From assembly GCA_046562895.1 (NCBI GenBank), contig CM102164.1:32843842-32907841 (forward strand): DNA of 64,000 nt, written 5' to 3'. The notes beneath the pieces are model-generated. The model did no database searches. It had not been told where the DNA came from and saw nothing but the letters and a program-made list of their open reading frames with translations. Position numbers and translations under genes: made by a program. Below, piece after piece: positions 1-64,000 of the stretch. Origin of the DNA: Trichechus inunguis. Taxonomy: Eukaryota. The stretch's first letter is position 1, and each line of letters opens with the position of its first letter.

Positions 1-892
1 ATTTGGATGTCCTTTATTTCTTTTTCTTGCCTTATTGCTCTAGCTAGAACTTCCAGCACAATGTTAAATAGGAATGGTGATAAAAGGCATCCTTGTCTTG
101 TTTCTGTTCTCAAGGAGAGTGTTTTCAGTCTCTCTCCATTAAGAATGATATTGGCTGTTGATTTTGTCCTTTATTATGTTGAGAAGTTTCCCTTCTATAC
201 CTATTTTATTGAGAGTTTTTATCAGGAATGGGTGTTGGACTTTTTTGAATGCCTTTTCTGCATCAATTGAGATGATCATGTGATTCTTTTCTTTCCTTTT
301 ATTTATGTGGTGGATTACATTGATTGATTTTCTAATGTTGAACCATCCTTGCCTACCTGGAATGAATTCTACTTGGTCGTGGTGTATTTTTTTTTTTTGA
401 TATGATGCTGAATTCTATTGGTTAGAATTTCATTGAGAATTTTTGCATCTGTATTCATGAGAGATATTGGTCTGTAATTTTATTTTCTTGTGCCATTTTT
501 GCCTGGTTTTGGTATCAGGGTTATGCTGGCTTCATAGAATGAATTCGGAAGTTTTGCTTCCTTTTGTATGTTCTGAAATAGTTTAAGTAGTACTGGTACA
601 AGCTCTTCTGTGAATGTTTTGTAGAATTTTCCAGTGAAGCCATCTGGGCCAGAGCTTTTTTTTTTGTTGGGAGTTTTTTTTATTACCTTTTTAATCTCTT
701 CTCTTGTTATGGGTCTGTTCAGATTTTCAACATCACTTTGTTGTGGTTTGGGGAGGTAGTGTGTTTCTAGAAATTTATCCATTTCCTCTAGGTGTTCAAA
801 TTTGTTGGCATATAGTTTTTCATAATATTCTGTTATGATCCTTTTTATTTCAGTTGGGTCTGTTGTAATGTCACCCATTTCTTTTCCTTTTT
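1..892 (-). mobile_element. L1 ORF2 fragment (Z-domain to RT core), 5' and 3' truncated
   Basis: Minus ORF 480..968 translates to ...[59 protein letters not shown], typical of L1 ORF2 just upstream of the RT domain. Plus ORF 7..270 (..[11 protein letters not shown]..) is the characteristic antisense reading of the L1 RT region (sense [11 protein letters not shown]). Confidence 0.85.
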
Positions 893-1020
893 TTTTAAAT
901 TTTTTTTTATTGTACTTAGATGAAGGTTTACAGAACAAATAGTTTCTCATTAAACAGTCAGTACACATATCGTTTTATGACATTGGTTAACAACCCCATG
1001 ACATGTCAACGCTCTCCCTT
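893..1020 (-). mobile_element. Severely 5'-truncated L1 3' terminus (about 115 bp plus poly-A), inserted into the preceding L1
   Basis: Poly-T on the plus strand at 893-912 followed by ttgtacttagatgaaggtttacagaacaaatagtttctcattaaacag. The same terminal unit recurs at 1273, 4161, 19352 and 30296, always directly after a poly-T. Confidence 0.6.
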
Positions 1021-1026
1021 CTTGAC

Positions 1027-1230
1027 CCTGGAGGACATTTTTTTTGGTGAAAATATACATAGCCAAAGTCACACCATTTCAAGTTTCTACATGTACAATT
1101 TAGTGACATCGATTACATCCTTCCAGTTGTGCTGCTATTCTCACTATCCTTTTCCAAATTATTCCATCACCATTGTCTTCAACTTACTGCCCCCTAGGCT
1201 TCCCATCAAACCTTCTAAGTTGCTCTTGTC
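1027..1230 (-). mobile_element. Older L1 3'UTR fragment (antisense)
   Basis: Poly-T then ggtgaaaatatacatagcc..tacatgtacaatttagtgacatcgattacatcc, similar to the antisense 3'UTR starts at 14896 and 16975 (cacatatacaattcagtgacattag / tacgtgtacaattcgatgacattgattacac). Confidence 0.4.
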
Positions 1231-1254
1231 AATTTGATCTCACATAGATAATTC

Positions 1255-1715
1255 TTTTTTTTTTTTTTTGTACCTTAGATGAAAGTTTGCATTAAACAGC
1301 ACACATATTGCCCTATGACAATGGTTAACAACTCCATGACATGTCAACACTGTCCCTTCTCAACCTTGGGTTCCCTATCACCAGCTTTCCTGTCCCCTTC
1401 TGCCTTCTAGTCCTTGTCCATGGACTGCTGAGCCTCATCAGTCCCATTTTGTTTTATGAGGCTGTCCAATCTCCGGCTGAATGGTGAACTTTGGGAGTGA
1501 CTTCACCACGGAGCTAAAAGGGTGTCTGGGGGCCATACTCTTGGGGTTTCTTCAGTCTGTCAGGCCAATAAATCTAGTCTTTTATGAGTTATAATTTTGT
1601 TTTACATCCTTCTCCAGCTCTGTCTAGGACCCTCTATTGTGATCCCGGTCAGAGCAGTCAGTGATGGTAGCCGGGCACCTTCTAGCTGTACTGGACTCAG
1701 TCATCTGATGTGATT
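1255..1715 (-). mobile_element. Young-family L1 3'UTR fragment with poly-A, preceded by a 19-bp tag
   Basis: Poly-T 1255-1272, then about 440 bp that align along their length to 19352-19800 (the L1 3'UTR below the ORF2 stop of copy A). The tag gatctcacatagataattc lies immediately 5' of the poly-T at 1236-1254, identical to 19314-19332. Confidence 0.7.
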
Positions 1716-1724
1716 TCCCTATGT

Positions 1725-2135
1725 GTTGTAAATCCTATCACTATAGTGTTAATGAGATAGATTAGCCACAGTTATAGTGATGAGACTTGCAAGATTAGAT
1801 AGTGTCTTGAGCTAATCTCTTTTGAGATATGAAAGAGAGAAGTGAGCAGGGAGACATAGGGAACTCATACCACCAAGAAAGCAGCACCAGTTGCAGAGCT
1901 TGTCCTTTGGACTCAGGGTTCCTGTGCAGAGAAGCTCCTAGACCAAGGAAGACTGATGACAAGGACCTTACTCCAGAGTGAACAGAGAGAGAAAGTGTTC
2001 CCCTGGAGCTGACGCCCTGAGTTTGGACTTGTAGCCTACTGACTGTGAGAGAATATATTTCTCTTTGTTAAAGCCATCCATTTGTGGTATTTCTGTTACA
2101 GCAGCACTAGATGACTAAGACAGTCAGCCTCCCAG
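1725..2135 (+). mobile_element. LTR-like interspersed repeat (called family Y here), 5' truncated
   Basis: Aligns to the 3' 400 bp of the copies at 30593-31093 and 52722-53290. Ends with the family signature ...gaatttggactt.tagcct.ct.actgtgagag.ata.....ctgtt.gttaaa.ccatcca.ttgt.gtatttctgtta.agcagcactagatgactaagaca. Confidence 0.6.
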
Positions 2136-3599
2136 TTGTAGTTGGGGGAATGATCACAAGGGGGAGAAATGTTAAATGTTCAAATGCAAGTCTTGGCTAA
2201 GCTCACAGTAACGTTGGGCACTTTCCCCAGGCTATTCTTCAGAGCTGCACCAAATTTATAGCAGGTGTCCTGAGTGAAATCAGACATCTTTCAAGAGATA
2301 ACATACCTACAGACTTGGGAATGCATTAATGGGGACATAAGAGCCTGGTTTATATCAGTTTGACAAATAAAAATCCTTCTGACCCAGTCATCTGAAGTGA
2401 ACCAATCATAAAGAAACCAATAACCATAGTAACCAATTGAATTATTTTTCCCTGTTTTTTAATCCCTCCCCTCAAAAATTAAAGACTTCCCACGTAAAGT
2501 ATCACTCAGAACTTCCTTGTTAGAGTTTCCCTCACTGTCTTTAAAACCCTTTCTTTCACTTCCCAAAAATGAGCTTCATGCCGATTTGGTCTAAATGCTC
2601 CTCTGCTAGCAGATTATTCACTTAATAAACTTTGTTAAAGAACTCTTTGTTTTCTCAATCTGTCAGGCCCATGAATGGGGAGCAGGAACCAGACTGTTCC
2701 AGGCCTGAGTTTGGCAAATGAGTTTGTGCCTATCTGTTTTAACCTGCTGCTTACAGACATAGCTGTTTCTTAGCACAAGAGCAAAGGCATCAGCAGAACT
2801 TGCAAATAAGGCAGAGATGCCAGTGACATGGAAACAATAATGATATTATCTTAATGGCTCTGACATAAAATACAATCATGGGAGGAAATTTACCTTTGAA
2901 ATCATATTCTTAATTTTGCAGAGAAAACTCTTAACTTCCTGGCCTTTGTTGTGTAGTTCTCCAGCATGACTTCTCCCTCAAGGAAGAGGGCCTCTAGGCT
3001 GCCCAGGGAAGGGATTTCAGCTGCCCCTGTTGGGTACCTCTCCACTGAGAAGGCTGCATTTTCAGCTGCAAACTTGCCAACTATGTTAGGGACTTTGAAA
3101 CACCTGATTCTACTCTGAACCTAGTGGCTTCAGTGTGGTCATTTCTCTTTGGTGTTGAGACACAGTGACCTGGAAGAAGCAAAGTGATTTTTACTTGCTT
3201 TTTCCATCTGAGGACACCTTTGATGCATAATCCATGGACTAAAATTGAAAATCCTAAGCAGGGCATTCCACCTCTTCATATATGGACCCAGGAAAACATT
3301 TCTATCACATGCTACTCAGGACCATCAGCTGTGCCAAAAGTGTACAGATTCCCAAATGTGGCATGGCCATGTACATTTTTATGTCTGCTAAGCTGCCAGT
3401 GCCATTTTGGAAAGGTAGGATGGTGTAGGCGTGAGAGGGCAGGTTTTTGTGTCATACTGAATGGTTCAGATCCTGACTACATCATGTATGAGTGATAGAT
3501 CTCAGGTAAGAGGGAGGGGACTTGGCATTCATTGCTTCTTGTTCATGTTTCAGGCACTATTATATTCATGGAAATTAATACTTATGATAACTCTCTGAA

Positions 3600-3720
3600 G
3601 TAGATACTTTTATCCATATTTTACCTGTGAGGAAACCGAGGCTCATAGATGTAAAAGTACTCACATAAAGTCACCAAGCTGATAAGTGGCAAAACCATAT
3701 TTTGCTTCCTTGCCCATTTG
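3600..3720 (-). mobile_element. MIR SINE fragment
   Basis: acctgtgaggaaaccgaggctcatagatgtaaaagtactcacataaagtcaccaagctgataagtggcaaaacc matches the MIR antisense core (cagatgaggaaactgaggctcagagaggttaagtgacttgcccaaggtcacacagctagtaagtggcagagc). Confidence 0.5.
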
Positions 3721-3759
3721 ATATCAAAGTGCTCTCTTTCTTGACCAGAACACAGTACC

Positions 3760-3885
3760 TCAATTTAACCTCTCTTAACCACAATTCTCTCATCTGTAAT
3801 GTAGAGACAATAACTTCATAGGGTTTCTATTAGTAATAAGTAAGATAACATAGGAAAAGCACAGAACACAATTTTCTGCATGTAA
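3760..3885 (+). mobile_element. MIR SINE fragment (opposite orientation to 3600-3720)
   Basis: ttaacctctcttaaccacaattctctcatctgtaatgtagagacaataacttcatagggtttctattagtaataagtaagataacat matches the MIR sense core (acttaacctctctgagcctcagtttcctcatctgtaaaatggggataataatacctacctcacagggttgttgtgaggattaaatgagataatg). Confidence 0.45.
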
Positions 3886-4127
3886 ACGTGGTTCCCCTTC
3901 CCCTCTTGCTGTAGGGATTAAACCCAGAAGGCAGGTAGTATTTGTGGCAACCTTGTCGATGAGGTTATAATCTATTATTTAGGCATTTATTTATTTATAC
4001 TCAGATCAGTTCCAGAAAGAATTTAAGGCACATTATAAAGATATATAGGACAAAGCAAGATAAAAACATAAAGTTAATAAGTAAAGAAATAAGAAGAAAA
4101 AATGAAGGCAGAGTGAAGCTAATATGT

Positions 4128-4372
4128 AAAAACGCATACTCTGAGACACTAGTGGAGTTACTTTTTTTTTTTATTGTACTTCAGGTGAAGGCTTACAGAA
4201 CAAATAGTTTCTCATGAAACAGTAGTACACATGTTGTTTTATGACATTGGTTAACAACCCTAGTGGAGTTACTTTTTGAGGGTCTCCTGCAGGTTGTTAA
4301 TGGACCTCACATTGGCTATGAGGTTATTGTTTGTTTGTTTGTTTTGATGCAGAGAGGTACAACATGCCCTAG
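4128..4372. repeat. Local about 115-bp duplicated segment (filled site), paired with the empty-site copy at 5222-5340
   Basis: aaa[c/t]gcatactctgagacactagtggagttactttttgaggg.ctcctgcag.tt..taatggacctcacattggctatgaggttattgtttgtttg(tttg)ttttgatgcagagagg is present at both loci. Only the first copy carries the L1 fragment. Confidence 0.7.
4161..4260 (-). mobile_element. 100-bp 5'-truncated L1 3' terminus with poly-A and a 12-13 bp target-site duplication
   Basis: (T)11 then attgtacttcaggtgaaggcttacagaacaaatagtttctcatgaaacagtagtacacatgttgttttatgacattggttaacaaccc. The insertion is flanked by direct repeats (c)tagtggagttac at 4148-4160 and 4261-4272. An uninterrupted copy of the host site exists at 5239-5262. 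Confidence 0.8.
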
Positions 4373-5865
4373 AATGCAGATCTCAGAGAATTTTCTACTG
4401 GCCACCGTTATGGAAGGCATTGTGTGTTCTCATCTACAACCGTATAGGGAACAAAGTCAGAGATTCCATTGGTCTGTTTCTTTAGATTATCTTTCGGTGC
4501 AAGCTAAAGGTATATAACCAAATCCCAAATCAGAAAAGACAGTGCTATAAGAGCATCAAATGGGACAGTCCAGATACGGAACTTTCTGATGGTCTTTTTT
4601 TTTTTTTCAGCTGTGACGGATACACAGCCTGGGCAATTTCTTAACTTGCTCAGCAGTAGTGAAATTGTACTACCTGCCTGACAAATACCTGTAGGGTTTC
4701 CTAGCTCTTTCCTTGTACCTTCCTTGATGGCTAAGTGTGAAACTCTATGATGACTGAGGTAGGAGGAAACCCTGTTAGGAGAAGTGAAGAATCTGACAAG
4801 AATATATGCTTTAATAGAAAACTGTCATATACCTGCCTGGGGATGAGATGAGGTAAGAACCAAAGACAGGATCAAGATTACCTGCAATAAATTATTGGGG
4901 ATCTCCTCCATCACAGGAAGGCAAACCCCTAAAAATGACACCTAGACTCTTGCACTGAGTCCTGGCTTTTGTAGAAACCAATCTATAGATTATTGAGTTT
5001 CTTAAAGCCAAGTCCTCAGTACTCATCACTGAGCCGCAAGAGGCTACCCATACCTCCCTGTGATTCACTGATCCTCTTCTGTGTCTGATTCATGGCCATC
5101 TGCTTCAAGTCAGTGTAATTCAGTTTGGCCAACACTTATGTAGGGACTTCTTAGGTATTAGGTAACATACTAAGAGCCTGGGACACAAAGGCCCCTGTCC
5201 TCAATAGGCTTATATAGCCGACTGGTAGCAAATGCATACTCTGAGACACTAGTGGAGTTACTTTTTGAGGGCCTCCTGCAGATTAATGGACCTCACATTG
5301 GCTATGAGGTTATTGTTTGTTTGTTTTGATGCAGAGAGGCACATCTCGAAAACCACTAACCACAGCTGTACTACACGCAGCTCCAGGAGAAAGGAAGGCA
5401 TGTGTGTTTGAGGGGAGAGAATGCTAATCAAAATGGTATTAGAGACAGTTTTTCAAAAAAAAGATTGAACAAGGGACCAATCATAGCAGTTGCTGGCTGA
5501 ATTGAACTACATGATTTGTCCTCACCACCTTCAAGTGGTTGCAGAGTTGGGTCTCAACATAAAGCTGTCCTCCTCCAGCCCCACCCACTCTAGTCTCACC
5601 TTGCAGACACCTCTCCAGTCTGAACATACAGATATTTTCCAGTTAGGTGCCCTGACAATAACTCCTGGTTCTCCTAAACCTGCCAGGTCCCCAAAAGCCA
5701 GTATTAAACTTGAGATTCAAATTAAGCCTTGGATAAATACCAGCTGTCGGAATAATCACATAATAATCATAGTGAAAGAATTCTGCTTGCTAGCAAAAGA
5801 ATTCTATTTCCCATTTTGTCAGTGCGTTGGATCAGAGTATTTTTTACTTCAAAACCATTTGCTTT

Positions 5866-6082
5866 CAAGTGTCTGTTGTAGTGTGCCATTGAGCCGATTG
5901 CAACTCATAGTGACCGTATATGGCAGAGTAGAACTGTCCCATAGGGCTTCCTAGGCTCAAACCTTTACAGAAGCAAACTGCCAGGTCTTTTCTCCCACAG
6001 AGCTGCTAGTGGGTTTGAATCGTTAACTGACCTTTCAGTTAGCAGCCAAATGCTTAACCATTGCACCACTAGAGCTCCTTTT
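5866..6082 (-). mobile_element. AfroSINE (tRNA-derived SINE of Afrotheria)
   Basis: Reverse complement reads ggagctctagtggtgcaatggttaagcatttggctgctaactgaaaggtcagttaacgattcaaacccactagcagctctgtgggagaaaagacctggcagtttgcttctgtaaaggtttgagcctaggaagccctatgggacagttctactctgccatatacggtcactatgagttgcaatcggctcaatggc. Confidence 0.85.
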
Positions 6083-6354
6083 AAGTGCCTGTCTCCTGGT
6101 AATATGATCATTTGAAAATGTGAAAAAAAAAATGATGGTAATGAACTCTGAAGCAGTTAAATTAAAATGCAGTTAGGCTGAACAAATTCTAGTGTGGGGA
6201 AGCAGAAATCCACATAATCTATCGGCAGGAGACCAACCCAACAAACAGATTAATTTCATCATCAGCAATACCCAATGGGACCATCTGGAGGACCAATAAG
6301 GTCCAGGAAAGGATGGTCTAGGAGACATCTATGTACCTCAGAATTCAGTTCCTT

Positions 6355-6452
6355 CATATATATATATGTATATATGGTTATATACATATGTATATATATG
6401 CTTTTATATATATACATATATACACATATGTATATATATAGTTGTATATAAG
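6355..6452. repeat. Simple repeat (TA/TATG/TATATAC-rich microsatellite)
   Basis: atatatatatgtatatatggttatatacatatgtatatatatgcttttatatatatacatatatacacatatgtatatatatagttgtatata. Confidence 0.85.
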
Positions 6453-7002
6453 CCCATTTCTATTGGACAGCACTGCCCTAGACCTTCGTTTCCTTTTCTG
6501 GGGGAAGAAGGAGGCTGAAGTGAGAGCCCATTTCTGCAAATTAGGTATTATAGTTATTGGAAGGCTAAATAAGTTCAAAAGTGCTTGCTCAATAAAATTA
6601 GTTTTCTCCCTGTAGCTAAACTTTATTCTTGGAATAGTGGCCTCCTCCTAGGCTTTGGTAAAAAATCTTAGTGGAGATTAAGGTGCTAGGATGGTGGGGA
6701 TTCTGGGTCTTCTGTAGCTCTAGAAGGTGTGTGATCGTGACACGGGGAATATAAGTCTCCTGAGAGTGCACTGGAGAGGAGAGGCTCATTCATTCCCAGC
6801 CCCTGTCTGACACCTGGAGCACAGACACATATGAACACAATACCATCAGAGGGCACAAGGTTATGATCATGACAATGCATGCTGCCTGACTTGGGGATTG
6901 GAGTTAGTTCACATATACAAAAATCACTTATTCACCTCCACTTTGCCTGGCAGTAGAGAAATTTCAATTGTTTCAAGATCATAATTTTCCCAGAAGAATA
7001 GT

Positions 7003-7180
7003 GCATCCTTTGGACTGGGAGTCCCTGTGTTGAGAAACTCCTAGGACAGGGTAAGATTGATGATAAGGACCTTTCCCCAGAGCTGACAGAGAAAGAAAGC
7101 CTTCCCTTGGAGCCCGCACTGTGAATTTGGACTTCTAGCCTCCTAAAGTGTGAGAGAGTTTGTTAAAGCCACCCACCTGC
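7003..7180 (+). mobile_element. Family Y LTR-like repeat fragment
   Basis: ggactgggagtccctgtgttgagaaactcctaggacagggtaagattgatgataaggacctttccccagagctgacagagaaagaaagccttcccttggagcccgcactgtgaatttggacttctagcctcctaaagtgtgagag aligns to the middle of the Y copies at 30850-31010 and 53060-53210. Confidence 0.55.
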
Positions 7181-9933
7181 AGTTGACTTTGAGGAGACCT
7201 GAACTGTGGAGCAGAAGCCAGCAAAGAGAGATCCTATCTTCTGGACCCACACGTTCACACTCCATGTCCCTTCGACACCGATGTGGTAAGTGCTCTCAGA
7301 AAATGAGCCTTTGCTAGTTCTTTTTGTTCTCTTTCTCATGTTTTCTTAAGTTTTGTTTGGCAGATTTGTTTTGAAAAGCAGTAGTTTGATTAAGGAGAAT
7401 CTTTCTTAGAATTTTGCTTGATCATTTGGTTAAGAGGGACATTTACTAACTTTTTTGGTGAACTGCAGTTTAGTGTCTGGATTCAGGTTCTTGAAACATT
7501 AAAGGGGTAATTTTATTTTCAAAAAGCTCTAGGTCACTATAAGCCACATAATTCGGGCACAGATCGACCAGTAAAAGCCATTAGGGCGGTTGCCGGTGCT
7601 AGTCACATCATGACAGGATAAGGTAGTTGAGAGACAGACTAGAACACTAGGCTGCCTGCCACCCGCAAGCAAGTTCTCGTGCAACACAGGTACATATCGG
7701 TCCAAGCAAAACACTGTCCAAATCCTGCAATGTTCCTCATTAGAGTTCTTTTTGTGACTCAGAGAAAACCTGGGAAATAGTGCTCTGTTTTGCCAAATTT
7801 GCAGAGTGGAATAATAGCTCCTGACCTATTTTATGAAATTTGCAGGGAGAAGGGGTAGCTCTGTACCTGTTTTATGTCACAATTTCTCAATAAAGAATCA
7901 CAGTGTTAAAATTAAAATCATCAGTAGCTACTTTAAAATACTTCACAATTGAAGGAATTAGTATATTTAAGGTCTAAAATAAGAGACTAGGTCTCTAGCC
8001 AGCACAATGAATTAAGTTCAAGAAGAAGAAAACCAAAAACTTGAACCTTAGAGCTTAACATCTTTGATAAATAAGCCTGGATTTCCCCCTGCTACTGAGA
8101 CATTGGTATGGTGTTCATATTTAAAAACTGAATATACTAGAAGTAATTTGAAATTTCAATGACCGCTTTGGGAAAACGAGCTCTATTTGTATTGTCCTTT
8201 CTTTCCTTTTTGGGCAACTTTTTCTTGATGCTCAGGTTTTGGCAAAATATCTAATATTCTTCCATCTGAAGCTATGGCAAGTTAATAAGTTTTATCTAGA
8301 ACCTGTTGTTTCTATTGAATTGAGTTGATCTTACCAAAATGGCTATATACACTTTAAGAAACTAGGATTCCCATATCCTTGTTTTGTGTGGTATTGTCTG
8401 GTGAGTTTATGTGGTCCTTCTGTCTCCTTTTGTCCTGAGAGTTTGCTTCTGGTCTAGAGTGTTGTATGTTAGTTTCTGTCTTGCATCAGATTGGAGTCTG
8501 TGGCTGACAGTTGCTGGTTTTTTAGTAAGACTGCCTTAGAATCTCAGTTATTTCTTCATCCCAGAAAAACTTGTGTCTTGTGTATGTCTTATGATTTAGA
8601 CTTTTAGTAGCCACTTGGAGAAACTTTGATATAAATTGGTCCATTTGAGAAGTACACTAAGATTCTTAAAAGCAAAATTTTTCTAAGTCACTTAAGCTAG
8701 ATATTATGAAATGTGTTTTATTTAAGGAAAAAGGATAATTTTGTCTTAAAGCAAAACCAGCACTACCAGAATAGGAAAAGGGAGGCATAGGACAAGCCTG
8801 GGTGGGGGTTGGGGGTAGGGGTGGGAAGGCTAGCCAAGAATTGATGGATTCATTTACAAAATTGCTAAGGAGCTTTGGTATTTACTGGGTAGATAATCCT
8901 TCAAAATGCCTAGGTCAATTTAAACATATGTAAATGAATTGAGATGACCCAGTCTTGTCTTCCATGAGTCAAGAGATTGAGGGCAGGGCAGGATCAGGCC
9001 TCCCCAGACCCAAGTCTCTGAAGTCATATAGCTCCAGGGAAGCTTTTGAAAGACCCCTTCCAACTAAGTGGAGACATTTCTAAGACAAAAGAAAATAAGA
9101 AAAAATTGCTGCTTTACTATAGTTATCAAAAATTAGGTAGATCCCAATCTTAAAAGAACTTTAAACAAGTTCTCTCTATTGTAGGGGATATCTCAGAAGC
9201 CAAAAAATAAGAACCACAGTGAGACACACCTGAAATGGCCTGGAAAAATATCTCCACTCCCAGCCAGAAACTGAATGTTATATCCATATCAATGAATTAA
9301 TCAGTTGAGCAGAGACTTTGTGATTTCCAAAAGCCAGTTGATAAAATCTTTAAGGGCTAAAATTAGATTAGGGAAATATGAAAAATGGTAAAAGTTGAAT
9401 TAAAACTTAGAATATTTAAACAAACTTTATTTCAACATTTATGTCTTATGATATACAGGCTTAAAATAATTTTCAGGACCTTTTAGGTAACTTACTGGTA
9501 TTAAATTGAGTAAATAGATATTCGTCATAATTTAAGTTTACATACTTCTGCTTTTTATGCCACAAGAGAAAGTATATAAATATATATATATTTAAATCTG
9601 CTAATGAGTGTGTTCTATTTTGCCATTTGAAGGGGACGCACTATAAGAGATGCAACAAAGATAACATTTAAGAGGTTTATTAAAAAGAAATTTATTTGAT
9701 AATGGTCAAAAATTTTATCTGCCTGACTAAAGTTTAATGGTTTAATTTATGAAATTTTAAAAACAGCTTTAATTCTAAATAGCATATAAAACAAAGAATT
9801 GGGCTTCTTGCTCTTAAAATAACAAAATTTTCTTTGATTCTGGGTTGAAGGGTTAATTTATTCTTGGTGAAATTTGCCTTGAAGACAAAAGTTCAGTCTC
9901 TCGTTAAAATAAGATTCCTGAGTCGAAAACCAA

Positions 9934-9966
9934 GCCACGTGGCTTCAGGAAAAAAAAAAAAAAAAA
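9934..9966. repeat. Poly(A) tract
   Basis: ggaaaaaaaaaaaaaaaaagctaagg; homopolymer of about 27 A. Confidence 0.9.
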
Positions 9967-11099
9967 GCTAAGGTTTTGACCTTTAAGGTCTTTGGTTAAA
10001 TAATTTACGTATTGTTTCTCAGTGACCTATAATAAACTCCTGACAACCTTGAACCTTCATGGAAAGTGACAAAAAAGAATTTTATAAAGGAAAAGTGCTA
10101 AAAAGATTTATTTAATGTTATAAATTACATGGAACTTGTTGTCAAAGTCAAGAGAAATGCCCAATCCAATCCTCTCTGGGTTAAAATTTCTATGTTAGTC
10201 TTTTCTTTTATGTTCTTGCCTAATATTAGACAGCAACTGCATAATATTATGTCACAATTTTATTTTCATTTCTTTATTGCTAACTTGGTCACAACTTTAT
10301 TATTATTATTATTTTTAATCCAGCATCATCAAAGCCAATGGCTTGATTGGGGAATTCAAATCATTTACTTATGAAGTTTTTTTTTTTTTTTATTACTATT
10401 CAGGTTAATTAGAGAATTGATAATCTTGGTATATTCTTGGTATATCCTGACTGTACGGTATTATGTCTCAAGATTATTATGCATTATATCTGAAGCTCTT
10501 TGAAAATAAGGTTCATCATTATATTAAGAAATATTTTTGTCTAAAGTTTTTTTTTAGACTGACTTTATTTGGTTTCATTATTTTTGAGGTTAATTTATAT
10601 CAGGTCTTTTGCTTTTAAGAGTATTATTTTTATAAATTAATCATGGCCATATTAAGTTTTGTTATCTGCAGATAAGCTTTTACTTCACTGATTTGTTGAA
10701 AACATTCAACCAAAATATCTCCACACAAAAAGATGAACTATATTAGATTTATGAAAAGGACTGTGACTATACTGAATCAAGATTTCCAGAACTTGTATGT
10801 AGAAGCTGAGAGGTTCACAGACTGCGGCTGATCCAGAATCACAAGGAACAGAAATTAACTATGTAAGACTGAGTAAATGAAAGGATTACCATGAGTTTTA
10901 TGTGGAAATATTGCTGACGTTTTAAGGTCCTCCTTTCTGGATATAAGAAGCCATTTTCCTCTTTTCCCCTAAATTATCTAACTAATGGGTTTAGATATTG
11001 TAACTCTCAAATTAGTAGTTCCTGCTGGTAAATTTAGCAAAGTTGTAAATATCATAAGCAGAGAAGTGTCTGAAGTTCAAGCTATGATTTTACAAAATA

Positions 11100-12000
11100 G
11101 AATAGCATTAGATTTATGTTTTAAATAGATTAACTGAAGACCTCCAACAGGAGAGTTCCATCCTGTGTTATCTTGCTAATCATGTATTCTCTAATAGAAT
11201 ATTGGTTGTCACATGCAAATTTTTCTGTATTTTCTGTTTCCTGTAGACCAACTTTGGGTACTCCTTATGGATGTATGTTTTTGTGTGGTGGATCCAACTA
11301 TGCTAGCTTTGATCCCTTTCCAACTGACAGTGAATTTACGTAGGCAATCTCTTGTTTAGATTCCTGGCAAATGCATAGTCAATACACCTTGGGAATTTTA
11401 GGATTACCTTTAGATATTCATAGTAATGATGCTAGTAAATATTGGAAAGGTAACGTTAAATTGTTACACACGATAAAATAAGAGTCAGAAGAAAACCCAT
11501 TGGTACAACACTCAGGTTATGGTTGGTAGCTTTAATTCTTACTTATGGTATAGCTGAATTGGAGAAATCTTTACGAAATTCGGCAATCACTATAGGACAA
11601 ATAGCAGACGAATTTGCAAATGGGATGGAAACACAACAGCGACCTCTGACCTCATTAGCCAAGGTGACATGAGATAACAAAATAGCCTTAAATTTTTTAT
11701 TAGCCCAAGAAAGTGTAGTCTGTGCTGTAGCAAATACCTCTTGCATTCAGACAAATAATACAGAAAAGTAAAACGGGATACAGCAAGCTATTTGGTTACA
11801 CACTGTAACACCCTTACAAACACCAGATTTATTTGGTTATTTACCATCAAAAATAAATACATGAGCTAAATTGCTATTGCAAGGAATAGTAATATTCTTA
11901 GTCTGCATCCTGATAGTATTAACGCATAATAAAGCTTATATTCTATTGTCTCACACACTTAAGAAGGCCTCAGGCTAAAATGTTGATGCACTTTGAGTTT
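11100..12000 (+). pseudogene. Endogenous retrovirus env remnant: SU C-terminus, furin-type cleavage site, TM with fusion-peptide-like segment, heptad/CX6C region and membrane anchor. Disrupted by stops.
   Basis: Frame starting at 11481 translates to RVRRKPIGTTLRLWLVALILTYGIAELEKSLRNSAITIGQIADEFANGMETQQRPLTSLAKVT*DNKIALNFLLAQESVVCAVANTSCIQTNNTEK*NGIQQAIWLHTVTPLQTPDLFGYLPSKINT*AKLLLQGIVIFLVCILIVLTHNKAYILLSHTLKKASG*. The RVRR basic site, the following hydrophobic stretch, the LEKSL heptad and NKIALNFLLAQESVVCAVANTSC (C-X6-C) match the architecture of retroviral TM proteins. A hydrophobic anchor LLQGIVIFLVCILIVL is followed by a short tail. Three in-frame stops are present. Confidence 0.5.
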
Positions 12001-12478
12001 GCTCACTTTGGCAATGAGATTGATGGGAATGTTGTTCTTACTTAAGATCCTGGTGAAGAACCAGATGGTATCTAGTGGAAAACTAGTTCTGTGAGTTTAA
12101 AGAGCCTGCTGTGGCTGCCATCTAGGAGCTCGACTAGGACCAGGTATTAATCGTCAATGTGTTATCTCCAATCTCCGATCAAAGGAAAAGAATGATTTAG
12201 GAGATAATATTGAAGCCATTATTCCTGTCCTTGAGGAAAAAGAATGTGACCCAGCTGGAGCTGGACTCACAAGGACTCACAAAGACATATCAACTGGGCC
12301 CTGAGGTATAAAGACAATAGCTAGGACAATCTTAGAAAACATCTTTTAAGGAAACATCCACATAAACAGGCATAAAACCCACTCTTATCTTTTTCTTTTA
12401 GCATTTAGTGAATAGTCAGTTGTAAACCATACTACATAGGCAAGAATCCTATGTACCTCTCCATCCAACTTACTGACT

Positions 12479-12985
12479 AAAAGAAGAGGGGGTACCATTC
12501 CTAGGCCCGATATTTGCCCTTTCCCCAAGAACATGCCAAAGAATTCTGAGCTGGGCTATAGTTTAAAATGGACGCTTGTCCTGAATGACCAATGTCCAAA
12601 AAGAAAAACGAAGGTCCCCAGGCCGCGGAAAATTCCACTGCCTCAAGCAGCTTGCTTGGCCTGCCTCACAACTTTGCATTAGAATCCTAGCTCCTTTGCT
12701 TGGCTGCCCTGTAAAAATCCTGGTGATGCATGAAGTTATATGTAAGCCCCATTGTGCCTCTCTAGTATGGTTAAGAACGTTGCTGACGTAACTTGTATGA
12801 ACTCCCTACTTGTAAATCCCTTAAAAATAACATTGCCTTCGTGGAGCAGTCTTGGCAGCAGCAGCTCCGACTGCCTGTTTTCTTTGTGCAACGAAATAAA
12901 GGTACCTTTCTGCTCTCCCACCTCATTTATTGGCCAATATGAGTCATGCTGAGCAGAACCTCAGGTTTCCACCAGATAACATTTC
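12479..12985 (+). mobile_element. ERV polypurine tract (12479-12496) and putative 3' LTR (about 12497-12985) with AATAAA signal
   Basis: aaaagaagagggggtacc (a purine run of the PPT type) lies about 480 bp downstream of the env stop. The following block contains gctgacgtaacttgtatgaactccctacttgtaaatccc and cgaaataaaggtacctttctgctctcccacctcatttattggcc, a U3-R-like layout with a poly-A signal at 12894-12899. No second LTR copy is found in the window. Confidence 0.4.
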
Positions 12986-14884
12986 GAGCAGAGGCCCCTC
13001 TCATCTCCTGGAAAAATAACCAAATGTGGACAGATGCTCTGGCCCATTCAGGAGACTGTCCAGAATAAGATGAGGATACCTTTTCTGAATACTGCTTCTG
13101 CCCCTGCCACCCCTAATCCTTTACACAATCCCATGTATCTTCTTGGCCAAGGGATTGAACTCAGTAAAAATATGTGAACAAAAGTCTCCCTTATCCTTAA
13201 AACATCATTGACCAGACAAGTGTGTATATGCCTAAATGTGTTTGTAACTCAGATCAAAACAAAACACCTCTTGAAAAACCTCACACAAAACAAATATCCA
13301 ATGACATGAACAAAATCACATGGATGAGTTCACTACGCTCTGGTGACACCTTTCCTTGGCATTCCTTAAACTCTGAAGCATCCACTTGGGCCTTGTATCC
13401 ACACATAAGTAACATTCCTGACTCCTCTCCAAGGGTTTCATGGTCACATGTTATAAAATTTGGGAGAGCAGTTGTAAACATCCCAACATCATGGACTTTG
13501 ATTCTGCCTTTCTAGTTATAGTTTCCCCTAACTCAGGGTCTGAACATAGGGAAGGAAAGAGTGAGTGAGAGAACCAACAAGTGAGTGCCCCATAGCAGTG
13601 AAGGAGGAAAGAAGAGAAGCTCTTCAGGAGGTAAGGAGAATGGGCAATAGCAGTCTGGCCATGGTAAGAGACACTTGCCCTTTCTCTCCTACTCAGATTC
13701 TAGCTGAGCTTCCTTCTGAAGCAGAGAACTGATGAACTAGTGGGCTAGATAGTTTCTTGCTATTTCTGCTTCATGGCTCTGACCACCCATTCCCTCCCCC
13801 ATACCACCCACGCTTAGGAACCTACTATGACTAGCAGTTGAATAGAGCTTTAGAATTTAGAAAAAGCTTTCACATTTTTTATCTTGTTGCATCCTAATAG
13901 CAGTCAGCACGGTTTGTCACCCAGTTCTGGTTCCTTCTACTCCACTGGCAACTCCTTTTCTTTCTCTTTCATTGGCTCCCCTTTCGCTGCTAGTGCTCTT
14001 GCATCAGAGTGCCCCAGGCTCTATCTTTCATCTCTTCCGTTTCCTACCCTACTGTTTATCTGAGTGTGCTCATCAAGTACCATGCCTTTAAAGACCACAT
14101 ACATGATGACTGACACATTTCTGTCCTTAGCCTTGATTTCCTTAGCCAGCTGCCTTTGCCTTATCTCCATAGGTGCATGTAACAGGCATATAAAACTGAA
14201 AATATGCAAACAGAACTGTTGATTACCCTCCTGAGATCTGTTCCTCCCCAGGTCTTCTTCACCTTTGTAAAAGAACTAGGAGTCAGAAAACACTAGAAGT
14301 ATCTGAAACCACAAAACTTGGAGTCAGCCTTGATTTCTCTCTTTTCTTCATATCTCACATCCAGTTCATCATCAAATTCTTTTAACTTTTCCTCTAAAAT
14401 TCATCCTGAATCTACCCACTTCCTTCCATCTTTACTACTACCAGCCCAAGTCAATCCACCACTGTCTCTGATCTAGACAGTTGCAACAACCTCTTAACTA
14501 GACTCTGCTTCTACTCTTGCACCCAAAAACAAATCCTCAGTAACAGGTGAATCTTTTAAAAGTGCAAATCACATGCTTACAAGCTTCAAAGGCTTTCTCC
14601 GCAGGATACAGTAATAAAATTTTGTATGACCTACTCTCTTGCTACATCATCAAGCTCATCTCCTAACCCCTTCACTGTGTTGCATCCACCCTAACTTTTT
14701 CAATGTTTTTGAATATGCCAAGCTGCAACCAGTCTCTACTTCACACTTGTTTTTCCACTTCCTGGAGTCCTTTCCCGTAAATATCCTCATGGTTCACTCA
14801 TTGCATCACTTGGTCTTGCTAAGATATGCCTTCCTAGACATGCCACCTTAGCTGAAGTAGTGTCTCACCTTCCTGGTTGCATTC

Positions 14885-15228
14885 TATTTTGTTTGGCTAT
14901 TTTTTTTTTATTGTGGTAAATATATATGTAACAAATCATTTGTCTTTTCAACATTCACATATACAATTCAGTGACATTAGTTATGTTTATCATGTTGTTC
15001 AGCTATTACTGTTATCCATTGACAAATTTCTCAATCACTCTTAACAGAAGCTCAGTATCCCCTAAGCAGTGAGTCCCTCTTTTCCCCTCCCTTCCACTCA
15101 CCCCTAGTAACCACTAACGAACTTTGGTCTCTATGTACTTGCTTATTCTAGGTAACTTCATATAAGTAGAATCGTACAATATTTCTCCCTTTGTGACTGA
15201 CTTACTTCACTCAGCATAATGTTTTCAA
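14885..15228 (-). mobile_element. Old L1 3'UTR plus ORF2 C-terminal fragment (antisense), interrupted at its upper end by an AfroSINE
   Basis: (T)11attgtggtaaatatatatgtaacaaa...cacatatacaattcagtgacattagttatg...cttcatataagtagaatcgtacaatatttctccctttgtgactgacttacttcactcagcataatgttttcaagg. The last part is the antisense of the conserved ORF2 end ...LSEISQ.QKDKYCMI.L. Confidence 0.7.
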
Positions 15229-15433
15229 GGAGTCGCTGGGTGGTGCAGATGGTTAAACACTGGGCTATCAACTGAAATGTTGGCAGTTCGAACACACACA
15301 GAGGCACCTCGGAACTAAGGCATGGAGATGTGCTTTTGAAAGATCACAGCCTTGAAAACTCTTTGGAGCAGTTTTATTCTGCACACTTGGGGTTGCCATG
15401 AGTCAGAATCAACTCAATGGCACCTGCAATGCT
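15229..15433 (+). mobile_element. AfroSINE
   Basis: ggagtcgctgggtggtgcagatggttaaacactgggctatcaactgaaatgttggcagttcgaacacacacagaggcacctcggaa...ttggggttgccatgagtcagaatcaactcaatggcacctgcaatg. Confidence 0.85.
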
Positions 15434-15611
15434 GCAGGTTTCTCTTTATATGTGGCCTTTCTGGCCCTGGGTTTGTAGTTTTGCCAAGATGATTTGCTAA
15501 GCCACAGTCTTGCAAAGGGAATGTACAGTTTACTATGCAAATAATGTGCATAAACCCTTGCAGGGATTGGACAGTTGACTATGCAAATAAAGTGCCTGAG
15601 GCCTACTGAAA

Positions 15612-15800
15612 GGAGCCCTGGTGGTGCAGTGGTTAAGTGCTGGGCTGCTAACCAAAAGGTTGGCAGTTTGAACCCACCAGGTTCCCCACAGGAGAACGAT
15701 TACAGCCTTGGAAACTCTATGGGTCAGTCTTACTCTGTCCTACATGGTCACTATGAGTCGGAGTCGACTTGACAGCAGTGGGTTTCAGATTTTTGGTGGC
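15612..15800 (+). mobile_element. AfroSINE
   Basis: ggagccctggtggtgcagtggttaagtgctgggctgctaaccaaaaggttggcagtttgaacccaccag...ctctgtcctacatggtcactatgagtcggagtcgacttgacagcagtgggtttcag. Confidence 0.9.
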
Positions 15801-16639
15801 CTACTGAGGGGATTGGTCAGTGTGTGGTCTTGGTGGAGGAGTAGGCTTATAAAAGGGCTAATCCCACAGAGGTTGAGGGGGACCTCACTACCATCGAGAA
15901 GAACTTGGAGCAGAGCATGTCCTTTGGACCCAAGGTCCCTGGGCTGAGAACCTCTTAGACCTGAAAGAGAGACAGCTGTAACACTGAAGACAGCAGCAGC
16001 AGGAGATGGCAGCAGCTGGAGATGGCAGGGGCATAAGATGGCAGATGGCTGCAGTGGGCTCACTGATCCATGGAGAGAGAGAGCTGAGTGCTTTGGGCAG
16101 GAGCCTTGCTGTGGAGTGGGGTGCCTCTGGGCACTTAACAGTAGAGCTAATAGAGCTATAGACTTGCCTGAGCAAGGCAGGCTAGGCCCGAGTGGGGCCT
16201 AGTGGTAGGGGCCAGGCTGAGAAGTGAGGCCTGGGGACGAGAGAAAGCTAAGAGCTGTCCTGGTTAAAAGCTGTCCTGATTGATGAACTTTATCCTTTCT
16301 CCTGAGTTTTTCCTGTTACTTCCAAGTTGATCATGATCCTGAATTGTAACCTGTTACATCTTTAATAAACACCGTAACTGTGAGTATGGTCTGTGAGTTC
16401 TGTGTGGCCATTGTAACAAGTTATCAAACCCAGCCAAGAAATGCCATGGGAGGAACAGCTGGTGTCAGAATTGGTAAAAAGGTTGGAGAATGGAGGTATG
16501 TTTGACCTCCACCTCATAGGAGTCAGCTTTGGGCTAATGGTTCTTCTCATTCCCCCTCCTGAAGATAGGTGACTTCTGACACTACTATATTATAGCAAAT
16601 AACTAACTACCTAACTAACAACAACAAAGTTTTCAAGGT

Positions 16640-16900
16640 TCATCCATGTATCATGTATCAGGACTTCATTTCTCTTCTGAGTAATATTCCATTATATATA
16701 TGTACCACATTTTATTTATCCATTAATCTGTTGATGGACGCTTAGACTCTTTCCACATTTTGGCTATTGTGAATAGTGCTGCAGTGAACACTGGTGTACA
16801 TGTACCTGTTTGCATACCTGCTTTCAATTCTTTTGGGTATGTATCTCAGAGGGTGATTGCTGGATCATATAGTAATTCTACGTTTAATTTTTTGAGGAAC
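16640..16900 (-). mobile_element. L1 ORF2 C-terminal region fragment (antisense)
   Basis: ggttcatccatgt..taccacattttatttatccattaatctgttgatggacgcttag..ggctattgtgaatagtgctgcagtgaacactggtgtacatgtacc..gggtatgtatctcagagggtgattgctggatcatatagtaattctacg is the standard antisense pattern of the ORF2 C-terminal third. Confidence 0.65.
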
Positions 16901-16939
16901 TGTGTTGTGCTATTTTTTATAGCACTTATCATTATCTGA

Positions 16940-17455
16940 AGTTATTTCATTTCTTTAATTGCATATATACATATATATATAGTGGTGAGAATATACACAA
17001 CAAAACATTCACCAATTCAAAAGCTTCTACGTGTACAATTCGATGACATTGATTACACTCGTCACATTGCACAACCCATACCCCTATCTTTTTCCTAATT
17101 CTTCTACCACCATTAACATAAACTCAGTAGCCCCTAAGCAAAAACTTCTCATTTCCTCCTCCCTCCCTCCCACCTCTGGAAACCACTAATAAGCTTTGAT
17201 TTCTATATATTTACTTATTTCATGTAAGTGAGCTCATACAGTATTTGTACTTTTATGTTTGACTTATTTAACTCAGCATAATGTTGTCAAGGTTCGCCTA
17301 TGTTGTGGCTTGCTTGTACAAGAACGTTATTTTTCTTTTTGGCTGAATAATATTCGATTGTATACCACATTTTGTTCATCTATTCATCTGTTTATTAACA
17401 TTTATGTTGTTTCCACCTTTTGGCTATTGTGAAAGGTGCTACAATAGACATTGGT
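16940..17455 (-). mobile_element. L1 3'UTR plus ORF2 end (sense on the minus strand)
   Basis: Minus ORF 17395..17619 ends ...YIPRSRIAGPMSIVAPFTIAKRWKQHKC. The plus strand reads ataccacattttgttcatctattcatctgtt...ggctattgtgaaaggtgctacaatagacattgg (antisense of TDEWINKMW..). Confidence 0.7.
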
Positions 17456-17700
17456 CCGGCAATCCTACTCCTAGGAATGTACCTTAGAGATCTAAAAGTA
17501 GTGAAACAAACAGATATATGCACTTCTATGCTCATTGCAGCTTTATTCACAATAGCAAAAAAATGGGAACAACGGAAGTGTCCAACAGCGAATGAATGGA
17601 TAAGCAAAATGTAGTGCATATGTACAGCGGAATACTACAAAACTATAAAAAAAAATTATAACATGGATGGACCTGGAGGACGTAATGCTAAGTGAAATAA
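17455..17700 (+). mobile_element. L1 ORF2 C-terminal fragment (sense on the plus strand), head-to-head with the preceding L1 piece
   Basis: Plus ORF 17420..17614 reads ...AILLLGMYLRDLKVVKQTDICTSMLIAALFTIAKKWEQRKCPTANEWISKM, continuing to ..WMDLEDVMLSEISQA at 17650-17700. It is cut at 17701 by the RTE 3' end. Confidence 0.7.
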
Positions 17701-19290
17701 GTCAAGCACGTTGTTGTTAGGTGTCATCGGGTCAGTTCAGATTCATAGCAACCCTATGTACAACAGAACAAAACACAGCGAGGTCCTGCGCTATCCTCAC
17801 AATCGTTGCTATGTTTGAGCCCATTGTTGCAGCCACTGTGTCAATCTATCTCGTTGAGAGTCCTTCTCTTTTTTTACTGACCCTCTACTTTACCAAGCAT
17901 GATGTCTTTCTCCAGGGACTGGTCCCTCCTGATAACATGTCCAAAGTAAGTGAGATGAAGTCTTGCCATCCTTGCTTCCAATGAGCATTCTGGCTGTACT
18001 TCTTCCAAGACAGATTTAGTCATTCTTCTGCAGTCCATGGTATATTCAATATTCTTAGCCAACATCGTAATTCAAGTGCATAAATTCTTCTTCCATCTTC
18101 CTTCCTTATTCATTGTTCAGCCTTTGCACGTATATGAGGTGATGGAAAATACCATGGCTTGGGTCAGGTATTCACCTTAGTCCTCAAAGTGACATCTTTG
18201 CTTTTTAACATTTTAAAGAGATTTTTTGCAGCAGATTTGCCCAATGCAATCGCATGTTTGATTTCTTGACTGCTGCTTTCATGAGTGTTGATTGTTGATC
18301 AAAGTAAAATGAAATCCTTGACAACTTCAATCTTTTCTCTGTTTATCATGATGATGCTTATTGGTCCAGTTGAGAGGATTTTTGTTTTTTTTATGTTGAG
18401 GCTGAAGTCTTTATTCATCAGTAAGTGCTTCAAGTAATCTTTGCTTTCAGCAAGCAAGGTTGTGTCATCTGCATGAAGCAGGTCGTTAATGAGTCTTCCT
18501 CCTATCCTGATGCTGCATTCTTCTTTATATAGTCCAGCATACAGAATGAATAAGTGTGGTGAAAGGATACAACCCCGACACACACCTTTCCTGACTTTTA
18601 ACCACCCAGCATCCTCTTGTTCTGTTGGAAAGACTGCGTCTTGGTATATGTACAGGTTCCTCATGAGCACAATTAAGTGTTCTGGAATTCCCATTCTTCA
18701 CAATATTATCCATAGTTGCTATGATCCACACAGTGAATGTCCTTGCATAGTCAATAAAAGATAGGTAAACATATTTCTGGTATTCTCTGCTTTCAGCCAA
18801 GATCCATCTGACATCAGCAATGATATCCCTTGTTCCATGTCCTCTTCTGAAACTGGTTTGAATTTCTGGTAGCTCCTTATTGATGTACTGCGGCAACCAT
18901 TTTTGAATTAACTTCATCAAAATTTTATTTGCTTGTGATATTAATGATATTGTTTAATAATTTCTGCATTCTGTTGGATCACTTTTCTTTGGAATGGGCA
19001 CAAATATGGATCTCTTCCAGTAGATTGGCTAGGTAGGTGTTGCTCAAATTTCTTGGCATAGATGAGTGAGGCTTTCCAGCGTGGCATCTGTTTGTTGAAA
19101 CATTTGAATTGGTATTCCAGTAATTCCTGGAGCCTTGTTTTTTGCCAACGCCTTCAGTGCAACTTGGACTTCTTCCTTCAATACCATTGGTTCTTGATCA
19201 CGTACTATCTCCTGAAATGGTTGAACGTCAACCAATTCTTTCTGGTACAGTGACTCGGTATTCCTTCCATCTTCTTTTGTTGCATCCTGG
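17701..19290 (-). mobile_element. RTE/BovB-type LINE (RTE1-like), 3' about 1.6 kb, 5' truncated
   Basis: Begins with the RTE 3' terminus (antisense) ttgttgttaggtgtcatcgggtcagttcagattcatagcaaccctatgtacaacagaac. Minus ORFs: 18299..18694 (MGIPEHLIVLMRNLYIYQDAVF..LLHADDTTLLAESKDYLKHLLMNK..), 18525..18920 (..RGHGTRDIIADVRWILAESREYQKYVYLSFIDYARTFT..) and 19044..19290 (..KELVDVQPFQEIVRDQEPMVLKEEVQVALKALAKNKAPGITGIP..) give an RTE-clade RT with frameshifts. Confidence 0.85.
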
Positions 19291-19298
19291 TTGTTCAA

Positions 19299-22200
19299 TT
19301 TTTTTTTTTTTTTGATCTCACATAGATAATTCTTTTTTTTTTTTTTTTTTTGGTACTTAGATGAAGGTTTGCAGAACAAATAGTTTCTCATTAAACAGTT
19401 AGTACACATATTGCCCTACGACAATGGTTAACAACCCCATGACATGTCAACGCTGTCCCTTCTCAAACTTGGGTTCCTTATTATCAGGTTTCCTGTCTCT
19501 TCCTGCCTTCTAGTCCTTGTCCCTGGACTGCTATGCCTCATTAATCCTGTTTTGTTTTATGAGGCTGTCCAATCCTTGACTGAACGGTGAACTTCACTGA
19601 GCTAAAACGGTATCTGGGGGCCATACTCTCGGGGTTTCTCCAGTCTCTCAGGCCAATAAATCTGGTCTTTTTTTGTGAGTTAGAATTCTGTTCTACATCC
19701 TTTTCCAGCTCTGTCCAGGACCCTCTATTTTGATCCCAGTCAGAGCAGTCAGTGGTGGTAGCCAGGCACTGTCTAGCTGTACTGGAGTCAGTCTGGTGGA
19801 GGCCATGGTAGCTGAGGTCCATTAGTCCTTTGGACTAATCTTTTCCTTGTATCTTGTTCTCTTCTTTCTCCCTTGTTCCCAAAAGGGTGAGACCAGTGGA
19901 GTATCCTAGATGGCTGCTCATAGGCTTTTAAGACCCTGGACGCTACTCACCAAGGTAGAGTGTAGAACATTGTCTTTATAAACTGTGTTATGCCAATTGA
20001 GCTAGATGTTCCCCGAGTCCATGGTCCCCACAGCCCTCCGCCCAGAAATTCAGTCCCTCAGGGAGTTTGGAAGTGTCTGTGGAGCTTCCATGATCTTTCC
20101 TTGTACAAGTTGTGCTGGCTTCCCCAGTAATGTGTACTGTCTTACCCTTCACCAAAGTTACCACTTATCTATTTAGTTCCTCCCATCCCTCGTAACCAAC
20201 AAGATTGTTTCTTTTTGTGTGTAAACTTTTACATGAGTTATACATTAGAGGTCTCATACAATATTTGTCCTTTTGTGATTGACTTATTCCACTCAGCATA
20301 ACATCCTCCAATTTCATCCATGTTATGAGATGCTTCACAGATTCATCATTGTTCTTTATCTTTGTACAATACACCATTGTGTGTATGTACCATAGTGTGT
20401 TTATCCCTTCATCTGTTCATGGGCATCTAGATTGTTTCCATCTTTTTGCTATTATGAACAGTGCTTCAAATGAATATGGGTGTGCATATGTCTGTTAGTG
20501 TCACGACGCTTATTTCTCTTGGATATATTCCTAGGAGTGGGATTGCATTTTGTAGTGCTTTGTTTTGTGTTGCTGACGTTTTCTTGTTCCTCTTACTCTC
20601 CTGTGCTGACTTCCTTTTGTTTGTGGATTTTTTTTCATTTCTTTTGTTTTTGTACATTTTGTTTTTACTGAGACTTTGTTTTTCTTCTCTATTTTGATGA
20701 GTAGGTTTGTTAACTTTCTTTGTGGTTACCTTGAAATTTACCCTTATCTTCCTGGATTTGAACCAGTCTATTATTACTTGGTATCACTTGTCTTCCTCTC
20801 CACTAGAAGGTTCTATACCTACACCGTTTATTCCTTCTTTTATTGTTCTGATGCTGTTGTCATTTACAGATTAACCTCTCTGGTTCCATTTTGTAATTCT
20901 TTTGGTTTTGCATAGTCCTTAAGAGTTCATTTCCTAGGTTGGTATCTGGCTAGTACAATCCTGTGTCCTATATTCAGCCTGTGGTCTGATATTTTTTGTT
21001 CTCAGATCAAAAGACTTCCTTTAATAAGTCTTGTAACTTCAGTTTAGTTTTTACATAGTCCCTTAATTTCTGTTTATCTGGAAATGACCTAATTTCACCA
21101 TCATATTTGAGCCAGAGTTTTGCAGGATATATTAATCTTGGCTGGCAATTTTTTTCTTTCAAGGTTTTATATATGACATCCCATTGCCTTCTTGCCTGTA
21201 TGGTTTCTGCTGAATAATCCAAGCTTAGTCTTATTGTTTCTCCTCTGTATGTGACTTTTTTTTCTCGAGCTGCTCTCAGGATTCTCTGTCTTTGGTTTTA
21301 GTGAGTGTGATTATGATATGCCTTGGTGATTTTCTTTTGGGGTCTATCTTATATGGGGTTCATTGAGCTTCTTGGATGGTCAGCTTTTCATCTTTCATGA
21401 TATTGGGGAAGTTTTCTGTCAGCAATTCTTCAATGATCCTCTCTGTGTTTTCTGTTTTCTCCCCCTGTTCTGGAACTCCGATCACTTGTAGAGTTTTGCT
21501 TTTGATTGTATCCCACATAATTCTCAGGGTTTCTTCATTTTTCTTTGTTCTTTTTTCTGAGTTTTCCTCAAACAGAGTTGGATACAAGTGTTTGTCTTCA
21601 ATTTTGCTGATCCTATCTTCCATCATTTCAAACCTGCTCCTCAGCCCTTCTGACACTGTCCATTTCTGAAATCTTGTTTATCTTTTGGATTTCTAATTGT
21701 TGTTTTTGTATGATTTCTAGTTGTGAATTTACTGTAGCATTTTGTTTTGGTATTAATTTCTTGAATTCTTCCGTTTTTTGGTCTGTATTTTCCATGAATT
21801 TGTCTATTTTTTCCTCATTTTTGTCTGGTTTTTTTTTGCTTCAACTCTTGGATAATTCTGAATATTAGGGATTTGAATTCCCTATCAGTTAGGTCTAGTG
21901 TCTTTTCTTCTACTGTAAGGTCATCTGGTGTTTTTATTTTGGACACCTACTGGAACCATCCTGTTTTGTTTTTGTAAATGTTTTGATATTGTCTGCTGTC
22001 TTCAGGACATTCAGTGGTTATTTTCCTCGTTTATAGATTGTAGATTTGTTTCTTTTGTCCTGCTTTTTGTTTTATTTGGTTATGTCTGAGCAGTCAGACT
22101 GTGCATTCTTTGTTGTTTGCTCGTCTGTGGGCATGAAACTTTTCACCTCCTTCTCCAATGGGCAGGGTCAGTCACTCAGGTATGGTACAACAGGGCAGGT

Positions 22201-23480
22201 CCAGCTGAAGGGGAGTTGCTGGGATAGTTTTTTTGTGGTACATACCAGGGCTGACAGTGCAGACCGGGAATCAGTGCAGGGCAGGTTCCCATAGGCCGTG
22301 CCTGTGTTGCTTGGGAGTGTGATGTTCAGCACACGGTGCAGGTAGGCAGGAAGGAGGGTGTAGATTGTGATGTGTGGAGCTAAGATAGGTATGGGAAAGA
22401 TGAGAGAGATAAGAGAGGAACAGGAGCCAAAGACATACACACAAACAAAAAAGAGTGCTAAGGGAGCTTGCTACTGGAGTGGAGAGATGAGAGACAGAAA
22501 TGGGGAAAAACAAAAATGAAAAAAAAGAAAAAGGGTAAAAGAAATGAATAAATTGAGAACTTGGAAATGAAGAAAGACAAAAAGGAAATAAGAGAGAGAA
22601 GAAAACTAAACAAAGAAATGAAAAAAAAAAAACAAGAAAGAAAAAGAAAAAAGAAACACCCCCAGGGATGTCCCTGTGTGTCTGCGCAGAGTAAGGGACT
22701 AGCTTCCCAGCCACATGGTACTGCCTGGCTAGAAGGGGCTCCCAGGCTGAGAAAAGAAGAAGAAAACAAACAAATCAAAACAGAACAAATCAAAGCAAAC
22801 AAACAAAAAACCCCGGGGGTCCCACCAGCATGGTGGCATGGGGCCGGGAAGCAGTTTCACAGGCAAGCAGTGTTTTGCAGCCTTTCAGGAAGAAGCGAAG
22901 ATGGCACACGGAACCACATATTTGAGAGAAATGAGGAGGAGGTGGTGAGAGGTAAGGAAGAAATAAATCTAAAGCAGAAAAACGCAACACAAGCAGCCAA
23001 CAAATGGCACTCAGGGAGCTGGCCAGTGTGGGCGGGTGGAACCCAAGCAGCACTGGGGGGCAGCTCATGCTTCCCGGCCAATAGACTGTGGCTGCAGGAA
23101 GCAGAGGAGGCTAAATGGGGGTGAAGAAGGGTGGGGGGTAGGAAAGCCTTTATCGTGGATTATCAGATGTTCTGTCTCCTGCTGGAAGCTCCGTGAAGCT
23201 GCTTTGTCATACGTCCTGTTCACTGATTTCCAATAGGAGTCCAGATGGCAGATCCATGCTGTGGTAGCTGATAGGGGACCTCTGCATGTATCTCTCCTCG
23301 CAGTCTGTTCTCAGTCAGTTTCTTATTCCATTCGTTGCTTGGCTGAGTTCTTTATCTCTTCATTTGATGGTTAGAGTTTCAGGATTGACGTGTGACTGTT
23401 TGACTTAGTTTTTCTGATCTTTGCTGCAGAGGGACAGCGTGGTGCTTCTGACTATAGCTCCATGTTGCCCGGAAGTCCTG
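19299..23480 (-). mobile_element. L1 copy A: 5'UTR, ORF1 remnant and inter-ORF spacer fused directly to the last about 75 codons of ORF2 plus the 3'UTR and poly-A (ORF2 almost completely deleted; HAL1-like architecture)
   Basis: 3' end: poly-T 19333-19351 plus the 19-bp tag. 3'UTR 19352-20165. ORF2 end 20165..20377 (..ITWMKLEDVMLSGISQSQKDKYCMRPL..) and the YIPRSGIAF/AIPLLG region to 20528. From 20529 the sequence (attttgtagtgctttgttttgtgttgctgacgttttcttgttcc...) is collinear with 43039-43560 of copy C, which is the spacer between ORF1 and the ORF2 ATG. ORF1 pieces 21007..21222 (..NCQPRLIYPAKLWLKYDGEIRSFPDKQKLRDYVKTKLKLQDLLKEVF) and 21360..21656 (..TLQVIGVPEQGEKTENTERIIEELLTENFPNIMKDEKL..). 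5'UTR 21700-23480 matches the copy C 5'UTR (44480-46118) to its end. Confidence 0.75.
20165..20528 (-). pseudogene. L1 ORF2 C-terminal remnant retained in copy A
   Basis: ..WMKLEDVMLSGISQSQKDKYCM.. and upstream antisense ttccatctttttgctattatgaacagtgcttcaaatgaatatgggtgtgcatatgtctgtt..tattcctaggagtgggattgc (YIPRSGIA / AIPLLG motifs). Confidence 0.75.
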
Positions 23481-26400
23481 ATTCTATAAATTTTTAAATT
23501 TCATCCTTGATTTCTTCTGTTACCTAGTAGTTTTTAAGCAACATGTTGTTGAGTTTCCATGTATTTGATTTTTTTCCTTGCTGTTTTTGTTATTGATTTC
23601 ACTTTTATGGCATTATGATCAGAGAAGATGTTTTGTAATATTTTGATGTTTCGGATTCTGTTAAGGCTTGGTTTGTGGCCTAAAATGTGGTCTATTCTGA
23701 AGAATGTTCCATGCGTGTTGGAAAATAATGTATGCTTGGCTGCTTTTGGGTGGAGTTTCCTGCATATGTTTATGAGGTCGAGCTGGTTGATTGTGGCATT
23801 TAGATCTTCTATATCTTTATTGAGTTTTTTCTAGATGTTCTGTCCTTCACCAAAACTGGTGTGTTGAAGTCTCCTACTATTATTGTGGAGCTGTTTCTCT
23901 TTGCAATGCTGTTAGTTTTATGTATTTTGGAGCCCTGCCATTGGGTGTGTATATATTTATTATGGTTATGTCCCTCTTGATGTATTGAGCCTTTAATCAT
24001 TATATAGTGACCTTCCTTGTCCTTTGTGGTGGATTTTGCTTAATAGTCTATTTTGTCAGAGATTAATATTGCCACTCCTGCTCTTTTTTGGTTGTTGTTT
24101 ACTTGATATATTTTTTTCCATCCTTTGAGTTTTAGTTTGTGTCTTTGAGTCTAAGGTTGTCTCTTGTAGGCAGCATATAGATGGATCTTTTTTTTTTATC
24201 CATTCTTCCACTCTCTGTCTCTTTATTGGTGCGTTTAGTCCATTTACATTCATTGTAATTACTGATAATATGAGTTTACTGCTGTCATTTTGATCTTTTT
24301 TTTTTTTGTGGGGTTGACTGTTTCTTTGTTACACTTAATTTTTCTGTGCTGAGTTGTTTTTGTTTATTTATTTTCTTTTCATCATTTCCATTATTGTTGA
24401 TTTTGTGTCTGCTGAGTATGTTTTCATTCTTTTTTATTTTGATGGGTAGCTTCCTTTGCTAGCTAACTTTGTTAGTTTCCTTTGTGGTCACCTTAAAATT
24501 TAACCTTTATTTTTCTAAATTTAAACCAGTCTTTTATTTCTTGATATTGTCTTGACTTCCTCTCCTTATGGTAGTTCTACGACTACACTATTTATTTCAT
24601 CTTTTTTGTTTTGAAGATTCTATTGTTTATATATTGACGTCTCTGATTCCCTATTTTCAGTCTTTTAGCTTTGTTTTGTTTTTGTGAATTCCCAATATGG
24701 GTCTGTATCTGGTTGATCTGCCCTGTGTCCTAGCTTTGGATTGTTGCCTGATTTTGTTGGTTCTCTAACCATAGGTCTGTCTTTAATATTTCTTGTGATT
24801 TTGGTCTGATTTTTACAAATTCTCTTAGTTTCTGTTTATCTGAAAATGATATAATTTTGCCGTTGTATTTGAGAGACAATTTTGCTGGATATATAATTCT
24901 TGGCTGACAAATTTTTTCCTTCAAGGCTTTATATATATTATCTCATTGCTTTCTTGCCTGTATGGTTTCTGGTGAGTAGTCAGAGCTTAGTCTTATTGGT
25001 TTTGCTTTGTAGGTGACTTTTCATTTATCCTTAGTCATTGTAAGAATTCTTTCTTTGTCTTTGGTTTTGGCAAGTTTGATTATGATATGTGTTGGTGACT
25101 TTCTTTTGGGGCCTATCCTATACAGGGCTCATTGAGCTTCTTGGATAGATATCATCTCATCTTTCATGATATTAGGGAAGTTTTCTGCCAGCAAATCTTC
25201 AACAATTCTCTGTGTTTTCTGTTATCTTCCTCTGTTCTGGTAGTCTGATCACTCATATGTTTTTCTGTTGATAGCATCCCTCATAATTCTTAGGCTTTCT
25301 TCATTTTTTTCATTCTGTTTTGCTGATTTTTCCAAATTAGTGTCAAGGGATTTATCTTCAGTCTCACTGATTCTGATTTCCATTGTCTCAGTTCTGCTCT
25401 ATGACCGTCTATCGAGTTGTCTAATTCTAACATTTTCTTGTTAACCTTTTCGTTTTCTAGTTGTTATTTTTGTATAGTTTCTAGCAGCTTGTTTATTCTG
25501 TCATTTTGTTCTTGTATTGTTTTCCTGAATATTCTATTGCTGTGTGTTGCTTGGTTTGGTTTGAGTTTTGCCTGATCTCCTCCTTGATATCTTTGAGATC
25601 TCTATTAGTCTTTTGAATTCTTATTCAGGTAGTTTCATCGCCTTTTCTTCCTCTGGAAGATTTTCTGGTTCTTTATTTTGGTCACTTGCTGGAGCCATCT
25701 TGTCCTGCTTCTTTATGTGATTTGATATTGACTGTTATCCCTGGTGGTGCAGTGGTTAAGTGATACTGCTGCTAACAAAAATTTTGTGGTTAAATCCACC
25801 AGCTGCTCCTTGGAAACCCTATAGGACAGTTCTCTCATAAAACCCCAGATGGCAACGGGTTTGTTTGTTTTTGGTTATCTCCAAATCATCAATGTTATTA
25901 TATTTATTTATTTATTGTATTTTTGTTTACTGCATCCTGTTTTTTGTTTTGTTTTGATATGTCCAAGTAAGCTAGGTGTGTGTACTACTCTGGTCATTGG
26001 CATCATTGAAACTCTCACCCCCTCTCTCCAGGTGGTCAGAGCAGCTACTCTGTGTGTGAGACTGGGAGTCTCTTCACTGTTCCTGCAGGGGTGCTGAAGA
26101 TGTAGGTAGAGATTTTTAGTGAGGTGATGAATCTGTCCTACTTTTTACCTGGCCGAGAGTACGGGGGTGTTCTTCCTGGTCTTCGGCTTGGGTGTTGTGT
26201 GTGTGTTCCACTGCTTACCAGTTGTTCAGGGCATAGGTGGCAAGGTTGTTGGTTACCAAGTGTGTGGTGTGGAGACTATCACCTATAGTCCTGGGTGGGC
26301 AGAGCTATGTGGGGGTGTTTGGAGCAGGCACAGGTCTCTGGTTGCAATGGGAGAGGGGGCAATATGAAGGGCAAGGCAGGGGGCTCTTTGCGCTCCCAGG

Positions 26401-27330
26401 TGTCCAGCTGGAGGGCGTGTGACTGTCTGCTTGACTGCATAATGGGGCGGGGGGTAGTGCAGCTGGTCCTTGAGTGTCCAGTGCCGTTGGCTGGAGGGAT
26501 TGAGAGGCACCACTAATTCTCAGGCCCCTGTCATGGGTGGCTAGATGGAGTGGGTAGTCCTGCCAGCCCTCAGGCTCCTGGTGTGGGTGGGTGAGGCCCC
26601 TTCTTAGGTGGTGTTAAATGTCACAAATCTGCAGCTCCCATTTGGCTGCTGTATGTGAAAATGCGCTTCAGGTGGATGCCTCGCCCATTTTATCCTAATG
26701 AGGGTATGCGGGTATGCCATGCTGGATTAGCCTGCAAGGCCCTGGTGCTGGTAATTGGCAAGGGTGAAGGGTGCTACAAGTCTGTGGAACCCCTACACAA
26801 GTGGCTGGGTGAAGGAGTGAATGCCTCTGGTCCCAGCCACGAGTTCTTGGCTTAGGTGCTGTGGTGGTGTTGAATGCTGCGCTGGACTAGTGTTGGAGCA
26901 GGGAGGGGGATGGATGAGGAGAAGGGAGTGCTCCCTAGCCATGGAGCTCTGGTGGGGGGAAGGGTTATGTTGTACATGCAGTGGTTTGGGAACTTGCACT
27001 TAACTTTCTCAGGTCTGGTTTCCCTCCCGTTTGGTTCTGGAGGTGCCTGCAGATTCGTTGCTGCTTAGCTGCGCCAGATGGAGTGGATTTCAGCTTGAGA
27101 TATTGCTGCTTGCTTCAACCTGTGTTCACTGTGCAGATTCAACTAGCAGGACACCAGGGATCCCGTGATCCATAATTCCCTATTTCTGCTGTTTTTGAAT
27201 TGTCTCTCCTCCCACTTGTAGCTCAGTCTGATTTTTCCGCTTTGTCTTTGATGATTAAGGTCCCTAGATTGTGGTGTATATCCAATTCACTTGTTTTTTT
27301 AGGTCTTTGTTGTAAGAGGAATGACAGAAG
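23480..27330 (-). mobile_element. L1 copy B: ORF2 first about 770 bp (EN domain), inter-ORF, ORF1, and a CpG-rich monomer-type 5'UTR. 3' portion absent (it abuts the 5' end of copy A).
   Basis: Minus ORFs 24056..24253 (MNVNGLNAPIKRQRVEEWIKKKDPSICCLQETTLDSK..; ORF2 start), 23809..24000 (..[20 protein letters not shown]..; EN) and 24730..24924 (..KICQPRIIYPAKLSLKYNGKIISFSDKQKLREFVKIRPKSQEILK; ORF1 C-terminus). GC-rich region 26100-27250 shows imperfect tandem units (tcaggcccctgtcatgggtggctagatggagtgggtagtcctgccagccc / tcaggctcctggtgtgggtgggtgaggcccc). Confidence 0.75.
25738..25880 (+). mobile_element. AfroSINE (5'-truncated by about 5 nt) nested in the L1 copy B 5'UTR/ORF1 boundary
   Basis: ccctggtggtgcagtggttaagtgatactgctgctaacaaaaattttgtggttaaatccaccagctgctccttggaaaccctataggacagttctctc...gcaacgggtttg. 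Flanks gttatc / ggttatc suggest a 5-6 bp TSD. Confidence 0.8.
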
Positions 27331-27369
27331 GGTCTGACTATTCCACCGTCTTGACCCTGCCTCTTCCAT

Positions 27370-27570
27370 TTAATCTTTGACAACTTCCAATTTTCCTAGG
27401 TTCATACTTCATAAATTCCACATTCTGATTATTGATGGATGTTTGCAGCTGTTTCTTCTCATTTTCATTCATACCACATCAGCAAATGTAGGTCCCGAAA
27501 GCTTACTCTATGCATGTTATTAAAGTCGACTCTACTTGGTGGAAGCAGCACTTCCCTAGCAGGACAAACT
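27370..27570 (-). mobile_element. RTE fragment (endonuclease-domain region, antisense)
   Basis: ccaattttcctaggttcatacttcataaattccacattctgattattgatggatgtttgcagctgtttcttctcattttcattcataccacatcagcaaatgtaggtcccgaaagcttactc. I recognise this as the 5' part of RTE1-type elements, but only from memory of the consensus. The coding sense (minus) gives ..KQLQTSINNQNVEFMKYEPRKIGSCQ... Confidence 0.45.
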
Positions 27571-27579
27571 GACAGATGA

Positions 27580-28850
27580 GTGGGGAAGTCAACACATAAG
27601 GACAAATATTGTATGATCCCTCTTCTATAACAAGAAAAGAATAGACATATGTAAAGAGACCAATTTTCATTGGTGGTTCCCAGGGGATGAAGGGCGAAGT
27701 ATGCTCTAGATTGCAGTTGTTATTGTTGTTGATGGGAAAAGAGGCAATGAATGTGGATGTAGTGAGCACAGCACAACCCAAGTAAATGATGCTGCTGAGA
27801 AGCACTTATTAGAAAAGAATGCTGTATAAAAGAATTTGACATATATAAGAATGTAACAACTCCAAAAAATGAGTTTAAGATCACATAAGGATGAGTACAA
27901 GCATATATGTGTATGGGTAAGTACAGATGTATTCATATGTGAGAATGGATTGAAGTATCTGTATGTATGCATAAATACAGATATGTGTGGACAGGCACAT
28001 ATATCCATTAAAAACACAACTATAGATACTCCTCAGAGATACTCAAACAACTTCCAAGATCAGTTTTCTAAATTTGAAAACTTAGGACCATAGTCTCATG
28101 GGACAACTGAGTCAATTGGTATAATATAGCTCACAAAGTTCATGTTCTTCATCCTAGTGAGGTGAGTAGCATCTGGGGTCTTAAAAGCTTATGAGTGGCC
28201 ATCTAAGATGTAACTATTGGTCTCTTCGTCAGGAGAAAAGAGTAAAAAGGTAACCAAAATCACAGAGAAGAAACAAGTCTGCAAGACTGATAACCTACAT
28301 GAGCCATGATCTCAACTACCCTGAGACCAGAAGAACTAGGTGGTGCCCAGCTACTACCACTGACCAATCTGACCAGGGGCCCAATAGATGATCTTGGTTA
28401 GAATGGGAGAAAAAATGCAGTTAAAAACTCAGATTTTTAAAAGTGGCCAGACTAATCAGACCATCTGAGGCCAGAGAACTCCCTGAGACTATCACCCTGA
28501 GATGTTCTTTAAACCTTGAACCAAAACTATCCCCTGAGATCACCTTTTAGCAGAGTGACTCACAAAATAAAACATACTACCCGTTATATCAGTGCTCTAC
28601 TAAAAAAAATCTGTAGGAGTCCAAAAGGTCAACATTGAATCCAAAGCAAAGATGAGATGATAAGGGAGTGGGGAAACTAGAATACTCAAAATGCAACAAC
28701 CAGAACACAATTAATGAGAATATTGACAGAAGGTGACAAATATAACTAATATCTATTTTTGTGGAAATCGTCAAGTGGGAACTTAACTTGCTGGGTAAAC
28801 TTTCACCAAAAGCACAATAAAATATTATTAAAAAAAAAAAAACCGCAAGG
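27580..28850 (+). mobile_element. L1 extreme ORF2 end plus 3'UTR plus poly-A (5'-truncated insertion, sense strand)
   Basis: gacaaactgacagatgagtggggaagtcaacacataaggacaaatattgtatgatccctcttc (..KDKYCMIPL.), then about 1.2 kb of 3'UTR homologous to 54085-54885 and, in antisense, to 30395-31440. Ends in a poly-A tail at 28832-28848. Confidence 0.75.
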
Positions 28851-29994
28851 AGAGGTTTTGAATTTAAGAGTGTGAAAGCAGCCTCTGGGTAATCTCCTTC
28901 AGAAAGACATCAGAAAGAGTCAATTCTTCTCCCCCAGGCCCATCTCATTTCCAAGGGTCAGTGGCCAGGGCAGGCTTTGTCAGCCCAGGGAGGTGAGCAC
29001 AGGGGAGTCCTGGCCAGGGGGCAAGAGCCAAATCCAGAGCAGCTTTGCGCTCTCCCTGCAGGGCTCTAGAGGTGGTGGGGAGGAGGGGAGGGGGGACATC
29101 AATAGCCCAAGGACAGAAATGAGGTCAGGGCCTAATTTCAAAGAATAGGAAGCCAAAGTCCAGAGAGGGTGGGGTTTGCTCCGGGTCACAGATAGGCCCT
29201 GGAACCACAGGTTCCACGACTCTTCTCCCCTCACCAGGGGCCTCTCATAGGCTACAGCCTGCTGTCCTAGCAAAATGAGCACTTCTCCCCTTCCCTTGTC
29301 CATCCCGCATATTCTGCTATTTTCCAGTGAGTGGGGAACTCCTGCTTTTGTTTTGCCTTTCTGCCCCTCTCTAACCTGTGTGTCTTCTTTCACCCTCATC
29401 CAAAAGGCTGGGACAAAAGTCAGAATGGACACTTGAACTAAGAAAGACTGAGATCTGGTCCCTACTAACTTGAATATGGTCTTGGCCCCATCAGAGCTGT
29501 GCAGAGCCTAGGTTTCTTTATTCTTTAAATGGAATCATAATCCTCCTCTGGCTGCCCTACACAAGAGCCCTGAGTATCAAATAAACTAATGAAAAATGGT
29601 TCATTGCCTTTGAAAGCACTATTTAGATTTACGTTTACATTATTAAAGAAAGTTATAGCTTGTGGTTGGTGTGAGCACTAGACTGGGAATCAGAAATTCT
29701 ACCACTTACCAGAATATTTTGGTTATATTTCTCATCTTTAAAAAATGGGCATATAAAAAATATCTACTGCACTGTTCATCCAGTCATTATTTCCTTCATT
29801 CAACAAGCATACGTTGAGCACCTACTTTGTACCAGGTTATCATTCTAGACACTGGGACTCAGCATTGAACAAAGCAGAAGGAGCCCCTGACCTAATGTTG
29901 CATTATGTTCTAGTGCACATTGTCTATTTTAATATCTTAATAGTTTATGTATTTATTGTCTGTCAACAAGCATGTGAAAAGATGCTCATTGTCA

Positions 29995-30295
29995 TTAGCC
30001 ATTAGGGAGACGCAAATCAAAACCACAGTGAGATGCCACCACACCCCCATTAGAGTGGCAATGATTAAAAAAAAAAAACACTAATAACAGGTGTTGGAGA
30101 GGATGTGGAGAAATTGGAACCCTCATCCGTTGCTGATGGGAGTGTAAAATGGTACAGCTGCTATGGAAAACAGTTGGCAGTTCCTCAAAACGCTGAACAT
30201 GGAACTACCATATGATGCAGTAATTCCAATCCTAGATATATACCCTAGAATTGAAAGCAGGAATACAAACAGAAACTTGGACACCAGTGTTCATT
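29995..30295 (+). mobile_element. L1 ORF2 C-terminal-domain fragment (sense)
   Basis: Translates to ..[56 protein letters not shown]....[19 protein letters not shown] (compare human ORF2 [80 protein letters not shown]). Confidence 0.75.
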
Positions 30296-30592
30296 TTTTT
30301 AAAAATATATTTTATTGTCCTTTTGATGAAAGTTTACACAGCAAGTTAGGTTCCTCTTTGACAATTTCCACAAAAATTGATCAATGATATTAGTTATATT
30401 TTTCACGTTGTGTCAATATTCTCATTAACTGTGTTCTGGTTGTTCCATTTTGAGTAGTTTCCCCACACCCTTATCATTTCATCTTTGCTTTGGATTAAAT
30501 GTTGACCTTTTGGACTCCTACAGATTTTTTTTAGTAGCGGACTGATATAACGGGCAATATTTTTTATTTTATGTGTCACTCTGCTTGTCATG

Positions 30593-31093
30593 GTTTGAAT
30601 TATGTCCCCCCAAAAATGTGTGTATCAATTTGGCTGGGCCATAATTCCCAGAATTGTGTGGTTGGCCTCCATTTTGTGATTGTAAATTTATGTTAAAGAG
30701 GATTAGTGTGGGATTGTAACACCACCTTTACCCAGGTCACATCCCTGTTCCAATGTAAAGGGAGTTTCCCTGGGGTGTGGCCTGCACCACCTTTTATCTC
30801 TCAAGAGATAAAAGGAAAGGGAAGCAAGCAGAGAGTTCGGGACCTCATACCATCAACAAAGCAGTGCTGGGAGCAGAGCGCGTCCTTTGGACTGGGGTCC
30901 CTACGCAGAGAATCTCCTAATCCGGGGGAACACCAAACAGAAGAAGGCCGACAGAGAGAAAAAGCCTTCCCGTGGAGCTGACGCCCTGAATTTGGACTTT
31001 TAGCCTTCTTTGACTGTGAGGAAATAAATAAACTCTTCGTTGAAACCATCCACTTGTGGTATTTCTGTTATAGCAGCGCTAGATGACTAAGGC
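30593..31093 (+). mobile_element. Family Y LTR-like element nested inside the 3'UTR of L1 copy D
   Basis: tgtcatggtttgaattatgtcccccaaaaatgtgtgtatcaatttggctgggccataattcccag ... gaaataaataaactcttcgttgaaaccatccacttgtggtatttctgttatagcagcgctagatgactaaggca. The L1 3'UTR resumes after it (cactctgct | insert | ctgcttttctgctaaaaggtgatctcagggg; compare the uninterrupted plus copy 28528-28560). An apparent 5-bp TSD ctgct is present. Confidence 0.7.
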
Positions 31094-33175
31094 ACTGCTT
31101 TTCTGCTAAAAGGTGATCTCAGGGGATAGTTTTGGTTCAAGGTTTAAATAGATACTTCAATCTGTTCTCACGTATGAATACACCTGTACCTACCCGTATA
31201 CGTATATGCATATATCTATCCATATGTGATCCTAGACTCGTTTTTTTTCTTTGTTGGAGTTGTTGCCCTTTTATATATGTCAAATTCTTTGGTACAGTCA
31301 TCCTTTTCTCATGAGCGCTTCTCAGTGACATCATTTACTTTGGTCATGTTGTGTTCACTACGCCCACATTCAGTTCCACTTTTCCCAACACCAACAATAA
31401 CAAGTATCTACAATGTACAGTATGCTTCCCCCTCCCTCCCCTCCTCCTCCTGCTAACCACCAATGAACACTAGTATCTTTATGTATGTCTATTCTTGTCT
31501 TCTTATAAAAGAGGGATCATACAATATTTGTCTTTACGTTCTTGACTTATTTCACTTAGCATTATGCCCTCCAGGTCCATCTATATTAGAAAATGTTTTG
31601 TGAACTCATCATTGTTCTTAATGGTTGTGTAGTATGCCATTATGTGTATGTACCACATTTTGCTTATCCATTATCCTTTCATTCACTAAGGGGCACTTTG
31701 GTTGTTTCCATATTTTTTGCTGCTGTGAATAAAGCTGCAGTGAACACAGGAGTGCGTATATCTGTTTAGGCCTCTAGCGTATATACCTAGGAGTGGGATT
31801 GCTGGATCATAGGGTATTTCTATTTCTAGTTTTTTGAAGAAGCAGCATTTCATTTTCAATAGTGCTTTTACCATTTTACAGTGCCATCAGCAATGGATAA
31901 AGATTCCAGTCTTCCCACTTCCTTTCCAACAGTTGTTATCTGTTTGTTTTGTTTTGTTTTTGTCAGTGCCATTTTAGCTAGTGTGAGATGGTATCTCATT
32001 GTAGTTTTGATTTGCATCTGTCTAATGGCTAATAATCTTTTGAGCATCTTTTCAGGCATTTGTTGGCTGCTTTAATGTCCTCTTTGGTGAAGTGTCTGTT
32101 CATGTCCTTTGCCCCCCTTTTTTATTTTTATTTTGTTGTTGAGTTGTTGAAGTTTCCTACGTATTTTTGAGATTAGGCTCTTATTGGATATGTCATTTCC
32201 AAAATTTTTCCCCATTCTGTACGTTCTCTTTTTACTCATTTGATAATGTCTTTTGATGAGCTTAAGTTTTTGATTTTTATGAGATCCCATTTACCTATCT
32301 TGTCTTCTTCCTTTTGTGCATTTGTTGTTATGTTTGTTATCCTATTTTTACAAAAGATTAGGTCCCGTAATTTTCTTCCAATGTTTTCTTCCAGGAATTT
32401 TATAGTTTTTGGTTTAACATTTAGGTCTTTGATACATTTTGAGTTAGTTCTTGTGTATGGTGTGAGGTATAGGTCCTGTTTCGTTTTTCTGCAAGTGGAT
32501 ACCCAGTTTTGCCAGCACCATTTATTAAAGACACTGTTTTTGCCTCGTTGAATGGACTTTGACCACTTGTCAAAAATCAGTTGTCCATAGATGACTGGGT
32601 TTAATTCTGAGTTCTCAGTTCTATTCCACAGGTATATGTGTCTATTGTTGAACAAATACCACTAGCCTGTTTTGAGTACAGTGGCTGTATAGTATGTTTT
32701 GATATCAGGGAGTGTGCAGCCTAGTGCTTTGTTCTTTGTCTTCAGTATTGCTTTGGCTATTTGGAGTTTCTTTTCCTTTCATATGGAGTTGGTTGTTTTT
32801 CCATTTCAGTAAAGAATATTGTTGGGATTTGTATTAGGGTTATGTTGTATCTGTAGATCACTTTAGGTAGAATTGACATTTTCAGTATATTAAGTCTATC
32901 AGTCAATGAGCACGGAATGTCTTTCCATTTTTGTATAGTCTCCTGTAGTAGTGTTTTATAATTTTCACTGTATAAGTCTTCTATGTCTCTGGTTAAGTTA
33001 ATTCCTAGGCATTTTATCGCTTTGACGGTATTGTTTTCTTGATTTCTTTTTCAGAGTACTCTTTGTTAGTGTAAAGGAATACAACTGATTTTTGTATGTT
33101 GATCATGTACCCTGCAAAGTTGTTGAATTCTTCTATTAGATCCAGCAGTTTTCTTGTGGAATCATTAAGGTCTCT

Positions 33176-33560
33176 GTGTATAGGATCATGTCATCTGCAA
33201 ATAGAAATATTTTTACTTCTTCCTTTCAGATATGGATACCTTTTACTTCTCTTTCTAGGGTTATTGCTCTGGCTAGGACTTCTAGCACAGTATTGAATAA
33301 GAGTAGTGATAATGGGCATCCTTGTTTTATTCCTGTTCTCAAAGGGAAGGTTCTTAGGCTTTCTCCATTGAGTATAATATTGACTGTTGATTTTGCATAT
33401 ATGCTGTTAATTATGTTGAGAAATTTCCCTTGTATTCCTATTTTGCTGAGGGTTTTTATTAGGAAAGGGTGTTGCATTTTATCAAATGACTTTTCTGCAT
33501 CAATTGATATGATCATATGGTTCTGTTGTTTAATTTATGTGGTGGATTACATTGATTGAT
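33176..33560 (-). pseudogene. L1 ORF2 RT-domain remnant within copy D
   Basis: Minus ORF 33226..33516 reads [37 protein letters not shown]. The overlapping plus ORF 33176..33559 (..[11 protein letters not shown]..) is its antisense artefact. Confidence 0.85.
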
Positions 33561-36500
33561 TTTCTAATGTTGAACAACCCTTGTAATCCTGGTATGAATC
33601 CCACTTGATTATAGAGGATTTTTTTGACATGTTGCTGAATTCTGTTTGCTAGAATTTTATTGAAAAAATTTCCTTCTATGTTTATGAGAGATACAGGTCT
33701 TTAATTTTTTTTTTGTTATGTCTTTGCCTGGGTTAGGTATCAGGGTTGTGCTGGTAGTGCTGGTAGTTCAGTAGTGTTCCTTCCTTTTTAATATTTTTGA
33801 AGAGATTGAATAGAATTGGTGTCAACTCTTCTCTGAATGTTTGTTACAATTCCCCAGTGTAGTCATCTAGTCCTGGGCTTTTTTTTTGTTGGTAGTGTTT
33901 TGATGACATCCTCAATCTCTTCTTTTGTAATGGGTCTATTTAGATTTTATACTTCTGTTTCTGTTAGTTTAGGTAGGTTGTGCGTTTCTAGGAATTTGTC
34001 CACTTCATCTATGTTTTCAAATTTGTTGGAGTACAATTTTTCATAGTAATCTGTAATGATCCTCTTTGTTGGATTGGTTGTAATGTCTCCAGTTTCATTC
34101 TTAATTTGGTTATTTGCTTCTTCTGTTTTCTTCTTTTGTCAGTTTAGCCAATGGTTTGTCTGTTTTATTGATCCTTTCAAAGAACCAACTTTTGGTTTTG
34201 TTGATTCTTTCTACTGTTTTTCTATTTCCTCTGTTTCTGCTCTGATCTTTATTATTTTTTTTTTCTGGTAGCTTTTGTCTTCTTTTGCTCTTCCTTTTCT
34301 ATTTGTTCAAGTTGTCTGTTTAAGTTATTGATTTTGGATCTGTTTTATTTTTTAATGTAGGCATTTATTGCTATGAATTTCCCTCTGAACACTGCTTTTG
34401 CTGTGTCCCAAAGGGTTTTTCTACGTTGTGCTTTCATTTTTGTTTGATTCTAAGTATTGTTTTAATTTCACTTTTGATTTCTTCTATGACCCAATAGTTT
34501 TTTTTTCTTTAGTAGTGTATTATTTAGTTTCCATGTATTCACTTTTTCCTTTATTTTTCCCTTTGTTGATTTCTAGCTTCATACCACTATGGTCTGACAA
34601 GATGTTTTGTATGATTTCAATCTTTTTTAAGTTTGTTGAGGCTTGTTTTGTGTCCTAGAAGATGATCTATTCTGGAAAACAATCCATGTGCTCTAGAGAA
34701 AAAATGTGTATTGTTCTGTTGCTGGGTGGAGTGTTGTATACATGTCCATTAGGTTAAATTGGATTATGGTTTTATTAAGTTCTCAATGTCCTTAGTGATC
34801 TTCTTTTTAGATGTACTGTCTAGAATTGAAAGTGGTGTGTTGAAGCCTCCTACTATTATTATGGAGCTGTCTGTTTATCCTTTCATATCAGTCAGTATTT
34901 GATATATTTTGGAGCATTGCTGTTTGGTGCATATATATTTATAATTGTTATGTCTTCTTGCTGGGTTGACCCTTTTATTATTATGTAATGACCTTCTTTT
35001 TCTCTTGTAATATATTTTGATTTAAAGTCTATTTTATCTGATATCAGTATTGCCACACTTGCTCTTTTTTGTTTACTGGTTGCATGGAATATTTTTTCCA
35101 TTCTTTTATTTTCAGTCTATTTGTGTCCTTATGTCTAAGTTGTCTAAGATGTGTTTGTTGTAGACATCAAAAGGATGGATCATTTTTTTAAATCCATTCT
35201 GCTACTCTCTTCCTTTTGCATGAGGAGTTTAGCCAATTTACATTTATGTTATTACTGAAAATGAAGTGCCTACATCATTCAGTTTGCTTTTTTTTATTTT
35301 TCGAGTTTCATATCTTCTTTTTTTAATTCACATTTTTCCTTTTTGCTTGTATTTGGATGTGTTCTTGTGATGAGACTTTTTGCTTACTTCCTTCTTACCT
35401 TCTGTGCATTTTTTTTGTGGTGATTTCTTAGTGGTTACCACATGTATTATATTACACAGCTTACAATGGTGACAACATTTAACATATGAACAACAGATAA
35501 CAAACAATGTTAACATATTAAATCTATTCCTGATATGCTTCTCTCTCCCCCATTTCTGTAGCTAGGTCTCCATTAACATCATTGTACATCCTATATGTGA
35601 TAGGTTCACTTTGTACTTATTTCTTTTGCACTTGATGTTGTATTGTTTGCAGGGTTATATTATTGAGTTTATTACCTGAGAATATCATGTATTTGGTCCT
35701 TATGATTGCTCATGTAGTTGAGTTTTTTGGAGATCTCTTATTTTTTCCCTGTGTGTAGAATCAAGTATTTGTTTAATGTTCTCACCTTTCCACTTGGAGA
35801 ACTCCCTTAAGTAATACTTTCAGGGCTGGTCTACTAATGGCAAATTCCCAGAGCTTCTGTTTATTTGGGAACGTCTTGATTTCCCCCTAGTTTTTGAACG
35901 ACAACGTTGCTGGGTAAAGAAATCTTGGTTGGCAATTATTTTCGTTCAGTATTTTATATATGTTGCTCCATTATCTTCTGGTCTGTAGAGTTTCTGGGGA
36001 GAAATTTGCACTGATTCTTATGAAGAACTGTTGGCATGTTATATTCTGTTTTTCTCTTGCTGCTTTTAGAATTCTCTCCTTGTCTTTGGTTTCCAGCAAT
36101 TTTAGTAGGATGTGGTGCAGAGTTGATCTTTTTGTATTTCTTCTAATTGGGTAGCTTTATGTATTCCCAGGCTTTGTTCTCTATTCTGGGAAATTCTCCC
36201 TTGGAAAATTCTTTCTATACCTCTATTGTTATCATGGTGCCTTGGAATTCCAATAATTCTAATGCTACTTTTCTTAATTGAATCCCATATTTCTATTTGG
36301 ATTTGTTCCCTTTTCTTTGTTCTTTTCTCTTGTTTTTCTTGAGACTTGATAAATTCAGTTATTCTGTCTTCTAGTTTACTTATTCAAACTTTTGTCTGAT
36401 TGACTCTATTGTTGAGTATTTCTCTTGATTTTTCTAATTATTTGCTTTATTCTTCAGTTCCACTAGTTCTCTTTTTTTTTTTTATGTTTTCAGTTTTCTT

Positions 36501-36841
36501 GTTGAGTCTCTCATTTTGTTTCTCCATTTCTTTCCTGATCTCTGTTAGTTTGTTTTCTGTGTGCTTTTTGCTTTCTTTAAACATATTTAGCACCATTGTT
36601 TGAAAATTTTCTATTTTTTGCATTAACCTGGACTCCATAGTAGAAATTTCTTCTTCTCCAGATTTTCCATTAGATTGGTCCTTCTTCTCTTGTGATTTTG
36701 TGGGGTTTTTTTTTTTTTTTTTACTTTTTTTTGTTGAACTTCGGCCATTTTGATATCTTTTTCATGAATAGTTTAAGTTCTGTTTTCTGATTTTTGTGGA
36801 AAAGTTTTCTGATTATGCTTGGTTGATTCAGCTCTGCTATA

Positions 36842-36990
36842 TGGAGCCCTGGTGGTATGGTAGTTAGGTGTTCCCAGCTGCAAATCAGAAGGTCAGCTGT
36901 TCAAATCCACACGCCACTCCTTGGAAACCTTGGGCAGTTTTACTGTGTCCTATAGGGTTGCTATCAGTCTGAGTCAACTCGACTGTATTT
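36842..36990 (+). mobile_element. AfroSINE nested in the 5' region of L1 copy D
   Basis: ggagccctggtggtatggtagttaggtgttcccagctgcaaatcagaaggtcagctgttcaaatccacacgccactccttggaaaccttgggcagttttactgtgtcctatagggttgctatcagtctgagtcaactcgactgta. Confidence 0.85.
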
Positions 36991-39894
36991 TTTTGGTTTA
37001 TATTCTTCTAAGAACCACTGGAGAGCACTCTTATCCTTAGGTTTTTTTCAGTGCTGATTCAGGAGTTTTGGATGCTTGGCTCCTGGAGTTCAATATGTAT
37101 GTGTGGGGGATTTTAGCTGGCCACAGACACTGATGTAAGTGGTGGTGTTTGACTTTCCCATGGCGAAGATGGGAAGTGTTCTGTCTTTCTCTCATGGGCA
37201 ACCCTGCATAGGCTCTCCCACGGTTCCCCGCTGTGGGCAAGGAGTCGGCCATTTCCCTCTGTGTTGCCCATCTGGAGTATCTCTCACTCACTGGTGACTT
37301 TTCAGCCCCTCCCAGGCCTAGTGTCCATCCATTTTTAGTCCTGGTGAGATTCAACAGCCCCCTCTCACAGTGTCACATTCTCCCCTTTCTCCCTCCCAAG
37401 TGCACAGCTTGCAAACTCCTACTGCCTATCTGCACAGCCTTAAAAATCAGGCTATAGCTTCCTCAGTTAAGCTCCTGTTCTGTGTTCTTTGTTCACGGTG
37501 TTGCCTGACCCCATCCCAAGATAACTGCAACGAGCAAGTGCTCTAGATTTTAGTGGGTAGATTCTCCCAGCTTCTGTGTTACGCTACTCGTCCTTGCCCC
37601 TGTTTCTGGACTCACCTTGACTTTCCAATACCTCAGCTGCTGTCCAGAGTTCTGAGATCTCATTCTGTGTTTGTTTTTATTCATTGTTCAGTGGGTTAGT
37701 TGCTAGGAGATAAATGAGAGGATAAATGACAACTCACTTTGCCATTTGTCCCGCCTCTCTCCGCTTGGAGATTTTTATCAGGCTAACCACAAAGCCCAGG
37801 ATCTTTGCTCTTAGATGTCCCCCTTTCTTAGACACACTTTATCCCCAGGATTTAAAGACATCTCTTCAGAACCCTTTTCTCATACACTCTCTGTCTCTGT
37901 GAGACTGTCTGGGGTTTTTCTCTGTGTCTCCCAGCACCTTCCCATCTGAAAAGTTAGCCCAAGCTGCTGTGTATAGTTAGTTAGTCAGGGCACAAGCTTA
38001 TGCTCTACCATTCACATTGTAGAATAGGGGAATGGTGACCTCTAGCCTTGGGTGCTACAAACCCCTCACAATTCTACACTGATGCTGTACTTCTGCAATC
38101 ATCTCATAGGCTTGGTTTTATGAAGCAGCACACACAGGGCCTGGGAAATCCTAACAGCTGCCAAGTCTGCCACCAGGTGAACAGGAGAAATTAATGGTAT
38201 AGTCTCTAATGCCAGGATTTTTTTGGTGTAGAAAATAGAGAATAGGGATATATAGTCCACACTCTCTGACTGGTAATTCAAAATGGTGGAACAACTCTTC
38301 TCTAGTTACTAATGATAAAGAAAGTGATGCACAGGTTAGATCAAGATGAAAAGAAACACAAAGTCTGAACTACAATAAGATGGTTCCTCACAATCTTGAA
38401 CTGCTACCAACTACAGTCTGGTTTCCATAATAGGGAAAAGTAGAAATTCATCTGCAATATTATCTTGGAGGTGGAAGCCTTCTGGGAGCACATATAGAGT
38501 GGAATGATGTGAAGCTCCTTTGGTGTGAAAAATCTTTAAGCACCGTTTCTCAGTTCTTTCAGAAGAGACTTTTAACCTTTAACTATGTGCTTTCAACTTG
38601 TCAGAGATATTACATCAAGCTGCTTTTTCAGCTCCTCCAATTAACTCCTATAGCACCCTCCACTCCCTCTATCTTCTTTGCATTATTTGCAAAAGAGAAA
38701 ACTGTCTTATGAGGTTTCCATCATAAAGACAGTGAAATCATCAACACCCACCCCTCAGTCCATCCACACCCTGCTTGGACATGGACAGAATGTAATAATC
38801 CCTGGCATAGTCATTTCTCTTCCTTTCTTAAAATTAAAGGTGTTGACTTTTCTCTCAATTGTAAGAATTACTATGAGATCAGATGGGTTTTCTTTGACTA
38901 ACTTCGGAAAATCAAGTTCAGTCAAATCTTGTTTTGAAAGAGTGTTTGCCTTTTCCAAAGCTATGCCCTCCATGTTTCCAGCCTATTCTTCATCCCATTG
39001 TCCCGCCTTCCCTGGTGCACTGACCCATATTTACTTGGTACACTAGTTTCCTTCACTGCCTGACAACCATCCTCTTCTCAATCCACCAAGCCACTATTGA
39101 ATACAGAGACATTGGCATGCATAGAAGAACTCTAAAGCACCAAAGGTGAACAGGCTGAGTAGGACTGAGATAGGGCACAAAATCAAAGAGACATCCAGTA
39201 AGAAATACTGAGTTTATTTTTACCAAGGAAAGAACAAGAATCATGAGTGGCATTGCATTTAAAGACGAAGTCAGTGATCCTCAATTTTAGCTGTAACTCA
39301 AGACCACCTGTGAAGCTTCATAAATATGTAGGTTCTTGGATCTTGAAGATTCTGATTCAGGAGATCAGGGTGAGATATATATTTCTGTACTAAAGAAAAA
39401 GAAAAATTTCATACATTCTGATGTTTAGCCAAGATTTATAAATTATTGAAATAAATTAATGACTTTAGGATGAGACCAATGGGTGAGGGCCAAGTAGTGG
39501 TGTTACCTTATTGATCCATTTTAAAGATAAAAGCAATTAGCTATATTTATCATTCTGCCTAGATGCAGGAGATAGACTAATGACCCCTGAAGGGTTTTTA
39601 TCATTCGGAGTTTTCCAAGTACATACCTTGTGTTATTTAGGTAAGACCAGAACCTGGTACATTCAAAGGCATTATAATCTACTTTGGCATGTGCTATTTC
39701 AGATAGAATTGACACATTCATAGAATATAGGAGTCGTAAGATATCTTAGTGGTCATAGTGTATAGTCCCTTCTCCATTTGGTGCATGAACACCACCTTCA
39801 ATATCTCCTTCAGTTCATGTTCTGCCTGTTTTTTTGAATTTATTAGAGCGAGTTATTTGATCATTAGTAACTTGTAGATTTTAGAGATTAGACC

Positions 39895-42800
39895 ATTGTT
39901 GGATTCGTAATAGCCCAATTTTTTTTCCCAGTCAGTAGATTCTCTTTTTACTCTTTTGGTGAAGTCTTTTGATGAGCATAAGTGTTTAATTTTTAGAAGA
40001 TCCTAGTTATATAGCTTATCTTCTGGGGTTTGTGTGTTGTTGGTTATGGTTTGTATCCTGTTAATGCTGTGTATTAGGACCTCTAGTGTTGATCCTATCT
40101 TTTCTTCTATGAACTTTATAGCATTTGGCTTTATATTTCTGTCTTTGATACATTGTGAATTACGTTTTGTGTATGGTGTGAGATATGGGTCCTGTTTCAT
40201 TTTTTTGCAGACGGGCATCCAGTTTTGCCAGCACCATTTGTTAAAAAGACTGTTCCCCATTTGATGGACTTTGGGCCCCTGTCGAAGATTAGGTGACGGT
40301 AGGTGGATGAATTTACATCTGGGTTCTCAATCTGTTCCATTGGTCAATGTATCTGTCATTGTACCAGTACCAGGCTGTTTTGACTACCATACCTGTATGG
40401 TAGGTTCTGAGGTCAGGTAGTGTGAGCCCTCCTACTTTATTCTGCTTCTTCAATACTGCTTTGCTTAATCGGGGCTTCTTCCCTTTCCATATGAAGTTAA
40501 TGATTAGTTTTTCCATCTCTTTAAAGAATGTTGTTAGTATTTGGATCTGGATTGCATTGTAGTTGTAGACTGCTTTGGGTAGAATTGTCATTTTCACAAT
40601 GTTGAGTCTACCTATCCAGATCATGGTATGTTTTTCCATTTATGTAGATCTCTTTTGGTTTCTTGCAGTACTGTTTTGTAGTTATCTTTGTATAGTTCTT
40701 TTACATCCTTGGTTAGATTTATTCCTAAGTATTTTATTTTTTTAGGGGTTATTATAAATGGTATTGTTTTCCTGATTTCCTTTTCATCATTCTCTTTATT
40801 GGTGTATAGGAATCCAACTGATTTTTGTATGTTTATCTTGTATCCTGCTCCTCTGCTGAAACTTTCTATTAGTTCCAGTAGATTTCTCATTAAGTCTTTA
40901 GGGTTTTCTATGTATATTAGCATATCATCCACAAATACAGATAGTTGAAATTCTTCTTTACCAATTTGGATGCCCTTTATTTCTTTTTCTTGCCTTATTG
41001 CTCTAGCTAAGACTTCCAGCACTATGTTAAAGAGGAGTGGTGATAAAGGGCATCCTTGTCTTGTTCCTGTTCTCAAGGGGAATGTTTTCAGTCTCTCTCC
41101 ATTAAGAATGATTTTTGCCATTGGTTTTGCATAGATGTCCTTTATTATGTTGAGAAATTTCCCTTCTATACCTATTTTATTGAGTTTTTTTAATCAGGAT
41201 AGGGTGTTGGACTTTGTTGAATGCCTTTTCTGCATCATTTGAGATAATCATGTGATTCTTTTCCTTCCTTTTGTTTATGTGGTGGATTATGTTGATTGAT
41301 TTTCTAATGTTGAACCATGCTTGCATACCTGCTATGAATCCTACTTGGTTATGGTGTATTATTTTTTTGATATGATGCTGAATTCTATTGGCTAGAATTT
41401 TGTTGAGAATTTTTGCATCTATATTTATGAGAGATTCTGGTCTCTAATTTTCTTTTTTGGTGGTGTCTTTGCCTGGTTTTGGTATCAGGGTTATGCTGGC
41501 TTCATAGAATGAATTCAGAAGTGTTGCTTCCTTTTGTATGTTGTGAAGTAGTTTGAGTAGTACTGGTGTAAACTCTTTGAATGTTTGGTAGAATTCTCCG
41601 GTGAAGCCATCTGGGTCAGGGCTCTTTTTTTGTTGTTGTTGTTGGGAGTTTTTTTTTTTATTACCTTTTCAATCTCTCCTCTTGTTATGGGTCTGTTCAG
41701 ATTTTCAACATCACTTTGTTATAGTTTGAGTAGGTAGTGTGTTTCTGGAAATTTATCCATTTCCTCTAGGTTGTCAAATTTGTTAAGAGTATAGTTTTTC
41801 ATAATATTCTGTTATGATCGTTTTTATTTCAGATGGGTCTATTGTAATGTCCCCCATTTCATTACTTATTTGGGTTATTTGCATCCTCTCCTGTTTTTCT
41901 TTTGTCAGTTTGGCCAATGATTTGTCGATTTTGTTGATCCTTTCAAAGAACCAACTTTTGGTCATGTTGATTCTTTCTATTGTTTTTCTATTCTCTATTT
42001 CATTTATTTCTGCTCTGATCTTTATTATTTCCTTTTTCTGGTGGGTGTGGGCTTTTTCTGCTGTTTTCTTTCCATTTGTTCGAGTTGTGAAGTTAATGTT
42101 TTGATTTTGTCCCTTTCTTTTTTGATATGTGTATCTATTGCTATAAATTGTCCTCTGAGGACTACCTTTGCTGTGTCCCAAAGGTTTTGGTATGATGTGC
42201 ATTCATTCTCATTTGATTCTAGGAATTTTTTGACTCCATCTGATTTCTTCTATTACCCAGTGGTTTGTAAGCAGGGCGTTATTCAGTTTCCATGTAACTG
42301 ATTTTTTTTTTCCTTGCTCTTCCTGTTGTTAATTTCTACCTTGATGGTGTTGTGGTCAGAGAAGATACTTTATATTATCTCAGTGTTTTGGATTTTGTTG
42401 AGGGTTGCTCTGTAGCCTAAGATGTGATTTATTCTGGAGAATGTTCCATGTGCTTTGGAAAAGAATGTGTACTTTGTAGCTGTTGGGTGGAATGTTCTAT
42501 ATATGTATATGAGGTCAAGTTGGCTGATTGTGCCCTTTAGGTCTTCTGCATCTTTGTTGAGTTTCTTTCTAGATGTTCTGTCCTTTACTGAGAGTGGTGT
42601 GTTGAAGTTTCCTACTATTATTGTGGAACTGTCAATTTCTCTTTTCAGTGGCATTAGAGTTTGTTTTATGTGTTTTGGAGCCCTGTCATTGGGTGCGTAG
42701 ATGTTTATTATGGTTATGTCTTCATGCTGGATCATCCCTTTAATCATGATATAGTGCCCTTCTTTGTATTTTATGGTGGATTTTGTTTTAAAGTCTATTT

Positions 42801-45800
42801 TATCTGAGATTAGTATTGCCACTCCTGCTCTTTTTTGGTAACTGTTTTCTTGATATATTTTTTCCATCCTTTGATTTTTAATAAATTTACCTCTTTGTTT
42901 CTAAGATGTGTCTCTTATAGACAGCATATTGATGGCTCCTGTTTTTTCAATCCATTCTGTCACTCTCCGTCTCTTTATGGGTGCATTTAAATATATTCAG
43001 TATAATTATTGATAGGTGCGAGTTTATTGCTGTCATTTTGTAGTGCTTTTTTTTGTGGTGCTAACGTTTTCTTTGTTCCTGTTAGTCTCCTGTGCTGAAT
43101 TCCTTTTGTGTGTAAATTTTTTTCATTTCTTTTTTTTGTGTATTTTGTTTTTACTGAGACTTTATGTTTTTCTTCTTTATTTTGATGAGTAGGTTTGTTA
43201 ACTGTCTTTGTGGTTACCTTGAAATTTACCCTTATCTTCCTGGGTTTGAACCAGTCTATTATTACTTGGTATAGCCTTGCCTTCCTCTCCTTTAGAAGGT
43301 TCTACACCTACACAATTTATTCCCTTTTTTTAAAAAATTGTTCTCATGTTGTTGTCATTTACAGATTAACCTCTCTGTTTCCCTGTTGTAATTCTTTTTG
43401 TTTTGGATGGTCCTTGAGAGTTCATTTCCTAGGTTGGTATCTGGCTGGTATGATCCTGCATCCTAGATGCAGCCTGTGTTCTAATGTTGTTCATTCTCAG
43501 ACTGAAGGACTCCCTTTAATAATTCTTGTAAGTTTGGTTTGGTTTTTACATAATCCCTTAATTTCTGTTTATCTGGAAATGTCCTAATTTCACCATCAGG
43601 TTTTAATGAGAGTTTTGCAGGATATATTATTCTTGGCTGGCAATATTTTTCTTTCTAAGTTTTATATATGTCATCCCATTGCCTTCTTGGCTGCATGGTT
43701 TCTGCTGAATAATCCGAGCTCAGTCTTATTGTTTCTCCTCTGTATGTAACTTTTAGTTCTCTTGAGCTGCTCTCAGTATTCTTTCTTTGTCTTTGTTTTT
43801 CGTGTGTGTGATTATGATATGCGTGGTGATTTTCTTTTGGGATCTATCCTATATGGGGTTCTTTGAGTTTTTGGGGTGGTCGGCTTTTCATCTTTCATGA
43901 TATTGGGGAAGTTTTCTGTCAGCAATTCTTCAATGATCCTCTCTGTGTTTTCTGTTTTCTCCCCCTGTTCTTGAACTCCGATCACTCTCAAATTTTTGCT
44001 TTTGGTTTTATCCCACCTAATTCTCAAGGTTTCTTCGTTTTTCTTTGGTCTTTTTTCTGATTTTTCTTCAGAGTTGTATCCAAGTACTGGTCTTCAATAT
44101 CGCTGACCCTGTCTTCTATCATATTCAAACCTGCTCCTCAGCCCTTCTATGACACTGTCCATTTCTGAAATCTAGTAGTTTGTCTTTTGGATTTCTAATT
44201 GTTGTTTTTGTATGATTTCTAGTTATGAATTTATTTTGGCATTTTGTTCTTGTATTATTTTCCTGAATTCCACTTTTTGTCTGTATTTTCCATGAATTTG
44301 TCTGCCTTTTCCATGAATTTGTCTATTTTTTCCTCATTTTTGTCTGCTTTTTGCTTCAACTCTTGGATAATTCTGAGTATTAGAGATTTGAATTCCCTAT
44401 CAGGTAGTTCTAGTGCCTTTTCTTCTACTGGAAATTCATCTGATGTTTTATTTTGGAAGGCTACTGGAACCATCCTGTCCTGTTTTTTTTTTTTTTTAAT
44501 ATGTTTTCATATTGTCTGCTGTCTTCAGGACATGCAGTAGTTATTTTCTTCATTTATTGAGTGTAGTTTTTTTTTGTCCTGCTTTTTGTTTTATTTGGTT
44601 ATATCTGATCAGGTGGGCTGTGCGTTCTTGTTTGCTTGTCTGTGGGCATGATACTTTTCACCTCCTTGTCCAACTGGCAGGACCAGTCACTCAACTGTGG
44701 TGCAGCAAGTCAGGCCCAGATGAAGGGGAGTTGCTGGGATGGATTGTTTGTGAACCAGGACTCAGTGCAGGGCAGGTTCCAGTAGGTCATGCCTGTGCTG
44801 CTCAGGAGTGTGGTATTCTGTGCATGGTGCAGTAGGCAAGAAGGGGGGGGGGAGATTGTGATGTGTGGAGCTAAGATAGGTATGGGAAAGGGGGCAGAGA
44901 GGAGAGAGAAACAGGGGCCAAAAACAAACAAACAAAAAATAGTGCTAAGGGAGCTTGATGTTGGAGTGGAGAAATGAGAACCTAGAAATGGAGAAAAACA
45001 AAAAGAAAAAGGGTAAAAGAACAATGAATAAATGTTAGAGATAAAAAAGAGAAAAAAAGCTCCCAGGGATCCCACCTGTGCAGCTGAAAAACTGGGAAGT
45101 GGCTCCCAGGCCGTGAAGTACAGCCTGGCTAGAAGGGGTAGAGGTGTCACACAGCACCAGGTATTCAGGAGACAGGAAGAAAAGGTAAGTATAGAGAGAC
45201 GAGAAACTGAGAAAGGAAGAGAGGGAAAAAGTGAAAAAGAGAGAAAAGAAAATGAAACAAACAACAACAAAACCAAAAAAAAAGGTAAAAGAAATGTTCT
45301 CAAGGATCACACTGTACACGGCTTTACAGGCTGAGGAAGTAGCTCCCCAGCAGTGCAGTACAGCTCAGCTAGAAGGGGCTCTCAATCCGAGAAAAGAAAA
45401 AGAAAACAAAGAAACAAGCAAATCAAAACAAAACAAAAACAAAAAAGAATCCCTGGGGATCCCACCAGTGTTGCAGTGCGAACTGGGAAGCAGTTACACA
45501 GAAGAGTGGTGTTTCACTGCCTTTCACGAAGAAGCAAAGGTGGCACACAGAGCCAGGTATTTGAGAGAAAGGAGGGGGAGGTGGTGAGAGTTATGGAAGA
45601 AACCAAAAGAAGCAGAGAAAAGTAACACCAGCAACCAACAAAAGGCACCCAGGCAGCCAGTCATTGTGGGTGGTGGAATCCCAGCAGCACAGGGCTGAAG
45701 CCTGTGCCTCCCAGCCAAGAGACTGTGGCCGCAGGAAGCAGAGGAGGCTAAGTGGGTGTGAAGAAGGGTGCGAGGTAGGAAGGCATATAGTGCTGGTTAC

Positions 45801-46118
45801 CAGTTGTTCTGGCTCCTGCTGGTAGTTCCGTGAAGCTACTTTCCTGTACTCGCTGTTAGCTGATCTCCGACAGGAGTCCAAGATGGTGAATCCGTGCTGT
45901 GTTAGCCAATAGGGGACCTCTGCACATATCTCTCCTGACTGTCTGTTCTCTGTCAGTTCCTTATTCCATTCTGTGCTTGGCTGAGTTCTTTATCTCTTCA
46001 TTTGATGTTTAGGGTTCCAGGATTGACTTTTGTCTCTGTTTGACTTAATTTTTTGGGTCTTTGCTGTGGAGTGATGTCATGGTGTTTCTATCTATAAGGC
46101 CACGTTGGCCAGAAGTCC
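39895..46118 (-). mobile_element. L1 copy C: ORF2 (lacking the C-terminal fifth and 3'UTR), inter-ORF, ORF1, and a full 5'UTR of the same subfamily as copy A
   Basis: Minus ORFs 40003..40260 (..[34 protein letters not shown]..), 40313..40639 (..MVVKTAWYWYNDRYIDQWNR), 40621..41121 (..[78 protein letters not shown]..; RT), 41783..42202 (..[23 protein letters not shown]), 42370..42867 (..[55 protein letters not shown]..; EN), and 43812..44027 / 44255..44473 (ORF1 RRM and coiled-coil). 5'UTR 44480-46118 with a purine-rich (plus strand) low-complexity tract 44850-45640. Confidence 0.8.
40621..41121 (-). pseudogene. L1 ORF2 reverse-transcriptase domain remnant (copy C), 166-aa open stretch
   Basis: Contains the RT motifs [17 protein letters not shown] and FVDDM (the FADD-box equivalent). 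The ORF is broken on both sides by frameshifts. Confidence 0.85.
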
Positions 46119-46861
46119 TGATCATTAGTAATTTCTGCCTCTCTTATGAACTAGATAGAATCAACTACAATAGAATCTGAAGCCCCTTCCTTGGCTTGTT
46201 ATCCAGAATCTGTCATTCATAGTAATTCTTTCAGCTGCCATCACTTATATCTTGCTGGCTGTTGTTCTTGTGAACACATTGCACTCAAAGTAGATCTATT
46301 CTTACTTCATTTGAATAAGGGGTGTGCCTCCAAGCCCTCCTCTCAAAACTTTACTATGACAGAGAGAGTGAGTCAAGTCAGGAGTGTGTGGTGCCTTCTT
46401 ATTTTACAGTGAGGAAATCCCACTCACCCAGAGATCATTCATGGGAATCCCAGTATCTGGAGACAGAGATCTAAGGTGTGTAAGACAGCAATTATGAGGA
46501 GGTGCCTATGACTCCTGAGCCTTTGGGTAACCTGCCATGTTTCCCATGGAAACATTATGGAAAAGTTTAACATGAGGTTCCATTCCTTCAGCTCAGCTCC
46601 CAAGAAGAAACTACCTAGCCTGAAGGGAGAAATTCCTTGTGGGTGAAGAGCTCTCTCTCTAAATATGTGCTGTGGATGAAGCATCAATCAACTTTAATAT
46701 ACTTAAACCTCACCACCCACCCTCAGCCTCTGTTCTCCAGACTAAACCTTACACTTTTTATATTTTTTCCTCTGGTTCAAGGGCATCCAAGAGGAAAATT
46801 CTCACAGTTTTTTAACCTTAGAGTCTTGATGGGAATATTTTAGATTAGTATAGCTCCTGAA

Positions 46862-49140
46862 AATACCTTTTTACCACACAAACAGCGACTATACATGTGG
46901 ACCTCACCAAATAGAATACACAGGAGTCAAATTGACTACGTCTGTGGAAAGAGACAATGGAAAAACTCAATATGACCAGTCAGAACAAGACCAGATGCCT
47001 ACTGTGGAACAGTCCATCAGTTGCACATGTGCAAATTCAAATTGAAGCTGAAGAAAAATAGAACAAGTCCATGAGAGCCAAAGTATGACCTTGAGTATAT
47101 CCCACCTGAATTTAGAGACCATCTCAAGAATAGATTTCATGCATTGAACACTAATGACTGAAGACCAGACGAACTGTGGAATGACATCAAGGACATCATA
47201 GATGAAGAAAGCAAGAGGTCATTAAAAAGACAGAAAAGACCAAAATAGATGTCAGAAGAGACTCTGAAGCTTGCTCTTGAACTTTGAGTAGTTAAAGTGA
47301 GTGGAAGAAATGATGAAGTAAAAGAGCTGAACAGAAGATTTAAAAGGGTGGCTCGAGAAGACAAAAGGAAGTATTATAACAACTTGTGCAAAGATCTGGA
47401 GTTAGAAAACCAAAAGGGAAGAACATGCTCGGCATTTCTCAAGCTGAAAGAACTGAAGAAAAATATTCAAGCCTCGAGTTGCAATACTGAAAGATTCTAC
47501 TGGAAAAATACTGAACAATGCAGGAAGCATCAAAACAAGATGGAAGGAATACAAAAAGTCATTGTACAAAAAAGAAGTCGTCGGCATTCAACCATTTCAG
47601 GAGGCAGCATAGGATCAGGAAGTGATGGTACTGAAGGAAGAGGTCCAAGTTGCACTGAAGGCATTGGCGAAACACAAGACTTCAGGAGCTGACGGAATAC
47701 CAACTGAGATGTTTCAACAAAAGGATGCAGTGCTGGAAGTGTTCGCAAGTCTATGCCAAGAAATTTGGTGGACTGCTACCTCGCCAACTGACTGGAAGAG
47801 ATCCATATTTATGCCTATTCCAAATAGAGGTGATCCAACCAAATGTGGAAATTATCGAAGAATATCATTAATATTACACTCAAGTAAAATTTTGCTGAAG
47901 ATCATTCAAAAGCGATTACAGCAGTACATCAACGGAGAACTGCCAGAAATTCAAACTGGATTCACAAGGGGGCGTGGAATGAGGGATATCATTGTTGGTA
48001 TCAGATGGATCCTGAGTGAAAGCAGAGAATACCAGATAGATGTTTACCTGTGTTTTTGACTATGCAAAGGCATTCGACTGTGTGGATCATAACAAATTAT
48101 GGATAACATTGCGAAGAATGGGAATTCCAGAACACTTAATCGTGCTCGTGAGGAACTTGTACATGGATCAAGAAGCAGTTATTCGAACAGAACAAGGGAA
48201 TACTGCGTGGTTTAAAGTCAGGAAAGGTGTGCATCAGGGTTGTATCTTTCACCATACTTATTCAATTTGTATGCTGAGCAAATAATCTGAGAAGCTGGAC
48301 TATATGAAGAAGAATGAGACATCAAGATTGGAAGAGGATTCATTAACAACCTGCTTTATGCAGATGACACGACCTTGCTTGCTGAAAGTGAAGAGGACTT
48401 GAAGCACTTACTGATGAAGATCAAAGACTATAGCCTCCAGTATGGATTACACCTCAACATAAAGAAAATAAAAATCCTCACAACTGATGCAATAAGCAAC
48501 ATCATGATAAACGGTGAAAATATTGAAGTTGTCAAGGACTTCATGTTACTTGGATCCACAATCAATACCCATGGAAGCAGCAGTCAAGAAATCAAATGAT
48601 GCATTGCATTGGGCAAATCTGCTGCAAAAGACCTCTTTAAAGTGTTAAAAAGGAAACATGTCACCTTGAAGACTAAGGTGCACCTGACCCAAGCCATGGT
48701 GTTTTCAATCACCTTGTATGGATGCAAAAGCTGGACAATGAATAAGGAAGACCAAAGAAGAATTGACGCTTTTGAATTATGATGTTGGCACAGAATACTG
48801 AATATACCACGGACTGCCAAAAGAACAAACAAATCTGTCTTCGAAGAAATACAGCCAGAATTCTCCTTAGAAACAAGGACGGTGAGACTACGTCTCACAT
48901 ACTTTGGGCATGTTATCAGGACGGATCAGTCCCTGGAGAAGGACATCATGCTTGGTAAAGTAGAGGGCCCACGAAAAAGAGAAAGACCTTCAACGAGATG
49001 GATTGGCACAGTGGCCGCAACAATGGGCTCAAATATAACAACAATTGTGAGGATGGTGCAGGACCAGGTATTACTTTGTTCTGTTGTGCATGGGGTCACT
49101 ATGAGTCAGAACTGACTTGATGGCACCTAACAACAACAGC
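46862..49140 (+). mobile_element. RTE/BovB-type LINE (RTE1-like), 5'-truncated in the EN domain, intact 3' terminus
   Basis: Plus ORFs 47297..47692, 47622..48059 (..ADGIPTEMFQQKDAVLEVFASLCQEIWWTATSPTDWKRSIFMPIPNRGDPTKCGNYRRISLILHSSKILLKIIQKRLQQYINGELPEIQTGFTRGRGMRDII..), 48040..48285 (..DYAKAFDCVDHNKLWITLRRMGIPEHLIVLVRNLYMDQEAVIRTEQGNTAWFKVRKGVHQGCIF..), 48375..48599 and 48882..49115. 3' end tggggtcactatgagtcagaactgacttgatggcacctaacaacaacagcaacc. Collinear with 55640-57720. Confidence 0.9.
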
Positions 49141-49354
49141 AACCTCTCTCTGTGCTCCAGCCATACTGGACTCCTTGGTTTTCCTGGAATATTTCTGCCT
49201 CAGTGCTTTGCGCTACTTGTTCTTTCAACTTAGAATATTCTTTCCCCAGATATTCTCAAGGATTGATTTCTATAATTCACTCAAATTTTGTGTAATGTGT
49301 TACCTTTTCAGCAATGCCTTCCCTGATCATTTTATTTAAAATTGTAGTCCTTGA

Positions 49355-52300
49355 GGCGGAATAGTCAAGATGGCGGAATAATCAGACACTTCCTGTCGTC
49401 CCTCTTACAACACAGACCCGAAGAAACAAGTGAATCGATTACATATGACCATCTAGGAGCCCTGATCATCAAAGACAAAGCTGAAGAGTTGGACTGAATG
49501 GCAGGGGGAAGGAGAGACAATTCAACAGCAGTGGAGAAGTTCCTGTTGGGAGGTTGCCAGCACCTTCCTGACTGGGTTGGCCAGGCGCATGCAGGCTGAG
49601 GTGAGCAGTAGCGTTCAGGACTTGTCTCACCACATCAGGTGAGGCCAGGCAGTGGCAAGTCTGCACTCGCCTCCTGAAACAGGTGGAAGCATCGCAGAAT
49701 CTGCAAAAGCTAAAGGCAGGCATCTAATCTACTGCACAGGGCAAAATAATCTCTTTCTTACAAAGTTTCACAGTGGAGAAGAGCTTCCTTCCCCTCACCC
49801 ATTCCCCACCCCACTCCTCTCCGATACCAGTCCAGCAGTATTCAACAACTGCCATGCCCCTAAGCAAGAAATCAGGGCTATCCATGCCCACACCAGTCTC
49901 CTGGCTTTAAAAAAAGCCACACGCCCTAAGGCAGGAACTCAGGGCCGGTTAGGAGGTTCTGCGGTTTTGTCGAGCCACTGGCATAAGGGGTCCACGGACT
50001 TGCAGTGCCCTTCATCTCTGCCTAGATTTATGTGGGCTGATTCAACACTGCATGCCTTCATTAGCATAAAACAGCAGGGCATACACCTGAAGCCCTGCAG
50101 TAGCCAAGGGGGAGCTACAGATTCATGACATTTGACACTGCCCTGCTCTTTAAGCATGGACCTCACCCATCCATGTCAGGGGCCTGAGTGCTGGTGGTAC
50201 CACCCACTCCATCTAGCCATCCATGACAGGGGTCTGAGAATAAGTGGTGTCCCTCAGTCCCTCCAGCCAACAACAAGGGATGCCCAGTGACTGGCTGAAA
50301 TACCCCCCTACTATGTGCTTTAGGGGACAAAGATACTCCTTTCACCCAGGCACCCAAGGGCAACCGTCAGCCCCCGCACATAGCCCCATACTGCAGCCAG
50401 ACACTTTTGCTTGCTCCGAACACCTCTAAGTAGCCCTGCCTTTCTAGGACTATAAGTGAGAGTCTGCACTACACACTCGGTGACTGAAGACGTGGACACC
50501 TGTGCTGAACCCGCACAAGAAAAGTGAACAAACTCCTGGGCTTACACACCTAGTAGCTGCTCTAACCACCTGAGGACAGGAGGTGAGTGCTTCAAAGATG
50601 TCAATAACCAAAGTAGCTCACACATCCAGCCTACTTGGGCATATCAAAACAAACAAGTTAGGACACAGTAAACAAACATACAAATAAATAAATTTAATAA
50701 CTTATTGATGCCTCAGAGACAATAGCCAATATCAAATTACATAAAGAAGCAGGACAATATGGCTCCAGCAAGTGACCAAAAGAACAAGGAAATCTTCTGG
50801 AGGAAGATAAAGTAATGGAATTATCTGAGATAGAATTAAAAAAAAACTAATATACAGAGCTCTCCTAGAGATTAGGAAGGAGATTAGGCAAAATTCAGAC
50901 TAAGCCAAACACAGTTAAACAGAAGTTAAGGGAATTCGTAAAAGCCAAACCAAAATTACAAGAAATATTAAAGGGAGTCCTCTGGTTAGATAACCAACAA
51001 TATCAGACAACAGTTCAAGACTACAACACAGGACAGATTAACCAGTTATCAACCAAGAATGGAAGTCACAAAAACAAGCCAAAGCTAAAAGACTGAAAAT
51101 AGGGAATCAGAGACATCAATATATAAACAATGACACTGTCAAAACAAAAAAAAAAAATGAAATAAACAGTGTAGTCATAGAACCGCCATATGGAGAAGAA
51201 GTTAAGGCAATATCAAACAATAAAAGATTGGTTTAAACTTGGAAAAATAAAGGTAAATTTTAAGGTAACCACAAAGGAAGCTAACAAACCTACCCATCAA
51301 AATAAAAAGAAGAAAAACATAAAGACTCAGCAAACACAAAATCAACAATAATGAAAATGATGAAAAAAAATACATAAAGAAAAATGACTCAGCACAGAAA
51401 ATTAAGTGGAAGAAAGAAACTGTCAATACCACAAAAAAAAAAAAATCAAAATGACAGCAGTAAACTCATATCTATCAATAATTACAATGAATGTAAATGG
51501 ACCAATAAAGAGACAGAGAGTGGTAGAACGGATTAAAAACTGATCCATCTATATGCTGCCTACAAGAGACACACCTTAAACTTAAAGACACAAGCTAAAA
51601 TTCAAAGAATGGAAAAAAATATATCAAGCAAACAACAACCAAAAAAGAGCAGAAGTGGTAATATCAATCTCTGACAAAATAAACTTTAAAGCAAAATCCA
51701 CCACAAAGGATAAGGAAAGACACTATATAATGATTAAAGGGTCAATACACCAGGAAGATATAACCATAATAAATACATACATACCCAATGACAGGGCTCC
51801 AAAATACATAAAACAAAATCTAACAGCATTGAAAAGAGAAATAGCTCCACAATAATAGTAGGAGACTTCAACACACCACTTTTGGTGAAGGACAGAACAT
51901 CCAGAAAGAAACTCAATAAAGATACAATCAACCAGCTCAACCCCATAGACATATACAGAACACTCCACCAAACAGCAGCCAAGTATACATTATTTTCCAA
52001 CATGCATGGAACATTCTCCAGAATAGACTACATTTTAGACCACAAAGCAAGCCTTAACAGAATACAAAACATTGAAATATTACAAAGCATCTTTTCCGAC
52101 CATAATGCCACAAAAGTAGACATCAATAACAGAAACAGCAAGGAAGAAAAATCGAATACGTGGAAACTGAATAACACCTTGCTCAAAAACTACTGGGTTA
52201 TAGAAGAAATCAAGGACGGCATAAAGAAATTCATGGAGTCAAATGAGAATGAAAACACATCTTACCAGAACCTTTGGGACACATGCAAAAGCAGTACTTA

Positions 52301-54885
52301 GGGGTCAGTTTATAGCATAAATGCACATATTCAAAAAGAAAAAAGGGACGAAATCAAAACATTAATCCTACAACTCGAACAAATAGAAAGAACAGCAAAA
52401 GAGGGTCTCAGGCCCCAGAAGAAAGGGAATAATAAAGACGAGAGCAGAAATATATGAAACAGAGAATAAAAAAATTGAGTCAATAAGACCAAAAGTTGGT
52501 TCTTTGAAAAGATCAACAAAATCGACAAACCATTGGCCAAACTGACAAAAGAAAAACAGGAGAGGAAGCAAATAACCCAGATAAGAAACCCAAATAAGAT
52601 GGACAATATTGCAACAGATCCAACTGAAATTAAAAAATCATGACAGAATACTATGAAAAATTGTACTCTAACAAATTTGAAAACCTAGAAGAAATGGACA
52701 AATTTCTAGAAACACACTATCTACTGTCATGGATTGAATTGTGTCCCCCAAAATATGTGTCAACTTGGTTAGGCCATGATTCCCAGTATTGTGTGGTTGT
52801 CCTCCATTTTGTGATTGTAATTTTCCCATGTGTTGTAAATCCTAATCTCTGCCTGTGGTTAATGAGGCAAGATTACATTATGTTAAAGAGGATTAGGATG
52901 CGGATGTAACACCCTTACTAAGGTCACATCCTTGATCCAATGTAGAGGGAGTTTCCCTGGGGTGTGTCCTGCGCCACCTTTTATCTTACAAGAGATAACA
53001 GGAAAGGGAGGCAAGCAGAGAGTGGGGGACCTCATACCACCAAGAAAGCAGAGCCAGGAGCAGAGTGCATTCTTTGAACCGAGGGTTTCTGTGCAGAAAA
53101 GCTCCTAGTCCAGGGGAAGATTGATGACAAGGACCTTCCTCCAGAGCTGATAGAGAAAGCCTTCCCCTGGAGGTGACTCCCTGAATTTGGACTTCTAGCC
53201 TACTAGACTGTGAGAGAATAAACTTCTGTTTGTTAAAACCATCCACTTGTCATATTTCTGTTATAGCAGCACTAGATGACTAAGACACCTATCTAAACTA
53301 ACACAAATGGAGACAGAAAAACTAAATGAACCCATAACAAAAGAAGAAATTGAAGAGGTAATTAAAAAACTCCCCCCCCCAAAAAAAAAACTCCCAACAT
53401 AAAAAGCTCTGGCCCAGACGACTTCACTGGAGAATTCTACCGAACTTTCAGAGGAGTTAATACCAGTACTATTAAAGGTATTTCAGAGCATAGAAAAGGA
53501 AAGAATACTCCCAAACTCATTCTGTGAAGCCAGCATAACCCTGATACCAAAGCTAGGTAAAGACACACACACAAAAGAAAATTACAGACCAACATCCCTT
53601 ATGAATATAGATGCAAAAATCCTCAGCAAAATTCTAGCCAATAGAATTCAACAACATATCAAAAAAAAATAATTCATCATGATCAAGTGGGATTCACACC
53701 AGGTATGCAAGGATTATTCAACGTTAGAAAAACAATCAATGTAACCCATCACATAAATAAAAGATAAGAACCACATGATCTTAACAATTTATGCAGAAGA
53801 GGCATTTGAGAAAGCCCAATACCCATTCATGATAAAAACTCTCAGCAAAATAAGAATAGAAGGAAATTCATCGACATAAAAAAGGGAGTTTGTACGAAGC
53901 CAACAGCCAATATCATTCTAAATGGAGAGAAACTGAAAGCACTCCCCTTGAGAACAGGAACCAGACAAGGATGCCCTTTATCACCACTCTTATTCAACAT
54001 TGTGCTGGAGGTCCTAGCTACTGCAATAATGCAAGAAAAAAGAGAAAAAGGGCATCAAAATTGGTAAGGAAGAAGTAAAAGTATCCAAACACTTTGAGGG
54101 ACAGAGTAGCTGGGCTGAGTCCTGTGGACCACAGTTTTGGAGAATATCTAGGTCAATTGGCATAACAAAGTTTATTGAGAAAATATTCTGCATCACACTT
54201 TGGTGAGTGGCTTCTGGGGTCTTAAAAGCTTGCGAGTGTCCATCTAAGATGCACCAATTGTTCCCATTCCACTTGGAGCAAAGGAGAATGAAGAAAACCG
54301 AAGACAAGGAAAATATTAGCCCAAGAGACTAAAGGACAACATTAACAAAAGACTCATCCAGCCTGAGACCAGAAGAACTAGATGGTGCTCGGCTACCACC
54401 AAATGACCACCCTGACAGGGAACCCAGCAGAGAGTCACATACAGAGTGGGAGAAAAGTGTGGAGCAGAACTCAAATTCACGTAAAAAGACCAGACTTGAT
54501 GATCTGACAGAGACTGGAAGAACTCTTGAAACTACAGCCCCTGGATGCTTTGTTAACCCAGACCTGAAACCATTCCTGAAGCCCACTCTTCAGACAAAGA
54601 TTAGTCGGGACTATGAAACAAAAAATAATACACATGAGAAACGCGCTTCTTAGTTCAATCAGATACATGAGACCAAATGTCCGGAGGCAGGAGGAGAAGG
54701 CAGGAAGGGACAAGAACTGGTTGAATGGACACAGGGAAGCTGGGGTGGAAAGGGGGAGTGTGCTGTCACATTGTGGAGATTGCAACTAATATCACAAAAC
54801 AATATGTGTATAAATTTTTGTATGAGAAATAACTTGAGCTGTAAATTTTCACCTAAAGCACAATAAAAAAAGGAAAAAAGTTATG
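49355..54885 (+). mobile_element. L1 copy E (plus strand): apparent native 5' end, 5'UTR, degenerate ORF1, ORF2 EN/Z/RT up to the palm region, an internal deletion jumping into the 3'UTR, and a poly-A tail. Contains a nested family Y insertion.
   Basis: 5' start ggcggaatagtcaagatggcggaataatcagacacttcc (compare the canonical L1 5' terminus ..gccaagatggccgaatagg..). ORF1 end ..LQEILKGVLW near 50960-50990. ORF2 start caatgaatgtaaatggaccaataaagagacagagagtgg (MNVNGPIKRQRV) at 51489. EN motifs in ORFs 51655..51855 and 51882..52301. Z/RT motifs in 52640..52700 ([25 protein letters not shown]) and 53300-54080 (..[98 protein letters not shown]..). The 3'UTR from about 54085 is homologous to 28050-28850. 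Tail cacaataaaaaaaggaaaaaag. Confidence 0.75.
52722..53290 (+). mobile_element. Family Y LTR-like element (most complete copy, about 570 bp) nested in ORF2 of L1 copy E
   Basis: tgtcatggattgaattgtgtcccccaaaatatgtgtcaacttggttaggcc ... gagagaataaacttctgtttgttaaaaccatccacttgtcatatttctgttatagcagcactagatgactaagaca. TG...CA termini, an internal AATAAA about 60 bp from the 3' end, and flanking direct repeat ctatcta(c/a). Confidence 0.7.
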
Positions 54886-55039
54886 GCCCTCATCACATCG
54901 CTCCCTATAATTTTTCCCATTTGATTTATCTTCATAAGATTTACCATCTTCTAAAACATATTGTGGTAAATCTTAATATATATTATGGTTCCATTAGTAA
55001 TCATAATGTGGAATGTATGAAGTATGAATGAAGGAAAAT

Positions 55040-57724
55040 TCTAAGTTGTCAAAAATGAAATGGAATGCTTGAAGATTGATATCATAGGCATTAGTGAGCT
55101 GAAATACACTGGTATTGGCCATTTTGAACCGGACAATCATATTGTCTACTATGTCAGGAATGACAAAATGAAGAGGAATGGCATTGCATTCATCATCAAA
55201 AAGAACATTTCTAGATCTATCCTGAAGTACAACGCTGTCAGTGATAAGATAATATCCATATGCCTAGGAGGAAGAACAGTTAATATGACTATTATTCAAA
55301 TGTATGCACCAATCACTAATGCCAAAGATTAAGAAATTGAAGGTTTTTATCAACTTCTACAGTTTGATCAAACATGCAATCAAAATGAATTGATAATTAT
55401 TGGTGATTGAAAGGAGCCCTGGTGGCACGACTGCTCCTCAGAAACCCTATGGGGCATTTCTACTCTGTCCTATACTATTGCTATGAGTTGGAATCAACTC
55501 AACATTAATGGGTCAGGTGACTGAAGTGTGAAAGTTGGAAACAAAGAAGGATTAGTAGTTGGGAAAATATGGCCTTGGTGATAGAAATGACGCTGGAGAT
55601 CACATGATAGAATTTTGCAAGACCAACAACTAATTCATTGCAAATACCGTTTTTCTACAACATAAATGAGGACGCTACATGTGGACCTCACCATATCAAA
55701 TCAACTACATCTATGGAGAGATACGATGGAGAAGCTCAAAATCATCAGTCAGAACAAACCCAAGGATTAACTGTGGAACAGATCATCAATTGCTCATATG
55801 CAAGTTCAAGTTGAAGCTGAAGAAAATTTCAAAGAGTCTACAAGAGCCAAAGTACAACTTTGAGTATATCCCATCTGAATTTAGAGACCATCTCAAGAAT
55901 AGATTTGACATACTGAACACTAATGACTGAAGACCAGACAAGTTGTGAGATGACATCAAAGACATCATACATGAAGAAAGCAAAAGGTCATTAAAAGACA
56001 GGAAAGAAAGAAAAGACCAAAATGGATGTCAGAAGACACTCTGAAACTTGCTCTTGAACATCGAGTAGCTAAAGCGGTCGGAAGAAATGATGAAGTAAAA
56101 ACACTGAACCGAAGATTTTAAAGGGTGGCTCTAGAGGACAAAGTAAAGTATTATAAAGACATGTGCAAAGACCTGGAGTTAGAAAACCAAAAAGGAAGAA
56201 CATACTGGGCATTTCTCAAGCTGAAAGAACTGAAGAAAAAATTCAAGCCTAAAGTTGCAATACTGACGGATTCCATGGGCACAAAATTGAACGTTGCAGG
56301 AAGTATCCAAAGAAGATGGAAGGAACACACAAAGTCACTATACCAAAAAGAATTGGTCAACGTTCAATCGTTTCAGAAGATAGCAGATGATCAAGAACCA
56401 ATGGTTCTGAAGGAAGAAGTCCAAGCTGCACTGAAGGCATTAGTGAAAACAAGGCTCCAGGAATTAACAGAATACCAATTGAGATGTTTCAACAAACAGA
56501 TGCAGCACTGGAAGTGCTCACTCGTCTATGCCAAGAAGTTTGAGTGACAGCTATCTGGCCAACTGACTAGAAGAGATCCATATTTGTGCTCATTCCAAAG
56601 AAAGATGATCCAATCAAATTCAGAAATTATCGAAAAATATCATTAATATCACAAGCAGGTAAAATTTTGCTGAAGATCATTCAAAAAAGGTTGCAGCAGT
56701 ACATCGACTTGGAACTGCCTGAAATTCAAACTGGATTCAGAAGAGGACGTGGAACAAGAGATATCATTGCTGATGTCAGACGGATCCTGGCTGAAACCAG
56801 AGAATACCAGAAAGCTGTTTACCTGTGTTTGTTGACTATGCAAAAGCCATTCAAATGTGTGGATCATGACGAATTATGGATAATATTGCAAATAATGGGA
56901 ATTCCAGAACACTTAATTGTGCTAATGCAGAATCTGTACATAGACCAAGAGGCAGTTATTTGAACAGAAAAAAAGGGGGTATAAGGGTTGTATCCTTTCA
57001 TCATACTTATTCCATCTGTATGCTGAACAAATAACCCGAGAATCTGGACTATATGAAGAAAAACGTGGCATCAGGATTGAAGGAAGTCTCATTAACAACT
57101 TGCTTTATGCAGATGACAGAACCTTGCTTGCTGAAAGTGAAGAGGGCTTGAAGCACTTACTGATGAAGATCAAAGACTACAGTCTTCAGTATGGATTACA
57201 CTTCAACATAAAGAAAACAAAAATCCTCACAACTGGACCAATAAGCAACATCATGATAAATGGAGAAAAGATTGAAGTTGTCAAGGATTTCATTTTACTT
57301 GTATCCACAATCAACACCCATGGAAGCAGCAGTCAAGAAATTAAAAGATGCATTGCATTGGGCAAGCCTGCTGCAAAAGACCTCTTTAAAGTATTAAAAA
57401 ACAATGATGTCACTTTGAGGACTAAGGTGCACCTGACACAAGCCATGGTATTTTCAATCACCTCATATGCATGCAAAAGCTGGACAATGAATTAGGAAGA
57501 CCGAAGAAGAAATGACGCCTTTGAATTATGATGTTGGTGAAGAATATTGACTATACCATGGCCTGCCAGAAGAGCGAACCAATCTGTCTTGGAAGAAGTA
57601 CAGCCAGAATGCTCCTTAGAAATGAAGATGGTGAGACTTCATGTTACTGCCTTTGGACATGTAAGGAGGGACCACTCCCTGGAGAAGGATATCATGTTTG
57701 GTAAAGTAGAGGGTCAGTGAAAAA
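55040..57724 (+). mobile_element. RTE/BovB-type LINE copy 2, piece 1 of 3 (EN domain to near the RT end); nearly full-length at the 5' side
   Basis: Plus ORFs 55060..55332 (MECLKIDIIGISELKYTGIGHFEPDNHIVYYVRNDKMKRNGIAFIIKKNISRSILKYNAVSDKIISICLGGRTVNMTIIQMYAPITNAKD; APE-type EN), 55679..55930, 56125..56547, 56586..56963 (..ISLISQAGKILLKIIQKRLQQYIDLELPEIQTGFRRGRGTRDIIADVRRILAETREYQKAVYLCLL..VDHDELWIILQIMGIPEHLIVLMQNLYIDQEAVI) and 57100..57495 (MLYADDRTLLAESEEGLKHLLMKIKDYSLQYGLHFNIKKTKIL..). Confidence 0.9.
55413..55520 (+). mobile_element. AfroSINE (internally deleted) nested in the RTE copy 2 EN domain, with an 8-bp TSD
   Basis: ggagccctggtggcacgactgctcctcagaaaccctatggggcatttctactctgtcctatactattgctatgagttggaatcaactcaacattaatgggtcagg. 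Flanking direct repeat tgattgaa ... tgactgaa. Confidence 0.8.
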
Positions 57725-58961
57725 GAGGAAGACCCTTGTTATAAATTGAATTGTGGATCCCCAGGGTGAATTATCCATGTCTTAGCCTGGTTCTCTAGAG
57801 AAGTAAAACCAGTAAAGCGTATAAATATATATAGAGAGAGATCTATGTCAGGGAAATGGCTCATATGATTGTAGAGGCTAGAATATCCCAAGTCGTTGGA
57901 TCAGGATAGAGGCTTCTCCTGATTCATGTAGCTGCAGGGGCTGGTGAACACAAGATCGGCAGGTCAGATAGCAGGGCTCTTATTCACAGGCTGTGAAGAT
58001 TGACAAATCCCAAGATTGGCAGGTAAACTGCTAGCTTAAGTCCCAAGAACCAGATATCAGACTAACAGGAGGCAGCTGCAGGATTAGAGCAGGCAAAAGC
58101 CAGAATGTCCACTTATATTCAGATGCAGGCCCCATGCCCAAGAAAACTCCCTTTCAACTGATTGGCTACTCACAGCAGATCCCATCACGGGGGTGATCAC
58201 ATATAAACACCGAGAATCATGGCCTGGCCAAGTTGACACACAATCTTAACCATCGCAACCCAATAGGCACGGTGATTACCTTGCTTACCACATCATCTGT
58301 AGTGAACAGTTTTACATTTTTCACTACATCAAAGATTCTGCGTTAGGTACAGCTGGCATTTCTCTCCTAACTCCATAGTACCTTACTGCATAATCAAAGC
58401 CTCTTTTTAAATTTATAATCCCTGACAGGGATGGGTGACCCAGAAAGCAAGGTAAGCGCAGGTTTGCTTGTGCTCACTTACTAATTTGTAGTGAACAATA
58501 TCCTATGGGTTTCACTACATTAAAGTTGATCTGGTAAGCAAGGTCAGCACAGTGCTTACCTTGCCTGCTGGATAATCCACCACTGTGTCCCCAAAAATAA
58601 ATGATGTAAATCCTAACCTCTGTGGGACTGGGTTACTCTCTATTATGTTAATGGGGCAGGATTAGTACAGGGTATGTCTTGAGTCAATCTCTTTTGAGAT
58701 ATAAAAGAGATTAAACAATCAAGGGAGCAAGCAGATATGGGGGAAGACACATGCCAAGCCACATGAAGCTCACCCAGGAGCAGAAGTTCAGAAGAGACAA
58801 GGACCTTCCTCCGGAGCTTACAGAGAGAAAGACTTCCCCTAGAGCTGCCACCCTGAATTTGGTCTATAGCCTCCTAAACTGTAAGAAAATAAATTTCTGT
58901 TTGTTAAAGCCACCAATGTGTGGTATTTCTGTTATAGCAGCCCTAGATAACTAAGACAACC
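57725..58961 (+). mobile_element. Composite 1.24-kb insertion splitting RTE copy 2: Y-like head (57725-57760), family X body (57760-58254), unclassified structured segment (58255-58565), family Y body and 3' end (58566-58961)
   Basis: Head ttgaattgtggatccccagggtgaatt resembles the Y 5' end ttgaattgtgtcccccaaaatatgtg. X body ..ggttctctagagaagtaaaaccagtaaagcgtataaatatatatagagagagatctatgtcagggaaatggctcat...ccaagttgacacacaatcttaaccatc has a second standalone copy at 59037-59490. The tail ...gaatttggtctatagcctcctaaactgtaagaaaataaatttctgtttgttaaagccaccaatgtgtggtatttctgttatagcagccctagataactaagacaa is the Y 3' end. RTE resumes at 58962 (ccttcaaagagatgcattgacacagtggctgcaacaatgg = PSKRCIDTVAATM). Flanking repeat ccctt/ccttc. 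Confidence 0.6.
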
Positions 58962-59036
58962 TTCAAAGAGATGCATTGACACAGTGGCTGCAACAATGGA
59001 CATAGAAAAGATCATGAGGATGGTACACGTCTTAAG
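58962..59036 (+). mobile_element. RTE copy 2, piece 2 of 3
   Basis: ..CIDTVAATMDIEKIMRMVH, which continues the RTE C-terminal coding region (compare 48990-49060, ..RWIGTVAATMGSNITTIVRMVQD). Confidence 0.8.
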
Positions 59037-59490
59037 CTGGGTTCTCTAGAGAAGAAAAACCAGTAAAGCGTATAAATATAGAGATTTATATCAAGGAAAC
59101 AGCTCATGAGATTGTAGAGGCTAGAACGTCCCAAGTCCATAGATCAGGGTAGAGGCCTCTCCCAATTCACACAGCCGCAGAAGCTGGCGAGCCCAAGATC
59201 GGCAGGTCAGAGAGCAGAGCTCCAGCTCACAGGATGTGAAGGTTGACAAATTCCAAGACTGGCAGGTAAACCGACAGCTCAAGTCCCAAGAACCAGAGGT
59301 GAGACAACAGGATCCAGAGTGAGCAAAAAGCCAGAACATCTGCTTATATTCAGATGCAGGCCACACCCCCAAGGAAACTCCCTTTCATCTGATTGGCTAC
59401 TCACAGAATATTCAATCATGGGAGTGATCATATATAAACACTGAGAATCATGGCCCAGCCAAGTTGACACACAATCTTAACCATCACTAC
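59037..59490 (+). mobile_element. Family X interspersed repeat (about 455 bp), second insertion into RTE copy 2
   Basis: tcttaagctgggttctctagagaagaaaaaccagtaaagcgtataaatatagagatttatatcaaggaaacagctcatgagattgtagaggctagaacgtcccaagtcc...ccagccaagttgacacacaatcttaaccatcac. Collinear with 57755-58254 at roughly 80% identity. Confidence 0.7.
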
Positions 59491-59495
59491 GCAGG

Positions 59496-59580
59496 ACTGG
59501 ACAGTGTTTCATTCTGTTGTACACGGGGTCTCTATGAGTTGGAACTGACTCAACAGCACCTCACAGCAACAACAAATGGA
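59496..59580 (+). mobile_element. RTE copy 2, piece 3 of 3 (3' terminus)
   Basis: caggactggacagtgtttcattctgttgtacacggggtctctatgagttggaactgactcaacagcacctcacagcaacaacaa. Compare the 3' ends at 49075-49140 and, in antisense, at 17701-17760 and 62925-62990. Confidence 0.85.
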
Positions 59581-59599
59581 TAATTTATTTAGTTATTTA

Positions 59600-59915
59600 T
59601 TTATTGTCTCTCTCTACTCACCGAAATATTAGCTCCAGGAAGAAAGGAAGCTTTGTATATATTTTACTTCTGTGTCTCCTGAACCAAGAATAATAGGAGT
59701 CAAAGAATGTTAGTTAAGTGATGATTAAAATAAATAACTAAAATATTATTTCCTTAAGCAGCAACCAAAAAACCCGTTGCCGTCGAGTCAATTCTGACCC
59801 ACAGCAAGTTTTGTGTATTTATGTTACTGTTCTCTTCCCAATACCTAGAATAAGGTACTCAACAAATATGGGTTAAATGTTGATTAAATGAATAAATTTT
59901 ATATCCCCAAGAGGC
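59600..59915 (+). mobile_element. MIR-like SINE 3' fragments (two pieces, 59600-59760 and 59850-59915) flanking an AfroSINE tail fragment
   Basis: ..taaggtactcaacaaatatgggttaaatgttgattaaatgaataaat and ..aagaatgttagttaagtgatgattaaaataaataac resemble the MIR tail ..agtaagcgctcaataaatgttagctattatt. Confidence 0.3.
59760..59812 (-). mobile_element. AfroSINE 3'-end fragment
   Basis: aaaaaacccgttgccgtcgagtcaattctgacccacagcaagttttgtg is the reverse complement of the SINE tail ..gctgtgggtcagaattgactcgacggcaacgggtttttt. Confidence 0.55.
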
Positions 59916-60147
59916 CATTCCCTGACCAATCGTTCCCATACCCCACCTAAATTAGATATGCCCGATGGTTGTCTCACAGCACCTTATTCTTTTGCCTCTA
60001 TGTATGTGCCATAATTTGTAATCACATATTAAGTTGTGTTATGTTTGTCTCTCTCACTAGAATGTAAGCTTTTCAAAAGCAGTAATTGTGGCTGTCATAT
60101 TCACAACTCTATCTTCTGTACCAGTGTCTGGCAAAGTATAAAACCCA

Positions 60148-60353
60148 AAAAAACCAAACCCATTGCTGCTGAGTCGATTCTGACTCATAGCAACCTTATA
60201 GGACAGCATAGAACAGCCCCATATGGTTTCCTAGGCTGTAAATCTTTAAGGAAGTGGATCGCCACATCTTTCTCCCATGGAGCAGCTAGTGGTTTCCAAC
60301 CACTGACCTTTTGGTTAGCAGCTGAATGCTTAATCACTGTGCCACCAGGACTC
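60148..60353 (-). mobile_element. AfroSINE (first of a tandem pair)
   Basis: Reverse complement ggagtcctggtggcacagtgattaagcattcagctgctaaccaaaaggtcagtggttggaaaccactagctgctccatgggagaaagatgtggcgatccacttcc...ctatgagtcagaatcgactcagcagcaatgggtttgg. Confidence 0.85.
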
Positions 60354-60374
60354 CTTCCTGGTAAAGTATACCCA

Positions 60375-60537
60375 AACCAAAAACCAAACCCGTTGCTGTG
60401 GAGTCAATTCCAACCCATAGCAATACTAGAGGAGACAGTAAAACTGCCCCATAGGGTTTCCAAGGAGCAGCTGGTGGATTTGAACTGCTGATCTCTTGGT
60501 CAGCAGCTGAGCTCTTAACCACTGCGCCACCAGGGTT
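60375..60537 (-). mobile_element. AfroSINE (second of the tandem pair)
   Basis: Reverse complement ..gaaccctggtggcgcagtggttaagagctcagctgctgaccaagagatcagcagttcaaatccaccagctgctccttggaaaccctatggggcagttttactgtctcctctagtattgctatgggttggaattgactccacagcaacgggtttgg. Confidence 0.85.
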
Positions 60538-62924
60538 CTGGTATAGTGCTCAATAAATGTTTGTTGAATGAATGAGTAGCTAATTTTATGTACTTTTTAC
60601 GGTCATGTCACATTTAAGACATTGACTATGTTTGTTTTATCCTCTGTAAAGTAAGCACAAGAGGTATTGTGATGGGAAAATCTACCAACAGTTTCACACA
60701 CACATTCATATCAGCAGTGACTAATCAAGTGCTGGGAAGATTCTTTGTTCTCAAGGCTATAGATTGTAGGATTGTGAAAGAAAACGCATCGGAGATGTTT
60801 TGTCTGATTTTTTTTCCCCCTCATTGATTTTAATGTGAGAACATAATCACCTCTCAGACTTCCATCCTCTCTATACTCCCATCCCAGAACTTGCTCAGTG
60901 TCTGGGGCTTCATGACCCTGCTCGTCCCCTTCAGGACTTTCAAGCTTATCCATTCCCAGGAATTTTCAGCTGCCACAACCAGGAAAAAAGTAAGGACATA
61001 TCTCCCTTTCTGAGTCTGACTTTTAAAGCTTTGGATTCATTTCAAAGACCTATCCCTCAACTGCCACTTTTGAGAAACAGAAGAGTAAGTGTAAGTGGGA
61101 TGGGAAGAGGATGAAGGGATCTTTTCACATTAAATTTCTCCAGGCTGCTCTCACAACAAACCTATGAGGGGGCATAGGTGTAATATAAGAAAACTGTCTT
61201 GAGACGAATGGCCTCTGAATATAGTAAAAAATAGAGAAAATGTGGTTGGTGCTTGCAAAATGAATTCATGAACACACATGTCCCTCCCCCCTACCATGTT
61301 GCAAGAAGAAAGGGATGTGACAAGAACAGATGATGGTAATTGCATCTGTCAGATTCTGTGGCATAGCTCTTATGGGCTGGAGCTCCCAGTTGGGCACCGC
61401 CCTGCAGAAATCTTGCAGGCTGACCCCTGCTGCTGTCTTCACCTGGTCTCAGGATTACTGCTCCTCCAGAGATTAGGAAAATATCAGTGAGCTGCAGCTT
61501 TTACTGGCTGCCTAAGAACAGCCAGTGCTTTCCCTGCCCCAGGTTAACTCAGCCATGGAAAAAAGAATCCAAGAGACAAGGAATTAAAATAAAATCTCTG
61601 TGTCTGTCTGAGTTAGGAAGAAATGTCTTTCCAGTTTCAGAAGCCACAGCTACGCTTGGCTGACTCTCCGTCATAAGTCCTCCCACTGAATATCTGGTTT
61701 CCTACATGCAGGACTACTCCTCAGGACATCTTTCCCCCATCAAAACCGCATCCACCACAACAACAATTTGTAACGCTGCAAAGAGAAACACATCGCCTAA
61801 AACACACACCAGGCCTCTTGCTACTGCTTTAGAGAGTCTTATACATTCCTACCTGGAACATCTCTGGAACACCCCTCAAACCTCTCAACTTGCTAACCAT
61901 CCTTGATCACAAAGGTCATCCTCTACCTGATCTCTTTAGTTAGAATCAATTTCTCCTTTACCCAAACATCCAAACATCCATGTTTAACCTCTGCTGGATC
62001 ACTCAGTACTTCTACCTCAAGTAACCGTGTGGACAGGACTCCATTGTGTAGTCTTGCCCTTTCTCATCCTTTCCAACCATGCCCAGCACAGCAGTGACAG
62101 TATAGCAGATGAATGTCAAAACCATGTCAAAACCATGACAAAACCTTGGTCCGTTCTTCTGTTTCACTTGCTGCCTTCCCATCCCTGAAAGCCAGACAAG
62201 AAGCACCTGCAGGATGGCTTGCTCACCACTCACCTTGGGGTCTCCTCCACACGCAGCCACTCTACAGCCTCAGAAGCTAGATGTTCTATTAAAGCTCCCA
62301 CAGATCCGAGCCCTAAGTGACTCTTCACTGCAGCCTGAGCGGGCAGCTTTTACCTCCTCTTTCTTGCCAGAAGAAAAATTGTGCAAACATGGCTCTTCTG
62401 CCACTTTTAAAGGAGGTTCTTATACAAACTAAAGGCAATGGCTATGCAACCCTCCCTCTCCTAATTCCTTTCTCTTCTCTTCCTTCCTCTCTCCTTCCCT
62501 TCTGTTCCAGTCACCCTCTTAGAAGCCACAGACAGTTTTTGTGATGTGAGCTGCTGTTGTTCTCCCAATGCTGGTCCAGGCAAGATGGTCATATGATGGC
62601 TGGTGCTCTCTCCCAAACCAGAATGATTCTTTCATTCCAGAGGAAGCTACAGAGGTGGACCAGCTCCTCCTTCCCAGCTGGTGATGGGCCAGCCACATGT
62701 TTCAGAGGGGCAGGGTTCAGTGCCAGCACATATGGGAGATGCACTGAGCTACTGTCCATCCCTCCTACTTCTAGAAAGGGTGGGGATTGTGGTGGGGTCT
62801 CCAGACCGGATGCAAGTATACGAACTAGGCAGAAACAAAAACCTTCTGGGCTGAAAGGCCTGTATGTGAATTTGCCCTTAGTTCCAAATGGTCTGATCAT
62901 GTCACATCTTTCTGTTGTTGTTGT

Positions 62925-63720
62925 TAGATGCTGTCGAGTTGGTTCCAACTTATAACGACCCTATCAACAACAGAATGAAGCCCTGCCCTGTCCTGTGCCA
63001 TCCTCACAATCATTGTTATGCTTGAGCCCATTGTTGCAGCCACTGTGTCAATCCACCTCGTTGAAGATCTTCCTCTTTTTTGCTGACCCTGTACTTTACC
63101 AAGCATGATGTCCTTCTCCAGGGACTGATCTCTCCTGACAACATGTCTAAAGTGTGTAAAACGTAGTCTCACTACCCTTGCTTCTAAGAAGCATTCTGGT
63201 TGTACTTCTTCCAAGACAGAACTGTTCATTCTTTTGGCAGTCCATGGTATATTCAATATTCTTCACCAACACCACAATTCAAAGACATCAATTCTTCTTC
63301 GGTCTTTCTTATTCATTGTCCAGCTTTCGTATGCATGTGAGGTGATTGAAAACACTATGGCTTGGGTCAGGCACGCCTTAGTCCTCAAAGTGACATCTTT
63401 GCTTTTCAACACTTTAAAGAGGTCTTTTGATGCAGATTTGCCCAATGCAATGCATCTTTTGATTTCTTGACTGCTGCTTCCATGAGTGTTGATTGTGGAT
63501 CCAAGTAAAATGAAATCCTTGACAACTTCAATCTTTTCTGCATTTATCGTGATGTTGCTTATTGGTCCAGGTGTGAGGATTTTTGTTTTCTTTATGTTGA
63601 GGTATAATCCACGTTGAAGGCTGTGGTCTTTGATTTTCATCAGTAAGTGCTTCAAGTCCTCTTCACTTTCAGCAAGCTAGGTTGTGTCATCTGCATAACG
63701 TAGGTTGTTAATGAGTCTTT
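62925..63720 (-). mobile_element. RTE/BovB-type LINE 3' fragment (about 0.8 kb)
   Basis: Starts with the antisense 3' terminus tgttgttgttagatgctgtcgagttggttccaacttataacgaccctatcaacaacagaatg. Minus ORFs 62924..63256 (..RLRFTHFRHVVRRDQSLEKDIMLGKVQGQQKRGRSSTRWIDTVAATMGSSITMIVRMAQDRAGLHSVV..) and 63263..63655 (MKHLLMKIKDHSLQRGLYLNIKKTKILTPGPISNITINAEKIEVVKDFILLGSTINTHGSSSQEIKRCIALGKSASKDLFKVLKSKDVTLRTKACLTQAIVFSITSHAYESWTMNKKDRRRIDVFELWCW). Confidence 0.9.
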
Positions 63721-64000
63721 TTTAACAACTTTGTTAACATCTTTATGAGGGAGTTGGAAAATGGCCTTTAAAGAAAGAGAGCTAGGAAAAACAGCTCATT
63801 AAACATTACACACTTACCACACGTGCACAAGGATCGCAGGAAATAAAGTTAGCCCTTTGCCCATATTCTGGATGTACTAAACTCTGTGTTCTCAGATTTC
63901 CCAAAGATTTATGGGAAGCAATTTCCAGCAGACAAGTGGAGAAGACTACCTAAGAGAGGGTGAAGGCATTGAACCCTGCAAGCTGTATGTGGAGTAGGAG

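Follow-up and report, generated by a model that had tools for sequence, protein, structure and literature searches.

An ORF2-less LINE-1 copy within a nest of retrotransposons in Trichechus inunguis: half-L1 or deletion scar?

HAL1 (half-L1) elements are described, in passages of PMC5753468, PMC5322556 and PMC5786205 that draw on Smit (1999) and Bao and Jurka (2010), as non-autonomous L1 derivatives, and a passage of the first, citing Bao and Jurka (2010), gives them a repeated origin in mammals. Elephants are reported to carry unusually many full-length L1s (PMC5322556). In a 64-kb stretch of DNA from Trichechus inunguis, referred to here as the window, an L1 on the minus strand (23478-19299; element A) has a 5'UTR, an ORF1 and a polyadenylated 3' end, and is short of nearly all of ORF2. 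The locus raises the question whether A moved as an ORF2-less unit, as a half-L1 would, or is what was left of ordinary L1 sequence after a deletion. As it stands, A is an ordinary, decayed and dead LINE-1 fossil in nested retrotransposons; what can be discussed is how it came to look like one ORF2-less element.

Architecture of the element

Read on the minus strand, A runs from an L1 5'UTR through an ORF1 remnant and a 458-nt spacer to the ORF2 ATG, and continues with the last ~103 ORF2 codons, a 3'UTR and a tagged poly(A). The overall architecture proposed in a preliminary description of this DNA, with its junction and its parts, was found in place, and several of its boundaries moved. The 5'UTR (22011..23478) starts with GGACTTCCGGGCAACATGG, and its terminus is that of the full-length copy C (46118), the two copies having the same starting nucleotide, GGACTTC. 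The 5' end of A had been put at 23480; it lies at 23478, and the ATCA at 23482-23479 consists of bases of the ORF2 of an older L1, B, outside A. Positions 20546-22553 are 84% identical to 43034-45033 of C, and 22558-23482 align with 45205-46122 of the same copy; by segment, identity to C is 89.6% in ORF1, 88.8% in the spacer and 78.8% in the 5'UTR.

The ORF1 remnant (21007..22010) retains the coiled coil, RRM and CTD regions. Alignment with L001, which is related to the 5' part of A and has an open ORF1, puts the start of the remnant at 22010 and not at 21660 as before; the frame is broken, as had been claimed, by four frameshifts and two in-frame stops, one of them a TGA at codon 3. The repaired ORF1 matches the Pfam families Transposase_22 (PF02994, 4e-18) and Tnp_22_dsRBD (PF17490, 1e-22), and its best protein matches are elephant and manatee L1 ORF1. 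The homology of 5'UTR, ORF1 and spacer, the 5' terminus and the RRM and CTD domains of ORF1p identify A as a LINE-1 of the afrotherian lineage. The spacer (20549..21006) has a ~456-nt counterpart between the intact ORF1 and ORF2 of L002, an external L1, and is homologous to this and to the spacers of copies B, C and D; the possibility raised beforehand, that it is a diverged segment of ORF2, can be set aside in favour of genuine inter-ORF sequence.

What is left of ORF2 is the start codon (20546..20548) and a C-terminal remnant (20238..20545), interrupted by stops and a frameshift, which extends from AIPLLGIYP to where the ancestral stop lay and is the equivalent of human ORF2p 1173-1275. The retained piece amounts to ~103 codons, not the ~75 first estimated, and there is no trace in A of the EN and RT domains. 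The 3'UTR that follows (19352..20237) belongs to the same L1 family, of which further end copies lie at 1270-1702, 889-1022 and 4162-4260 and an older version in D (54084-54880); 3' fragments of the family of A are frequent, with four in 64 kb. Behind the 3'UTR come a first A-run of 19 nt (19333..19351), with loss of the AATAAA that untagged copies keep here, the tag GAATTATCTATGTGAGATC (19314..19332) and a terminal A15 (19299..19313), which runs into the RTE sequence AAAATTGAAC.

The tag has a direct counterpart in the window. A second, 5'-truncated copy (1236..1702, minus strand), 87% identical to the 3' part of A, carries the tag at 1236-1254 with 19/19 positions identical, so that in each of the two an internal A-run is followed by 19 nt foreign to the L1 family, and neither retains AATAAA. 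Beyond the tag their sequences diverge, and that of the second copy runs on into an older L1 3'UTR. Identical extra sequence in independent copies is what is expected of an L1 3'-transduction lineage; a diverged TSD was considered as the source of the tag and rejected, because the second copy bears the same tag. The 3'-transduction-like tag of the preliminary description is thus real, while the further step, that the element was retrotransposed in its ORF2-less form, does not follow from it: the tag indicates only that the 3' part came from a read-through source. The second tagged copy ends short of the junction and has no bearing on the half-L1 question.

The junction and the flanks

The junction, which is observed directly, falls between G20546 and C20545, immediately after the ORF2 ATG and not 45 bp upstream of it, as had been thought. 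In C, B, D and the intact L002, ORF2 starts with CAAAATGACAGCA, that is MTA(V/L)N; the earlier misplacement of the start goes back to the internal Met of ITMNVNGL. Against the parent sequences the microhomology is 1 nt (G) and not the 3 bp (tgc) previously proposed. The right-hand sequence does begin with the AIPLLG codons near the ORF2 end (AIPLLGIYP), and both human ORF2p (residues 1173-1268 of 1275, E=1e-6) and the ends of ORF2 in copies F and H can be aligned with it. From its ATG, ORF2 of A now reads MQSHS followed by a stop, in a frame different from that of the C-terminal remnant, and the position of the breakpoint exactly behind the ATG appears to be a coincidence.

The 64-kb window contains a single occurrence of a 23-mer spanning the junction, where none would be expected by chance even with three mismatches. 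The 23-mer has no match in a microbial genome contig collection without mammalian genomes, and a gapped junction pattern in which the in-frame form ATGACAGCAATCCC was also allowed has none in microbial metagenome contigs, likewise without mammalian genomes; with both collections microbial, these two negatives carry hardly any information. The junction-spanning peptide has no relative among 5.8 billion proteins, and an exact look-up of two window ORFs in protein records returned nothing. Neither the L001 ORF1 in metagenome and viral contigs nor the conserved spacer pattern in genome contigs gave a match, these collections too being without mammalian genomes.

On its 5' side A is bordered by B (23479..27360, minus strand), an older L1 with 5'UTR, ORF1, spacer and ORF2 to nt ~820, which is cut off at the start of A and carries a TT|AAAAATTTATAGAATCA site directly upstream of the 5' end of A. 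The 5' end of A thus lies within the ORF2 of B, 17 nt past a perfect TT|AAAA nick site, with a chance frequency of 2% of ORF2 positions. Since A begins at the family terminus and 17 nt after this exact motif, its 5' end probably arrived by normal TPRT into B, and such an insertion should be followed by its own 3' end and a TSD, and then by the remaining ORF2 of B. Instead, the poly(A) of A is followed by the interior of the RTE in which B lies. The 3' 1.6 kb of this RTE (17710..19305, minus strand) are directly downstream of the poly(A), its 5' end (27361..27580, minus strand) is upstream of B, and the two pieces (27580-27361 and 19305-17710) constitute one insertion in an old plus-strand L1, H (17452-17711 and 27586-27960), with a ~12-nt TSD flanking the whole RTE block.

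The two flanks of A are therefore contiguous in no ancestor, one being B ORF2 nt ~820 and the other an internal RTE position, and the window lacks both the remainder of B past ORF2 nt ~820 (~4 kb) and ~1.2 kb of RTE, a loss of ~5 kb of host sequence. A has no TSD, the best candidate being equalled by 1624 of 5000 shuffles, and the TSD tests on A, on D and on the composite of B and A gave nothing significant. Two other readings of the nest were examined and rejected. The 3' part of A is not the tail of B, because it is 71.6% identical to the 3'UTR of D (the 5' parts of A and D are 73.2% identical), versus 84% between B and D. Nor are B and A one chimeric insertion into the RTE, made by a template switch from A RNA to B RNA, as no RTE sequence or TSD joins the 5' flank of B to the 3' flank of A; nick-site motifs upstream of the 5' ends of both B and A also count against such a chimera. 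Other L1s of the window are short of ORF2 3' sequence too: B and C are cut in ORF2, and the neighbouring D leaps from ORF2 nt ~2100 to the 3'UTR, an internal loss different from that of A.

Origin of the ORF2 gap

The ORF2 gap of A is best explained, with moderate confidence, by a one-time genomic deletion of ~10 kb between non-homologous sites, which joined two L1s of one family, the 5' third of the first to the 3' end of the second. A full-length RTE would first have inserted into the old plus-strand L1, leaving its TSD, and B would then have landed near the 5' end of the RTE. A full-length L1 of the A/C family would have entered the ORF2 of B at TT|AAAAATTTATAGAATCA by ordinary target-primed reverse transcription, and a second L1 of that family, from a read-through source adding the tag GAATTATCTATGTGAGATC, would have inserted at an A-rich site ~1.2 kb further along the RTE. 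A single deletion with 1 nt of microhomology, from just past the first ORF2 ATG to codon ~1173 of the second ORF2, would finally have removed ORF2, the 3' end and TSD of the first element, the remainder of B together with 1.2 kb of RTE, so that what is left resembles one ORF2-less L1. The order of events we infer from the junctions in the nest, and that one deletion rather than two accounts for all the losses we infer by rough parsimony. Of the one clean internal deletion of ~3.5 kb in the preliminary description, the absence of ORF2 stands, and "one clean" becomes doubtful, given that the flanks are non-contiguous, ~5 kb of host sequence is gone and the larger fusion of two L1s takes one step.

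The divergence of the two parts of A counts against a fusion: in ORF1 and spacer, identity between the 5' part and C is ~89%, and the 3' part matches the tagged copy at 87%, a likeness in divergence that a single element would show as well. Such an element, though we think it rather doubtful, would be a single L1 insertion in the ORF2 of B that lost its own ORF2 privately, either by an RT template jump at insertion or by a later 3.5-kb end-joining deletion. A second, independent deletion would then have taken out ~5 kb between the poly(A)/3' TSD of A and the A-rich site in the RTE. Both family termini are there, the 5' end as in C and the tagged poly(A) as in copy 1236-1702, and D may be a further instance of internal loss. 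An AAAAATT is common to the expected TSD start, at the poly(A), and to the RTE site, and as microhomology could have steered or mediated the second deletion. The difficulty is that two independent multi-kb deletions are required, one with a breakpoint that must hit the ~20-40 nt of poly(A)/TSD, as no B sequence is left, and that the unity of A is unproven when it has no TSD.

That A belongs to an amplifying HAL1-like family of non-autonomous elements, with ORF1 only and ORF2p supplied in trans, retrotransposed already ORF2-less from a tag-bearing master, is improbable. Its layout of 5'UTR, ORF1, 3'UTR and poly(A) without EN/RT agrees with the half-L1 descriptions cited above (PMC5753468, PMC5322556, PMC5786205), and the repeated HAL1 origins mentioned in the passage of PMC5753468 would favour this reading, as would the tagged 3' lineage, which gave at least two copies in 64 kb, and the open ORF1 of L001. 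The half-L1 label of the preliminary description holds for this layout and is unsupported as a functional reading. ORF1 is present as a dead pseudogene only, and the retained ATG and the remnant are in different frames; the junction was seen once only in the 64-kb window and in collections without mammalian genomes; a poly(A) is present without a TSD, between the ORF2 of B and an internal RTE position, so that transfer as a unit is not indicated, and the additional flank deletion would still be required. Furthermore, the 5' part, 89% identical to C in ORF1 and spacer, places A among the ordinary L1s of the C family, which bear ORF2. One copy is too few to define a consensus, whether distinct from that of the contemporary autonomous L1 or not. 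Within the window and these collections, membership of A in a HAL1 family is unsupported. The more specific version, an undescribed afrotherian (paenungulate) HAL1-like family in which the ORF2 start codon is followed at once by the last ~103 codons, perhaps originally in frame via a CAGCAAT repeat at both breakpoints, and which spread from a read-through master with the GAATTATCTATGTGAGATC tag, has a slim chance of being correct.

An assembly misjoin of two L1 copies is very unlikely: the region is extremely dense in L1, with many similar copies, but repeat-induced misjoins fall at homologous positions, the two sides of the junction are non-homologous L1 parts with 1 nt in common, and the window has no Ns, so that the assembly gap foreseen as a refutation is not there. 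Splicing of ORF2 out of the L1 RNA before retrotransposition (SpIRE-like) is rejected as next to impossible, since GT...AG (or GC/AT-AC) boundaries are lacking: the right-hand parent offers a possible acceptor (CCAG|CAAT), but the left-hand parent is ATG|ACAGCA in C, B, D and L002, with no GT, GC or AT donor at any position within the 1-nt ambiguity.

Comparison with known systems

Element A is of little consequence as it stands, since deleted and fused L1 fossils are commonplace where mammalian DNA is dense in L1. In practice, a single-copy ORF2-less L1 is not to be taken as a half-L1 before its flanks have been checked to be contiguous and duplicated; here they are neither, and the deletion that took ORF2 can plausibly account for the missing host sequence as well. 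If further genomic copies of the junction were to exist, A would represent one more independent half-L1 origin, in a lineage, that of elephants, for which the abundance of full-length L1s is reported to be unusual (PMC5322556), of moderate interest and to transposon specialists only.

Like HAL1s, A has a 5'UTR, an ORF1 homologue, an L1-type 3' end and a poly(A), and is without EN/RT domains. By contrast, HAL1s are multi-copy, TSD-flanked families encoding ORF1p, whereas A is one copy with no TSD, a broken ORF1 and discontiguous flanks, and is in other respects like any member of an L1 subfamily that bears ORF2. L1 3' transduction reportedly results from read-through of the weak L1 poly(A) signal. 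A and copy 1236-1702 resemble its products in the common 19 nt behind an internal A-run and in the loss of AATAAA from both, and differ in that the tag passes into an older L1 3'UTR in copy 1236-1702 and that the source locus of the tag is only putative. L1 insertions are also said to cause deletions of target sequence; A is similar in having no TSD and flanks that were apart in the ancestral sequence, and is different in the exact TT|AAAA 17 nt upstream of its 5' end, which favours normal TPRT into B over a random upstream join as the origin of the 5' junction.

Rearranged and internally deleted L1 fossils, including those made by non-homologous deletions between neighbouring L1s, are known from mammalian repeat landscapes. 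A differs from these in no notable respect and shares with them a non-homologous junction with 1 nt of microhomology, which joins two L1 positions of the same orientation and goes together with the absence of adjacent host sequence.

Structure of the ORF2-deleted L1 copy

Element A, an L1 copy on the minus strand (23478-19299) that lacks nearly all of ORF2, matches its relative C, a copy with a full-length 5' end, in two blocks of the minus-strand alignment, 20546-22553 against 43034-45033 at 84% identity and 22558-23482 against 45205-46122. Since A and C start at the same nucleotide (GGACTTC), the family 5' end is complete in A, at 23478. A pyrimidine-rich, low-complexity stretch of about 500 nt in the 5'UTR (22430-22960, minus strand) is the chief cause of the length difference between A and C, the latter having a 132-nt indel there. 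ORF1 runs on the minus strand from 22010 to a stop at 21007; its start, placed at 21660 in the preliminary description, is corrected by reference to the external contig L001, whose open ORF1 was aligned with it. ORF1 contains the L1 RRM and CTD domains, is damaged by four frameshifts and two in-frame stops and, once repaired, has its best named matches among L1 ORF1 proteins from Elephas, Loxodonta and Trichechus, which points to an afrotherian and most probably paenungulate source of the DNA. L001 (GCA_024054415.1, contig JAMXMA010000123.1, 1149 bp), from a "Pseudomonas sp. MOB-449" assembly and 85.8% identical to the 5'UTR/ORF1 of A, is contamination by afrotherian host DNA and is recorded as coding for a bacterial hypothetical protein. 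Complete L1 ORF1 domains also occur in RefSeq proteins of elephant and manatee that bear the name NUP42 isoform, as well as in a GNB1L-like isoform (P0002, P0004, P0005); the NUP42-L1 exon in Afrotheria was previously described (PMC12129022).

The segment at 21006-20549 (458 nt, minus strand) is 88.8% identical to C and has a 456-nt equivalent between the intact ORF1 and ORF2 of a second external contig, L002, which bears out the earlier assignment of about 20529-21000 to inter-ORF spacer, and not to diverged ORF2, for 21006-20549. The spacer of this L1 lineage is unusually long (about 456-460 nt) and conserved (20549-21006, 43037-43500, 24293-24760 and 50990-51450; 1479-1934 in L002), and in L002 it holds an 88-codon ORF whose TGA overlaps the ORF2 ATG (ATGA) in a stop-start arrangement.

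The junction in A reads ...GCACTACAAAATG|CAATCCCACTCCTAGG. Because L002 and the L1 copies C, B and D of the window all carry CAAAATGACAGCA, the ORF2 start (M-T-A-(V/L)-N), the break lies directly after the ORF2 ATG (20548-20546) and not about 45 bp upstream of it, as had been proposed; the retained ATG translates as MQSHS*. The right side, AIPLLGIYP, corresponds in alignments to residues 1173-1268 of human ORF2p and to the end of ORF2 in two further L1 copies, F and H, and about 1171 codons (3.5 kb) of ORF2 are missing. With C/B/D/L002 and F/H as parents, the microhomology amounts to 1 nt instead of the 3 bp first suggested. Both parents also contain a 7-nt similarity, CAGCAAT, through which a join would yield in-frame ATGACAGCAATCCC, with 4 of its bases missing in A. 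An L1 architecture lacking ORF2 is confirmed at this place, with four corrections of detail.

The 3' end and the nested LINEs

The 3'UTR of A (20237-19352, minus strand) is of the same family as the 3' fragments at 1270-1702, 889-1022 and 4162-4260. A and the copy at 1236-1702 have in common an internal A-run, the loss of the AATAAA kept by other copies, and an identical 19-nt tag, GAATTATCTATGTGAGATC (19314-19332 and 1236-1254, minus strand), beyond which the two sequences diverge. As the second copy carries the same 19 nt, the tag is ruled out as a target-site duplication (TSD); it points to a read-through (3'-transducing) lineage of source elements, to which at least two copies within 64 kb can be traced, in keeping with the 3'-transduction-like character first noticed. 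In the copy at 1236-1702, the tag continues into about 190 nt of older-type L1 3'UTR (1045-1235).

The window has no gaps, at the junction as elsewhere, and is dense in LINE fragments. Upstream, the 5' end of A adjoins ORF2 nt ~820 of the older L1 B (27360-23479, minus strand). Directly downstream of the A15 of A, an RTE-type LINE runs from an internal position onward (19305-17710, minus strand), and the part of this RTE that encodes its N terminus lies upstream of the B 5' end (27580-27361, minus strand); its reverse-transcriptase match is weak (24.7 vs 29.6 bits, under the Pfam curated cut-off). The whole RTE block (17710-27580, minus strand) is inserted in the ORF2 end of the old L1 H (17452-17711 and 27586-27960, plus strand) and is bracketed by a duplication of about 12 nt (AAGTCAAsCAC, 17700-17711 and 27586-27597), so that a single RTE of full length stood here originally, which L1s B and A entered at a later time. 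An internal stretch of the RTE (about 1.2 kb) and all of B past ORF2 nt ~820 (about 4 kb) are absent everywhere in the window, and no TSD was found around A. Elsewhere the window contains three more RTE copies (46858-49137, 54990-57736 and 62913-63719).

Origin of the deletion

An exact TT|AAAA nick site, a motif found at a TSD-compatible distance at 2% of ORF2 positions, lies 17 nt upstream of the first base of A. It indicates that the element to which the A 5' end belonged inserted into B through ordinary target-primed reverse transcription, and that this element's own 3' end, its TSD and the remainder of B must originally have lain behind it. On parsimony, we infer rather than demonstrate, with about even confidence, that one deletion fused two L1s: another L1 from the family of the first, derived from the tagged lineage, would have been located about 1.2 kb further along the RTE, and a single non-homologous deletion of about 10 kb would have run from the ORF2 ATG of the first element to ORF2 codon ~1173 of the second. 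This combines one rare event with a very common one, as judged from the four 3' fragments of A-family L1s in the window. A less probable alternative, which likewise fits the present sequence, takes A as a single element whose private loss of ORF2, through a reverse-transcriptase template jump or a later deletion, was followed by a second deletion of about 5 kb that joined its poly(A)/TSD to an A-rich RTE site, perhaps through the shared AAAAATT; it requires two multi-kb deletions, with one breakpoint hitting a 20-40-nt target.

A single chimeric insertion of B and A is less likely, as is an insertion-mediated target deletion; the 3' part of A as the tail of B is excluded by the identities of 71.6% between the 3' parts of A and D and 73.2% between their 5' parts, vs 84% between B and D (B being only about 71-75% identical to A and C). 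Splicing, for which the junction offers no donor, and misassembly are also less likely. The best explanation is a one-off deletion scar in a nest of L1s that lies inside an RTE, which itself lies inside an older L1.

Comparison with half-L1 elements

Each of the four L1s whose 5' ends lie in the window has lost 3' sequence of ORF2. The internal loss in D (49355-54880, plus strand) differs from that in A: a full 5' end is followed by ORF1 and by ORF2 to nt ~2100, where the sequence passes into the 3'UTR (junction 54084/54085, about 1.9 kb missing), and D shows no clear TSD. ORF2 breaks off at nt ~820 in B and near nt ~3150 (at 39878) in C, the 3' parts of both being absent. ORF2 loss is thus commonplace here and a special family is not needed. 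Four L1 5' ends in 64 kb agree with the exceptional number of full-length L1s, 17,445, reported in elephant (PMC5322556).

Half-L1s (HAL1) are described as ORF1-only, non-autonomous L1 derivatives with poly(A) tails and TSDs, many copies and several independent origins (PMC5753468, PMC5322556, PMC5786205, PMC4859970). What would decide for such a family is the presence of one and the same junction in several dispersed copies; counted within the 64-kb window, a 23-mer across the junction of A occurs once (0 expected by chance even with three mismatches). Membership of A in an undescribed half-L1 family of Afrotheria is considered very improbable. The HAL1-like label of the preliminary description is valid in a purely descriptive sense: A has the layout of HAL1, but it has no TSD, its ORF1 is dead, and in other respects it is a typical copy of the A/C subfamily, which bears ORF2.
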